Assembly: GCA_032718475.1 (NCBI GenBank)
Contig: JAUCBJ010000527.1
Coordinates: forward strand, 1 to 64,000
Direction of reading: 5' to 3'
DNA length: 64,000 nt
Source: Nemertoderma westbladi
Taxonomy: Eukaryota; Animalia; Xenacoelomorpha
The notes under the pieces are model-generated. The model saw nothing but the letters and a program-made list of their open reading frames with translations. It had not been told where the DNA came from and did not search any database. The translations under genes and the position numbers were made by a program. Below, piece by piece: positions 1 through 64,000 of this stretch. Numbering within the stretch: the stretch's first letter is position 1; each line of letters begins with the position of its first letter.

Positions 1-119
1 GCTATCAGTCGCATTTTTTCTAAGCCCTGACATATTATGCATTAAGCCTATTTATATTAGCCTACTGTACCAGACTGAAAATCATATTTTTTAGATTGTT
101 GGCTGGTTATATTTACTTA

Positions 120-1700
120 ACATACTGTACTTTATTTGACATACAGTATTTGACTTAGCTTATTCTACTTGACATAATTGACTTGACATACTTGACTTGA
201 CAAAGTTGATTTAACTAAGATGTGCCAATAATGCTCCCACAGGAACCATCAGCTATTACAAAAAGCCCGATAATTGTCAATCATCTAAGTAATCTTCAGG
301 ATAACCAATTTCATAATATAATAGTCGATTTTTTTGGAGTCCAGCCAATGGCATTCTAGAACGGTTTATGTAGCACAATGTAGCGACGTCATTAAGTACG
401 CTGATTTGCCAACCCTGCGAGTTGGTAAATATTCGGATTCTAGGCCTGGGACGGTATTATGATGGGGGGTGGTAGTGCTGGTGTCAAGTCTAGCATGTCA
501 AGTCAAGTATATCAAAATAAATTAGAAATTAGAACCTTAACATTCCTACACCATTACTGAATATAGTGTCTTTCTTTTAGTGTCGATATTATATTGCACC
601 AGTTGCGCCGTTATTCTTCGTACTGTATTTATAGTGAATTCTGGGTTCCAAAGGAAAGGTCATGGAAGCGTGTCAGAAAACGCGGCTAAAAGCGCGGAAA
701 AAACGCCTCAACGAAAATGGCCTTCTCAGTAGGCCTTGTGCAAATTATTATTTTTTTTCTACCTTTGGCGTTTTATGGACTTCAATTGACGAAATTGTTT
801 CATAATGCGATTAAGTTGTGACAATGAAAAGATATATGCATAAATAATGGAATCAAGTGTATTCACAGTGTTGAAGTCAATGGCTTCTATGTCCAACTCA
901 ATTTATCGATTAAACTCAATGATATTGAATTTATTTTCCTTAAAGTTACCCACTCTTCTACACATGTGTGTGAAAGTCAAAGCCAAGCTAACATTAAAGC
1001 ATAGAACATCGCCGTGACCGTCACAAAGGTCGAACCCCCCCTCCCCCTGTCACAAAATGTCACGCAAAAAAGACTGTCTACCCCCCCCCCCCCCCCCCCC
1101 CTAGTGCGTGACATACTTTATGAACGCCCCCCTTGTCATTTTATCGACTTCAATTGACGAAATAGTTCCATTATGCGATTAAGTTTTAACAATGAAAACA
1201 TTTATGCATAAATATTGTAGCAGACATAGCCTGTTTAAGTGATCACATTACTTGAGGCACTTGACTTCTCTTGGCGGAAGAAATTCAAGTCATGAATTTC
1301 AATTCAAGTATGTCAAGTCTGGTCAATTCAAGTACATATGTCGGGTCAATTATTTTGTCAAGTCAAGTCCTAGTTTGTCAAGTAAAGTGTATCAAGCGAA
1401 GTCTAGTATGCCAAGTCAAGCACATTTATATCAAGTGAAGTCAAGTATATCACGTCAGTTATGTCAGGCCAAGTCATGTCAAGTCAATAATTTCAAGTCA
1501 AGTAAAATATGTTAATTTGTCAAGTCAAGTAATGTACAGTATGTTACGTAAATATGTCAACAGAAGTATATCAAATCAAATAGGCCTATATCTTTAAGTC
1601 AAGTGGAGTATGACAAATAAATTATGTCAAACCAAAAATCACAAGCCATGACAAGTACCGATATGTCAAATCAAGTATGACAAGTCAAGTATGTCAAATG
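120..1700. repeat. Degenerate GTCAA/TTGAC pentamer arrays in opposite orientations (120-215 TTGAC; 1290-1700 GTCAA), like subterminal repeats of a non-autonomous DNA transposon
   Basis: Many acttgac units at 120-215 and gtcaagt units at 1290-1700; acatactgtac (~120) is the reverse complement of gtacagtatgt (~1534). Confidence 0.55.
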
Positions 1701-2099
1701 AAGATGGTAGAAATGAAATGATAGATGGGATTCAGTTGTTTCGGTCGCTCTCTCTATGTATAGATAGTAAACAGCAACACAGATTAGCGACGAACTTTAT
1801 ATGAAATACCAGTTGAAGACAGTTTTTACTTAGAAACCATGAAATGGAGACATAGCTTAATTCGCATTATTTTATAATGAAACAGTAAACGAAATTTTCA
1901 TATCTATTTTAGTTTTGGAGTTATTTGATTTTTTGTAGACCTCACTTATTTTGAAATTAGTATAAATTTAAGTGGTCAATTTTTTGTAAGATAAGCTATT
2001 ACTTTTTCAACATACTATAATTGTATTTGTCCTACAGGATAATTTTCGCTATGAGTTTTCCTGTTCAGTGATTTCATTTCAATTGTTACTTTCCACGGC

Positions 2100-2558
2100 T
2101 GACGGATTCTAGACTGTCCATCAGTCTGTCTGTCTGTCTGTGTGTCGGTTTGTCTGTCAAAATTAGGGAAATATGATATGTAACAAAATATTTTGCTTGT
2201 GGGTGAAATGAAATCACTGACCAAGAAAACCCCATAATTATTTGTTAATTTGATATATTTCTCAATTTTGACAGACAAAAGACAAACAGGACAGACAGAC
2301 GTAAAAACATTAAATAATCAATCAAACGTAAAAAAAATAGCTACCGGAAATGAAATTACCGACCAAGAAAACCCCATAAATAGATATGTTTCTTAATTTG
2401 ATTTATTTCTCAATTTTGACAGAAAGACAGACCGACAGACAGACGTACAAACATTAAACAATAAATCAAACGTAAACATAGATATCAGAAATGAAATCAC
2501 CAACCAAGAAAACCCCATATATAAATTTTTTTGTTAATTTGATTTAGTTCTCAATTTC

Positions 2559-2596
<38 letters not shown>

Positions 2597-2940
2597 AAGT
2601 CTAGATTTCTTTAAACTGGAAAAGTGAAATTTTAACTGTAATTACCACCCAGTGACATTTTAAATGTTATCACCACCCAGAAAAACCTTATAACACAAAT
2701 TTTGAACAGTTTGTGCACTTCTTAAATTTTAACAGACTGACAAACCAAAAACAGACAGACTGACTGACATGCAGACAATCGTCTAGAATCGATATATAGT
2801 GAAAACCGATATCGTATTATAAATCATCGGCAAATAAAAACCCAATAGCAAAAAAATTTAGGTGGTGGTGTTATATTTATTTATTTGTTACATTTTTGAC
2901 AGAGAAACAGACAAGTATTCAGACAAACAGACAGAGTGAC
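2100..2940. repeat. ~120-140-bp degenerate tandem units carrying (GACA)n microsatellites
   Basis: Recurring accaagaaaacccc at ~2220, 2363, 2503 with gacagacag runs; similar tracts at 61540-61740. Confidence 0.6.
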
Positions 2941-4574
2941 CTCCAATAAAAATACAAATTAAAATATTGTCGCCAAAGTTCCATACACTGAAGTGTATCT
3001 GAATTCTGACGTATGTACCTAATGTTTTACAAGTCTGCTTTGAAATATCGTAAAAGTTTACATAATAATCCCCCAATTACAGAAAATTGGCGGGAACATT
3101 TGAAACTCTCATAACTTTAAAGCCGTTTTTCTCAAAACTTTGTTAATATTTGGTCATTAGACTACTAATTTTCAAAACTCAATATCTTTATCGGATTTGA
3201 AATCTGTTTTCAGTGTTCGATTCAGCATAAAAATGTGTATTTGAATCAATAAAAAAACACAAAATTATTTTTTGTAACCGTAGGTCGGATTCTTGATCAA
3301 ACCCCACATTTTTAGATAATTAGTCATTATTATCATATGTAATAAATCACACAAGAATTTGCACCACAGGTTTCTTGGACGTATTTTTAACTTGTATATT
3401 TATTTTTTATACAACAGACGTGTTTCATCAGTACTAATTACATAATTTGTTACATTATTCATTCTTGCTGTATATATTGCATATTATAATGGCGAATTAA
3501 TGCTATTAACTTTTGACGCATTTGCAACTATATATATATATATTTCATGTGTATGATAAAAAGGCATATATGTTACATACATATATCGCATCATTTTACT
3601 ACAATTCAACATTATTTTGGTGATAGCATTAACTAATGTTTCCTTTATTAAATGAGAATAAACTATTTAAAACAAAAATAATATCTAAAAGTATTAGTTA
3701 GTTAGTTTATTTATGATGATCTTAATCTGATGATTGTAATCTGAACACTGTATATTGTATAATTCATAGCCCCATAATAAAAATAAATTGGCAAGATACC
3801 ATCATATCAGTTCATTATTACCAGCATTAATTCAACACAGTGGCGATCCACTTAGACTATTTACTCTATCTAATGGAAACTACCCATTTACAAGCGAGTT
3901 TATCAAAAGTGAAGCAGTTTAGCACAGAAAAAGCTTTCTTCGTGGTGGATTAAGTAATTTTATGTTCATTGGTACTTTGCACTGGTTGAACAAAAAAATA
4001 GTGTGTGACATCTGACTTTAGACCTAAAATACACTGAGAGCGCCACTAAGGCGTAATCGTTACAAGTAGTCAATACGCCCAGATATCCATGATAACGCCC
4101 TTGTTACATTTCCCAAAATCGTTAAAACGCCGTTATACATAACCATTTATGTCGAATTCGCTACGTGTTACATCTATATATATTTCTCTATGTATTATAT
4201 TTTTCAATAAATAAATATACACCACTCAGTCACTTAAAAAATATAGCTACTCTTTTGCAAATTTTCGGGTTTACGCAATCGTTCTTCATGCATTATGTCA
4301 TTTAATCAATTATTATGGTTTTATATTTTTTGCACTAATGTTCTATTTAAATTATACTGTAGTTTCCTAGCAACCTAGCTAGCCTGTATTATAAATATGT
4401 TTAGTTTTGAATATTCTCTGAGACATTTTAGAAAATTTATATATTTTGAATAGCTGTAACAACAAATTAACAACTTTAAATGTTCAATATAGTAAGTATG
4501 GAAAAAATTAGAAACATTGAAACAGTTTCAAGCGCAAAAAATGAAAGTATGTATACGTGAAAATCCATTATTCT

Positions 4575-5111
4575 TGTGACGGGATCCAAGAGGGATCCCG
4601 ATTTATCCGGTTGTGGTAATTTAGTCCATGCGTCCCCGCCGTGTATAAGGATGAAATAAAGTGACTGAGTTCTGAAGTTCGGTGTATAATAGGAGGTTAT
4701 AAGATATAGATATATAGTGAATGTGTACAAGGCGGGATACGGTAACTAAAGTCCCGTGATCCCCTAACTAAACTAATTGGCTGTACCCTACGCTAGCACT
4801 GCTGCACTGTGATAACTGAATCACTGATTAATAGGTTATTGGTTATATTGCACGGTGGCCTTACTGCTACTCAATCGATGCCATTCCCCCCTCTGATTGG
4901 TTAGTACCCTTGTTGGCGCCCCGTGGAGTATTCCCGTTCACTCCACTGTGTTCTCTGGGTTAGGGGTTTGGCCCCTGACCCTCTATTGTGTGCTTCCTTC
5001 CCACTCTTATTGGGATGGCGCGAGTTGGTTAATTGCCCAATCTCGCGGCTCCCAATATTGCTTATCGGCTTACAACTTTATGGGGTGTTGGCGGGATTGA
5101 ATAAGCTAACA
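4575..5111 (-). repeat. 3' LTR (537 bp)
   Basis: Starts tgtgacggg and ends aagctaaca on +; I found only two differences from 18353-18889. Confidence 0.97.
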
Positions 5112-5150
5112 CTCCCCCCCATGCTATCTTCCCGGTAAGAAGATAGCATC
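5112..5150 (-). promoter_or_regulatory. Polypurine tract, partly inside a hairpin
   Basis: Minus strand reads ATGCTATCTTC-TTACCGG-GAAGATAGCAT, then a G run and AG, directly before the LTR TG. Confidence 0.9.
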
Positions 5151-5815
5151 AACCTAAAAGTGCGCTACAATCCCGCTGGATCCCGATCTAGTATCGGGTG
5201 TGGGGTGGAATTCTTTTCTCTTGGAGCCGGCTTTCCAGGCCGCCTCCTATGGGTATGATAACGCTACCCCGTGTGCCTGGCGTCTCATGTCGGGCCGATC
5301 GCGCTCACCTCTTCACACGACTTTTGTTTCCCCAACACTTTCGCCCTATCTCACCTTCACTCTCATCCTAACTCTCTCACATTCGGACCTCCCCGTCCCT
5401 TACTCAGCCTCTTATTCTCCCCCCCCCACACTAGAATTGCGTTCGCACTCTCTCCTCACTTCGCACTCTTATTCCGATTCTCAACCCCACTTTGACTGTT
5501 TTATCTCTCTTGACGAACCTCCCCCCCCTTTCGTGCCGTCGCACTCAAGAAGCGTGAAGTTGTCAGTTGTCTCGTCCATAGTGCCATAGTCAATTGTCCC
5601 CCAGTCCCAGTAGCTAATTGAGAAAGGTTGTATGACTATAGTACTTACTCCAAACGTATGTATTTACTGCTAATCACTACGTACGTACATACAAATTGCA
5701 CTTATATGGTTATTTGCATTAATTAAATTTATACTTAATAGTTCGTACGTTACATGCGGCGCCTTCCAGGCGCACCACTTCCCAGTCTCAGTCTCATTCC
5801 CTCGTCTCCGGGAAC

Positions 5816-6619
5816 TTATCTGTTCCTCCTCACGTCCTCTTCCCTGGCCCGTTTCTTGGTTATCACTGCTCCTCTGGCATCATCCGCTTTCTGCTTCCGG
5901 ACCTTCGCTGCCACTTCCTTGCTGATCCCGGTCGTCGGCTCTTTGGGCGCTGGTGTTATCAAAGCCCGATACCGCTTCGCCGGTGGCCCCTCAGAATGGC
6001 CTGGTTGTCTCCCTCGTGTGGCGTCCCATAGGATCATCTTCATTGCCTTTGGTACGTGTTCCGCCAAGAAATCCCTAAACTCCCTCCGGTTCTCTGGTGT
6101 CCACCTGTCCAGGTACCGTTGCGTGTTCATAACTCCGGCGAACGATGCCGCCGTAGCTACCTCTTGATAGGTAAACGGTAACCTTCGCTTTATGATTTCC
6201 ATGTGGGTCTCCTGGTTTATGAGGAAGAAACCCCACTTGAACTCTTGGGCCTTCATGCGCTGGCGCGTCATGGCCCCGACGTCGGCCCACTCCTCGAACC
6301 TCGTGAACTTCTCTTCGTCGCTCATCCAGTCGCACTCGCGTCCGTAGTGTCCCCGAAAGTGGCACTTTGGACATCGGTTATGCAACCGTGGACACGCCCC
6401 CATCCTGTGACTTGGTTCTCTACAATAGAGACAAAAGGTTCCCCGTTGGAACCGGTATAGGCAGCTGCTTTCCTGATGGGTTTGTCTCCCACAGTAGTCG
6501 CAGCCGAGTACCAATGTCTCGCGTCCCACCTCGTCCTTCGTCCCAAGCGATCTCCGCGGTCTATGGAGTCGCTGGTAGGCAAACTTCTCCACGTTGCTCT
6601 CCCTGTTTACGTCGATCTC
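5816..6619 (-). CDS. C-terminal part of accessory ORF3: three CCHC zinc knuckles and a basic tail
   Basis: CDYCGRQTHQESSC, CLYCREPSHRMGAC and CPKCHFRGHYGREC all fit CX2CX4HX4C; same frame as 6620-8359, separated by one TGA (GGC TGA GAG ATC GAC). Confidence 0.85.
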   Translation of the reverse strand, partial: EIDVNRESNVEKFAYQRLHRPRRSLGTKDEVGRETLVLGCDYCGRQTHQESSCLYRFQRGTFCLYCREPSHRMGACPRLHNRCPKCHFRGHYGRECDWMSDEEKFTRFEEWADVGAMTRQRMKAQEFKWGFFLINQETHMEIIKRRLPFTYQEVATAASFAGVMNTQRYLDRWTPENRREFRDFLAEHVPKAMKMILWDATRGRQPGHSEGPPAKRYRALITPAPKEPTTGISKEVAAKVRKQKADDARGAVITKKRAREEDVRRNR

Positions 6620-8350
6620 TCAGCCCCTCTCGGGCATTGTCTCCCCGAATACTATCCGTGGTGCCGTCCCCGGTTGCTCGCCCAACCTGATGGTGCTCCC
6701 CGCGAAATCCATCGCCGGCCCCTCGTGCACCCAGGTCCGCTTGCCGGATCTGTTCCAGAAGGCCCTCGCCCCACTGGCCGTCACCACCCTCCCGCCAACC
6801 CAGTCCGTGTCCGAGTGGCCTATCCTTTCGATGGGCGGTATCTCTCCGAATTCGTCGTCGTCGTCCTCCTCTTCTGGTAGTGTCTCCAATCCCGGTATCC
6901 CGATGGATCCACTATGTCCCTTCCCGCCTTGGCTCTCGCCCGTAGCTCTCCATCCCTCTAGCTCCCTTAACTTCCTTGGCGGTTGGTCGCCCTCGGCGCC
7001 CGCTGGTATGGGCATCGTCTGCAACCCCGACGTCGACTGTTTCGGCGATCCCACCGTCCATCCCAATTCTCGTCCTAGAGACTCCCCCGAACTCCCTGAC
7101 GAAGTCCAATGAAGCTCGTCTAGACCCGCCTGTTCCTCGAAGCCATAACTCTGTGTCCTGGCCTCCTCTTCCCTCTCCTCTGCTTCTATCCTCTCCCGTC
7201 TGGCGACTTCTTCCAGTCGCTTTGCTTCCCGTCTATCCATCTCTAGCTGCTCCCATCTCTGATACGGTGTATCTGTCTCCCCATCTACCAGATGTCGGCT
7301 GTTGTAGTACACCGACTCGCCCTTCAGCCCCGGGTGGTCTACCAGACCGTCAAAGGCCGTCTTAAAGGCTCTCCTGTAGCTTAGGGGTGATCCCGATAAC
7401 AGAAATGCCCCTGGTTCTCTTTCGATAACTACGGTCATGAATAAGTTAAGTAAACTTATCATCATCCAGTCCTCCTGCAGGATATATCGCTTCTGATATA
7501 CCTTTATCGCTCCTCTGCGAAACTGATATACCTCCTGCTTTCCCGGTCTCGCTCCCCACTTCAGCGAGTTCGCTAGTTCTACTCCGTATTCTTCCCTAAA
7601 CTTCCCCCAATCCATTGGTTTGTGGCATACGAGCCCCAACAATTGGCCCATCGCCACCGCCCCGCATTGGCCTGAGTTCTCGACCACCCCCAATCCATCC
7701 GGTGCCGTCATAGCCATAAAGACTTTCTGCATATCCAGGAGGTTGGTGGCGTCCGGACCGATGATCCTCTCCGCGTCCTCGCGAATCGCCGATCCCACTT
7801 TCGTCGTCGACTTCTCTCTTACTAAGACCTGTACCGATTTCGGCAGTCGGTCTAATTTCGGCCCGTCCTTCTTCCCATACGTCCCTAGGTCGAATAAGAA
7901 GATGTCCCCATTTGGCGCTGCCAAATGCAAGAGTATGGTCCTGGCCGACCCTGCCGTTCCTCGTCTCGAACCCGCTTCGTCTTCCACGGTTCCCTCGTCA
8001 TCTAGGATCATATATCCTCCTCTGTTGACGGACTCTATGAATCTTTTCCAGTCCTTCCTCGGCGATTCCCTCGGATACTTCGGAATCCCGAACTTCGCCT
8101 CGTCCCCTTTCACCACGTAGTGGAAGTGTTGGAAGATCGCGTTGTCCAGCGACGGCGTCCCGTAGGTCCCGACCAACCGCTGTTCGTGCGCCTCCCGGAA
8201 GTGATCCTGCAGCGCTCGTGCCGCGTGACCCCTTTCCAACCTCTCGTAGTATCCTCTCGTCTTCTCCTCCGGGTGTCTTTCGGTGAAATCCACCAATATT
8301 TCTTTTCCTCCCGACTCCGCCTTTCTCTTCCTGATCAGCTTACTCGCCAT
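6620..8350 (-). CDS. Accessory ORF3: DEDDy-type (WRN-exo/RNase D/Mut-7-like) 3'-5' exonuclease domain, coiled coil and acidic linker
   Basis: ExoI-like ILDDEG, then LLHLA, IFLFDL, LPKSVQVLVREKSTTKVGSAIREDAERI (ExoII), NLLDMQ and QKRYILQED (ExoIII-like); first ATG at 8350 (MASKLIRKRK). Confidence 0.8.
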   Translation of the reverse strand: MASKLIRKRKAESGGKEILVDFTERHPEEKTRGYYERLERGHAARALQDHFREAHEQRLVGTYGTPSLDNAIFQHFHYVVKGDEAKFGIPKYPRESPRKDWKRFIESVNRGGYMILDDEGTVEDEAGSRRGTAGSARTILLHLAAPNGDIFLFDLGTYGKKDGPKLDRLPKSVQVLVREKSTTKVGSAIREDAERIIGPDATNLLDMQKVFMAMTAPDGLGVVENSGQCGAVAMGQLLGLVCHKPMDWGKFREEYGVELANSLKWGARPGKQEVYQFRRGAIKVYQKRYILQEDWMMISLLNLFMTVVIEREPGAFLLSGSPLSYRRAFKTAFDGLVDHPGLKGESVYYNSRHLVDGETDTPYQRWEQLEMDRREAKRLEEVARRERIEAEEREEEARTQSYGFEEQAGLDELHWTSSGSSGESLGRELGWTVGSPKQSTSGLQTMPIPAGAEGDQPPRKLRELEGWRATGESQGGKGHSGSIGIPGLETLPEEEDDDDEFGEIPPIERIGHSDTDWVGGRVVTASGARAFWNRSGKRTWVHEGPAMDFAGSTIRLGEQPGTAPRIVFGETMPERG

Positions 8351-8859
8351 TCCGAACACTACACTCGCTCACCTGTAGGGTGGTGCCTTACCAAGGCGCA
8401 ATACAGATGAGTGATGTATTGAGATGTTTCCTACAGTTCGATAATGGCCTACTTTTCTACTTAACTGCGCCTTTCAAGCTTAATTTAACCTAATTAATTT
8501 CGGAGCTAGTAAATCAGCCTAATTTACAATTTCCGTCCGTTACTTTTATTATGTTCTAGAACGACTTTCTTTGTGTTACCACTATTTTCGATTTTTAGCC
8601 CTATTCTATTTATTTATATATTTTGCTTTGATTCTACTGTCCTAGTACTTACTACTGCCTATGGATTTATTCTATTCTCTCTCTGATCCATATTCTGGCC
8701 TACTCAGTGGGCCTATGCAGTACAGCAGTATGCGTCGTGTGGCCACACGATTTATCCAGCTGCACTCATATGCCCCCCTCTCGCTACTAACTCTACTTAC
8801 TGCTATCTAATATCTATATCCTATTTTACCCCTTCTACCTCTTACTCTCTCTTTCTAAC

Positions 8860-9645
8860 TAATGGTACTACGTACCCTCTAACTCTAACTCTAACTAGGT
8901 ACCACGTACCTACTAACTCTAACTCTATCGGTACTACCTACCCTCTAACTCTAACTCTATCTAGGTACTACGTACCTAGTAACTCTCTAACTATCGGTAC
9001 TACGTACCCTCTAACTCTAACTCTAACTAGGTACTACGTACCTACTAACTCTAAGTCTATCGGTACTACCTACCCTCTAACTCTAACTCTAACTAGGCAT
9101 TACGTACCCTCTAACTCTAACTCTAACTAGGTACTACGTACCTACTAACTCTAACTCTATCGGTACTACGTACCTACTAACTCTAACTCTAACTAGGTAC
9201 TACGTACCTACTAACTCTCTAACTATCGGTACTACGTACCCTCTAACTCTAACTAACTATTGGTACTACGTACCTACTAACTCTAACTCTATCGGTACTA
9301 CCTACCCTCTAACTCTAACTCTAACTAGGCATTACGTACCCTCTAACTCTAACTCTAACTAGGTACTACGTACCTACTAACTCTAACTCTATCGGTACTA
9401 CGTACCTACTAACTCTAACTCTAACTAGGTACTACGTACCTACTAACTCTCTAACTATCGGTACTGCGTACCTACTAACTAACTAACTCTAGGTACTACG
9501 TACCTACTAACTAACTAACTCTAGGTACTACGTACCTACTGACTCTCTAACTATAGGTACTACGTACCTACTAACTAACTAACTCTAGATACTACGTACC
9601 TACTAACTAACTAACTCTAGGTACTACGTACCCTCTAACCAACTA
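8860..9645. repeat. Array of ~24 GGTAC-TAC-GTACC hairpin units with 32-34-bp period, separated by (CTCTAA)/(CTAA) spacers
   Basis: Cores counted from ~8864 to ~9620; variants ggtactacctacc and ggcattacgtacc recur as a higher-order repeat. Confidence 0.95.
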
Positions 9646-9760
9646 ACTTTTATTTATTTTTATTTTATTTTATTTTATTTGTGTGGGAAGGGCGTCTCGC
9701 CCTCAATCCCACCCCCCTCAGTCCAAAACTTGGACGACTAAACATCACACTAACTCTAAT

Positions 9761-12700
9761 TTAAGGTGCCCCTTCTAGAAGACAGCATTTACCTACTGCT
9801 CTCCTGTAGGTTTTTCTGTCTTTCGCACCTATCTTTCCACCTATCCGCACTTCTACCGATCGGACTCTTCCGTCCTCGTCGGAGTAGGTGCCTACAACTC
9901 TCGCCAACCGCCATTGGTTGTTGATGATAGTATCATCCGTGACGATTACGAGATCTCCCTCTCTCAACTCCCTGTTTGGCTTCCTCCACTTGCTTCGCTT
10001 ATGGAGCGTGGGTAGGTATTCTTCTACCCACCTCCTCCAATACTCTGCGCTAATTGCTTTAGCTACTTTCCAACTTTGGCGGGAGTGTATATCATCTGGG
10101 TCTACACCCCGCATATCTATGGTCGCTGGCCTTTCCATCAGGAAATGGCTAGGCGTCAACACGTCTAATGACTCAGGGTCATCATTCTCCGGGTATAGCG
10201 GTCTGCTATTAATGATCCCCTCGCACTTCGCAAGTACTGTCCGTAAGACGTCTTCAGTGACCATGTGGGTGTTCATCAGCTTCGTCATTAGACGTTTTGA
10301 ACTGCCCACAAGTCTCTCGACGCATCCTAATGTATGTGGTGCATACGGCGTCCTTCTCTCCCACTTCACTTGTCGTCTCCTCATGGCCGCCCTGACTTCT
10401 TCTCCCTCCAAGATGTCTAAGGCCTCTGCCATCTCACTCTCTGCGCCCACAAAGTTGGTGCCGTTGTCGCTGTATATCACCGCGATCGTCCCACCTTTGC
10501 GGTCCCTAAACCTTTCTAAGGCGTTAATGAATGCTGATGCGGTTGCATCTTGGGCGAGTTCTATCCCTACCGCCCGCGTATTGTTGCATACGAAGATAAT
10601 ACCGTAGCGTTTCTCCGTGTGTCGCATCACCTTGATCTTTATCGGCCCGAACATGTCCACACCGCAATGCGTAAATGGCGGGTCGTGCTGTCTTACCCTA
10701 CTCGCCGGTAGTGGCGCCATCTCCTGTACGGCTCGCTCCTTCTTCGCTCGTCGGCAGGTCTGACACTGTCCCACTACCGCTTTCACCTTCTTCCTTAATT
10801 GTTTGACCCAATAGGTCCTTCTTATCTCTGTGAGGGTTCGGTTGGTGCCCCCATGCAGTATCGATTTGTGGGAGTCCCATATGATCTGGTGGACTATAGG
10901 CGATCCTGTGGGAATGATGATGGGTTTCGGTGGCACGACTATACTGTTGTTATATCCCACCCTAGAATTCATTACTAGAATCCCATCCTCGTTGAGTTGT
11001 GGCGACAGCGTGATCAACTCGCTATCCCGTCGGAGGTGCTGTTGGTTACCGAGGCGTTCCACCTCGTCGCCGTAGTTCTTGCGTTGTTCATAGCGGATCA
11101 CTGCCTTGGCCGCTCCTTCCAGATCTATGGTTATCCTGGTCTTCTTGTCCTTGCCGACTCCCGCAAGGAAATTCCCAAAGGCTCTCCAGTACGCCACTAG
11201 TTTCTTGGTCTTATACCAACTGGAACTGTAGCTGAGGAGTCTATCCGTCGGGTTGTCGCACAGTTCCCTTCCTGGTTGCACGTCCCTAATCTCCCTCACC
11301 ATCTGGGAGTATATCTCTTCTCCCTCCGAATCTCCCTCTTCTCCTTCTGATACTACTTCTGAGCCCGGGTCCACCTTCCTCATCGGCGGCCAGGCCTCTC
11401 TATCGCTCAGAAATTGTGGCCCATGTTGCCACAATACTTCCTTCTTCAGGAAAGTGTGGCGTTCCACGCCCCTCGACAGCAAGTCCGCTGGGTTCTCATC
11501 TGTTGGGCAGTAGTGCCACCTTTCCAGTTCTGTGCTCGCCCTTATTTCGTCCACTCTATTCGCGACGAATATCGGGTATCTCGTCTTTTCGTTGTGTAGC
11601 CAACCAAGCACTACCATGGAGTCCGTCCAGTAGTGTGTCTCCACTATGTTGGGAATTGTATCCACTAGGTAGGCTGTGGCTCTAACTCCTAGTCTCGCTG
11701 CTGTCAATTCTAACTTGGGAACAGATGCTGAATCTGGCGGCGTTGACTTAGCTTTGCTAAAGGCTAGTCTGGGCTTGTGAGGCCCCTCTCGTTGTACTAA
11801 ATAGAGTGCCGCTCCGTATGCCTCTAACGACGCGTCGGAGAACATATGTAGGTCCAGATTCGTCATGTTCCCGTCCGGGAAATACACTCGCGGCATGTTG
11901 TATGTTCCCATCCTCTCCAAGTCTCCTATCCATTTGCTCCACTGTTTCCTGATGTCTTCTGGTACCTCTACGTCCCACTCATCCTTCAACTTATATACTC
12001 TCTTGAGTATCTGTTTCCCCGTGACTAGTAATGGGGATGCTAGGCCTAAGGGATCGTATATTCTTGCTATATATGATACGTAACCCCTCTTCGAATGGGT
12101 GTCTGCGCCCTCCTGGCTCAGCTGATACTTCAGTTCGTCTGTTTTTCTATCCCACACGATTCCCAACGCCTTCTGCTGGGATTCCGTTCTCTTAATCGCC
12201 ATGTCCTGTCCTTTGGCTGTTGTAGGGTTGTCCATGGTCGATTCTGGTTTCTTGTCTTCTATTTCCCTGATAAATTCTTCTGAACTGGATTGGAATTTGG
12301 TCAGGTTGAAGCCGGATCCTTTCAGGATGTCGCGAACCTCGCGCCCTGTTTCCAGTATCTCCTCAACCGTATTTCCAGACTCCATACCGTCGTCTACGTA
12401 GAAGCCGCGTCTGATCATATCGACGGCCCTACTGCTATATCTATCTTCCTTCCCTTTTACCGTGTCTCTCACTGCCATAGTCGTCGTAAATGAGGACGAC
12501 TTGGCCCCCATGTTTTGTACTACCATCTTATATGCCGGTATTATAGGCGGTTCTTCCTCGCCGTTATACCATAAGAAGCGTTGACTATCGCTATCTTCCT
12601 CTGTTACTCGGACTTGGTTGAACATGCCTTCTATGTCACAGGTGAAGGCGTGTTTCCCATTCCGAAACCTAAGTAACACTTCTATGCCCGAATTGTAAAT

Positions 12701-14971
12701 ATTTGGGCCTTCCAACAGGTAATCGTTTAAGCATTTTCCGTCGGTCTTTGCCGATGCATCGACTACCATCCTCAGTTTACCTTTCTTTGGGTCTAATGCT
12801 ACGTGGAGTGGCAGGTAGTATGTCCTGTCAGTGTTCGGTTCGTCGACCGGTAACTCCACGGCCCATCCCTTCTTGACGTACTTCTTGATCGTTTTGTGAA
12901 TGTACTCGTTCTTCTCGGGGCTCCGTTGTAGTGTTTGTTTCAGCTTTCGGAGTCTCGTGAGTACCATCCCTCTGTTATCGGGTAGCGGTATCTTCGGTAG
13001 TTTCCATACCATTCCTATTGTATACCGCCCCTCATCACACCTCATCGATTCCTCCACGCTCTGTAGAGCCTGTTTGTCTTCTACCGAGGTCCCGACCCCG
13101 GTCTCTTTCAGTCCCTCAAAGTCTTGCCTGAGCAGTCTTTTAAGCTGCTCCTCTGCTCCCTCATCACCCATTTCCTGCATTGTTCCCGCGAACATGCATC
13201 CTGATGTCTCCGACATCCTGAATGGTATCTTGCTCTTAATTGGACCACTCAGCGTCCACCCGAATGGCGTTAATATGGCCACCGGGTCGCTCTGCTTGTC
13301 TTCGCCGAAGACCGTTTGCATTCTCTCGTGGGCTGTTGGGCAGTCCATGCCTACTATGATGGATACCTTCCTAACGTCCACGTCTGGGATTGAGAAGTCA
13401 ATGTTGTCCAGGAATTTGTATTGCTCGACCTCGATGTTGGTTGGCCGCCTGGCATTGATGTTAATTGACTCTATTACTTGGATGGGGTCGATGGTTGCCC
13501 CATAATCGCATCCTGGTGCCACTGCTGCAATTGCGCACCGTCCTGTCCTCATCTCTAGGACCTCGTCCTTGCTAGAGATGGTTGTCACCGCCATCCTGCT
13601 TGGCCTCGTTCTCAACCCAATTTCTTCGGCTATCCATTCCTCAACTAGTGTGAAGGCAGCTCCACTATCAACCAGCATTAGTGTTGTTACTGATCGATTG
13701 CCTTCCCCGATCACTCGTACTGGTACTACTCCAAGTAGCACTGTTCCTCTCTTCTTCGCCCCTACTGTGCTCGTTGCCATCGTCTGGCCTCTCCTTTGGC
13801 CAAACATGACCGGCTTCTCTTGGCATTCCCTGGCCTTGTGTCCACTCTTTACACATCGCGAGCAGATTTTATTGCTCGACGCGTAATCTATCTGGTCTTG
13901 CCTCGGTAGCGCCTGCCAGTACCTGCAGTTCATGGTTTTATGAAGCGCATTTGCGTGTAACTGGCATTTGCTCTTTGGGTCGTAGCCCTCTTTATACAAT
14001 GCGTTGCGTATCGCAGTTATGTTTGTACCAAAGTCCCTACTATTCTTATTGACTGGGTTTGATCTACTGGACGTACTGGGGTTATGTTTATTCATGTTGT
14101 TATTGTTCCCCTGTCCGTCCCTTGATGTTGTCTTATCTTCGCCTGTCTGTGGACTTGCAGTCCCCTGCGTCGCTGCATATGGCAATGATTGCCTGAGTCT
14201 CGGTAACGCGTTCGATGTATTGTGCTCTGGTTTGGGCCTGTAATGATCTGTCTTTGGTCCCTTTCCCAGGCTATCTTCACTATAGACTGGGTCCGTTATT
14301 AGTTCAGCCTCGTAATTTAAGAAGTTTGACATTTCTTCTAAACCTGGTTCCGCACCCTTCTTGTCTCGGGTGGAGAAAGCGACCTTCCTCCATTTGTTGC
14401 GCAGCCAGCTCGGTAGTGCCTGCGCTATCGTGGTGATGTTATTGGACGCGTTGAGTTCGTATGGCGCGTCTAGCGTCTTCAGCACGATCAGCGCCTTCTC
14501 GACTTTGTTAGCAAACGTCTTAATGCTAACGGGATTATCCTGTAGGCCACCCGATGTTATGCCTCTCAGCGTCTGCCTGATGATCTTGGCCGGGTGCCCG
14601 TATTCCCTATCCAGTGCCCGCCATGCTGTCGTGAAGCCGCCCTCTATTCCCTGGTATTGCCTCACGATATCGTATGCTGGGCCTCCCGTGTACACTTGTA
14701 GATACTTTAGGCACTCCGCCTGCGTCAAGTTTTTTGTTAGTATTTCGTTACTATACATTCGCCGAAACTGTAAGTATTCTTCCGGCCTGCTCCCATCGAA
14801 TTTGAACGGTTCCACGGGTGGTAATTCGATCCTCGTTTTCAACGCATCGATCAACGTGGCCATCCCCATTGCCTGCGCTTCTAATGGATTCGACGGGTGC
14901 TGTATAGTTTCCCTTGTCTGGTGCGGTTCGTCCGTCCTATTTCTTGATCTTCTCTGACTCGGATATGTCAT
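9761..14971 (-). CDS. BEL/Pao Gag-Pol polyprotein (Gag, Zn knuckles, aspartic protease, RT, RNase H, integrase)
   Basis: FDGSRPEEY Gag; CSRCVKSGHKAREC; LVDSGA; YYLPLH, DIEGMFNQV, FYVDDG; YDPLG; FSDAS, PKLEL, WTDS, NPADLLSR; H..HGG..CQTC, GVDMFGP, SDNGTNF, VERLV; LTPSHFL and W-RW-EYLPTL C-terminus. Confidence 0.97.
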   Translation of the reverse strand: MTYPSQRRSRNRTDEPHQTRETIQHPSNPLEAQAMGMATLIDALKTRIELPPVEPFKFDGSRPEEYLQFRRMYSNEILTKNLTQAECLKYLQVYTGGPAYDIVRQYQGIEGGFTTAWRALDREYGHPAKIIRQTLRGITSGGLQDNPVSIKTFANKVEKALIVLKTLDAPYELNASNNITTIAQALPSWLRNKWRKVAFSTRDKKGAEPGLEEMSNFLNYEAELITDPVYSEDSLGKGPKTDHYRPKPEHNTSNALPRLRQSLPYAATQGTASPQTGEDKTTSRDGQGNNNNMNKHNPSTSSRSNPVNKNSRDFGTNITAIRNALYKEGYDPKSKCQLHANALHKTMNCRYWQALPRQDQIDYASSNKICSRCVKSGHKARECQEKPVMFGQRRGQTMATSTVGAKKRGTVLLGVVPVRVIGEGNRSVTTLMLVDSGAAFTLVEEWIAEEIGLRTRPSRMAVTTISSKDEVLEMRTGRCAIAAVAPGCDYGATIDPIQVIESININARRPTNIEVEQYKFLDNIDFSIPDVDVRKVSIIVGMDCPTAHERMQTVFGEDKQSDPVAILTPFGWTLSGPIKSKIPFRMSETSGCMFAGTMQEMGDEGAEEQLKRLLRQDFEGLKETGVGTSVEDKQALQSVEESMRCDEGRYTIGMVWKLPKIPLPDNRGMVLTRLRKLKQTLQRSPEKNEYIHKTIKKYVKKGWAVELPVDEPNTDRTYYLPLHVALDPKKGKLRMVVDASAKTDGKCLNDYLLEGPNIYNSGIEVLLRFRNGKHAFTCDIEGMFNQVRVTEEDSDSQRFLWYNGEEEPPIIPAYKMVVQNMGAKSSSFTTTMAVRDTVKGKEDRYSSRAVDMIRRGFYVDDGMESGNTVEEILETGREVRDILKGSGFNLTKFQSSSEEFIREIEDKKPESTMDNPTTAKGQDMAIKRTESQQKALGIVWDRKTDELKYQLSQEGADTHSKRGYVSYIARIYDPLGLASPLLVTGKQILKRVYKLKDEWDVEVPEDIRKQWSKWIGDLERMGTYNMPRVYFPDGNMTNLDLHMFSDASLEAYGAALYLVQREGPHKPRLAFSKAKSTPPDSASVPKLELTAARLGVRATAYLVDTIPNIVETHYWTDSMVVLGWLHNEKTRYPIFVANRVDEIRASTELERWHYCPTDENPADLLSRGVERHTFLKKEVLWQHGPQFLSDREAWPPMRKVDPGSEVVSEGEEGDSEGEEIYSQMVREIRDVQPGRELCDNPTDRLLSYSSSWYKTKKLVAYWRAFGNFLAGVGKDKKTRITIDLEGAAKAVIRYEQRKNYGDEVERLGNQQHLRRDSELITLSPQLNEDGILVMNSRVGYNNSIVVPPKPIIIPTGSPIVHQIIWDSHKSILHGGTNRTLTEIRRTYWVKQLRKKVKAVVGQCQTCRRAKKERAVQEMAPLPASRVRQHDPPFTHCGVDMFGPIKIKVMRHTEKRYGIIFVCNNTRAVGIELAQDATASAFINALERFRDRKGGTIAVIYSDNGTNFVGAESEMAEALDILEGEEVRAAMRRRQVKWERRTPYAPHTLGCVERLVGSSKRLMTKLMNTHMVTEDVLRTVLAKCEGIINSRPLYPENDDPESLDVLTPSHFLMERPATIDMRGVDPDDIHSRQSWKVAKAISAEYWRRWVEEYLPTLHKRSKWRKPNRELREGDLVIVTDDTIINNQWRLARVVGTYSDEDGRVRSVEVRIGGKIGAKDRKTYRRAVGKCCLLEGAP

Positions 14972-17900
14972 CGGGGGTAGCGGCCCCCTCCATATGTCTG
15001 TATCACACGACCTGTTTTCATCTAGGGGTCTCGTTGTTCTTGTTCCTGTCGGGGTATATTGTTGATATCGTGATGGGGGAATGTCACCCTGTCCCCCCCC
15101 CCACCGGTATGTCTGGTACCGGGGTTGATGTTAGTATGTTGGGGCCCATACACCTATCCGCAATAATTCCCCCCTCCCCTGGGTATATGTTATGTCCCTG
15201 CATGCTGTAGTCATACTGCTGTGCTGGTACCGGTATAGGCCTATCAGCTTCTGGCCTACTCGCCGGTATGTATTCCGCGACTTCCGGGTTTAATCCCGTT
15301 GTCCGCGCTATCCTATCGCCTACATTGCCTCTCTCAGTATGGCCTACGGTATGTGCAGTAAGACCTACAGTATGCCCTACAGTCTGCATGTGTTGCTCGG
15401 GATCGAAGTTTATTCTTCTCGAATAATCCTCCCCGCGGCTACCGTATTATCGATCGGTAGGTATATTCCGTCGGAAAGTTTCTCTTCGACCCCCCTCTCT
15501 ACTGTTCTCTTCTTCGTACCGGTACATCGCGTACCCCTCCCTCGGCGTGTAATGCATCTCATCGGATCGCATCCCTCCGGGGCGACGGCAATCTCCCGGA
15601 GTCCGACCCCACTGACTCTCCGTTCTCATCTCGACTACCGACGGCTCGCTGTCCGTCCTCGCTCTTCTATCGTTTGCGGCGATACTTCTACTACTCTCTT
15701 CCTCCCTTCTCCTATCAGTGGAATATTCCCGCTCACGAGATCTCTCGTCGACCTCCCGGTTAAACCCCACTGTTCTTCTTTCCTCCTCTGATCGGGCTCG
15801 ACGCTCCGTCTGCCCTCTCGCGACGTCAATCTGTCTTTCTCTGCTCGATCGCACGCCGCTGGGGATACTCGCAATCCCCTATTACTTTCCGTCGCCGGTT
15901 GTTGCGGTTTACCTTGTTCGGCCCTCGCATTATCCGCTGACGGCTGTGGGACACTCTCTGCCCCCCCCCCTCTCGCCGCTAACTCTCTGTTGTGGGGCCC
16001 TCGTAGCCCCCCCCCCCCCCACTCGCTACATCTAACTTCGCTACCTCTCTCCCCGCTATTATATGTCTCTCTAGTCGACACATCAACCCTACCACAGTCG
16101 GGTCTATTCACCCCCGCCTCTCCCTCTGCTATTGCGTGGCCTTCCAGGCCCTCTACTCCCTGCCTACCAACTACGCGGCCTACCAGGCCCTCTGCCCCCT
16201 GTCTACTAACTACGTGGCCTACCAGGCCCTCTGCTCCCTGTCTACTAACTACGTGGCCTACCAGGCCCTCTGCTCCCTGGTTACGTAGGCCCGACGTGTC
16301 TACACTAATAACACCCATATTGGAAACGGAATTAATTTGCTCGCCCAAAACAAAATCGTTTGTATTACTCTGGGCGGCCACGTTATCCGAATTATTTTGT
16401 AAATTCGGATTTAGGTCATTATTTAAATTATTCGAATTATTTTGCGTGATCGCGTTATTTAAATTATTTTGTAGGTTCGAATTTGGATTATTATTTTGAT
16501 TATTTGAATTATTTTGCGTAACTACATCAATATTAGAATTATCTCCTACATTAACACTAGGATTGTTCTGATTTAAATTTAAATTACTACCACTAGGTAA
16601 AGTATTTCCTGCAATAAAGGTTTGATTAGTGTTGTCCCATACGGTATTATCAATATTAACAACGCCTACTGTACCATCATTACTATTACCCCCCCCGCCC
16701 GTACGGTCACACCAGTTTTGGGTCTGTCGTGCGGTCCCTGTCAGTGGGGCATTAATAAATGTATCTACGGCCCTCGGCTCCTCAAAAATACTCGAGCCGG
16801 CCCCGCTTTCAGACACTCCTGCCCGCGCCCGTTCCAAATCGCGCGCGTGTACAGCTGTATACCCTAGGAGTTTCTCTCGCTGTTTCTCTAACTCTATTCG
16901 GCCACTCTCCACTCTTGTTACTTTCTCGCTAGACTCCCGTTCTCTCTGCTCGACCAATTCCATCTCTCTCACAATCCCCTCTCTTCTTCTCGCCTTACGC
17001 TCTTTGCGTTCACTTTCCTCTCTCGCCTCACGCTCCCTGCGTTCACTTTCCTCTCTCGCCTCACGCTCCCTGCGTTCACTTTCCTCTCTCGCCTCACGCT
17101 CCCTGCGTTCCGCCTCGCGTTTCTCGCGTTCCGCTTCGCGTTCCCTCTCTTCCCTCAACTCTATCTCGTCATACTCCCTAAGGTTCCTCGCGGCCCTTTC
17201 GCCCCTTTCCCTTAACTCTTTAATCGACACCGCTTCCCTCTCTAGCATCACTCTCCCCTCCTCTAGCCGTCTACCTACTTCTCTATTAGCTTCCACCGCT
17301 AGATTGAGACGGTGTCTGGCCTCTATCTCTCTCACCCGTCTTTCTTTTACGGAGGATGTAACAGACTTATCGGTTGTAACGGATTCCCTCCGCCTTCCCG
17401 ACCCACTGGCTCTCCCCCGCTTCCCGGAACTTTCTCCGACCGACGAGGCCGAATCCTCGGAGTTAACCTCGGATTCGCCCCCTTCGAGTCCCCTCCAACC
17501 CACCGGTTTTATTCCCCGGGCATCGACTGAGTATGGCCCTATGTACACTGGCCCTACACTAGGTTCCATACCCCCACACTCCCATAGTTCCAATAGTTCC
17601 ACGGCAATCTCATGTGCCCTCGTTTCGGCTAGCTCTCTCTGCTCAAAGTGTATTAGATAACTAAAGTGTTTATCCGACTCACCTAGTCGCTTCCTCAGTC
17701 TCACCTCGTCTACCTTCGCCCCTTTCTTCTTGGCATCGTTTAGTATCCTCCGGGTTGCGATGTAAGCGCGTCGGAGTCGCTCAGAAACCCCGACGTCCTC
17801 GTCGCCGACTTCTCCCCTCTCCCTCCGGGTTCGACGTCGTACCGGCGGCTCCACCGTCGCCGTTCCGGTGGGCCGTCCGTCGCCCTCGGCCTGTAGCTGG

Positions 17901-18247
17901 CCGGCGACATCGGTACCGATCTTTCCTCCGTCTCTTCACGTTCGGCGTCGCACCGTCGGCCCCACCGTCGCCGTTTCGGTGGGCCGCTCGTCGCCCTCGG
18001 CCGGTAGCTGGCCGGCGACATCGGCGCGCCGTTCTCCTTCCCGTGTCGACTCCGCTCTTTCTCCCTCCTTCTCGCTCTCCCTTTCTCTTGGCTCGGCTTC
18101 GAGCTCCAGGCCCCCCTCATCCTCGGCTTCCGGTCCGCCCACTATCGATGGCTCCGGCGTCGCGGGCCTGTATCGTTTGGTCGCGGCCTCGCGGATCGTT
18201 AGGTCTTCGTCCGGGGTCCGCGGTGGTGTCTCGCCCGAATCGCTCAT
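14972..18247 (-). pseudogene. Disrupted ~1100-codon N-terminal extension of Gag (E/R coiled-coil repeats, Asn-rich tract, 14-aa repeats)
   Basis: 17936-18247 and 15635-17854 are one frame split by TGA; 15447-15854 and 15084-15389 are one frame split by TAA; frame changes fall at poly-C tracts (~15961-16020, 15093-15102); the pol frame is open from that last tract to 14971. Confidence 0.75.
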
Positions 18248-18352
18248 CTCTCTTCTGCAGATTTCGGTGGCTAGTGTTTATAGAGTTTGTCTAGGGCGGC
18301 AGCTGGCTTTAGTTACTGAGTTTAGCTGGGGAAGCAGCACCGATTTAGTTAC

Positions 18353-18889
18353 TGTGACGGGATCCAAGAGGGATCCCGATTTATCCGGTTGTGGTAATTT
18401 AGTCCACGCGTCCCCGCCGTGTATAAGGATGAAATAAAGTGACTGAGTTCTGAAGTTCGGTGTATAATAGGAGGTTATAAGATATAGATATATAGTGAAT
18501 GTGTACAAGGCGGGATACGGTAACTAAAGTCCCGTGATCCCCTAACTAAACTAATTGGCTGTACCCTACGCTAGCACTGCTGCACTGTGATAACTGAATC
18601 ACTGATTAATAGGTTATTGGTTATATTGCACGGTGGCCTTACTGCTACTCAATCGATGCCATTCCCCCCTCTGATTGGTTAGTACCCTTGTTGGCGCCCC
18701 GTGGAGTATTCCTGTTCACTCCACTGTGTTCTCTGGGTTAGGGGTTTGGCCCCTGACCCTCTATTGTGTGCTTCCTTCCCACTCTTATTGGGATGGCGCG
18801 AGTTGGTTAATTGCCCAATCTCGCGGCTCCCAATATTGCTTATCGGCTTACAACTTTATGGGGTGTTGGCGGGATTGAATAAGCTAACA
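18353..18889 (-). repeat. 5' LTR (537 bp) with candidate TATA (~18625) and TCAGTT initiator (~18597) on the minus strand
   Basis: Direct repeat of 4575-5111; minus strand reads caatataacc...aatcagtgattcagtt. Confidence 0.95.
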
Positions 18890-20069
18890 ATTCTTGATAA
18901 TCCTAGAAAGTTCTCCAAATGCTCCGAAATATGTAGTGTACTGCTATGTTTGTCATGATAACGAAAGATATATTAGAAAAAAATTTAACATTCCTGGAAC
19001 AAAATTTATCACATATTTTAGATCCATCTATTAAAATTTGATTCCAATATCTGAAATTTCAAGATTTGTCTTTTAAAAAATGATATATATTTTTGGCTCT
19101 ATAGGGACATTGGATATACATATAAGCCTGGTTACTACAGTGGCTGCAATTTAAATTTTTGGGTCAATTATTATCTCGATATATACATTTTGGTGAATTA
19201 TATAGATATTTTGCTGAATTATATAGATATTCTTGTATAAATAATGGCATATTGGCTGCCGCTTATTTTCACAACAATGGCTGCATAAATTCTTGAACTA
19301 ATGTATGTGCTGCATTAGGTATTTCTGTTGTGAGAGAACTAAGATATGAATACTGGAGAAGGGGCCTACAGTAGATGGGTTGTGTATCCTTATTGTAAGT
19401 CCTATCTAAGATTATTTATATCTTGATTTTCCTGGTCGGGTTATCATTTCCGATGTTAATTATAATAATGATTGAGGGACTGTCATTATTTCAAACGATA
19501 AACGATAAAGTCAAAAACGATAATAATAACATAGTACAGTACACCAGCGACCTGAAATTTTTGCTTCTTGGGAATTTCCTCATCTATTTTCCGATGTCCG
19601 TTTTAACGTTTTAAAGAATATTGATTGTTTGCCAATGTTGATCGATCTGCCTAACAATCAATAATCTATATAGAGGCACACCTTCGCCCAATGTAAGATT
19701 TTATTATGGGGTGTTTCTTGTAATGGTGATTTAATTTCGATTTTTATTTTTAATCAGTGTTTTTACGGGAACCTTATAAGAATGCTGACAACATATTTAG
19801 ACTCAGCTTAGTATTTTACATCATAATATCCATACTTATATTACCTCCTATATTTGACAATAATTATTGAAGATAAACTTTAACTTTATTGTAAGCCTAT
19901 GAATAGTATGTATCTACAATACTACTGTATCTTGCTGTACCTAGATTTTTAACGAAGTGTCATTTTGCTGCAAATTTATGAGCCATGCTTTATACTATTA
20001 ACATACAAATAGCTGCAATTTTGAATATTCGAGTTGGCCTATTACTGACCATACAATGCCATGTATATA

Positions 20070-20442
20070 ATACAGTCGGCTCACGAAACCTCGTTTGCTT
20101 CGGCGAGTTCTTCCTGGATATACTCAAAACCAATCAGAGGGCCTGAATGCCCTTGTGTGGAACCGCGCTCCAAAACATAGGTTTTTTGGAGTTGAAAGAA
20201 TCGAACTAGCAGCGCTGAGCGCCATTGCATATTACAATATTGGAACGCAGTCACGGTCACTGGTCTTGAAAAAACTGCAATGCAGTGTTTCCCAGCAGGT
20301 CACGGGTTTAGGCCAAATTCGGAAAGACATCATGCGAGTCCGACGTAGCATCGAAAAAGACCAACGAAAAGATTAACACCAATCCAAAATGGCAAAATTA
20401 GCAAAGGAGGCTGATGATTCATATTCTCCTGGATTATATTAA
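20070..20442 (+). pseudogene. Mutator-like transposase C-terminal fragment
   Basis: LLRRVLPGYTQNQSEGLNALVWNRAPK matches the MULE-type TQN.NE..N..IW...PK motif. Confidence 0.7.
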
Positions 20443-20874
20443 GTAAAGTTAATCAATATAGCTATTGATTGATTGATTCTAGTATTGTAATTCCGACATC
20501 AGTATTAGTATTTGGTTGTGTGTTATATACTAAATGTTCACTGAATCACACTTTTTATTTAGTTTTATCTTTCACATTTACTTAAAAATAATAATACTAA
20601 ATATTTTTTCCAATCAATAAAGCCAATAAATTGAACGAATGTATATGATATATCACATTTTCGTCATCATATTCGTAATCAGCATGAAAAATTACCTTAG
20701 AGAACATATTTTTTAGCCTTCACTAGTAGAAAGGTACGATCTTACAAAACATAAGTAAACTTTACATTAACAAAATGAATAACAATTTGTTTCTAAACTT
20801 TAAACCCATTTTTCTTGGAATTATGTTTTTCGAAAGTAACAAATTACTAAATCTAAAATTTACCAACACTTATT

Positions 20875-21540
20875 AACTCTGTAAATCATGACATTATTGA
20901 TATTATTGAATGGCTGGATGATAATAAATTATCACTGAACCTAAAAAAAACTGAATATACCTTGTTCACAAACTCATCCCTGTCCCAGGAGGCTCTGCCA
21001 AAAGAAAGTGAAAATTAAAAATTATGTAATAGAAAAAGTATCACATACAAAGTATTTGGGAGTTTTAATTGACAGTAAACTAAATTTTAAAGAACATATA
21101 TCTTATATACTGAGAAAGGTTTCTAAATCTTCAGGAATATTTTACAGGCTTCGCCACATTTTTCCACCACACATCCTACGAATGCTATTTTTCGCACTTA
21201 TATATCCATATATCCAGTACGCCATTATTGTTTGGGGTAGTACTTCTCCGTCGATACTGAAACCTCTAAGAGTCAAAGTAAACAAAGTACTTAGAGTTAT
21301 CACTTTCAGCCATTGCCAGACCTCATCTCTTCCTATTTATCAACAACTCCATATACTCCCATTAGAACAATTATACAAATATCAGGTGTACAATATAATG
21401 TTTGATATAAATAACAACATTTCATCCCCACTGGCTCCCCTATTTCATAGAGCTTCTTCAATCCATTCTTATAATACTCGCTTTTCCGCATCTGGATTAT
21501 TTCACCCTCCAAATATTCGACTAAGAGTTGCGGAACAATA
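20875..21540 (+). pseudogene. Non-LTR (CR1/L2-group) ORF2 C-terminal fragment
   Basis: WLDDNKLSLNLKKTEY, then after a frameshift TKYLGVLIDSKLNFKEHI, YAIIVWG, HSYNTR. Confidence 0.85.
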
Positions 21541-21611
21541 CATAAAAAAAATACAAAATACATAATACATAATAATACATAATATCTCTAGAATCAAAAC
21601 CTTTTGAGAAC

Positions 21612-22025
21612 CCGGGCGCACCCGGGCACGTTGTCACACTCACTCTTAGTGGGCCTTTATTAAATCTACCCGGGCGTGGGGTCACGCTCACTCTTTGTGA
21701 GCCTTTATTAAATCTACCCAGGCACGGGGTCACGCTCACTCCCTGTGGGCCTTTATTAAATCTACCCGGGCGCGGGGTCACGTTCACTCTTAGTGGGCCT
21801 TTATTAAATCTACCCGGGCGTGGGGTCACGCACACTCTCTGTGGGCCTTTATTAAATCTACCCGGGCGCGGGGTCACGCTCACTCGTAGTGGGCCTTTAT
21901 TAAATCTACCCGGGCGCGGGGTCACGCTCACTCTTAGTGGGCCTTTATTAAATCTACCCGGGCGCGGGGTCACGCTCACTCTTAGTGGGCCTTTATTAAA
22001 ACTACCCCGGGCGCGGGGTCACACT
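21612..22025. repeat. 48-bp minisatellite, ~8 copies
   Basis: Unit gggcctttattaaatctacccgggcgcggggtcacgctcactcttagt starting at 21651, 21699 ... 21987. Confidence 0.95.
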
Positions 22026-22880
22026 TCGAAGCAGTCATCATCAACATCACTGACTAGTCAAATGTCTAGTAAGAAATTATCCCCCAGTAAACCCATAAAA
22101 ATACGGTTTATAGTACTAAAAAATACCTAATATAAATAAAATTTATAAAACACAAATAAATAACAATATAAATTTATGTATAGATAATTAATTAATATAT
22201 CAGATAATGTCAAAAATCGCAGTCGACCGCATTTGCTTTTCACTCATTCGGCACTTCTAACACTTCACAAAGAATATCCTATCCTATCCATACCCTATCC
22301 TACCTTACTCTATCCCCCTATCTACCCTATCCTATCTTAATCTATCCTACCCTATTATATCATGGCCTACTATATCCACCTAACCTACCCAGCCTATCCT
22401 AACCCTATCCTATATAACCCTATTATAATCTAACTATATCCTTGTCCCATACCTTCCTCTGAAATATCCATCCACCCTCCCTGGTGGGCAGCCGTTCACT
22501 AGCAATGCTACTAGGTTGCCCTCCTTTACCTATATATATATATTATATTTATATATATACTGATATATATTACAATAATTTATATTACAATAATTATGTG
22601 TGCCTTAATTATTATGTATATGTTTATATGGGTAAAAATAAATAAATAAATCAATCATCATCATCAATAACTCTGGGGCGTTTAGGAGGTGGTATAATTC
22701 TCCTTCACTATCAGCATCATCTGAGGAAAAACAAAAATTCAAGTTCCTCCTACAACCTATATCCTTAGGACAGAGTCGCACCTTGCAAGGATGACTGAAC
22801 AAGGGGTGGTAGGGGAAGGCAAGTTTATCATTGAAGGTGATGCTGAAAGTGAAGGAAGATCTACAGAAATCTGCCCCTCA

Positions 22881-23537
22881 TTAAGGTCTGTCTCCGTTGC
22901 CAATACCAGTGGGACTGGTGGCAGTTGCAGTACTGGTAATAAGTTGACTAGGCCTAAAATTAGCAGCATAACTGCTATTAGTGGTACTAGTAGTGCCCAT
23001 TCCCAAGCTAGTGGCACTATCAGTGGTACTGATTGGCACACTAGACGGAGCTCTAGAAGTACCACTAATATCAGCTTGTAAAACCCCAGCACAAGCAATG
23101 GAGCCTCTGATACCACTACCTGCCTGACTTCCTACGTTTCTATATTTTATAAAGTCATTGCCACTTAATGATATAACTTTGTTTAGGACACCCTTATCAA
23201 CTTTTTTACCTAGCCGCGAAATAACCCAATCAGACAATACTTCAGCCCCCTCCCCAACATTGTTTGCACCCATAATTTGCCTAACAACTGTATAAATAGA
23301 ATCTTCTAGATTATTGATGACCTTTGTAGATTTAGATTGGGACTGTGCTTCTTTAACTTCCTGCATTTGTAGTTTGGATTCTTCCTTACTTAAATTATGA
23401 AATTTCTGAAGATGTGTAGAGAGGTACTTCTGTGGCCTAGGGGTATCACAGTACATATAGCGAATTGGTTTCAAAGGAATAACTTTGGAGGGTCCAGTGC
23501 CAGTTGGGGTAGAATCATCGGAATCAGAATAAGACAT
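22881..23537 (-). CDS. Hypothetical protein with a degenerate C2H2-like finger and an S/T-rich tail, possibly Helitron-associated
   Basis: ATG-started 218-aa ORF, CDTPRPQKYLSTHLQKFH; downstream of and co-oriented with the Helitron Rep remnant. Confidence 0.4.
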   Translation of the reverse strand: MSYSDSDDSTPTGTGPSKVIPLKPIRYMYCDTPRPQKYLSTHLQKFHNLSKEESKLQMQEVKEAQSQSKSTKVINNLEDSIYTVVRQIMGANNVGEGAEVLSDWVISRLGKKVDKGVLNKVISLSGNDFIKYRNVGSQAGSGIRGSIACAGVLQADISGTSRAPSSVPISTTDSATSLGMGTTSTTNSSYAANFRPSQLITSTATATSPTGIGNGDRP

Positions 23538-23949
23538 ATTAGATAAGAAAGAGTGGAGAGTGAAAAAAGAAATATTAAATCAAATTGCAGTTGAGGTGAT
23601 AACGTTAATAGAACAATTCGTAGATCAAAGATAATACAGATTGATGTAGAAATTGAGTATATCGAAGAAATAATATTTATAGAAGAATGCAAATATTGCA
23701 GTTGAGTTGATAAAATTCGTAGAACAATTCATAGATCGAAGTAAATAGAGATTGATATAGAAATTGAGTGAATGAAATTATTGCAGCTGAGTGGATAACA
23801 TTCGTAGATCAAAGAAAATAGTCAGTTAAGGTTGTATTAAATAGATATTGACAATATTAAAGAAATTAATATTTATTGAAGATTTTATTGAAGATATATT
23901 TAATGAATATTAATATAATATGTCCAAAATTGAAGGCAACAAGTGAAAA

Positions 23950-25500
23950 TGTACCCTGGTTAAAACTTACCCAGCCAAAAATCTACCTCAATGTAAGGCA
24001 AAGGGTACATTTTGGTAGTAAAAATATACCTGCTCCTTTCCATCAATTGAAAGGGGTGATTGCTCAGGTTACAGGCGATCTGGAATACCACGTTACGCGT
24101 CCTACATTTATTTTTTAGGCCGTTGTTGCAGGTGTAACAACCAACGTTCAGTAAGCTTAGTAAGGACGTTTGTACAGACGCGCAATAACACAACGAGCCG
24201 AGGTATTGTTGGGATGAAGAATTCGTTAGCCATAGCAGCGTACTAATACATCCCAGCAATACAGATTTTCCTTTGGAATGAATTTGGAAACCCCCGATTC
24301 CGGATATTTGGTATATCTGCAAATGGGTTTTCCAAATTTATCAGTACGTTTCATGTATCGCCCTCCCACACTGTTACAGCTGTGCGTTTGTAAAAATTGT
24401 AACTGATTTAGAAAATTGTTTTTGTCCCGCAAGTCTCGTACTAGTCCTTCCCCAATAAGATCATCTAAATCAGTTCCGAAACTCCCATGAAACTCCCATA
24501 AACTTTTAGATTGGCAGCAGATGCTAGATAGTGACACATCGACGTCCTCTGGAAATAATGTTATACCCATCCCATATGTACATGGGGTTTCTGGTCTTCT
24601 ATGGCCTTCTGGTCTTGGAACTCGAACCTGGACCACAAGTTTTTAACATGTCCGCAGGTTGTTCTTTGCTGAACTGCAGCCAATGGAGTACGTAATGTAC
24701 GGTGTGCACCCACACTCTGAGCAATACAACACCCCATGGAACAAGTTGAAACTTGTAGTCCTCTGTATGGCCGTATTTACATTTGATGGCGTTGGTAAAG
24801 GGCGCCATACCGGGTGTCTCACTGTCATTACAAGTCAATGTAATAAAGTAGGTCCAGGGTCCATCCTTAATCAGAGTGGCCAGTTCGTTGACCTTTTTTC
24901 GAGAATTGATCTCGCTGAAGTTTAATTTATTTTCCCTCATCCCAATACTTACTTTATTTAAGTTTAAAAATTCTAGACTGTGGTTTAGTACTAAGGATGC
25001 AGAGTTGTTATTGAGTTGCATGTTGAGTAATATATCGAATGTAAAATCTAAATAAGCAAGTACTTTTGATGTTACACTCCCACCCCATAATCGTATCTCC
25101 AGGTGGTCAGAGAGAGAAGCGAGACCACGCTTGTTTTGATTTCTATTAGAATACAGAACCAAAAGGAGTGCACCTAATATAGAAATATCCTCCCTGGCAA
25201 AATAAAAAATAAGGGGAAATAAAAAGGCCTCGGTTGAAATTGGCCTGTTTGTGTGCGGCGTATTTACTACGTAAAACACCCAGATATTCATTGAGTAGGA
25301 TCCCCGAATTAATCCAGTGGGTCCACTACAATTTCCTCGTCAACTTCCATTTCGGGATTCGAGTCGGGAGGGGAATATGTTGGACGATTTCCAACAAAGG
25401 TATCCGTTCTGTTATTTATGGTGGCAGATCCATGCTTGTAGCAGAGTCTGACATCACAATGTTCGTACGGTAGACCCCACAGACACCTCTATCTTGTGGT
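23950..25500 (-). pseudogene. Helitron-type Rep (HUH endonuclease) remnant
   Basis: GPWTYFITLTCND (motif 1); WSRFEFQ...KPHVH read in a shifted frame at ~24575-24635 (HUH motif 2); LQTHSC...CRYTKYP; frameshifted. Confidence 0.8.
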
Positions 25501-26029
25501 ACGGGTGCAGTCTATTTTCCAGCACATTGAACGATTCACTAAGTGCTGATGGATGAGGTGAAACTGAGGGTGGAAACAACATTTTATAATATTTTGACCA
25601 GCAAATTGTGACATTTGTTTATGCTTTGTTATTAAGTTTTGATGTTGTGTTTTTTTTGATAAAATGAGAAATGAAAAGTGAGTAAAAATATTGGATCGCT
25701 GTATATTATTGTTTAAATATTTTTTTCCCACTGTGTCCTGGAATGAAAATGTTTCGCCCCATTTAAATATGAGACCTTGCGAGTTACTGATACACTGAAG
25801 GTAATAAGTTTCATTTTTCATACATCAATGCTTCTAAATGCTCACTGATCACCTCACAATCATAAATATGCTTGTAAATGCTTTTGGATCATAAGGAACA
25901 AGGAGGGCAATCATATAAATAGTTTCAATAGATGATCAAGATTGGATTTATTTATTATTATTATTATTATATTTATTATTATTATTTATTTATTGCATAG
26001 TTATAATAAAACAATGTAACTGTACCTAA

Positions 26030-27365
26030 ATAGTGTATGATTTCATCACAAATTTCTGTATCTGTACACTGTAGGTACAGCCTATTGGCAACAAATGTAT
26101 GGGGTGGGGTGTCTTCCTCATAAGAGTCTGGCGGCACGCAATCGCCACAGTAGCAGTAAGAGGTATAAGAGCCTCAGAAGGAAGGACCTTTCCCTTTGGT
26201 ACCGCACTCTTATCAATTGGATATAATCCAGTTTTTCGGAATAATATTCTCAGGTTTTCCAATGAAGGCTTCTATGAAGAGGAGTTTCAAAAGCGTCGGA
26301 AATGTCGGCTTCTGGACCGTTTTTTTTTGCCGGGATTCATGGTAGAAGTCAATAAGTATCTTATACCAGGTTTTTTTTGGCAGGTCCGTAACATGCAACA
26401 TCTAGAGGCTGCAAAGCGCTCGATGTGTGTGGAGACAGGCACACAGTGTGAACTCCTTCTTCCCTAGCCTTAGCTGTGGTTTGATAAGTGAGATGCAACC
26501 CATGGCCGTCAAAGAAGATAACAATTGCTTTGGTCTTCTTCTCATATTTCAGAAGTATATCTTCGAACCACATTTCAAAAATGAAGTCTCCCATCCAGCC
26601 AGTCCCACTCACGCTATAGCTTGTATTCTCTGGCCCCCCAATAACCCAAGAGTCCATAACTTGATTTCCCTTTCCTTTATACACCACATATGGTGGCATA
26701 TACTCCCCAGATGCACTACCGCAGAAAAGAACAGTATACATGGTCTTACTGTCTTACCCTCACTAGGAACCAAAAACTGTGCATCTTTGCTACCTCGGCG
26801 GTTGAAACACTTTCGAGCTTTCGGATCCAGGGCAAGACCAGATTTCGTCCAGATTGAAGAAACGCCCTGGTCTATCAGCTATATCAAGCTTAACTACAAA
26901 GATCATGTACCATGTGGAAGAAGCCATCGATTAAGCCTTTTGCCCTGGCTACGGTAACATACTCAGGCTTTCTTTCACTAATTCATTGCTTCCATCTAGT
27001 TTTAAAGCTGATCAGCCAGTCGTATCCTGGAGTGATCTCAACAAAGCAAGTTGTTTCTACAGTTTGATCAAGATAAGACGTGACAAAAGTGGCTAGCACA
27101 TTTGGTTCAAGTGGCCAGCCTAGATCTCCTAAGAATTCTAGTGCAGAAACTAAATATTCCTCAATCTCACGACTCAGTTCAGTTGGTCGACCTGCACCAA
27201 AATGATCAGTCCGACCCTTTATTGTAGGACGTTTTTTAGTACCATCCCATTTATTTGAATTCCATTGACTTAGGGTGCTTTTAGGAATGAATACCCGTTT
27301 CTAGTTAAAGTTCTCTTAGACTCATTAGTTCGTCTTTAGATCTTTCGCATGTAATGTCGAGGCAT
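26030..27365 (-). pseudogene. pogo/Tigger-family DDE transposase pseudogene
   Basis: TVLFCGSASGEYMPPYVVYKGK, GWM, FFDGHGLH, PHTSSALQPLDV, FRKTGLYP; degraded N-terminus starting MPRHYMRK at 27365. Confidence 0.9.
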
Positions 27366-27669
27366 TGCAGCATTGATCAGAATTTATACCAGAATCCTTA
27401 ATCCTCTATGTGGTAGCAGCAATAGGTCGACAGCAATAGGTCTATACTACTGCATGTATACACTACACAGGTTTGCATGTAGGCCTACCTGGTAAAAATA
27501 TTGAAGGCTTGAAGACTAGGCCTACTGCAATACAGAACTGCAGTGTATGTAATAAAATCATATCATAGGGTCTGTGGGTAGCCTATTAAATCTATCTTAT
27601 TGCCTTGGTCATATATCCTACTGACACTGACAATACTTACAGGTACCACTCAGGTAAATAATATAATCC

Positions 27670-28166
27670 ATTGTTTAATCATTACTAAAGAAACTAACTG
27701 GCCATCTGTGGTACCTGAGGCAGGAAGTAGTACCTGTTAGTCTGGCAAATGATCGGGTCTCCAATGAACAAAAGGATAGGATTGCTATTGCGATGCTCGA
27801 AGCTAAACCAAATGATGATCGACGGAATCTTTCTGTGGGAGCAGTGGTCAAGAAAGGAACCAAGACTAGTCGTGAGGTTCCACCAAACAATGTAAACCTG
27901 AACAATGGCACAACTTTGGAGGATCTCATTGGCCCTGATTCATGGCTAATGCCCCAGTTGTTGGGGTTGTCATTTGATTGGTTACACCAAAAACCAGGAA
28001 GGATCTCGTGAATGACCTGTCAGAAAGACTTATCCGTACCCAGGCAATTTACAAAGGACTCCTTACTAAGGATGAGAAGGAACATCAAGCTGTACTACAA
28101 GTCGTTGAAGACAGTCGCAAGAAAGTTTCAGATTTTCAAAAGCGTACTCTCAAGGAAAGACTCTGA
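27670..28166 (+). pseudogene. DNA transposase C-terminal fragment (hAT/hATm-like)
   Basis: GHLWYL...EQKDRIA; VNDLSERLIR...LTKDEKEHQAVLQVVEDSRK. Confidence 0.6.
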
Positions 28167-30013
28167 TGGACCTAGTGTAGAAACATATACTGAAATTAAT
28201 ACAGTACTAACTTTGTTGAGTTGATTAGATCATAGGTACTATTCTAATTGTTCTGTTATCTGTTGCATTGTATTTTCTATGTTTTATATACCAGTCCTGC
28301 CAAGAATCAAGTAGTGCTTTCAGAGTTATATACTGGGCGATCGCGATATATGAAATTGCGTTATGATATATTAGTAATAGTTTAAAAAGTTACAAAAAGT
28401 ATATATTCCAGCCATTCAAATGAAAGCTTATGGCATTATGATCACATTAGTAACATCACATTTTTAAAAAAATGGAACCATAAAAAATTTATCGACTTCG
28501 CGATAAACTATACCGGCGTTTGATCCAGTAAACTTTATTAACCCCCAGTAGCCCACATGATAAAGTTATCACGAAACAGCTTATCATTTGGTGGTCAGTG
28601 ACCAAATTGGAACAAATTCCATTAACAAGTCTTCATCATTTTGAAAAAAGTTAAAATTTCAGTGCAGTCTACTAGTCACTGATATTATTATAGATTGGTA
28701 TGATTAGATAAGCCTACTGCTACAGTACTGGCCTACTACTGTCCGGAATTTTCCCAATGTCCGGAATAGACCCATATCCGAAATTACCCCATTATACCCT
28801 ATAGGTTAGTAGGTCTAAAGTGATAAAAAAACGCGAGCAAAGCGAGCGAAATTTTTTTATTTTAACAATGCAAAATGGATAAAAACGCTAGTGAAGCGAG
28901 TGAAATTTTTTATGGCTACCGTAATTACCGTATTTTTCTCATTAAATTGCAGTTTTGCACACACTTTATAACTTTTTTTTACACCTCATCCGCGCACTTT
29001 ATGACTTGTAATATTCTGCACAGATTACCGTGCGCTTTTGGTGGTAGGCCTATTTTTCACACAATTCCGCTCACTTGTATTTCAATTCCGCACACTTTTA
29101 CCGCGCACTATTTCAAAACTGCTCACTATTTCAAAACTGCGCACTATTTCAAAACCGCAAACAACACGTTGCGATTTTTGCACTCCATTTGCAGTCTGGG
29201 CAGGGCAGGCTGTATGCGGAGAAGGACTGGTGGACGAATTCTAAACTCCGACCAAGAAACTGCTGCCTGCATTACAATTATTTTGCGGTTGTGTTTGTGC
29301 CATTTTGTCATCCTAAACCAATATTGAACAGTTGAATGAGTATTAATAAGTTAAACCCACATTCACTGTGACCCTGTCCAATAGTGATAATTTGTAGCAT
29401 TTTATTGCAATAAGTTATTTAAATACTTGTGTCATTAGGCCTACCAGTATTAAACCTTTGATATCTGAAGGATATCAGGGCATTGCATGTACTTACGCAT
29501 GTTAATGCAATGTCTAGTGATGGTCCAGATAATGTTCTTAAGAATTTGGTAAAAATAAAGGAAAGTCAATCCTGATTATAAAAAAGTGTAAGTCAATCAA
29601 CAGCTTGGTTTAGTAAAAAGTTGGCAAGTTAATGCTGTAATGTTATATATATACCTAAAACTGTAAAAGAGATAAAACACTGATGTAAAATTGATAATAT
29701 AAAAAGGAAAGAAAGTACATATATATACATTATACAGTATATTTATATAAAATACTACTATAAAAAAAGGAAAGTAAATTAAACTGATCAAGTAAAAACT
29801 TGTCTAATGTGGATTCAGACTGTAGAGTGTCACTGTGTTACACAGTGTGTATAGCAGTACCGGGACAATTTTATAAGTCTGGAAGTTTGTTTAGTAACAT
29901 TCCCCAATGTAACATACAAAGAAGATTAATATTTCAATCAGTCTCTATTAGTAGTCTATAGAGACATAATATTTATATTTATTTTTATTATATATTTTGT
30001 AGTAGGTAAGATC

Positions 30014-30590
30014 GGCATGCTGCATTGCAGCTGCATTTTTAAGAATGCTGTGCCGGCTTATCGACAAAATTGCACCGCCACAACTCCCTATCACCCATGA
30101 CATTTGCTAGATCATCCGCATCTTCAAGGCCATTGTCCTTTAAGATGCGTCTCAAGAAAGTCATGGGCTGTCCACCATGCTTATTCACTCCATGAGGCTG
30201 CCAAATTACAAGATTATGCACTGGCTGGTCCTCACGGCGAAAGCAATGTCCTGCAAAGCGGAGGTGATTTTGTTCTAGTGTAAAGCTTGGGGGAACCAAT
30301 GAGACACCTCCAATGTTATATAGTGTCTGGTTGGAAATGTGTGCATTGTACTTGACACAATGAACCCGGCGTAGCATTCTTGTGAATGTGCCATCCAGAG
30401 ATTTGGTGTCCTCAGCAGTTAGAGCCCAGCATGGACTCCCATAGATGAGTACTGGAACTACTGCAGCTTTAAATAATCGGACCCTTAAGTTTCCGATTAA
30501 TTCTCGGTGACTTCCAAATCCTGGAAAGCCCATGCCTTTCCCTTACGTATTTAAAGGTCCTCACCTGACTTCCGGATCCATGATCCCAGG
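30014..30590 (-). pseudogene. RTE-clade LINE 3' end, copy 1
   Basis: LFKAAVVPVLIYGSPCWALT...LDGTFTRMLR...LRFAGHCFR...DRELWR. Confidence 0.85.
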
Positions 30591-31150
30591 TAACAGAATA
30601 TATACCTAGTGCAGTAGTGATAATGGATAACATATTTTAAATATAAAGTTCATAGAAACGAAGTCTGGAAGTTGATTATGATGAATGACTGGAACGATTA
30701 AACCGCATCTACGGCAACCTCGCCAGCTCCAGCGGCTGGTGGTACACCGTCACCACCAACGTCGCCCTGTACCTGACCACCTCCAGCAGCTGGTGGTACG
30801 CAATCGCCCGCAACGTTACCAACGCCACCATGGGCAGCTCCAGCGGCACCGAATCCCCTGACTCGCGGCACCCGTATCACCGGTGCAGTCACAGCCAACT
30901 GAATATGCCGCCGCTCGATTATGACATTGTTTTTCGCCATCGCCGAAGATATATCTGTATATGAATCACCGGCAGTGATGTGAGTTCACTGCCAGCGCTC
31001 TGCCGGGGATTCACCCAACCGACAACATACCAGCCGCTGGCGTTGTTTACTCCCCCAATGGAATTCGAGACGAATTCGTCCAGTTGGTCGACGTCTGGTA
31101 ACACTGTCAATGTGGTTGACAATTTCTCATATATTACAACTACTAGGATT

Positions 31151-31487
31151 GGCATGCTGCATTGCAGCTGCATTTTTAAGAATGCTGTGCCGGCTTGTCA
31201 ACAAAATTGCACCGCCACAACTCCCTATCACCCAGACATTTGCTAGATCATCCGCATCTTTAAGGCCAGTGTCCTTTAAGATGCGTCTCAAGAAAGTCAT
31301 GGGCTGTCCACCATGCTTATTCACTCCATGAGGCTGCCAAAGTACAAGATTATGCACTGGCTGTTCCTCACAGCAAAAGCAATGTCCTGCAAAGCGGAGG
31401 CGATTTTGTTCTACTGTCAAGCTTGGGGGAACCAATGAGACACCTCCAATGTTATATAGTGTCTGGTTGGAGATGTGTGCATTGCAT
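31151..31487 (-). pseudogene. RTE-clade LINE 3' end, copy 2 (shorter, same family)
   Basis: Closely similar DNA to 30014-30350; LRFAGHCF...HNLVLWQP. Confidence 0.85.
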
Positions 31488-33029
31488 TTCTAAATTAATT
31501 TATATGAATTCCATCCAATTGCTAACACCAAAAAACTGGTGTAAATCAAAAATAGAGATGTTACAAATCATATTTAATGAAATGTAATTTTCAAAAAACG
31601 TCTCAAAAAATTGCCAAAAGTAGGGTTAAAAAATGGTGCTATAACTCGAAAACTACCCAATATTTTTGAAAACGGTTTTCACTTATAGACAATAGATTTT
31701 TAGGAAAAGTCATAAAATTTCAGATTCCCAACTGCGTTTGTTTCAGAATTATAACAAAAAAACCACGGGGGGGGGGGGGGGATACTGAACAAATTGAGAA
31801 AGACGTAGAAAGTACTCATGAGCATGGTTATCATAACACTGGTATTGACGAGTGGTATAGGTTGTGATGCTGACATGTACCCTTCAACGAGTGAGTCAGA
31901 TTCCGAACCTAAATCTAGTAGTGAATCTGGTTCTGATGATGAATCAGGTTCTAGTATTGTTTCAGTTTCTAACAGTGATTCCGGGTCTAGTAATATATCA
32001 GGAAAAAAATAAGAAGCTAGATCTAATTCCACCAACATTCTGTCCACCAGCGCAGATAACTACGAACTTATGAACATAATTAATATTGAGTAACGGTTTT
32101 ATACACATTGATTAGAAAGCTTATTACACATTTCTACCTACCTATTGACCTACCAATAGATGCGCGTTTAATGGTCATACAAACTACATACATACATACT
32201 ACATAGAAACTCTAAGCCAGTTCCAACATCTAACTAACTATTACCATAGTTCTGCTGTCCCTAATCCATGCCCAACATTCTTGCGTGTCGGGGGCAATGA
32301 CCTTTATAACAATGTGGAGATACATCTGAAATTGCAGGCCGCCATCAGCATCACTGCATTCCACACTGTTACAGGATCAAGCATCTTTTGGCTGGAAGCT
32401 TTCAAGCACTCATGTAAGTGCCGGGGATTTTATTAAAAAATATAGTCTTTCAATATAATATATATATGGTCTAGATAGATCTATATTGTAATATAGACTT
32501 TCAATTATAATCTAATTAAATTCCAAAAGCAGGATGGATCCTAGGAAAGAGGTTTGTTTGATTGATTGACGGATTTTCTATGTCCCCTCTCCGAACCATC
32601 TCGTTATGAGTCTCGAGTGAGTACTCTCTAAACAAATAACAAGTAATAACACATATTGTTAAGTTAACATAGTGCTAAAGTTAGCATATGAAAAATGAGT
32701 CATGTGTGAATGCACAACTGAGTGTGTTTGAAAAGATATTGTGTAAACACTTTCAAATGGTTGAAATTGTAGGAATGCATGGAAGACCTGTCTGTACCCG
32801 TTGTATTATCTGATAAGATTATTATAGGGAAATAGCTCTTCTAGGCATCAACTGCACAACTGGCCAGCCTACAAGTATCACTTTGTTGCCCACATGATAT
32901 TGTTCCCCGAGAATGCTTCTGCCTCTTACCACAAGCTGTCAATCAGGAATACCTCAAAGTTTATTTTCTCAAAGAATTCAAAGTGCCGCAAACTACCTCA
33001 AAGTGATTTTCTCAAAGAATTAAAAGTGT

Positions 33030-33963
33030 CGCAAAGTGCGAAAATTGTGTGAAGAGAGTCCACAATTGTCTCAAACGGAGACGTCAGATACCTTGGTGCC
33101 ACATAGCTCGTGATTGCACCAAGGAGGGGTAGCAATAACATACCCAGGGGGGGGGGGGGCGGCCCGGAAAGCCAACCCCGAGAAAAGAACTCTACCCCAC
33201 ACCCGATAGTAGATTGAGTTCCAGCGGAATTGAAGCGCACTTGAGTTTGATGCTATCTTCTCACCGGGAAGATAGCATGGGGGGAGTGTAAGCGGATTCA
33301 ATTCCGCTTCATTACCCACCAGAAAATGGGACCAGTGGCATTTAGCAATATGTTGGGGAGACGAGATTACCAATATTAATCTCGTCTCACAACCAACATG
33401 GGGGGGGGGGCTACACAAGCCACCAAGCCACAGAGTGAATTTAGAGGTCAAGCCACCTCGGAGGGAATACAGCTAGTAGAGGCTAGCAACGGGGGGGGGG
33501 GGGGGGGGGGAAACACTCCCAAAGAGTGCCAAGGTGACAAGTAGTATATTAATTAGCCAATAGAGGGGAGGGAAGCAAGTGATAGGGAACAGGAAAGCAT
33601 CCATTGGGTAGAAGGCCAAAGTAGAGTAAGAAAGTAGAGTAAGGGGTGAAAGCAATATTCAATCTGTTAATCATATATTATCAGTCTATACCAGTTTACC
33701 AATCAGTTGTGCTATTCAATCTATTTAGGGCAGACCGGCAATAGTTTTAGACCGTCATCGGCACCACCATACCGGTAAATATTTTATCTGTATTTTCTGC
33801 ATCTATTAATCTGTGCTATCATCGCGTACCTTAACTAATATCAAAGACAACAGCAACTCATACTGTTTTCCTAGTCGGCTTCGGCCAAAGCCAGTAGCAC
33901 AATCCCTAGCAGAACGGTGATGCGTACTTCAACAACCCGGTCGGGATCTTTGATCCCGTCACA
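33030..33963 (+). mobile_element. 3' remnant (3' UTR, PPT and 677-bp LTR at 33287-33963) of an LTR element related to the 4575-18889 element
   Basis: gatgctatcttc...gaagatagcatggggggag followed by TG at 33287; ends cgggatctttgatcccgtcaca at 33963, the same terminus as the first element's LTR. Confidence 0.9.
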
Positions 33964-34327
33964 AATACATTAAAAACTATAATAAAAAAATCAACAAATA
34001 TTATAGTAAATAAGTGCAAACAAATAACAACAACAAATAAATAGACAAAAGAATACTGGTGGGTGCTACTCCTATCCCAAGTTTTGCTCCCAATAATTAT
34101 ACTGGTCCTCATTTTATCGACCCCAGAGGAAGAAAGTACAACACAAAGGAAATGTAGGTTTTCAAACGAATTGGAGACTGGCGATTAATACTGGTACATG
34201 TTAATATTATATGAATTATAGGGATTAGGATTATATTATAGGATTTTTGCATTATATGAATGAAAATGCGATACTGTATTTAAGTTTGGTTGATTTTAAT
34301 AACAGTATATTTGTATTAACTTTTCAG

Positions 34328-35197
34328 GTTCGTAACTGTAAGGAAAAAACTTAAAAAACATCAAAGGAAAGTCAATCGGTTGACATAGCTGCTATGAGTG
34401 TTGAACAACCACTAAGTGGTTTCAATGTGGACGACATTAAAGTGGAAGTAGAAGAGGAGTTGAACTATCTGACGCTTAATGGTTTTGAAAGAAGTAAATT
34501 CATAGCAACAACATTGTACCGCTTAGTCAGGTTTTATCATGGGGCAATTATTCTAGCTGATCTGCCATACATGCTAGACAATAGCATAGTATATGAATGC
34601 ATTTGTCACGATTTCGTCCATTTGTGGAAGGTGGTAAAAAATGTAACAGACTTGAATGAAAACGCCTTATTCACCCCGAGTTTCATTGATGTTTGCCGCC
34701 AACTGATTGTGATGGAGAAAATAGGGAGCATTGACCCTGGTTATCTGAACGAGACTGCCACTGCAAAGATAGGTTTGTTCTTGCTGACAGAGAAGCTCTG
34801 TAATAAGATGACTGTACAGATATCCCGATCTAATCGAAAGTTTTGGCACCCATCCATTTCTGATGCGAAGAGTTCGTTCATAATGGAGGCTGTGGATCCT
34901 GCAGCCATGGATAAACAATTGTCATCTGAATATGCCCGTATGGGTTTGCAAGTAAACCCATTTGTAGTTCTACTTAAAGATTCCTCACAGAGCGTCGTTA
35001 TCTATAATGTTCTTCGGTTCCAGCGGCCAACCCTTCTGCAAGGTGTTGACCTAGCTTTTAAGTTGTCGAATGTGTGTTACTTATGGTATCCAGCTGCATC
35101 GGTTCCTGTGTGGCTCTTTTTGGAGCACATTTTTGGGGTCCCACCGTCCGAAATATCTTCTAAAGTCTCAAGTCTTCTCTCCGACTTAAAGTTGTAA
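34328..35197 (+). CDS. Uncharacterised transposon accessory-type protein (SAMD3-like C-terminus, as in animal CACTA/EnSpm second ORFs); probably a last exon
   Basis: 267-aa open frame ending NPFVV...LLQGVDLAFKLSNVCYLWYPAASVPVWLFLEHIFG; splice acceptor ttttcag at ~34327. Confidence 0.5.
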
Positions 35198-35689
35198 TTG
35201 TTTGTGAAACATTTCAGGTATCATATGCCTTACATATCTATAACGAACGGACTTGCCTATATTTAGGGCATGCATGTATACCAGTAATACTTTTACACTA
35301 ATGAAAGTATGTATAATGTATATTCATTGTTTTGTTGTTATATTGTTTATTGTATTCACTATCTGTTTGACTTTTATTTTACTTCTATTTCTTTGCAAAT
35401 ATGTTTCATTATATTTTGCTTATTAATTGTAGAATATTATTCCTTAATACTTACTTAATGGATTACTATAATTGTATTTCTAATTATATACAGTAGTGTT
35501 ATTATGAATGGAAGGTGAATGTGTTTTATTTGTTTTTCGCAGTATAGTCAGTCAGTTTAAGAAAGGGAATCAAGGCTGCGATAAAGGGGTAAAAAATAAC
35601 ACCAACATTTTTCTACATTCCCATTGTTTCTATTCTGTAGTATTCATTTTCTAGGTCAAACTAACATTTGTTGGCAATAATATCAACAC

Positions 35690-37258
35690 AACATTATTTT
35701 TTGTTCAGTTGGAATATTATTATTTTATGCGGAATGACAGTGTATGGTTCATCAAACACTTTAGCATGCCATATCACAGTGTTCCACTCCGATAGTGCCC
35801 AGACTTCCTTATTCTTTAAGTGACTTTCTATTCGAGCATGGATCGAATCCACTGGCATATTGGTATGCCTGGAAGTAGGAATATCAGCCTGATGCGAGAA
35901 ACGTTCGGAAGACGGATTAGTACTTGATTTATGGTGGTGATTATAATTCGATTCTTATTCTGTCCACTGGTGCTGTCACAGAAAAGGTCTATTTTTTTCA
36001 CATTAGGGCACCTGACATTCAGATCAATAAGACTCTTATGGAGCACAGAAGCCACCTCAATAGATCCCCGCTTCACCGTGTTCTCTCCCCAGATATAGCA
36101 ATATCCCTTTTTAGTTCCACTCTCAAAAACAGACACATTATAGATAGCAAACCGGCGGGAATATCTGATAAGCATCGAGTTAGCGTGTGGTGTGTTAAGA
36201 ACTTTCTGCAGATCATAGCTCAAACACCAGTACTCATCTGTCTCACGTTCTTGGGCTCGTTTAAACACCTGGGCAATGGCTTTCTTTTCATCTTGATGGC
36301 ACCCATAAATCTGAGGATCAAGATCAGGGTCTTTCCTTTGGAAGCGAACACACAAAACACACTTATCTTTCTTTGGGATATGAAATCCCAAATTGAACTC
36401 CGATTTGAATATTCTGCGAAAAACTGAAAACTTCACTGGATTGGGCACCTTTGAGACATAGATACGATGCAAATTTTTTTCACTCTCTAGACTCCTTGGA
36501 AGATACTTTCGGCTGGATTCTTTTCGACAATTGTGTGAGCTCATTGCTTGGAGCTCAGATATGAACTTCCGAACATCTTCTTCTCGCTTCGAGGCCGTTC
36601 GGTTATTTGCACCTCCTGATTGGCTACCCGTCAAAGATCCATGATCAGTTGTACCTCTTCTAACTGGACCACTTCTAACTATAGATTTTAGCAACCCCTC
36701 ACCAACATCTAAAGTACACTCTATAAATTGTCTGCACACTGGAATCTTCTTCCTATCTTTGTATAGGTTCCACTTCACAGAAACGTTCTTCGGCTGTCGT
36801 TTCTTCTCATCATTGTCTGTGGGACGATGTCTTTCCACAGCATCCTTCTCCAGCAATGTCCTCAGATAGGCATGTTGTTGCTCCCTACTCCTAAAAGCGC
36901 TATAGTAATGATTGTACTGATCCAATCTTTCTTCCTCCATCCAGTTGTCACGGCAGCTCCGGGCACAGTTTTCTTTACACGGCACGGCCCTCATCGATTT
37001 TGATTTTCGCACCTTTCCCTGTGTAACATATTCTTTACCTCTCAGCCGCGCTAATCTCTAATCTCAGCCGCTCAGTATTACAGGTAACCGGCCCACTCCG
37101 TTTTTGGCGGCTCTTTTTTGAGCATTTGGAGGTCCCACTGTAGCATCAATGTCCCCATTAAAGATCGATTCCTCGTCAGTACTAAACCTAAACTCTTCTT
37201 CCATTGGCCCACTCCCTCCGTCACTATCCTCGGCCACAATAAAACCTCCGAACGACAT
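35690..37258 (-). pseudogene. Sola1-type DDD transposase, frameshifted and 3'-truncated
   Basis: FNLGFHIPKKDKCVLC, SYDLQKVLNTP, WGE..KRGSIEVAS, FCDSTSGQNKN, then PGHT.MPVDSIHARIE in a shifted frame. Confidence 0.8.
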
Positions 37259-38241
37259 TGTATTAGCTGATTCGTATTATCGTATAAGACTGGAAGACAG
37301 GTTGACTCGAGTATAGTAAGTTGTAACCAGTATTATACCGGTACGACTACCGTATAATAAAATTATTGTACAGCCAGCATGTAATCTGAACTGCAGTATT
37401 GAATATTAAATTTCCCGCCAAAGTATCTACTTAAAAGCTTACTACTATTACTACTTTACTACTTTTGTTACAATTGGGACATTTAGATACATGCATTTCT
37501 GAAATTATACATCGATAAAGTGAGAACTTGAGAGGTTTCAGGGGAATTTGGGATATTTTGAAAAAACGATTTTCGAAATTTGGCATTTGGGATATTATGT
37601 TTTTTGATATAACTTGTAAAATAATTGGAATATTGCAAAACCGCTTTGAGTGACTACAAAGATGATTCCTTCGATAATGACATTTTTGAATACTAAATCC
37701 TCTTTATTCTTGCAAATGTATCCCATGGAAATCAGGAAATGTATTCACTCCCAAAGCACTTTATCCATTACCAGGTGAGGGTACAGATCCCATTTTTTCT
37801 TCTACGCCCTACCGGCAGACCAGTACCGATGGCCGCCACTGGTACAGTCGCGCAGTCGTGGTCATCTATTAACAGTCATCTGTAACATCAACACCAAATA
37901 ACAGTCTGTCGCAATTCAGGGTCAGGGACATGTTATCTATATACATATTTATAACAAATAATAATAAATTTGCAGCACCACCCAGCAGATGATATTTATT
38001 TTCACAAGATTCCGTCTGATAGATATGTTGCCCCAGCCTTGCTGAAAAATTTTTCTGATCAGTCAAGTAGAATAGCTTCTCAGGTACATTATAGTCAACT
38101 GGGATTGGCAAAATCGTACAGTTGTCCGAATACCGTATGGGAAGGAGATATTAAATAACCCGTATATAATATATATTAATATTAATATTAATAATAATAA
38201 TAATATTATAAACCCGTATAACGCTAGTAACAAGATAATAC

Positions 38242-38632
38242 TATATTATATAGCTGCCTCAATTATTTGGCTAGAGAGGTGCCATAATATCAAATTGAAA
38301 GCAATGAAATTAAGAGCAATGGGTTACATGACATGGGATGTGAAACAGGATTTTATGGTGAGGAATATTTGGGTAGCTTTTTTGAAATTGGTTCTGTTTC
38401 AGATGGCAAAGATAGTAACTTAGAGATTAGCTGTACTAATTAATAAAGCGATAAGTTACTATCTTTGCCATCTGAAACAGAACCAATTTCAAAAAAGGTA
38501 CCCAAATATTCCTCACCATAAAATCCTGTTTCACATCCCATGTCATGTAACCCATTGCTCTTAATTTCATTGCTTTCAATTTGATATTATGGCACCTCTC
38601 TAGCCAAATAATTGAGGCAGCTATATAATATA
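38242..38632. repeat. Foldback: 181-bp inverted arms with a 29-bp spacer
   Basis: 38242-38422 is the reverse complement of 38452-38632; I found one mismatch (gggtagc vs ggtaccc). Confidence 0.95.
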
Positions 38633-39000
38633 TCTGTTCTTGAACTGACTAGAATGCTGGAAGATTTTAGTCACCATTGGGTTATTAGTAATCATCTTCC
38701 CGATTATGGTATCCAAGAAACATATGATTGTTTCCTTACCGTCGTGGGCCTTCTCGTCGGATATTTCAATGGTGCTTTCTGTTCCATTTTGCAACCACAT
38801 CGCCGTTGTAAATATCTTAATCACCTCCCTATTCCAATGGGCACTCTGTGCCTCATCCTGGTAATAACAGGTAAGGTCAGTGGCGAAGTCTACCTGCAAT
38901 AAGGCGGATGTTGAAACAACCGAAACTTATCAACATCTATCTGCTTGCATTGAAACGTTTGAAGTCTATACGCCAGCGTTTGTTGCCTGATGAGAAGGCC
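38633..39000 (-). pseudogene. Sola2-like transposase fragment
   Basis: QVDFATDLTCYYQDEAQSAHWN...ISDEKAHD...SQFKNRY. Confidence 0.65.
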
Positions 39001-39004
39001 CATA

Positions 39005-39185
39005 TGCAATACAACACCCAACTTCAGAATACTTCGAAAAGGGTTATGCCATTAGGATGACAAACCTAGAAGTTGTTACTGACCAGACGTACTACCTTCC
39101 GCATCACTATGAACGACATTCAGATACACTCGAAAAGGTGCGTGTGGTCAATGACTGCACTGCCATCTTTCAGGGGATGTCCCTT
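39005..39185 (+). pseudogene. Small BEL/Pao RT fragment
   Basis: EYFEKGYA...YYLPHH...KVRVVNDCTAIFQGMSL. Confidence 0.7.
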
Positions 39186-40079
39186 CAGGGATGTACAATA
39201 ATACTAAAACGTTATGATTTTAATGTTATTAAATGCATGGTATTATCTTGTAATAGGCCTACATAGAGTTTCCATATAAACACGGTTATTTCTATAAATG
39301 CAATAACTTATTACATCTGAACGTGTGGTTTGTTTTATAATATAATAGAGTAAGAATTGGTGAAACGCTATTTATTAATATTATAATCATAATGTGAATA
39401 ATAATGTTAGCATTATGTGAACACCCGTTTAAAACAGTGAAATGAAACCCACAACACAATGCTTTTATGCTCTTATTATCTTATAGCAAATATATCTAAC
39501 AACTGTAATATATAATAATGTCTGGTGACCCGTAATGTAGTGCTAAGCTGCTAACCTTGTAGATATAAAAACACATAACTTTCCGATACCCAATAGGGCA
39601 TCTACAGTAATACAATTTTATTATTATTTTTGCAAGAAACAATTAAAACAATTAAAATGTATAATTATAGGTAGGCCCTCAATCCCAAGCTTTTTATTTC
39701 CATTCCACCAGCCATTCTTCTGTTTTCTCTCTTTCCTCTGCTTTCTCTATATCTTTATGGCCAGTACTACACAGGGTCTTTAGACCCTGCTAGTGCTGGA
39801 TCTTTAAATTCCGGACTTCCACAATACTCCCTTTGGTTATGTAACAGGCTCCCACACAGAAGGGGTTCATTCATTGGTCCCGTCTCTTAACATAACGTAC
39901 GTATTTCTAGTTCTTTCCCTGATACAGGGGCAACACTGTCCTCGGCGTCGGCCACATATAAGACAATAACTAAAATTTATTAGTTATATAAATATCATTC
40001 AGTAAGTATGTAAGGTACCCAATAAACTAAACAACTCAGTTGGATAATGATATACGCTTTCGGTGGCTGTAAAGCTACA

Positions 40080-40514
40080 ATGTGGCTCTAATTATGCAAA
40101 TTTTCTCGTTTCCAAAGTAGTTTACAAGAAGCTGACTGGGATAGCTTGTATAGCACAAAGGACTCTGTTGTATCAGGCTGGACTTCAAAATTCATTGCCT
40201 GTGCTAGCACCGCCATACCAAACAAACAAGTTATAATTCGTCCAAATGATAAACCCTAGTACAATACATATTTGCGTCGCCTAGCACGTCAAAAGAATAG
40301 GTTGCACAACACAGCGAAGCACTGTGTAGGTATCCAAACACAGCAGGTCTGGATAAATTTTCGACACACCCAAAATAAATATATTTCAGAATGTCGGTTG
40401 GCCAAACTTAATTATTTTTTTAAACTATCTGAAAAACTTTACTCCACATCATTAACAAGCAAACAATGGTGGGCTCATTGCAAGCGCTTGATGGGTAAAC
40501 ATGTAATTCAATGA
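40080..40514 (+). pseudogene. LINE ORF2 fragment (endonuclease-RT linker)
   Basis: ADWDSL...IPNKQVIIRPNDKP*YNTYLRRLARQKNRLH...SKQWW. Confidence 0.75.
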
Positions 40515-41089
40515 AACAACAGAGTGATCACTGGACCCAAGAGGACTGGAAATATTAATGCCCGTGACTGTATTGGTTAATGTTTTAATTATTGGCATTA
40601 ATAAAGTTGCACTTGGAGCAGTAATCATGGTTGGTTAAACAAAAAATGAAAAATTTATAAAATGACCCACCCCCGGGGCAAATAACGTTGTTGAAAAACA
40701 TGGACCAGGTAGGGTTAAATGTCAACATTTTGCTAATGTGGATAACAAAAGTCTACATGTCGCCAGGCAGGGGTATAACTTTCTTTATATAAGTTGGACG
40801 AAAATGTATTAATTCTCAAGTCTAGTGGAATTTATTGAAATGAACCTGCTCTAAATGACCCAAAGAACAAGCATATGGAGTGCTTGATGTGCTCACCACC
40901 TGACTTCCCCTAATGTGGCTGACTATAACTATTTGACCTTGTCATTGTCATGTTTCTTAAACCATAATCGGTAATCCCCCCCCCCCCCCTCCCCCCACAA
41001 GAAATAACCAAATAAAAGTTTAAAAATATAAACACAATAAAATATAATAAAATATAATGTCGAATAGCACAACAAATTCTAAAAATGTT

Positions 41090-41755
41090 GAATATAATAA
41101 CAATTTCAAAACATTTAATAATTTCAAAAATCTAAATATAGCACAACAAATTAAATAATACGAATTTACTGAGTCCCATGACTGTATGAGTGAACTAGTA
41201 GACACGATATTTTGGTCCCTCTCTGCTGTATAACTGTGGTGCCAGCCTTTAGATTGGGAGGCTAGAATCAAATATACATTGGAAAAGAAGATACTTTTTC
41301 AATATTATATACATTTCAAAACATATCTAATAATTTCTAAAATCTAAATATAGCACTACAAATTAAAAAAATACGAATTTACTGAGTCCTAAGACTGTAT
41401 GAGTGAACTATTAGACACGATATTTTGGTCCCTCTCTGGTGTATAACTGTGGTGCCAGCCTTTAGATTGGGAGACTAGAATCAAATATACATTGGAAAAG
41501 AAGATACTTTTTCAATATATACATTTCAAAACATATCTAATAATTTCTAAAATCTTAATATAGCACAACAAATTAAATAATACGAATTTACTGAGTCCTA
41601 TGAGTGATAGGCACGATATTTTGGTCCCTCTCTGGTGTATAACTGTGGTGCCAGCCTTTAGATTGGGAGACTATAATCAAATATAGATTGGAAAAGAAGA
41701 TACTTTTTCAATATACATTTCAAAACATATCCAATTTCTAAAATCTAAATATATT
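41090..41755. repeat. ~210-bp tandem repeat, ~3 copies
   Basis: Anchor cgaatttactgagtcc at 41161, 41374, 41583. Confidence 0.9.
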
Positions 41756-41999
41756 GCATATATACTGCTGTGGTGCTAGGCTTTATAATGTGAGAATAAA
41801 ATCCCATAGTGCCATAGACGAAAATTCCACCTCTAAATATAACACAACGAACGCTAACACAACGAACTCTGAACAACTCATAAATGATAAAGAATAATGG
41901 TAAAGAACGAAGTTTCATAACTCTTTTTCAATCAAAATTTTTGAATATGATTTCTTTTTGTCACTGAGTACTTGCTGTACCCAATTTCTTTTTCTTACT

Positions 42000-42175
42000 G
42001 GGTGCTATTGACTATTTATTTTTGATGCTGGGTGCTATGGCCGATTTCTTTTTGTTGCTGGGTGCTATGGCTGATTTCTTTTTGTTGCTGGGTGCTATGG
42101 CCGATTTCTATTTGTTGCTGGGTGCTATGGCCGATTTCTTTTTGTTGCTGGGTGCTATGGCCCTGTGGGTGCTAT
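42000..42175. repeat. 30-bp minisatellite, ~5-6 copies
   Basis: Unit gggtgctatggccgatttctttttgttgct. Confidence 0.9.
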
Positions 42176-42358
42176 GTGCTCTTGGGGTTTTATGATGGTG
42201 TCATATACATTGCATTGGGTCTTGAGAGACTGTGCCATTGATTTGGCGTCCCGATTTTGGTCTCTCTCTGACCCCGCCAGATCCTGATAAAGGAAACTAA
42301 CTGTAGGCCTATGGCGTACAGCTGTTTTGCACACTTTGGTCACTTGCGCCCCTGTAAT

Positions 42359-43800
42359 TTATATACAAATTCCTAGAAGATCATACGTCTCAGGTAATAG
42401 TACGAATATTTGCGACCTGTAAGTTTTTGCAGTTTTATGATTTTCGACGTTTATGGTCCACGAACCTTTACTAAAGTTTGCACTCCTACAGTTATTATCT
42501 GTCATATTCAGAAGCGGAGAAGATCGTGATGCAATGCTATATGTAATTACAGACATTAAATAAGATTGCATCTGCCATAATGGCACATTGATTTCATTGA
42601 GCATAGGTAACGACTTAATAGCATCTCGAATCGTGCTGGAAATAGAAGTTGTCTCGAACATGGATAATTATGTAAGTGTAGGCATCGTATTACCCGCCCA
42701 TAAATGATTGGTTAAGTCTTTCTTCAGATTGCTCATCAAACAAGCGATTGTTTGTTTGGCAACAATAACGTCACTCCGGGAATTTTTTGACTATTTTTTG
42801 AAAAATGAACCTAATTTTTTTTTAAAATAGCCAAATAATTAGTGTCACAAACATTAAAATCACAATTGGGTGTTTATGCGTACATTATATAAAAATTTTG
42901 GAGGTTATTGGAGGTGTTAATAGGAGCTGATGTAGAGCATTACGGGCAGCTAATACATTTTTAACTCCAAACTTAGAGTCTATGCAAGCGGTTTTTTCTG
43001 AGTGTGCTAAATAGAACGATACAGCTTTCTGAGTTTCTTCGTCAAAACCCATAGCTGCAGTCTCTAACAACTTGCAACAAGCCGTGGGAGTTAAATTGTG
43101 GTATGGAATTTCGGGGAATGTGTCGTAAAGTCTCTTTAATTCCAGTCCAGGGCTAATGAATTGCTTACCTAATGTATTTAGAAAGACATATTTTAGATCA
43201 TTAGTAATATCTACAGATTTGGGTTGCATTCGAACGATTTTAGGTCTAATATTTTCAATATAGAATACAATTTCGTCATAGAGATCATCTGATAAGCCAA
43301 AATGGGCAAGCAACTCAGAAACAGCAACAACATGTATACCATCCCCACAGAATTTAGGTTGCCCCCCACGACGAAACTCAGAAAGCTGTAAAGTGCTCAC
43401 AACCATCGGTCTTTGTACTTCTAGAACCATAAGGCGGGGCCATGAGGCACCTCACATCAAGCAACAACTTCTAGAACCATAAGGCGGGGCCATGAGGCAC
43501 CTCACATCAAGCAACAACAAGAATAACAAGACGTAGAGAAGGGCTCACAACAAGAAGGTAATCTGTCCTATTTATTTGTTTTTGGCTTAGTAAATTTTGT
43601 TTTGCTAATTCAACTTGCTCCTTAACTTTACTATCTGTTATAATACGTATAGTTTCTCGTGGATCTCTATCTACAAACTTTTCATAGTCTTCTATCCTAC
43701 ATTGTATAATTCTCTTACTTATGGGGTTAGAAATACTCGACTTTTGGAAGGCTTGGTGAGCATCGAAACAATCTTTAAATTGGTCCCACAGTAGTAAGGA
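42359..43800 (-). pseudogene. Tyrosine-recombinase (Crypton-like) remnants, two segments
   Basis: QRPMVVSTL...YIENIRP...YVFLNTLGK...LTPT..CKLLET...YLAHSEKTA (42885-43430); ASRSSPLLNMT...VENHKTAKTY (42359-42661). Confidence 0.65.
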
Positions 43801-43977
43801 TATTTCTGATCTTCTTGTAGGACAAAAATTGCCAGTGTACCGGTATATACAATAGGCCTAGTTAATTCGTCACCTGATGCTAACTTTTCTCTTGATATTG
43901 GTACCGGCAGACATGGCTATTATGTTATCTCTCTAATCGTTGCAGATTTGTTGCATATATGATCCATTCCACAGGAA

Positions 43978-44072
43978 ATGACTGACAAACAACTAATACC
44001 GGTACATAATGTAACTGGCATTTGTTTCAAACAAATGCCAGTTACATTATGTATTACTTCTTTGTCAGTCAT
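43978..44072. repeat. Near-perfect palindrome: 25-bp arms at 44003-44053 plus outer 12-bp arms
   Basis: tacataatgtaactggcatttgttt-c-aaacaaatgccagttacattatgta; outer atgactgacaaa / tttgtcagtcat. Confidence 0.9.
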
Positions 44073-45519
44073 GTTGCGTCGTTATGGCAAGCCCCGTCAT
44101 CTGTAAAGTGTAAAGTTAAATGAGTAAATCTAAATAATAACAAAATGTCCGTTAAATAAGTTACAAATAATAGTTTTTAAATCAAAATATTGAACAATCC
44201 AGTAAGCAAGTTAAAAAAACACATTACATATAGAGATGCAGAGTATGCACTATGTAAACTCTATAATTACTAATTGCCAGTCAACCCTTGACTGCCTTGG
44301 TATAAAAGCGTGAACTCTATTATCAGTGAAACAAGCAAAATATTTAATTTTAAACTTACCTGTATGTTTGAAGTGTGACACGATACGTTCCACGTAGGAA
44401 GTAGAGGTTCAATGAATATATTCAGGGAAAAGAAAGATATTACTCTAAGTAGATTCAATATTGTCTATTGAAAAAAATGTATTTCATTTTTATATTTTTG
44501 ACTCTGTTTTGAATATAATCCACCTTATTCAAATTCAGTCACACTTTAGCTGAAGTAAAATAATATAGCAAAGTGGATGGGAACTTTGTAAAACACTTAA
44601 TTTGCACTTTGCAGCTGTCTTTCTAAACCAAAATAATAGTATAATAATAAAACGAACGAATATGAATAACTTAAAAATGAAAATGTGTTTTTACCATTTT
44701 AATGTATGACGATTTCTGTACCTGTACTTATAGTTCACAGGTTGTTAACAGCTCGTATGGTGAGATTAAGTTAACCGTTGTTTATTCATGTCACGATGAA
44801 ATGTGCTATACTACTTGAACTACTTACTACGTTGTTTAATCAAAAAAATAACTGTTGTAAATAATATACTAATATGTTATTAAGTCTAATTTGTTTATAA
44901 CAGAAAACTGTATAGACTAATGACCGATAATAAACCAATGACTAATTGTGTTATATATGGAACAGGAATAAAGCATGACAAAAAAAATGGAACACCCCAT
45001 CTGTCTTCGGTACATTGAGTTCAGTCAGTTTGACCTGAATTAATTTGTCTGTTGAATGTGTCAGTTTGTGTTTAACCCATGTTTTTAGATCCCCCATCAC
45101 CTCTGTCAGTAACGTCTTGGCTGTCAGGTTCCTATCTATTAGTGTAAAGTTCGGTGAGTCAGCGAGGAATGACAAAGTATCCTAACTAAAGTCCCTACAC
45201 AGTGTTTTGTCAGTTTTAAGTTCAGTAAAAGGCGTCATTCCCAAATGGCAAACTGTAATTGTGGTACTGGTCCAACCCCCTGTCCGGTGTCGTGTAATTT
45301 TGCCATTGGAACAGAGCCTCATCACATGGTACAGTCATCACCCCCCGTATGCAGTCATGTACGTCCTCTGTATCATACCGTGGTGTCCGTGGTGACGTCA
45401 TTTGCTCCACAAATTCCAGAACCAGAAAGGCGCGGTTGGAAACGGACTGAGCAATATCGGATCTGTTCTCTAAACAAGAGTCTCCGATTTTCCCAGCCGC
45501 TCGTCAACCACGTGGCAAT

Positions 45520-46320
45520 CTGGGTCCGAAATTAATGCCCAAATGGGTTCCATGGTCCCACGACCTTTACGGAACCCATTCTGATTTCCACAGAGCAGTC
45601 TCTCAATGGGATCCCTGATGCGATTTAATAGAATTCTATTGTGTATAGCTTTTGCAGCAATCGAGATCAATGAGATTCCCCGAAAAGAACCATAGAGTGT
45701 TAGGTTGTCCTTCTTGGGAACTGGCACCAACTTATTTGTTTTCATTTCTTGTGGGACTCTTGTTGTTCGGTACATGTCTACTATGATGGGATAGATGAGC
45801 TTTAAACACTCAGGTATTTTAAAGACCTCAGGGGGAACACCATCTATTCCACTGGTACGATTGGTCTTAATGCTCTTTGCAGCAGCCTTCACTTCTGCAA
45901 TGGAGATATCGCCAATTGGAATATCTGGGAGTACAGACTCAAGACACTTTTACTTCTATAAAGTTATCAGGCAATACCCTGTCATTATTGAGGAGCCTTT
46001 CAAAGTGGGCCTTCCAACCATTGAGGCGATCGGCTGGTGATTCAGCCTTAACCTTGGTGGTTGGTTGGCTTTTCCGCCCAGTAAGCAAGTTGATCGATTT
46101 CCATGCCTGGGATGATTGCCTGCTGTCGTCAGCATCATTGATGGTATCAACCTGTTGGTTTATTAGCTCCTGTAGATTAACAGAGTACTGCCTGTTCAGG
46201 GACCTAGATGCAGCCTTAACTGCATTCTTGGCCGCTGTAGTCTGTTTGAGTCGGGTCTCTTTCTACGCCTTATATAAGTCATTTCAGCACTTCTGCATGA
46301 AGCATGAAGCATAGCCATCC
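45520..46320 (-). pseudogene. RTE-clade LINE RT N-terminal fragment
   Basis: SGIDGVPPEVFK, VPVPKKDNL...FRGISLISIAAK, NQNGFRKGRGT. Confidence 0.85.
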
Positions 46321-46769
46321 ATTGATAGCTGCATTGGTGTAAGTGCCAATCAACTAGTTGGAGTGCTCTGGTGTAATGGCTTTCTACATGGGTGTAACTC
46401 TAGGTAGACGACAGCATTGGCGGGTTCAAGTCTCCCTCACACTCAAGCGTCATGTCTCCCCACACGGGCTTTTTTTTTCGATTAATTGATATAATTTCAA
46501 AACGGCTGAACCAAAACTGGAAAACAATATATGGCAGGATAGTGCAATAATTAGTTAACACATGTTGTGAATTACAATTATTGTAACATACAGTAAAATA
46601 AGGATGCGAATTTTCATTAGTTGTAAAGGGTAAAAATTTACTTTTGAACACAGAAAACGTTTATTGACAATAAAACAAATTCCCATTCTTAAAGAAGAAG
46701 AATGGGAAGTCAGATGGACTAGATAATCTCCCTTACGAAACATTAAAGGGATCAATATCTCTAACACTC

Positions 46770-48400
46770 TATCTGTGGACAATGCTATTTAACATTTGTT
46801 TGGTAACTGGGTCATTGGTTTCTACATGGAAACATAGCATCCTAAAGGTCCTATATAAAGGTAAAGGTTCAAGAGATGAAGAGAACAACTATCGAGGTAT
46901 AGCCCTTCTGTGTAACCCTTTCAAGGTGCTTACAAGGCTTGTTGGGAAGCGGCTCCGTGAGTTCCTCCATTCTAAGATTCCTAAAGACCAGTTTGGTTTC
47001 ATGCCAGGTCGATCAACCATTCAACCGTTGCAGCGTCTACTAACTCGGATCAAAGGAAATCTATCAGAACCAAGGAAACCTCTTTATGCCGCCTTTATCG
47101 ATTTCCAAAAAGCCTTCGATTCGGTGCCACGATCTAAAGTACTGTACAAATTGGAACACGTGTTCAAGGTAAATGGGAGATTATTGCGTCTAATTAAATG
47201 TATTCTAAGCCCAAATTTCATATATATTTCTGATGGTTTGAGGAAATCTAATCCTGTGAGGCAAACTCAAGGATGCCAACAGGGCGATAGGCCCGTTTCT
47301 TTTTATATTATACATATGGGACTTAATAATGTTTATTACGAGAGTAGACGAAGCAATTGTGGTATTCTTATTCGCTGATGACCTTTTGTTCTTCTCTGAT
47401 AACAAGGACGCTTTACAGGCTGCACTCAATGCCACCAGCAGATAGATGGGCTTCCATCAACGGCCTTACTGCAAACCTGCGAAAATCGCAAATCATCAAA
47501 TTCAGAAGAGGGGGGCGCCTATGTGGGGCTGATAAGTTTTTCTACAATTCCAGTCACCAGTTGAAATAGTAAATCATTACACTTATCTCGGAATAGTACT
47601 ACAACCAACCCTTTCATTCACTCGACACATAATTAACACCACATGCAAATCGTTTAAAGTGATCCATTCTATCAAACAACCCAGCCTTTTATCTCTCAAC
47701 ACAGCAATCAAGTTATTTACAATCAAAATCGAACCAATCATCAGTTATTGGCTCACTGTTATATGGGAATTTCTGAAATCAAAGGACTTTGAGAACCTGG
47801 ACAAGATTAAGTCATCGTACCTTAAAAGAGTTCTGTCAGTACACAAATCTGCTCAGAACAGGCTTGTCCTGGCGCTGAGTGGAAGCAAGAACCTGTGTAT
47901 GGATCTGCAACAAAAACTCAATCTCCCCAAAACTCCCGAATTTAATAAATACAAAACTGGGGTCAATTCGAAGAACAACAAAATAATTCCAGAATTCTGG
48001 CGTTCTCCCGGATTTACAAACCCAAAATGGAGAACCTCAAACTATAAAAACCGGCACATCATCACACGGGTGTCTATACATGGGTTTCATCACCTAATTT
48101 GTAAAAACCCCGCGTTTCACGAGACTGCAGATGAATGCGTCTGCCGATTGTGGGACGCCAGAGCCAGCCGATACCACATTTTAAATTGTCACAAGAATGA
48201 TGCACCCCTTGTGAACTGGGCAAATACAAAATGATCCCATGTAAATGGAAGAACTGCATTTTATTTTATTTTGTATATATTTTATAATAATTTGTATAGT
48301 TGTGTGTGTTATTGATGTAATTTTAGCCTAATTTCTCGTTCCTACTGTAGAAGTGCCATCCTTTTGGCTTAATTAATAATAATATTAAAAAAAAATAAAA
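46770..48400 (+). pseudogene. 5'-truncated non-LTR retrotransposon (RT, C-terminal Cys/His motif, A-rich tail)
   Basis: LYKGKG...NYRGIAL, QFGFMPGRST, FIDFQKAFDSV, GCQQG, LFADD in a shifted frame, YTYLG, CVCRL...HILNC; A-rich end at ~48385-48410. Confidence 0.9.
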
Positions 48401-48619
48401 CAAAAAATAACCAACAGGTCATAAAACATTGTTGCACGGGTGTAGCCTACATGTATTTTACACATTTTTGTATGGTATTGTTAAATAATTTATAATAGTT
48501 TTTGAGTTATTAAAAAAAATCAAGTCTCCCCTAAAGTCAAGTCTCCCTCACTCACCCTACTCCTATCTCAGTAATTCAACTGGTTCTCATTTGATTGAAG
48601 CCAGTTAAGGAAAGGCTGA

Positions 48620-48682
48620 GTGGATCCAGGCGGGGCTCGAACATACAACCAAGGGATCAACCAACAGTCGTCCTAACCTGCC
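48620..48682 (-). mobile_element. Possible tRNA-derived SINE head
   Basis: Minus strand ggttaggacg...tatgttcgagccccgcctggatcca has A/B-box-like motifs; no full cloverleaf. Confidence 0.35.
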
Positions 48683-49787
48683 TTTTTTTTATAAAAGGTT
48701 TAGGTACATAGTGTATCTAAACCTACTGTGTATACTATATTAAACACCTAAAACATGGTGTAGACCTACAAATTATCACATCCTACAGCACATAGTGCTC
48801 GGAATAGACACAAAAAACCAAGTCAAGTCTCTCATTTAATGAATTCCGTGAACTATAGTTCCAATGTAAGTAACCCCCTGCTGGTGTGTTACTGTGTTTC
48901 ATAATGTTCCTTATGTATAACAGTTTAAGTAATCAATAACACTTTGTTAACTAAAGCTGGATAATAATTGTGCTGCATGACGATTGTGCTCGACCTCTGC
49001 TTGAGTTTCTTATCATGGCTGCTCAGTGTGATACCAAACTTATTAATGAAGTAGTAATGTAAGTAGTATGCTAAACAACGTGATTGAGACAGCGTCTGCC
49101 ATAGTCTACCATGTTAAAGAATTTGCCGAACGGCTCTTGCCCCGCCTACTTACTATGATTACTATTGTTGCCCCACCCACTTACTATGGTTACCATGGTT
49201 ACCATTGTGCATATGTAACATATGTCACCGCTGTGTATATATGTGACATACGCGGTATAAGACTAGTTTGCAGGCGGAAGTAATTTAATTAATTCGTGTC
49301 TACCGGTCGGCGTTTGACCTTGAACCGCAATAGGTAAAACCCAATATAGTAAGTGGGTTGCAGACGTTTGTTATTATAAAAGTCTTTAACATGATTTGAT
49401 TATTCTACCTATGGGGCGAGCCATGAAGTGAGTGATAGCGTCGAAGTGTGAGTGATAGCGCCGAAGTAAGGTTATGACGCAACAACTAAAAAAGGTAAAT
49501 AAACACAGACTTATGGGGGCGAGCCGTGAAGTGAGTTCTTCCTCATCCACAACATCATTACCACTACCACCATCACCCGACGTCCCCTTCATTCCTTTCC
49601 AACATTGAAAAAATGGGGCGAGCCATGAAGCGAGTGAAGCCTTAGCATATGGGCGCCATTAATGAGTTGTGGGGCGAGCTACGGCGAAGTAAGGTTATTG
49701 TATTTATAATATTATCATTATACCAACAAATTTGATTATTATACTTAAATCCATCACCATTACTATTTTAAAATTTCTTCCACCACC

Positions 49788-50228
49788 TCACCCATTTATC
49801 CCGCTATCCTCGCTATCTACATCCACCACATTATTGCCATTACCTCCGCCACCGCCTAACATCTCTAACATTCCCATCAACATTTCAATCCTTTCTTCCA
49901 TTGCCTTCTCCCGTGCGCACCTCTCAGCCTCCTTTGCTCTCCTATCCCCCTCAGCCGCCATCTCCAACTCCCAATCTTCCCCCCACACACTCTTGTTTTT
50001 CTTCGCCTCTTCCTCCATATAATACTTTTTTTCTATCACCTCCCACGCATTCCTAGGCTCTAACAATCTCTGCACTCGCGCTTCTTCTTTTTCTGTCAAA
50101 TACATTGCTACCAGTATCATTTCATTCTCATTATCATCTCCATCCTCCACAATCTCATCATCCTCGATACTCTCATCATCCTCTACAATCTCATCCACCA
50201 CAATCTCATCTTCTCTAACCACATCCAT
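49788..50228 (-). CDS. Highly acidic 146-aa hypothetical protein, copy 1
   Basis: ATG start, D/E-rich repeats (DEIVED), upstream TATAAATA on the minus strand. Confidence 0.65.
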   Translation of the reverse strand: MDVVREDEIVVDEIVEDDESIEDDEIVEDGDDNENEMILVAMYLTEKEEARVQRLLEPRNAWEVIEKKYYMEEEAKKNKSVWGEDWELEMAAEGDRRAKEAERCAREKAMEERIEMLMGMLEMLGGGGGNGNNVVDVDSEDSGING

Positions 50229-50420
50229 GTATAATATGTATAATAATAATAATAATAAATACCGGTAAATGCGTGTATAATAAATAAATAACTAAATCTA
50301 TATAACATTTTTATTTCAACCGATAATTCATTAAACCCACAGATAATAATTTAACCGTTACCATGACACCAACCAGAAACATGGTCTATTTATATAATAA
50401 AGTTTCTACCGCTCGAAGAT

Positions 50421-51710
50421 TCACACTGAATGTTTATTCTTCTTTATTTGAGGTTGCCCATTAGTCTCGATTTCATTGAAAATGTCTTCACCATCATCCG
50501 TATCATTGACGATGTCCTCTTCAAAGTCGCTGATATCTTCATACTCATAGCTAGGTGTTTTATTCACGATGAGATCAATTTTTCGCTTAAGCGCTTGTTC
50601 TTTCATGGCTTTAGGTGTTTTCATCTTCATCTGAGCGCTCACACCCCCAACGAGGGTATCAATATCCTTATAATCATTCTTTTTTTCAGTGCTGTCTACC
50701 TGTTCATTTTCTGGAATCGCGGGCAACCAGATTTTTTTCTCATCCATTTTCTTAGCAGCGACTTTTACTGCTTCGGACGTCTTCAGCTGAGTAGCATTGT
50801 TCGGCATTTCCACTTTCATTAGTTCCTCGTCCGTTAATTCATCAATCGCAGCCTCAACAACTAACTTTTTAATCGGTAGAAACTCACACCCAGACGGAAT
50901 ATCGTGGTCCGCGTACTTCTGTAATTGCTTAATTATCTCGACATTTGCGTTGTTTCGAGGGATGAAAATAACCTTGGTGTCGAAGTTGTGGGACAAATAT
51001 ATCCCGTTTTTGTTAACGGTTGATGTGTACCTCATACTAACCTCATCGATATTCTCGTTAACATTCTTATCTATGTTAAAGTCGAGCAAACAGAATTCAT
51101 CCGCTCTGAGATTCAACCCATCGTAATATATAACACCCTTTCGCTGTCTACCTATATCATCCACTTCCCAAACGCCGACAAATCGTTGCCCTTCAAAGTC
51201 GTAGATATATCCAATGTACCCACAATCTTCGAACTCCATAAAATTCTCATCATGAATTTCCTTCTTTTTTGGTTCAATACGGGAAAGAACGACTTTGCCG
51301 TAGAAGCTTTGTAAGTAATCTATAATTTTTCGCGAGATAAAAATTGATGCGCCGTTTTTCCCAATGCGTAAGTACGCATGATTTATCGGTGTTATAAGCA
51401 AATTGCCTCAGGTGTATTCCTTGTAATATTCAATGGCTATTTTATTATAATTGAGGAAGTCAAACAGGAATCTTATGTTCTGGTAAGTAAGACTTACCGA
51501 TTCTTGTACGACGTTGCGTCCTTTGGTATCACCCCAACGGTTGAATCGAACGTATTTCCCGTTAAATGCTTTTATTTCTATTCCTTCCCCCAAACACTCG
51601 AGGCCCCACACACTCTTACCTGTAATCACCGATACGTATGGGGCGGGCACACTATCAGTAGAGCTACCGCTTAATGACATCATTTTTGGTTGTGATGGTT
51701 TCACAGATTC
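50421..51710 (-). CDS. PC4-like ssDNA-binding-domain protein with acidic/basic tail, split by one in-frame TGA at 51408-51410, copy 1
   Basis: YDFEGQRFVGVWEVD...DGLNLRADEF and IKAFNGKYVRFNRW...SVSLTYQNI resemble PC4 folds; reads EYT*GNLLITP in one frame; exact start codon uncertain. Confidence 0.55.
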
Positions 51711-52352
51711 CATCAACAAATTTTGCGAAATATTAATAATTAAGTGTAAAAATAAAATACAATAATATCGCGCTATACAATGTGCGAAAAATATGATAAT
51801 GAATGAATTAACCAGAATGACATGATAATGAATGAATGAATTAACCAGAATGACAAAATAAAGTATTTTACAGACGTATTTATAATATAATGATGGGCTA
51901 TCGGGAAAACGGGTATATTTTAACCACTCAACCGGATTAATCGCTATTGTCGTGAGAGAATTTTTCTGAAAAACTTCCTATAAATTTCAAGGGAAATATT
52001 TATTTACGCTTAAATTGGTTGACGTAAGTGGTGACAGCTTTGCAGCGGCGATTAATGCGGCCGGCCGATAGAAATTTCTATAGACACACCCCCAAATTTC
52101 TACAGAATATTACTCACGGTTAAATTGATTGACGTCAACTGTATTAACTGTGTAGCTTCTTAGAAGTTTCATAATTTTAAGCATGAGCGAATTTAATTTA
52201 ATGTCGGGATCGCAAACTTTTCTCTCACGACAGATATTTTTCTGTAATCACATTTATTACTAAAAACGAATGATTGTGCCGCGCGAGCGGCGTTTTAAAG
52301 ACACACCCATTATAAATATACCCATTGGTCAAAATATTATTGATTAAGCAAC

Positions 52353-52727
52353 ATGGCAATACTGGGGCAGCTTGAGTCTATAGATAAGATCATTTTTTCA
52401 AATATATTATTTATTGTTACCTTTCTTTTAGGACTTTTTTTAGGTAAAATACGGCATAATAAAAAAATGTTTCCAATAATACAAGCTGAAAATAGTTACC
52501 GCGGTCCTAATTCAATTATTCCGATTAAAATTGAATTGTTAAGCCCAGCAGCTCGGGCACCTGTATGCGGTTCATATAGCCCAGCTGGGATTGACATATA
52601 TAGCGCCGTGAATAGAACAATAGAGCCGCACTCACGGATGTTAATTGAGACCACCTCACCCATTTATCCCGCTATCCTCGCTATCTACATCCACCACATT
52701 ATTGCCATTACCTCCGCCACCGCCTAA
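52353..52727 (+). pseudogene. Truncated dUTPase-like copy made by the duplication junction
   Basis: Identical to 55221 onward up to MLIET, then reads into the antisense strand of the acidic gene. Confidence 0.9.
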
Positions 52728-53096
52728 CATCTCTAACATTCCCATCAACATTTCAATCCTTTCTTCCATTGCCTTCTCCCGTGCGCACCTCTCAGCCTCC
52801 TTTGCTCTCCTATCCCCCTCAGCCGCCATCTCCAACTCCCAATCTTCCCCCCACACACTCTTGTTTTTCTTCGCCTCTTCCTCCATATAATACTTTTTTT
52901 CTATCACCTCCCACGCATTCCTAGGCTCTAACAATCTCTGCACTCGCGCTTCTTCTTTTTCTGTCAAATACATTGCTACCAGTATCATTTCATTCTCATT
53001 ATCATCTCCATCCTCCACAATCTCATCATCCTCGATACTCTCATCATCCTCTACAATCTCATCCACCACAATCTCATCTTCTCTAACCACATCCAT
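52656..53096 (-). CDS. Highly acidic 146-aa hypothetical protein, copy 2
   Basis: Identical translation to 49788-50228. Confidence 0.65.
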   Translation of the reverse strand: MDVVREDEIVVDEIVEDDESIEDDEIVEDGDDNENEMILVAMYLTEKEEARVQRLLEPRNAWEVIEKKYYMEEEAKKNKSVWGEDWELEMAAEGDRRAKEAERCAREKAMEERIEMLMGMLEMLGGGGGNGNNVVDVDSEDSGING

Positions 53097-53288
53097 GTAT
53101 AATATGTATAATAATAATAATAATAAATACCGGTAAATGCGTGTATAATAAATAAATAACTAAATCTATATAACATTTTTATTTCAACCGATAATTCATT
53201 AAACCCACAGATAATAATTTAACCGTTACCATGACACCAACCAGAAACATGGTCTATTTATATAATAAAGTTTCTACCGCTCGAAGAT

Positions 53289-54578
53289 TCACACTGAATG
53301 TTTATTCTTCTTTATTTGAGGTTGCCCATTAGTCTCGATTTCATTGAAAATGTCTTCACCATCATCCGTATCATTGACGATGTCCTCTTCAAAGTCGCTG
53401 ATATCTTCATACTCATAGCTAGGTGTTTTATTCACGATGAGATCAATTTTTCGCTTAAGCGCTTGTTCTTTCATGGCTTTAGGTGTTTTCATCTTCATCT
53501 GAGCGCTCACACCCCCAACGAGGGTATCAATATCCTTATAATCATTCTTTTTTTCAGTGCTGTCTACCTGTTCATTTTCTGGAATCGCGGGCAACCAGAT
53601 TTTTTTCTCATCCATTTTCTTAGCAGCGACTTTTACTGCTTCGGACGTCTTCAGCTGAGTAGCATTGTTCGGCATTTCCACTTTCATTAGTTCCTCGTCC
53701 GTTAATTCATCAATCGCAGCCTCAACAACTAACTTTTTAATCGGTAGAAACTCACACCCAGACGGAATATCGTGGTCCGCGTACTTCTGTAATTGCTTAA
53801 TTATCTCGACATTTGCGTTGTTTCGAGGGATGAAAATAACCTTGGTGTCGAAGTTGTGGGACAAATATATCCCGTTTTTGTTAACGGTTGATGTGTACCT
53901 CATACTAACCTCATCGATATTCTCGTTAACATTCTTATCTATGTTAAAGTCGAGCAAACAGAATTCATCCGCTCTGAGATTCAACCCATCGTAATATATA
54001 ACACCCTTTCGCTGTCTACCTATATCATCCACTTCCCAAACGCCGACAAATCGTTGCCCTTCAAAGTCGTAGATATATCCAATGTACCCACAATCTTCGA
54101 ACTCCATAAAATTCTCATCATGAATTTCCTTCTTTTTTGGTTCAATACGGGAAAGAACGACTTTGCCGTAGAAGCTTTGTAAGTAATCTATAATTTTTCG
54201 CGAGATAAAAATTGATGCGCCGTTTTTCCCAATGCGTAAGTACGCATGATTTATCGGTGTTATAAGCAAATTGCCTCAGGTGTATTCCTTGTAATATTCA
54301 ATGGCTATTTTATTATAATTGAGGAAGTCAAACAGGAATCTTATGTTCTGGTAAGTAAGACTTACCGATTCTTGTACGACGTTGCGTCCTTTGGTATCAC
54401 CCCAACGGTTGAATCGAACGTATTTCCCGTTAAATGCTTTTATTTCTATTCCTTCCCCCAAACACTCGAGGCCCCACACACTCTTACCTGTAATCACCGA
54501 TACGTATGGGGCGGGCACACTATCAGTAGAGCTACCGCTTAATGACATCATTTTTGGTTGTGATGGTTTCACAGATTC
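53289..54578 (-). CDS. PC4-like protein with in-frame TGA at 54276-54278, copy 2
   Basis: Identical translation to copy 1. Confidence 0.55.
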
Positions 54579-54587
54579 CATCAACAA

Positions 54588-55220
54588 ATTTTGCGAAATA
54601 TTAATAATTAAGTGTAAAAATAAAATACAATAATATCGCGCTATACAATGTGCGAAAAATATGATAATGAATGAATTAACCAGAATGACATGATAATGAA
54701 TGAATGAATTAACCAGAATGACAAAATAAAGTATTTTACAGACGTATTTATAATATAATGATGGGCTATCGGGAAAACGGGTATATTTTAACCACTCAAC
54801 CGGATTAATCGCTATTGTCGTGAGAGAATTTTTCTGAAAAACTTCCTATAAATTTCAAGGGAAATATTTATTTACGCTTAAATTGGTTGACGTAAGTGGT
54901 GACAGCTTTGCAGCGGCGATTAATGCGGCCGGCCGATAGAAATTTCTATAGACACACCCCCAAATTTCTACAGAATATTACTCACGGTTAAATTGATTGA
55001 CGTCAACTGTATTAACTGTGTAGCTTCTTAGAAGTTTCATAATTTTAAGCATGAGCGAATTTAATTTAATGTCGGGATCGCAAACTTTTCTCTCACGACA
55101 GATATTTTTCTGTAATCACATTTATTACTAAAAACGAATGATTGTGCCGCGCGAGCGGCGTTTTAAAGACACACCCATTATAAATATACCCATTGGTCAA
55201 AATATTATTGATTAAGCAAC
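54588..55220. promoter_or_regulatory. Divergent promoter region (copy 1 at 51720-52352)
   Basis: TATAAATA on minus (54745-54752) and plus (55179-55186); TGACGT at 54888 and TGACGTCA at 54998; 13-bp inverted pair at 54816-54828 and 55088-55100. Confidence 0.7.
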
Positions 55221-55853
55221 ATGGCAATACTGGGGCAGCTTGAGTCTATAGATAAGATCATTTTTTCAAATATATTATTTATTGTTACCTTTCTTTTAGG
55301 ACTTTTTTTAGGTAAAATACGGCATAATAAAAAAATGTTTCCAATAATACAAGCTGAAAATAGTTACCGCGGTCCTAATTCAATTATTCCGATTAAAATT
55401 GAATTGTTAAGCCCAGCAGCTCGGGCACCTGTATGCGGTTCATATAGCCCAGCTGGGATTGACATATATAGCGCCGTGAATAGAACAATAGAGCCGCACT
55501 CACGGATGTTAATTGAGACGGGTGTTAAAATATATTTACCCGCCAATTATTTTGGAAGAATTACGCCGACTTTTAGCTTGACAAAAATTGGCATTGATGT
55601 TGCAGAATGTGCGGTCGATTCCAGCGTCGCACGCGGTAATATAGATCAACTTGTAATTATATTGATTAACAACACATCTAAGGAATACGTTGTAACATCC
55701 GGTGATAAAATATGCCAGCTTATATGCCAACAATGTAATGCGGCAATACTCTACGTTTCTAATATTTATTCGGATGATTATTTTGGGGTTTTACCGACGA
55801 ATTTAACGCCGTATGGGGAAGAGATTAATTCGGCATTTTACCGCGCATATTAA
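55221..55853 (+). CDS. Trimeric dUTPase-like protein with an N-terminal hydrophobic segment, probably catalytically altered
   Basis: AGIDIYSA (motif 1), IETGVKIYLP..YFGRI, GDKICQLI (motif 4); motifs 2, 3 and 5 degenerate. Confidence 0.85.
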   Translation: MAILGQLESIDKIIFSNILFIVTFLLGLFLGKIRHNKKMFPIIQAENSYRGPNSIIPIKIELLSPAARAPVCGSYSPAGIDIYSAVNRTIEPHSRMLIETGVKIYLPANYFGRITPTFSLTKIGIDVAECAVDSSVARGNIDQLVIILINNTSKEYVVTSGDKICQLICQQCNAAILYVSNIYSDDYFGVLPTNLTPYGEEINSAFYRAY

Positions 55854-56146
55854 ATATGTGACATTAAACGCATAACACCAAACTCGGGTGGTGACACATG
55901 TCAATACTATTTCAATACTCTTACACGTGATTATACAACATAGTTAATAGAGCATATAAATAGGATAATGTCAGTTCAGTAAATTTTGGTTGGTTAAACG
56001 CTTTCTAGTGTGGGTGGCTGGTTGACCGGGTATTGGATATATTTATCTACATAAAATCTGCCGCATCTCATTCATCGGCATATTGTAAATATGTTTTCTG
56101 TACCTACGTTAATAAATATATTATAATCGTAATAATAATAATTATA

Positions 56147-59100
56147 ATGATGGAGATTAATTGCGTTTTTTGCAGTTGTACTATACTTAAGAAAAATTAT
56201 TTACGGCATTTACGCACACATTTCGATGGGTATGTTTGCGATAATTGTAATTGCCGAACTACTTCTGAAAGAATAGCAATATTTCACAGTAATAGATGTT
56301 GTGGGTTGTCTCGTCCGAATTACACCTACTGTGGTTACACGCTATCCTGCCCGACATGCTCTGATGATTTTGAAAACTTCGATTCATATATCGAACATAG
56401 TTGCCATCAAAACCACTACAATTCCCGCAAACGCAAACATAACCAAAAACAATCAGAACCGACATTTCAACCGGATCTCAACGTTGGTTTGCCTGTAAGC
56501 ATCACAAACAGCTCAGATACATCCAACGAAGGTTTTCATCTCTCAACAACATGCCACGAATCCCGCGTTCAGGAATATACCCATAATGTGTCATCTAATG
56601 AGATGTATCCAGATGTACCGAATTATTTAAATTATATGGGGTTATATGCTTCACGTGCTTTTAACACGACGGCATCGGTTTTTATTGATATGTTTTATAA
56701 AGTGTGGTTAATTGCTTCGGTGATAATGGAACGCGACGATGCTAATTATACTTTACAAGAAGAATTCCATTTTACTTCGATCGGTACAGATAATTATATT
56801 GAAAATAGCCCAGATTTTGACGAATGGTACTACACAGTCATTTCCCATATCGGTGAAAAAATATCGCAATTTATTAGGCGGGGTAGCGGCTGGAAACTTG
56901 TAACTCTATCGCGCATCAAACTTACTATTGCGTCATACTTGCGATCGGCATATCGTTTTGGACATAGTGGCGATGCCAACCAATCAATCCCAACGAAATT
57001 AAAAAATAAACATTCTGTAATAAATGTACCGTGTAATGAAGGTGAATGTTTTAAGTGGGCGGTCCTGACAGCAAAATTTTCAAAACATATATCGGATGAT
57101 CACACACTGCGCCATGTTTCACGCCAAAGTTCTTATAATCAGTATTTAGGGTTTTTTAATTTAAGCGAATTAGACTCTACCCTATCATGGAAACTAAATA
57201 TTCTAAAGTTTGAAAAAAATAATCCAAATTATTTAATAAATTTATTGTATTTTGATAGAAGTAGTGAAAAAATTTCCTTTCTACGACAACCAAGTGCTAA
57301 AAAAGCTGAAGGTAAAAGATTGCTAAATTTATTGCTTATTGAACGTCAAAATTTAACCTCAACAAATCACATCGTTGGGGTTTCTAACTTAAATAGATTA
57401 TTTAATGGTTGTGGGGAAGGCAATAGCAACGATCATTGTCATCGTTGTGAGCGGTGTATTCGCGGTTTCTACAGTCCAAATGCGTTAGAACGCCATAGAT
57501 TATGGTGTTGGCAAGGCGGGCGCCAAATAGAGGAGATGCCATCTAAACTGAATTTACGCTTTACTAATTACTATAAGTCTGTGAGCACACCTTTCATAGT
57601 ATATATGGATTTCGAAGTGGTACTAGCCCCAACAAATAATGTAAAAAAATATTATATAGCCGAACATCTCCCGTCGGCTGTTTCATATTTGATTGTCTCC
57701 AATGGTGAATTAATTAACCCCCCAAATTATTTTTTGTCTACATTTAGGCAAAATATCGATAATAACTCGGTACAGAATTTTATCGATAGTCTGGTTTTTG
57801 ATTTATTTAAGTGTTATGAATGGTCTACTTTTAACACACACCACCCCAAACACCTGGATCACACACAATACCAAGCTTATATGCGTACCACAAATTGCTT
57901 TAATTGTAAATCATTTTTCCGGAAAGATATAAATCCAAGTGTGATGCATCACAACCATTACAATGGGGCTTTCATTGGTGCGGCGTGTATTTCCTGTAAT
58001 AAACAATTAAGCGTTAAACGTCACCTATTCCCAGTTGTCTGTCATAATTTTTTTTTTTATGATTCACATTTAATTTTACAAAAAGGGTTTGCCGGTAGTA
58101 AATATAAAAATTGGAACATTGAAACCATTGCAAAAAATACTGAAAGATATATCTCACTCCGCATCGATATTCCAACGTCAGAAGCACTTAACGTGCTTGG
58201 TTATGCTATTCCAGAAAAGGACGTAAGAGGGCTCCCAACCAGCAAATCAATAACTATACAGTTTATTGATTCATTCGCATTTATGGGATTTTCCCTTTCT
58301 GCTTTGGCTGGGTTTTTGGCAAAAGATGTGTCAGATTTAACAACCGTTATTCCGCACACCGTGAAGCAAATGAGAAAATTATATCCAAATGTTACCGACG
58401 AAATTTTACGTCGTAAGTCAGTTTTTCCTTACGAATATGTCGATTCCTTAAGTAAATTGGAGGATACTAAATTACCGCATCCAAAAGAGTTTTACAGTGA
58501 ATTAACATTATCATCTATTAGCCCCGAAGAATATACATTTGCACATCTTTCGTGGGAGCAATTTCAATGTAAGACACTTTTTGATTATTTGGAAGCTTAC
58601 TTACATCTTGACGTTTTGCTGCTAGCCGATATTTTTGAAAATTTTCGCGCATATTGTACTAAACATTATTCGCTTGAGGTGTCGAACTATTACACGATGG
58701 CGGGGGTTAGTTGGGACGCGGCTTTGAGATTGTCCAAATCACATATTCGTCTACTTGCAGACCATGAAATGTATTTAACATTCGAAAATTCCATTAGGGG
58801 TGGGGTTTCTTACACCAACCTTCATATGGCAAATGCGAATATACCAGGCACAGAAACATACGACCCTAATAAACCTGAAGCTCATTTATATAATTTAGAT
58901 TTCAACAGTTTATATAGCGGTTCTTTGTCGGAGAAACTTCCTTATTCTGACTTTGAATGGTTGGATGTTGATAGTGTCGATATCATGAGTCTGGAAATTG
59001 ACGATATATTTGGATACTTCGCAATTGTAGACCTTGAATACCCAATGTCTATTCATGATGCCACAGCTGAGCTTCCATTTGCACCGGAGCATATTAAACT

Positions 59101-60217
59101 CGATAGTAGGTATCTCAGCCCGCACATGAAAAGTCTTTGGCGACATTATAATGGTGATAAAATTTTCAATAGCCCAGCAAAAAAATTGATGTTAACCCAA
59201 TTTGATAAGTATGAGTACGGCGTGCATCTAAAATTATTGCGCTTTTATATTCATCATGGTATGCGTTTGATTAAAGTTCATAAACTTATTAGATTTAAGC
59301 AAGGTTACATTTTTAAGGATTTTATTGAATATAACACACAGCTAAGAAAAATTGCGCGCAATGACTTTTATGATAAGTTTCACAAAGGAACAAATAACGC
59401 GCTTTTCGGGAAAAGCATGGAGAATATACGGGACCGTGTCTCATTTCGCTTATGTAATTCAATCGAGAAATGTGACTTATTATTATCCAAGCCGAATCAC
59501 GAAAATTTAATTATGTTCACTGATTCATTATCAGGTCACGTCCTATCTAAGGCTGCGGTTTGTTTGCATAAACCTATTTTTTTAGGCCAAGCTGTGTTGG
59601 ACTTGTCAAAGTTAGATTACTACACTTTTTTCTACGATAAGTTAAAGCCCATGGAAGCCGAATTAAATTGTAGTATAAATTTGCTAGGTGGGGACACGGA
59701 TTCTTTTTTTTTACAGTGTGTTGGTTTATCCCAACACCAATTTTTATCTGCGTTACAATCAAAAAAAGTTTTAGACTGTTCAAATTACCCTATTACGCAT
59801 CCGTTGTATACAGTAGAACAGAAAGGGAAATATAGATATTTAAAGGATGAAGGGAAGTCTATCCCGTTTGACCAGGTTATTTTACTTAGACCAAAATGTT
59901 ATAGCTTTCGTGGGGGGTCAGTTCCAAAACGTGTCGCTAAAGGCGTAGGAAAAATGGTTATAAAAAAGAAACTCTCCCACGAATCATATTTAAAAGTATA
60001 TAACGAGGTTAGCGAGCATTACGAATACAGTCAAAGGTTTCAATCTAATTTACATAAAATATACACCGTTTCACAAAGAAAAAAATCGCTAACACTGTGG
60101 GAAGATAAAAGGTACTACACATCGACTAATGAAAGTCTACCTTACGGTCATTATAAAACACATTTGGATCGTAAAGCGCCTGCCCCTAAGCTTTATATGC
60201 CGCCCATTATAGAATAG
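56147..60217 (+). CDS. Protein-primed family B DNA polymerase (Polinton type) with N-terminal Zn fingers and an inserted endonuclease VII/HNH-like module
   Basis: GSGWK, CFKWAV, YMDFE, HNFFFYDSHLI, FIDSFAFM, FPYEY, DVLLLADIFENFR, SIRGGVS, DFNSLY, KGTNNALFGK, GDTDS, LRPKCY, AKGV, DKRY; CFNC...HHNHYNG...CISCN; first ATG at 56147. Confidence 0.95.
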   Translation: MMEINCVFCSCTILKKNYLRHLRTHFDGYVCDNCNCRTTSERIAIFHSNRCCGLSRPNYTYCGYTLSCPTCSDDFENFDSYIEHSCHQNHYNSRKRKHNQKQSEPTFQPDLNVGLPVSITNSSDTSNEGFHLSTTCHESRVQEYTHNVSSNEMYPDVPNYLNYMGLYASRAFNTTASVFIDMFYKVWLIASVIMERDDANYTLQEEFHFTSIGTDNYIENSPDFDEWYYTVISHIGEKISQFIRRGSGWKLVTLSRIKLTIASYLRSAYRFGHSGDANQSIPTKLKNKHSVINVPCNEGECFKWAVLTAKFSKHISDDHTLRHVSRQSSYNQYLGFFNLSELDSTLSWKLNILKFEKNNPNYLINLLYFDRSSEKISFLRQPSAKKAEGKRLLNLLLIERQNLTSTNHIVGVSNLNRLFNGCGEGNSNDHCHRCERCIRGFYSPNALERHRLWCWQGGRQIEEMPSKLNLRFTNYYKSVSTPFIVYMDFEVVLAPTNNVKKYYIAEHLPSAVSYLIVSNGELINPPNYFLSTFRQNIDNNSVQNFIDSLVFDLFKCYEWSTFNTHHPKHLDHTQYQAYMRTTNCFNCKSFFRKDINPSVMHHNHYNGAFIGAACISCNKQLSVKRHLFPVVCHNFFFYDSHLILQKGFAGSKYKNWNIETIAKNTERYISLRIDIPTSEALNVLGYAIPEKDVRGLPTSKSITIQFIDSFAFMGFSLSALAGFLAKDVSDLTTVIPHTVKQMRKLYPNVTDEILRRKSVFPYEYVDSLSKLEDTKLPHPKEFYSELTLSSISPEEYTFAHLSWEQFQCKTLFDYLEAYLHLDVLLLADIFENFRAYCTKHYSLEVSNYYTMAGVSWDAALRLSKSHIRLLADHEMYLTFENSIRGGVSYTNLHMANANIPGTETYDPNKPEAHLYNLDFNSLYSGSLSEKLPYSDFEWLDVDSVDIMSLEIDDIFGYFAIVDLEYPMSIHDATAELPFAPEHIKLDSRYLSPHMKSLWRHYNGDKIFNSPAKKLMLTQFDKYEYGVHLKLLRFYIHHGMRLIKVHKLIRFKQGYIFKDFIEYNTQLRKIARNDFYDKFHKGTNNALFGKSMENIRDRVSFRLCNSIEKCDLLLSKPNHENLIMFTDSLSGHVLSKAAVCLHKPIFLGQAVLDLSKLDYYTFFYDKLKPMEAELNCSINLLGGDTDSFFLQCVGLSQHQFLSALQSKKVLDCSNYPITHPLYTVEQKGKYRYLKDEGKSIPFDQVILLRPKCYSFRGGSVPKRVAKGVGKMVIKKKLSHESYLKVYNEVSEHYEYSQRFQSNLHKIYTVSQRKKSLTLWEDKRYYTSTNESLPYGHYKTHLDRKAPAPKLYMPPIIE

Positions 60218-60226
60218 CGGATTGTG

Positions 60227-60649
60227 ATGTCTTTTAGTATTGTCAACAGTAATATAAGTTTGAGGTTGGGTGATGGGTGCATATCATTCGATGTGCTGGC
60301 TAAACGAATTCGAAATGGAAAACTCATCTTAAAGCCTTACCAATATATCGCCAAAATTTGCGGATGGACGTGTCTCTTTTTCCCGAGCGGTAAGGTCACT
60401 GTACTCGGTAAATCACCTAAAATAAAAAAAATTATTAAGTATATATATAAGCATACTGATTATAAACTAACTTTTATTTCAATCAATAGCCAAACTTATA
60501 TTATTAACAATCTAGACATAGACTATAGCAAATTAATGAAAACGGTTGGGTTTCATTTTTTAGATAATTATTATAATGTGGAGGTGAAATATGAGCCGGA
60601 GATATTTAATAATATTCTTGTGCAGTTTTATCGATCAATTAGGGTCTAA
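60227..60649 (+). CDS. TATA-binding-protein-like gene, truncated in the second repeat
   Basis: SIVN...TCLFFPSGKVTVLG (cf. TBP TALIFSSGKMVCTG) and YEPEIF (cf. YEPELF); starts 9 nt after the PolB stop. Confidence 0.8.
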   Translation: MSFSIVNSNISLRLGDGCISFDVLAKRIRNGKLILKPYQYIAKICGWTCLFFPSGKVTVLGKSPKIKKIIKYIYKHTDYKLTFISINSQTYIINNLDIDYSKLMKTVGFHFLDNYYNVEVKYEPEIFNNILVQFYRSIRV

Positions 60650-60784
60650 TTAGCCTAATTGGGAGGTGTCACCCAGACAGTCTGGCGCCAATGACACCCA
60701 ATGACACCCTATGGGTGATAATAGGGTGTCATATGACACCCAATGGGTGTCAGTGAGGTCTAACTTTCGCAAAGCCGTGCAAAC

Positions 60785-61245
60785 CCCTACTACAAGAGTC
60801 TACTACGACGTTTCATTATCTGGATACTAGGAGATAATGAATGGACCTACACAGATCGGCTCAAATCACTTAAACATACTCCCCCTTTCTCTCTACCTAC
60901 AACTCCTAGATTTGATGACGCTGTCGAAGATTATCGCTGGGAAATGCGACATCAACTGGGAAGAACACCTTAAACTCAACAAACCATCAAACCAAAATAC
61001 TCGTTCAAGTGATCGGATTTTATCTAATGTTGCGCGGCCGAAAAAATGCAAATCAGAACAAAATTTTTGATTCCGAATACCTTACATTGCAAATGCATTA
61101 CCAAAGCGAATTTTACAAACAATGTAGGACTTAAATCTCGTCTGATCGACTTATTTTGGAGATATTTCATAAACCCTACTCAAGTGATATTCACTGTAGC
61201 TGGTCAGTGTGCTTCAGCTGCGTCTTGATGAACTGTAGAAACATA
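60785..61245 (+). pseudogene. LINE ORF2 3'-end fragment
   Basis: LNILPLSLYLQLLDLMTLSKII...NTRS...EQNF. Confidence 0.65.
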
Positions 61246-61398
61246 ACTCTCATCTCGATGATTTATACCCATAGATAATGACTTATATTGTATACTGCTT
61301 TATTAATTAATACAAATTTTATTTCATTAAATTTTATTGCATCTCATTTTAAATTTAATACGCCATTTTTACGACATAAAATCCGACACTTTTATTAA

Positions 61399-63006
61399 GG
61401 GGGGGGTACACCCCCCCCCAGGTCAAAATTTTCATTTTTTGTTTTTTTATTTCATCTAGAGTAGAATTTAATGCGGATTTCAAATCTGGAAACGGCTTAG
61501 CGAGATCTCTTTTACTTCTCGAGTAATGGCTGGTTTTCCGTCTGTATGTCTGTCTGTCTGTCCATCGAAATATTAAAAAGGGCATAAAATAAGCAATCTG
61601 AAATATTTACTGTTAGGATTTTTCTTAAAGTCGATGTCTGTTTTAATATTTGGAATTATCTAATCACTATGTCTGTATATCAGCCTGTCTCTCAGTTTGT
61701 CTGTCTGTTTGTCTGTCTGTCTGTTTGTCAACATGTCCGTCAAATTTTAATTAATATATATTTAATAGATATTTGTGAGTTTTGTATTACATATTGAAAA
61801 GTTGTCTAATGGACTAGTTGTCTACTAGTAATAAAAAATGTGAACCATTATATAACAATAGCTAGTAATAATTATTCTGGGAAACAACCATAAACTTATT
61901 TTTTTTTAAATTCCGCAGGCTCTGAGAATAATTCACGTGCTGCGCGAAGTCTTCATGTGCAGCATGAACTTTTCATGTGCCGCGTGAAGGCTTCTCATTC
62001 TGATCAAAAAGCTTTCCGAGGTGCTCGATTAATTAACGTGCTTTATGAAGAATTTAAGTGCTACGTGAAACCTTCACCTGCTGCGCAAATGTCTCACGTG
62101 CTGCGCGAAGGTTTCACATGCTGCGCAAAGCTTAATGTTCTGTGTAAAGGCTTGTAATAAAATTATGTGGAAATTTTTATATAATTTTGAATGTTTCTTA
62201 AGGTTATCTCATTATTCCATGACTATTTATTACTAAATGACGAAATAGTATGCGATCAAATCAATACGCCAAAATGTAATTTGTTGACGTGCTGCGCGAA
62301 GTGTTTTTTGGCAAGCACTCTAAAATTATTTTAACAGGTTGTTAAAAGTGGGTAGGGGTTTTTTTGAACCAAATTTCATGAAATCCATTGAGAAATCACA
62401 AAATATGGATAGGGGATAACCAATGGGAAAAGAAAAGGAGATACCAGTACTGAAAATAGCGGGAACATTTGAAATATATTGTTCTTAAACTTTAAATGCG
62501 TTTATCTCGGAACTGTATTTTTCACATTCAAAATACTACTACTCGGCCATTTCTTAACCAATTTTTGAAATTTTTTTTTTGTTTGATTTCTTTTCGGGTT
62601 TTGATCAAAAGTTATCGGTTAGAATTTTGAATTGTGCCATATTAATTTCTTGAAATTAGTTAATATCTATTAAGTAATAATTAATATTAGTTAATAATAT
62701 TTAAAAAATATTTAAGACCTAAATAAAAAATGTAACCGATAAGTTTTGTGGAGCCGAGGATGCTGATTCAGAAAAACCAAGTTTTGAAAATTTTCGCCCA
62801 AAATTGTGAGACTAGTAGTGTTTTTAGTGAAATTAACAATTTCGCTGGTGGCCGCTAGAGGGCGACGCAAATTTGAAAAAAAATTTTTTGAACCCAATCT
62901 TTGGCCATATTTTAATCCCCCGAAAGGTATAAAATATACAAAATTACACACAAGCAGAAATTATAGCCATTTGCAAAAAAGGTCCATAGGGGGGTGTACC
63001 CCCCCC
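61399..63006. mobile_element. Non-autonomous TIR transposon with TTAA target duplication (Kolobok-like)
   Basis: TTAA|GGGGGGGGTACACCCC ... GGGGTGTACCCCCCCC|TTAA; purine 5' termini; internal (GTCT)n and gtgctgcgcgaag repeats. Confidence 0.8.
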
Positions 63007-63268
63007 TTAATACGAATATATATTTCATCTTATTTTAATACACATAATTTATTTCATTCCATGAATGACAACCAGTCTTCTGACCCTTTTAACTTTTTCG
63101 TTTAATCTCATAATTAGCACGGCCTTTTTGAGACCAATTACAGTAATAATTTTAATTCGGAGTATTTTAATGTACTTTAATTAATTTTTAACTCATGATT
63201 TAAACTACGTATATGTTTTTTTATGGGGGAAACCCCATCACCATAATACTATAGTTTCCTTATAGTTA

Positions 63269-64000
63269 TCCTTTGGCACTCACTCCTTCTCTTACTCAGC
63301 ACCCATCGTTTTTAATAAAAATACCCCGTTACAACCTAGTTTCCTTTGGCACTCACTCCTTCTCTTACTCAGCACCCATCGTTTTTAATAAAAAATACCC
63401 CGTTACAACCTAGTATCCTTTGGTGCTCGCTCCTTCTCTTACTCAACACCTATCGTTTTTAATAAAAATACCCCGTTACAACCTAGTATCCTTTGGCACT
63501 CGCTCCTTCTCTTACTCAACACCTATCGTTTTTAATAAAAATACCCCGTTACAACCTAGTATCCTTTGGCGCTCGCTCTTTCTCTTACTCAACACCTGTC
63601 GTTTTTAATAAAAATACCCCGTTACAACCTAGTATCCTTTGGCGCTCACTCCTTCTCTTACTCAACACCTGTCGTTTTTAATAAAAATACCCCGTTACAA
63701 CCTAGTATCCTTTGGCACTCGCTCCTTTTCTTACTCAACACCTGTCGTTTTTAATAAAAATACCCCGTTACAACCTAGTATCCTTTGGCACTCGCTCCTT
63801 CTCTTACTCAACACTTATCGTTTTTAATAAAAATACCCCATTACAACCTAGTATCCTTTGGCGCTCGCTCCTTCTCTTACTCAACACTTATCGTTTTTAA
63901 TAAAAATACCCCGTTACAACCTAGTATCCTTTGGCACTCGCTCCTTCTCTTACTCAACACCTATCGTTTTTAATAAAAATACCCCGTTACAACCTAGTAT
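63269..64000. repeat. 73-bp satellite, ~10 copies, running off the window end
   Basis: Unit tcctttggcactcgctccttctcttactcaacacctatcgtttttaataaaaataccccgttacaacctagta; ORF calls recur every 73 bp. Confidence 0.97.

Follow-up and report, generated by a model that had tools for sequence, protein, structure and literature searches.

A BEL/Pao-type element of 14.3 kb

The window, by which we mean the whole 64,000-nucleotide stretch of Nemertoderma westbladi DNA analysed here, carries on its minus strand (as do all features described below) a BEL/Pao-type element of 14,315 bp (4575-18889) with TG...CA ends, bracketed by a 5-bp target-site duplication (4570-4574 and 18890-18894). The 537-nt 5' LTR (18353-18889) and the 3' LTR (4575-5111) have two differences, i.e., they are 99.6% identical; the element is a young, recent insertion. 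Working in the sense direction of the element, the first long frame is ORF1 (15635-18247), a low-complexity, E/R-rich and N-rich sequence that gave no match in a Pfam search, lies in a different frame from gag-pol, and contains a single in-frame stop (17936-17938) in the present copy. It is followed by gag-pol (9761-15130, 1789 open codons), which matched the Pfam families Peptidase_A17 (E 1.4e-39), DUF5641 (E 3.9e-24), and DUF1759 (E 7.2e-11), and in which the protease motif DSGA, the RT motif YVDD, RNase H, integrase, and then DUF5641 occur in that order. Its Gag has one canonical CCHC zinc knuckle and one variant, three knuckles being usual in BEL/Pao Gag. Downstream is a spacer (8864-9680) in which pol is directly followed by a (TAAAA)n run (9648-9680), beyond which 32-34-nt units are repeated in tandem (8864-9639). 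The third gene, ORF3, comes next, and after it a perfect hairpin of 11 bp and the polypurine tract (PPT), which together occupy 5112-5149, the PPT itself being 5112-5120. Within the LTR, a motif scan located TATAA at nt 265 and a TCAGT initiator-like motif at nt 293 (18593-18625), whose 30-nt spacing predicts, on these motifs only, a transcription start near LTR nt 295. No AATAAA was found in the LTR sense strand.

The LTRs with TG...CA ends, the target-site duplication, and the PPT are those of a BEL/Pao element, and the PR-RT-RNase H-IN order and Pao-specific Pfam domains are those of Belpaoviridae/Semotivirus (PMC8742986); both the BEL/Pao host and the 14-kb genome named in a preliminary description of the sequence are borne out. 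Relative to the Belpaoviridae of the same source, the element is 14.3 kb rather than 4.2-10 kb long, lacks the 18-nt tRNA primer-binding site (PBS) of the ICTV profile, has a third gene that is not env-like, and carries a further long ORF ahead of gag-pol. On its domains, we file the element as BEL/Pao-type, and judge it atypical in priming. An integrase query against viral contigs found no related element.

ORF3 and its exonuclease-like domain

ORF3 (5816-8350) runs in the same sense as pol between gag-pol and the 3' LTR and has 844 codons, codon 577 being an in-frame TGA (6620-6622), much as the frame of ~845 codons broken by one TGA had been described. At the given composition, open stretches as long as its 576 and 267 codons would arise by chance with probabilities of 1e-11 and 8e-6, respectively. 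From the amino terminus, the predicted protein consists of a DEDDy-like exonuclease domain (residues 95-313; 7412-8068), an E/R-rich charged stretch (residues 361-402; 7145-7270; 55% K/R/D/E), a G/S/P-rich acidic linker of 174 residues (403-576; 6623-7144), three CX2CX4HX4C zinc knuckles starting at residues 617, 640, and 660 (6332-6502; individually 6461-6502, 6392-6433, and 6332-6373), and an aromatic-rich domain of ~115 residues (676-790) with a basic tail (791-844, 31% K/R), the last two covering 5819-6325. The charged stretch had been called a coiled coil, which is likely on composition only, as is disorder of the linker; the three knuckles had also been recognized, and they matched Pfam zf-CCHC_4 at E 0.011, below cut-off. 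The linker, the C-terminal domain, and the missing tRNA primer site (see below) had gone without mention. No membrane segment was found in ORF3 (best 19-residue hydropathy mean 1.3), nor the signal peptide and membrane anchor of an env, and its N-terminus is basic and polar; as proposed earlier from the lack of a transmembrane segment, ORF3 is, on its predicted protein, not an env.

The six exonuclease-type motifs first reported (LDDEG, LLHLA, FLFDL, KVGSAIRED, LLDMQ, and QKRYILQED) are all present in that order, starting at residues 116, 140, 151, 184, 204, and 286. Residues 95-313 very probably constitute a very diverged RNase D/EXD/WRN-type DEDDy fold with four acidic residues in register. 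Aligned by hhalign with 70 bacterial PF01612 domains, the region scored 25.6 over 137 columns (probability 12.8%, E 0.002), compared with maxima of 20.8 in 100 shuffles and 18.0 in 45 windows taken from other ORFs; its hmmsearch score of 4.9 bits was reached by none of 200 shuffles. All four catalytic acidic columns were matched, which was the case in one of 150 shuffles and in none of 17 natural windows: D117 (8002) and E119 (7996) of the ExoI D-x-E fall in invariant columns, and in ExoII, K184 falls in an invariant column and D192 (7777) in one conserved at 90% or more. ExoIII reads Y289-x3-E293 or Y289-x4-D294 (7486, 7474, and 7471, respectively) and not Y-x3-D; it aligns only with a one-residue insert, and the local hhalign alignment ends before it. 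The total count of conserved columns was rejected as evidence, the region matching five of 14 and 63 of 150 shuffles reaching at least five. With respect to the PF01612 group, the ExoI DxE, the ExoII K and D, a W-x-x-RP-like segment, and the Y...D helix align, whereas overall identity to RNase D, EXD1, EXD2, WRN, Nibbler, and Egalitarian is only 9-21%, with inserts after ExoI and before ExoIII and, within ExoIII, Y and D one residue further apart. No HRDC domain was found in ORF3, and no subfamily was assignable.

Folding the exonuclease region from its sequence alone gave a pLDDT of 32, and Foldseek on that model was uninformative. With a DEDDy alignment supplied, pLDDT was 72 and pTM 0.74 with DEDD-family matches, a result that is circular; in this alignment-biased model, VIA-align Z for DEDDy proteins was 10.7-12.8, Pol I-type exonuclease domains and EXD2 were among the top matches, and Nibbler and Exd1 were among the neighbours. 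With this model, whose alignment came from bacterial RNase D and Pol I, Foldseek ranked Egalitarian 2nd, Exd1 23rd, and E. coli RNase D 35th. Of 30 ESM Atlas matches, 24 were in PF01612-bearing clusters (best 0.94); of shuffled proteins, 4-10 in 100 also scored at least 0.9. Matches to the knuckle/C-terminal region were below 0.9 and were generic knuckle proteins.

Pfam (E up to 1, with a repeat at E 0.1) and NCBIfam yielded no family for the exonuclease region, and because none lies above the curated Pfam cut-off, we label the domain only DEDDy-like and do not file it as a PF01612 member. No homologue of the region was found among 2324 candidates and 413 shorter ones, or in metagenome contigs, viral contigs, and PDB sequences; 1.84 billion representatives returned one spurious repeat protein only, plasmids one chance match (E 4), and weak matches occurred in three of 301 bacterial genomes, by eye none exonuclease-like. 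Neither the two candidate sets nor the 1.84 billion representatives yielded a protein from a rotifer element. For the knuckle/C-terminal region, none of 60 candidates was homologous, and a metagenome match was discarded as off-frame and due to chance. Of the checks proposed beforehand, the profile search gives the DEDDy assignment weak but shuffle-controlled support, in remote homology and aligned acids, although no library names the domain; structure prediction gave a confident fold only via a DEDDy alignment.

Other copies were represented by contigs from public DNA runs. Thousands of contigs of the family occur across three runs, and more than half of the matching contigs are less than 95% alike, i.e., the copies differ widely; the family is abundant and recently active. 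The stop at 6620-6622 is missing from 19177 of 19248 depth units in one run and from all 42544 in a second, and is decay private to the present copy. Since the other copies are open there, read-through or recoding of the TGA as a sense codon, an idea put forward for checking, is ruled out. Among the best 40 of 560 variant rows, 21 of 29 ORF3 differences between copies were synonymous and eight non-synonymous, against an expected synonymous share of 0.22-0.30 (p 1e-8 to 3e-6, although sites are not independent). Three of the eight are near-fixed and thus private to the present copy; LTR divergence predicts ~6.6 private changes in 3551 bases, and six near-fixed differences were counted among the same best 40 rows. 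The suggested check for purifying selection therefore gave a clear silent bias, and the data support ORF3 as a conserved gene of its BEL/Pao family under purifying selection. A run guessed to be RNA contained nine contigs on ORF3 and none on the LTR stretch.

A self-complementary primer site

No TGG start or tRNA-type site follows the 5' LTR in the present copy, and other copies share this layout. The primer-binding position, the nine nucleotides after the 5' LTR (18344-18352), is complementary to the LTR itself, being matched by an exact reverse complement at LTR nt 362-370, the candidate self-primer (18520-18528, with a second copy in the 3' LTR at 4742-4750). Such a 9-nt complement at offset 0 arose by chance in 69 of 20000 simulated LTRs; the 9-mer also recurs 36 nt downstream. 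Adjoining the candidate self-primer, LTR nt 371-386 are predicted to pair with nt 467-481 (18409-18519) in a stem that encloses an 80-nt A/U-rich loop, which holds most of the between-copy variation: one of 61 paired LTR positions is variable versus 22 of 115 unpaired (p 7e-4). Over five assumed starts, pairing probability was 0.76-0.98 for eight of the nine primer pairs and 0.19-0.63 for the ninth. No variant at 5% or above was listed in LTR nt 362-370 in three runs, and both variants listed in the primer site retain G-U pairs when read by hand, an outcome whose chance probability, given transition bias, is estimated at ~4 in 10. Besides the motifs that predict a start near nt 295, the motif scan placed a second initiator-like sequence, TTAGT, at LTR nt 363.

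A PBS that adjoins the 5' LTR and is complementary to the LTR, here over 9 nt at offset 0, and a flanking stem are the arrangement of Tf1, Tj1, and sushi in the available text of PMC4600332 and PMC6317226. The same text of PMC6317226 gives a 10-base rule for the complement, of which the element is one base short; furthermore, the Tf1/Tj1 complement is the mRNA 5' end, whereas that of the element is predicted ~70 nt inside the RNA. Neither BEL/Pao nor an accessory exonuclease is named in connection with self-priming in the available portions of those two papers. Two other primers were tried and rejected. A splice-junction primer reached at best a 10-nt match at offset 1, which four different weak donors could supply and which does not improve on the 9-mer of the unspliced RNA; for an element-encoded tRNA-like primer there was no tRNA, no Rfam match, and no long complement outside the LTR.

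Possible roles of ORF3

Our tentative reading, possible but some way short of probable, is that ORF3 is a conserved gene for a likely active DEDDy 3'-5' exoribonuclease which, held by its knuckles on element RNA, would trim the 3' tail to the nine-base primer duplex. It is doubtful, on present evidence, that a BEL/Pao family lacking tRNA priming makes its primer from its own RNA 3' end through a dedicated exonuclease-nucleocapsid protein. Transcription from near LTR nt 295 would place nt 362-370 ~70 nt inside the RNA and not at its very start. Were the RNA to terminate within the A/U-rich loop (nt 387-466) of the 3' LTR, everything past nt 370 would form an unpaired tail, and an exonuclease specific for single strands would halt at the nine-base duplex, leaving a flush 3'-OH adjoining the LTR end. 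The three zinc knuckles are predicted to hold the nuclease on the element's own RNA; the protein would be expressed from a spliced or separate message and packaged with the RNA, and the trimmed element RNA, not a tRNA, would prime reverse transcription. In the available text of PMC5408684, RNase D-type enzymes process 3' ends of structured RNA, and the rotifer authors already propose 3'-end processing of element RNA by DEDDy ORF3. The non-tRNA, self-complementary primer site is circumstantial evidence for one suggestion of the preliminary description, processing of the primer or the RNA ends of the element by this protein. However, nothing beyond co-residence in one element links nuclease and primer, and Tf1 self-priming is described as needing RNase H only (a reference title in PMC4600332), so priming need not use ORF3.

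An active nuclease could also be directed at host silencing, with the knuckles binding piRNAs, siRNAs, or their precursors, the DEDDy domain trimming or destroying them, and self-priming proceeding independently via RNase H. We think this somewhat unlikely: Nibbler and Exd1, the fold neighbours in the alignment-biased model, are piRNA-pathway proteins, the family is abundant in all three DNA runs, and purifying selection is compatible with any selfish benefit, but mature piRNAs have 2'-O-methyl 3' ends, which block most such enzymes. Moreover, in the available text of PMC5408684, small RNAs still cover the rotifer DEDDy elements, which show no clear relation to copy number. It is rather unlikely that the fold mainly binds RNA, as in Egalitarian and Exd1, making ORF3 an adaptor, built of this fold, the putative coiled coil, and the knuckles, that localises or packages element RNA and adds the nucleocapsid knuckles Gag is short of. 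The Foldseek ranks of those two proteins above E. coli RNase D, despite the RNase D/Pol I alignment, the irregular motif III, and the single canonical knuckle of Gag would fit such an adaptor, whereas retention of four acidic positions is unexpected in a long-dead enzyme so far diverged from its relatives, and VIA-align Z for Egalitarian and Exd1 (11.2-11.4 versus a top value of 12.8) does not single them out.

Action on DNA, in which the enzyme would polish or proofread cDNA ends of a long genome in the manner of WRN-, EXD2-, and Pol I-type domains, is improbable; although the top fold matches include EXD2 and domains of Pol I type and the element exceeds the family size range (PMC8742986), the exonuclease domain is not fused to RT, the knuckles point to RNA, and the divergence of more than half of the contigs betrays no unusual fidelity, albeit confounded by age. 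There is also a small chance that residues 95-313 are not DEDDy at all but an acidic alpha/beta domain with the motif order by chance, ORF3 still being a real, selected gene. The absence of a family or homologue in any library searched, the low hhalign probability, the failed unbiased fold, and the shuffles with high Atlas scores are what this would predict, but the profile score against shuffles, the four-acid register, and the language-model features agree on one family.

DEDDy ORF3s in LTR elements are themselves already published; newly found here is the self-complementary primer site in place of a tRNA-type one. The hosts differ, the present element being BEL/Pao-type whereas the rotifer Juno and Vesta clades are Ty3/gypsy-type. 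The published cases, in bdelloid rotifers as the preliminary description had said, are Juno1/2 and Vesta2/5, and Athena/Terminon (Rodriguez et al. 2017, PMC5408684); to judge from the text of that paper available, they resemble ours in having, where env would be, an RNase D-like ORF that keeps its acidic residues and has no membrane segment. By the same partial source, the rotifer proteins have no coiled coil and only a Cys-His-Cys motif, whereas in our 844-codon ORF3 a charged helix and a long linker precede three CCHC knuckles; the rotifer motif, compared by its published description, is DEED, and rotifer ORF3 variation is mostly neutral (as measured on env and GDSL ORFs), whereas that of the element is strongly silent-biased. 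In the literature searched, which did not extend to Repbase or to subscription journals, no paper was listed that describes BEL/Pao self-priming or a BEL/Pao exonuclease ORF; the supplementary BEL/Pao sequences of PMC3118150 might include unannotated ORFs of this kind.

The rotifer DEDDy genes, on record since 2017, have neither a demonstrated function nor any sign of selection. The present case, with another superfamily, an abundant and recently active family, a silent bias, and its own putative RNA-binding fingers, argues that the element needs ORF3, and the self-complementary, non-tRNA primer site provides a specific candidate substrate for the nuclease. Whether ORF3 turned out to mature the primer, to destroy small RNAs, or to serve purely as an RNA adaptor, the outcome would tell the role of such cargo genes. 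Primer trimming, if true, would be a route unlike both tRNA priming and the Tf1 RNase H cut, and would give the DEDDy ORF3s of LTR elements their first concrete job.

The element and its surroundings

The BEL/Pao-type retrotransposon lies on the minus strand at 4575–18889 and, at 14,315 bp, is longer than the 4.2–10 kb given for the family in the Belpaoviridae ICTV profile (PMC8742986). Its 537-nt LTRs (4575–5111 and 18353–18889) have TG...CA ends and differ at 2 positions (99.6% identity), and an identical five bases flank both sides. Read along the minus strand, ORF1 (18247–15635, long and of low complexity, with one stop in the window copy) is followed by gag-pol, a tandem-repeat spacer, and ORF3, after which come a hairpin and then the polypurine tract. 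Gag-pol is open over 1789 codons, with Pfam matches to Peptidase_A17, DUF1759, and DUF5641 (Pao-specific) and the motif order protease, RT, RNase H, integrase. ORF3 is inside this single LTR-bounded unit and thus moved with the element as one unit.

Several features of the element were noted in passing. ORF1 and the stretch ahead of gag-pol (15130–18247) comprise 871 low-complexity codons with 33-, 39-, and 111-nt repeats, followed downstream of ORF1 by short frames, none of which joins gag-pol in one frame; the region may be an extra gene, a decayed Gag extension, or an intron-containing leader. Past the pol stop (8864–9680), a (TAAAA)n stretch that includes several AATAAA precedes ~24 units of a 32–34-nt repeat, each carrying a short inverted repeat; this segment could terminate the gag-pol message, setting ORF3 apart as its own unit. 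A CAG/GTGAG junction at 8365–8385, ~22 nt ahead of the ORF3 start codon, is readable as a splice acceptor or donor, and ORF3 may be expressed from a spliced message. A perfect 11-bp hairpin directly before the polypurine tract (5112–5300) sits within a larger predicted structure; among public-run contigs aligned to 5150–8700, this end has the highest summed depth, and contig joints skipping parts of ORF3 are present. The end is perhaps common to shorter non-autonomous relatives.

Elsewhere in the window, a virus-like or Maverick-like block (49782–60649) holds a 1402-codon ORF (56009–60217) whose Pfam match is only a weak DUF6395 and whose motifs we take to be those of a protein-primed DNA polymerase B, a dUTPase (55212–55853, E 7e-16), and a short ORF weakly matching TBP (60218–60649, E 0.016). 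An exact tandem duplication with 2868-bp spacing (49782–55500) carries three ORFs (167, 328, and 189 codons) without known family; it may be genuine or may have arisen in assembly. DNA-transposon-like ORFs occur at 26361–26753 (DDE_1, E 1e-18) and 35828–37057 (409 codons, weak DUF7869), LINE-like RT fragments, judged by eye, at 20945, 30039, 45470, and 46674–48234, and tandem arrays at 21572–22051 (48-nt units), 41943–42182 (30-nt units), and 63237–63966 (73-nt units).

ORF3 as a gene under selection

ORF3 (8350–5816, minus strand) spans 844 codons with a single TGA at 6620–6622. The six exonuclease-like motifs and the three CX2CX4HX4C knuckles (residues 617, 640, and 660) of the preliminary description were all recovered, as was its lack of a membrane segment. 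Other copies were sampled through contigs of four of seven listed public runs, aligned to 5150–8700. At the stop-codon site, 19177 of 19248 depth units lacked the stop in one run and 42544 of 42544 in a second; in a third, 93 of 150 did, the remainder being ambiguous, and the fourth had no cover there. The possibility that this TGA is a sense codon thus fails: other copies are open there, and the family ORF3 is therefore one frame that has decayed in the window copy. A private stop agrees with the element's age, as LTR divergence predicts ~6.6 private changes in 5150–8700, where six near-fixed differences were found among the 40 variable rows considered.

Those rows are the best-supported 40 of 560, and 30 of them fall in ORF3. 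Third codon positions account for 20 of the 30 (p 2e-4) and, with the break codon excluded, synonymous changes make up 21 of 29 differences against an expected share of 0.22–0.30 (p 1e-8 to 3e-6), p-values that are overstated because only the best-supported rows were sampled and the sites are related by descent. Of the eight replacements, three occur in the window copy alone. The direction of the silent bias is clear, and it spans both the exonuclease half and the knuckle half of ORF3. ORF3 is a real cargo gene under selection.

Assignment of the exonuclease region

The preliminary assignment to DEDDy families found support, though weak. No family match for the region was found in Pfam or NCBIfam, nor any homologue in protein collections, PDB sequences, metagenome and viral contigs, or plasmids, and the single-sequence fold model reached only pLDDT 32; on the other hand, the four acids fall in register and the profile score exceeds those of shuffles. 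For residues 50–350, the nearest ESM Atlas entries were unnamed eukaryotic clusters (0.95), then PF01612 3'-5' exonuclease clusters (0.94, 168 of 256 features), which accounted for 24 of 30 hits, the best such cluster having PF01612 on 34% of its members. Against a profile of 70 bacterial PF01612 domains, hhalign gave a score of 25.6 at E 0.002 over 137 columns, with a probability of only 12.8%; the highest control scores were 20.8 for 100 shuffles and 18.0 for 45 windows taken from other ORFs. The hmmsearch score was 4.9 bits, which none of 200 shuffles attained. When aligned by MAFFT with 61 of the 70 domains, D117, E119, K184, Y289, and D294 occupied five invariant columns and D192 a near-invariant one; in a control alignment that used 31 of the 61, only 1 of 150 shuffles and none of 17 natural windows matched all four acidic columns. 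The total of conserved-column matches (5/14) was discarded as evidence, shuffles doing equally well. Motif III deviates from the regular form, reading either Y-x4-D or Y-x3-E.

A model folded on the DEDDy alignment reached pLDDT 72 and pTM 0.74, but the argument is circular and establishes no more than that this sequence can adopt the fold; with the same circularity, the model matched trypanosome RNase D, Egalitarian, EXD2, Exd1, Nibbler, WRN, diDNase, and Pol I-type domains, the best match having Z 12.8 with 160 residues aligned at rmsd 3.0. The domain very probably has a DEDDy fold, and it is quite unlikely that these residues are not DEDDy; we term it DEDDy-like, without a nameable subfamily.

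Priming and a possible role for ORF3

The primer site directly downstream of the 5' LTR, which the preliminary description does not mention, has no TGG at its start. Its first nine bases are instead perfectly reverse-complementary to LTR nt 362–370 (numbered in the sense direction), a match that also arose in 69 of 20000 simulated LTRs and for 22 of 13233 internal 9-mers. Folding from five assumed starts predicts pairing with probability 0.76–0.98 at eight of the nine positions and 0.19–0.63 at the ninth, stacked on a predicted stem (nt 371–386 with 467–481). Public-run contigs aligned to 18300–18560 vary at 23 LTR positions, 19 of them within nt 383–462; 1 of 61 predicted paired and 22 of 115 unpaired positions vary (p 7e-4), though the sites are not independent and part of this contrast could come from conservation of a promoter or end signal. 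Two minor variants of the primer site both keep G-U pairs, which is weak evidence. TATAA and TCAGT, 30 nt apart, predict a start near nt 295, and the complement would therefore lie inside the RNA, whereas in Tf1 and Tj1 it is the mRNA 5' end (available text of PMC4600332). A TTAGT at nt 363 makes a Tf1-like layout also possible. The LTR sense strand has no AATAAA.

If the RNA terminates within the 3' LTR, in its A/U-rich loop, the tail past nt 370 would be unpaired, and a single-strand-specific 3'-5' nuclease held on the RNA by the knuckles would digest that tail as far as the duplex; the resulting primer would end exactly where the LTR does. We link primer and nuclease solely because both occur in one family, and offer such trimming tentatively, as the likeliest of the readings considered though with a low probability of its own. 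In Tf1, RNase H is reported to be enough for self-priming. An anti-silencing role for ORF3 is unlikely, one as an RNA adaptor slightly more so, and DNA polishing improbable.

In the available portions of the sources, DEDDy ORF3s are carried by the bdelloid rotifer elements Juno and Vesta, with 3'-end processing suggested (Rodriguez et al. 2017, PMC5408684; restated in PMC6431247 and PMC6338049), the BEL/Pao accessory genes named are env-like only (PMC3118150, PMC3601003, PMC13524379), and self-priming is confined to the Tf1/sushi, Tcn1, and TAR lineages (PMC6317226). Our literature search, with Repbase and supplements outside its scope, found no exonuclease or self-priming for BEL/Pao. ORF3 is likely a DEDDy-type nuclease with a triple knuckle; what is new is the host superfamily, the architecture, and the combination with non-tRNA priming.

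Follow-up and report, generated by a model that had tools for sequence, protein, structure and literature searches.

A divergent TBP-fold protein encoded beside PolB in a Maverick/Polinton element

Mavericks/Polintons (alpha adintovirus or pPolB2-like; PMC8097293, PMC10748475) are the closest described systems to the element investigated here, sharing with it an AGTAGT terminus, a protein-primed DNA polymerase (PolB) and the presence in many copies. The relatives of our element also carry an rve integrase, an ATPase, an adenain protease and putative capsids. On the other hand, the standard Maverick gene set is devoid of the TATA-binding protein (TBP) and dUTPase, and no match to TBP or TATA was found in the main texts of PMC8097293, PMC10748475, PMC4028283 and 10.64898/2026.06.19.733378. 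In the literature searched for TBP in Polintons, Mavericks or adintoviruses, the only trace found was a TBP label in the legend to Fig. 5 by Starrett et al. (2021, PMC8502044), referring to MELD viruses with adintovirus-like PolB; figures and bioRxiv supplements could hold more. Like the gene described below, it marks a TBP-like gene carried by a midsize linear dsDNA element whose PolB is of Polinton type. However, that record is a one-line figure label belonging to the section on non-animal datasets, with the carrier element unnamed, no analysis in the text and no match to TBP or TATA in the supplement text, whereas here we describe a TBP family of about 120 proteins with a defined residue pattern, in one PolB clade. 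A TBP label in such elements is already known, with no prior analysis found in the literature searched.

Among viral TBPs, ORF24 of KSHV (a beta/gamma-herpesvirus TBP) uses a polar TBP face to recognize late promoters with TATTWAA (PMC12529657). It resembles the element TBP in combining the TBP fold with a DNA face of increased polarity, and in the reliance on host Pol II and on a variant AT-rich box, two traits shown for ORF24 and only presumed for the element TBP. In contrast, ORF24 is a large multidomain protein of a six-protein complex, with all four intercalating Phe and without the TFIIB glutamates, whereas the element TBP amounts to the bare core, about 180 aa long, with one Phe lost and the glutamates retained. 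The element TBP does not have the attributes of a herpesvirus-type pre-initiation complex, in which a large viral TBP has a Pol II-binding domain and five partner proteins, and the comparison is an analogy only. Cellular TBP/TRF and nucleocytovirus TBPs (PF00352) share with it the two-repeat saddle and the stirrup motif, but identity is about 20%, and in the element protein the first Phe is replaced and the first stirrup altered. Nucleocytoviruses pair their TBP with their own RNA polymerase; no RNA polymerase gene was seen in the TBP-bearing elements.

The window (the whole stretch of 64,000 nucleotides analyzed) contains the left part of one such element, with the following features:
49062..49700, plus strand: left terminus of a Maverick/Polinton, likely its left terminal inverted repeat; begins with AGTAGT, inner edge approximate.
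49782..55517, no strand: exact tandem duplication of a 2868-bp unit (copies 49782-52649 and 52650-55517; 0 mismatches over 2870 nt).
52656..53096, minus strand: acidic ORF, 146 aa (duplicate at 49788-50228); TATAAATA 166 nt upstream.
53289..54107, minus strand: 272-aa ORF with a predicted folded N-terminal part and an acidic tail.
54276..54581, minus strand: 101-aa ORF, probably the "PC4-like" protein of the initial annotation.
55221..55853, plus strand: dUTPase (Pfam PF00692, E 6e-16); TATAAATA 42 nt upstream.
56147..60217, plus strand: PolB, 1356 aa; stop 9 nt before the TBP ORF.
60227..60649, plus strand: TBP ORF, 140 codons; begins 9 nt past the PolB stop at 60217.
60227..60633, plus strand: 5' three-quarters of the element TBP gene, residues 1-135.
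60634..60793, no strand: piece of a host repeat of high copy number, unrelated to the element; depth changes sharply and contigs have loose ends at 60633-60635 and 60777-60793.

We placed on the region the contigs from four out of six public runs listed, which cover three samples of one organism. In run X1 single element contigs have depths of 2538-3345 vs 118 in the flank, and in run X2 up to 10176-16155 vs about 280, which suggests tens of copies, depth being a rough guide only. Flank-depth contigs leave (X1) or stop (X2) at 49061, and AGTAGT comes next, so the junction 49061|49062 carries one of the two Maverick termini sought, (AGT)2 or (AG)3; (AGT)2 is the commonest end motif of vertebrate Mavericks (PMC8097293). 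Protein-primed PolB, another Maverick/Polinton hallmark considered, is present as well. The summed depth over 48951-49852 is about 2-4x that of the interior, which fits a terminal repeat at the left end. Mavericks have such inverted repeats in pairs, with a 6-bp target-site duplication; the right end of this element lies outside the window. At the same junction the X1 flank-depth contig leaves the window with 346 unplaced letters, while that of X2 stops there. An element-free allele is likely at this site, and so a young polymorphic insertion.

From the left, the element consists of the likely terminal repeat, three minus-strand ORFs, dUTPase, PolB and TBP. All three ORFs on the minus strand fall within the 2868-bp unit, along with the bidirectional intergenic region and the beginning (5' part) of the dUTPase gene. 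The two copies of the unit overlap by 2 nt at the junction and depth per unit is about half of the interior, suggesting that most element copies carry a single unit; the duplication in the window is either a recent event or an assembly artefact. The 101-aa and 272-aa ORFs lie in one frame, separated by a single TGA (54276-54278, also 51408-51410) with the frame otherwise open, and represent either one interrupted gene or a case of stop read-through. In the flanks, a Bel/Pao-type LTR retrotransposon whose gag and pol frames are long (9761-18277, minus strand; label by eye) and other repeats were found, which would fit an AT-rich animal genome. A 73-bp tandem satellite with about 10 copies and 95% matches occupies 63237-64000, and a perfect 24-nt inverted pair (61393/62989) may bound a non-autonomous DNA element.

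The initial annotation had described an intronless ORF 9 nt past the PolB stop, with both TBP repeat signatures and great divergence from cellular TBP. The ORF is intronless, and its coordinates and motifs were confirmed (SIVN at residue 4, TCLFFPSGKVTVLG at 48-61, IDY at 98 and YEPEIF at 122-127), as was the divergence, with about 20% identity to plant TBP. Searched alone, the protein scores 15.4 bits (E 0.016) with the Pfam TBP profile (PF00352), which has a gathering cut-off of 22.9. Its closest PDB sequence match is a microsporidian TBP (E 0.015), and its top ESM Atlas matches are TBP clusters at 0.90, with low recognition. A word search gave 12 candidates, none of them homologous, phmmer over 1.84 billion representatives revealed no homologue, and folding from the single sequence gave an unusable model (pLDDT 35). 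Against the profile of 90 relatives, with the window protein excluded, it reaches 42.9 bits, the best of 1000 shuffles scoring 5.9. A profile search recovered 121 proteins from 1415 candidates, and among the 120 matches listed nearly all are unnamed metagenome proteins, with one plant TBP. The element TBP family has about 120 proteins, composed of the bare core with a median of 181 aa, and the Pfam TBP cut-off was passed by all 5 intact relatives tested (46-63 bits vs 22.9).

An AlphaFold model of the window TBP built from a 91-row alignment has pLDDT 81 and pTM 0.73. Foldseek retrieved 41 PDB matches with E <= 0.001, all listed rows down to rank 43 being TBPs, and TBPs were matched in BFVD too. 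In VIA, 38 TBP rows ranked first, yeast TBP having Z 9.5 (2.4 A over 97 residues) and the best non-TBP fold Z 6.2. TM-scores to TBPs are only about 0.55 and the lobe-to-lobe fit is poor, as expected since the protein is cut. The two-repeat saddle is present, with the second repeat incomplete owing to the cut. The TBP fold foreseen in the initial annotation was thus recovered in the predicted structure, which together with the sequence profile confirms the ORF at 60227-60649 as encoding a divergent protein of predicted TBP fold.

Residues 1-135 comprise the complete first repeat and the second one up to the strand after the stirrup. The truncation noticed earlier at "~60635" is real, but its exact position is 60633|60634, where the gene is joined to a piece of another high-copy repeat (60635-60793) and about 42 residues (median) are missing. 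Since the junction lies there, the final few codons and the stop (60647-60649) are foreign DNA. A 332-nt contig with depth 3345 shows 0 differences over 60377-60633 (257 nt) and then 75 divergent letters; because this element-depth contig runs past 60633, the window copy is cut while other copies of the same organism continue. Untruncated copies, whose recovery had been proposed, were reached to this extent: the contig continues for those 75 letters, and relatives carry an intact TBP. The two final strands and the final helix, including the fourth Phe, are missing from the window TBP, which is likely a dead, non-functional fragment. A hidden downstream exon was considered and rejected, since no fitting second F-x-x-G-K exists on the plus strand of 60634-64000 (two distant chance matches were found) and the junction is visible in the contigs at the DNA level. 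This copy has lost whatever lay to the right of TBP, and the virion genes of the element are not in the window. A tblastn search of the window with the genes of the related locus L032 revealed no integrase, ATPase, protease or capsid gene, as its truncation would predict.

For the window PolB, 652 homologues were found among 7986 scored candidates. A quick tree of 50 rows (the window, the top 30 matches, 13 picked lower matches and 6 viral loci) places it within a 23-row clade with SH-aLRT 100, marked by the motif GGDTDSFF. Endonuclease_7 is matched by 21 of the 22 aligned members and DNA_pol_B_2 by 6, while the window PolB matches neither. Scans with the motif gave 2, 113 and 41 loci, which with 14 earlier ones make 170, and 83 of these encode PolB (71 motif-selected, 12 outgroup). 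Neither the window PolB nor plant TBP, used as queries for related loci, recovered relatives from viral contigs, and the PolB alignment search returned outgroup elements only.

A TBP-like ORF was found on 8 of the 71 motif-selected PolB loci, many of which are too short to be informative. Considering the sequence available downstream, TBP is present in 8 of 23 loci with at least 1 kb, 6 of 7 with at least 3 kb and all 5 with at least 5 kb, vs none of the 12 outgroup loci (0/5 with at least 5 kb downstream). The TBP-bearing loci correspond to about six lineages, with L028/L039 and L032/L073 being close pairs. ATPase, integrase, putative capsid and protease occur together in 4 of the 8. The identities of the integrase (rve) and of the adenain-type protease were confirmed in relatives; capsid labels were given by eye, with no PDB sequence match. 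At L057 a PLA2-like ORF (1622-2122; label by eye) separates PolB and TBP, and the ATPase directly follows TBP. TBP is a regular gene of one Maverick/Polinton PolB clade.

The ORF might instead derive from a retrocopy of host TBP, now decayed, or have been captured recently and lie beside PolB by chance, and the lack of introns would agree with such an origin. Gene order would as well, since in relatives it differs from the window and TBP lies about 0.6-7 kb from PolB. However, the window TBP has 15-20% identity to six cellular or viral-contig TBPs (plant and archaeal included) and up to 31% to element relatives. Two maximum-likelihood trees, which contained no metazoan TBP, group it with the element TBPs (100/99), although its branch is very long, at 4-5 changes per site, and placing it among cellular TBPs is not rejected by the AU test (p 0.27). 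The window TBP also shares a derived Pro at the column of the first Phe with the element family, and the ORF has element depth in runs X1-X3, one of which matches it along 257 nt without a difference. Considering also the linkage to the PolB clade, the gene belongs to the element, as initially annotated, and a host origin of this kind is largely refuted and extremely improbable.

The roles of the four intercalating Phe and of the stirrup Glu follow PMC10005294 and PMC12529657, and the acidic C-terminal stirrup of TBP serves the contact with TFIIB (PMC10005294). Residue columns were mapped on the plant TBP P0219 and compared with the 90 relatives. Phe2, Phe3 and Phe4 are each present in 90/90 relatives, and the window TBP retains Phe2 (F52) and Phe3 (F127), Phe4 falling in the missing part. 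The Phe1 column is occupied by Pro in all 73 ungapped relatives and in the window TBP (P37), and a register slip of one residue would put Arg or Lys there, never Phe. The canonical four-Phe set is therefore incomplete in this family, and of the intercalating Phe whose check was suggested with the initial annotation, Phe2 and Phe3 are present, Phe4 is kept by the relatives and Phe1 is lost. The first Asn of the DNA face is retained (N7; 65/65 ungapped rows), while the register of the second is uncertain in the window TBP alignment. The column corresponding to yeast V122 has Gln in 87/90 relatives and Thr in the window TBP. Both stirrup glutamates, E123 and E125, are retained, each also in 87/90 relatives. 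The first stirrup is altered and there is no N-terminal extension. The window TBP has Asn128 where cellular TBP and 90/90 relatives have Pro, so its DNA specificity may differ again from that of the relatives.

The family-wide loss of the first Phe could also mean that the saddle plays a role other than late-gene activation, as a decoy sequestering host factors of the TFIIB family, a repressor acting on promoters of the element itself, or a DNA-bending protein acting at the termini in replication or packaging. There is a precedent in TRF2, which lost intercalating Phe and does not bind TATA (PMC10005294). The location of the gene in the PolB cassette would fit such a role, as would the lack of a common promoter box in 2 of the 3 lineages tested (see below). 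On the other hand, the DNA face keeps three Phe and its first Asn with little or no variation, which fits DNA binding in the TBP style, and virion genes are preceded by a strong box in one lineage. We consider such a role unlikely, though worth keeping in mind.

The initial annotation had pointed to uniform TATA boxes, and these are real: TATAAATA occurs 5 times in 1844 intergenic nt vs 0.87 expected (1/500 shuffles as high), and the same 5 sites, all intergenic, are the only ones across the whole unique element (22/500 shuffles). Four of them lie 42-192 nt upstream and on the correct strand of the acidic ORF, the 101-aa ORF, dUTPase and PolB; none precedes the window TBP. These boxes are canonical, and host TBP could read them. 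TGACGT sites at 54888-55005, including the CRE/ATF-type palindrome TGACGTCA at 54998, were also found in the divergent intergenic region, with mild enrichment (3 vs 0.76 expected, 21/500 shuffles).

These boxes had been taken as the signal of a three-part basal module, in which TBP would act as a general booster, assisted by an acidic activator and by a coactivator resembling PC4. Their enrichment upstream of four ORFs agrees with this, and so does a small conserved gene, PC4-like by eye, that lies beside or overlaps TBP in 6 of the 8 related loci, in another frame over the TBP 5' end:
L032:8176-8826, L073:8134-8850 and L039:1896-2561: conserved small neighbour of TBP.
L028:249-899, L089:1600-2223 and L051:4853-5611: conserved small neighbour of TBP.
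The product has a folded N-terminal part and a charged tail, and a tandem paralogue exists in four loci. However, no profile or sequence tool gave a significant PC4 (PF02229) match for the 101-aa ORF, for the 272-aa ORF, whose resemblance is by eye only, or for the neighbour family (4.6 bits at best). Cytochrome b562 matches of the 272-aa ORF were rejected as compositional. Neither window ORF significantly matches the neighbour family, and the acidic 146-aa ORF has no significant family match. A complex predicted for one relative's TBP and its conserved neighbour, run without alignments, scored 0.01, which speaks neither for nor against a contact. Moreover, TATAAATA is canonical, making an element factor unnecessary, it precedes genes to the left of TBP and not TBP itself, and the 120 nt upstream of genes in L032, L073, L051 and L090 do not contain it. 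What stands from the module is the TBP and the boxes; the PC4 identity was not confirmed, host TBP could read TATAAATA, and we regard the module as quite improbable.

A different box was found in relatives. TTAAGC lies upstream of 7/14 genes in L032 and 7/12 in L073, vs 0.4-0.7 expected (0/200 family-wise shuffles as strong), preceding the ATPase, integrase, putative capsid and penton genes. Neither locus has it before TBP, and L032, the sole locus of the two with the PolB start, does not have it before PolB. Both count as one lineage, since their capsids are 81% identical. In L051 there is no significant common box (67/200 shuffles as strong) and in L090 it is borderline (9/200), so that among the four loci tested, representing three lineages, a strong box occurs in one. 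TTAAGC or CTAAGC before window genes (2/5, chosen post hoc) is not claimed, and TATAAACA-like sites in L090 were discarded, not being the top word under dinucleotide shuffles. The position of TTAAGC, mostly before virion and integration genes, suggests a promoter factor for late genes.

We lean towards the element TBP being the element's own promoter-recognition factor, which would read a variant AT-rich box and use host TFIIB and Pol II for late genes. Direct results are the fold, the cut, the association with a single PolB clade, the pattern of residues and the box of one lineage, and the following steps are what they may imply. Host TBP would read the canonical TATAAATA boxes of early genes (dUTPase, PolB and small ORFs), and the element TBP would be produced together with or shortly after PolB. 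Its altered, more polar DNA face, with Phe1 replaced and Val changed to Gln or Thr, would then read the variant box, while the two retained stirrup glutamates would bind host TFIIB, bringing it with RNA polymerase II to the virion and integration genes.

The value of the finding lies in the TBP family, the window copy being a dead fragment. This family is a natural series with a changed DNA face and a retained TFIIB stirrup, useful for the study of TATA specificity, and the linkage to one clade together with the candidate box in relatives allows a cheap, direct test on homologues that occur intact in nature. It bears on how Mavericks activate their capsid genes, and on whether they make particles on a programme. 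Tentatively, and with less confidence than in a promoter factor as such, we suggest that it could represent the smallest viral late-transcription switch, a 180-aa TBP with one Phe lost and a lineage-private box such as TTAAGC, working with host TFIIB in an animal Maverick clade. If true, an integrating virus of 15-20 kb could control when its capsid genes are expressed while having neither an RNA polymerase nor a multi-protein complex of the herpesvirus kind.
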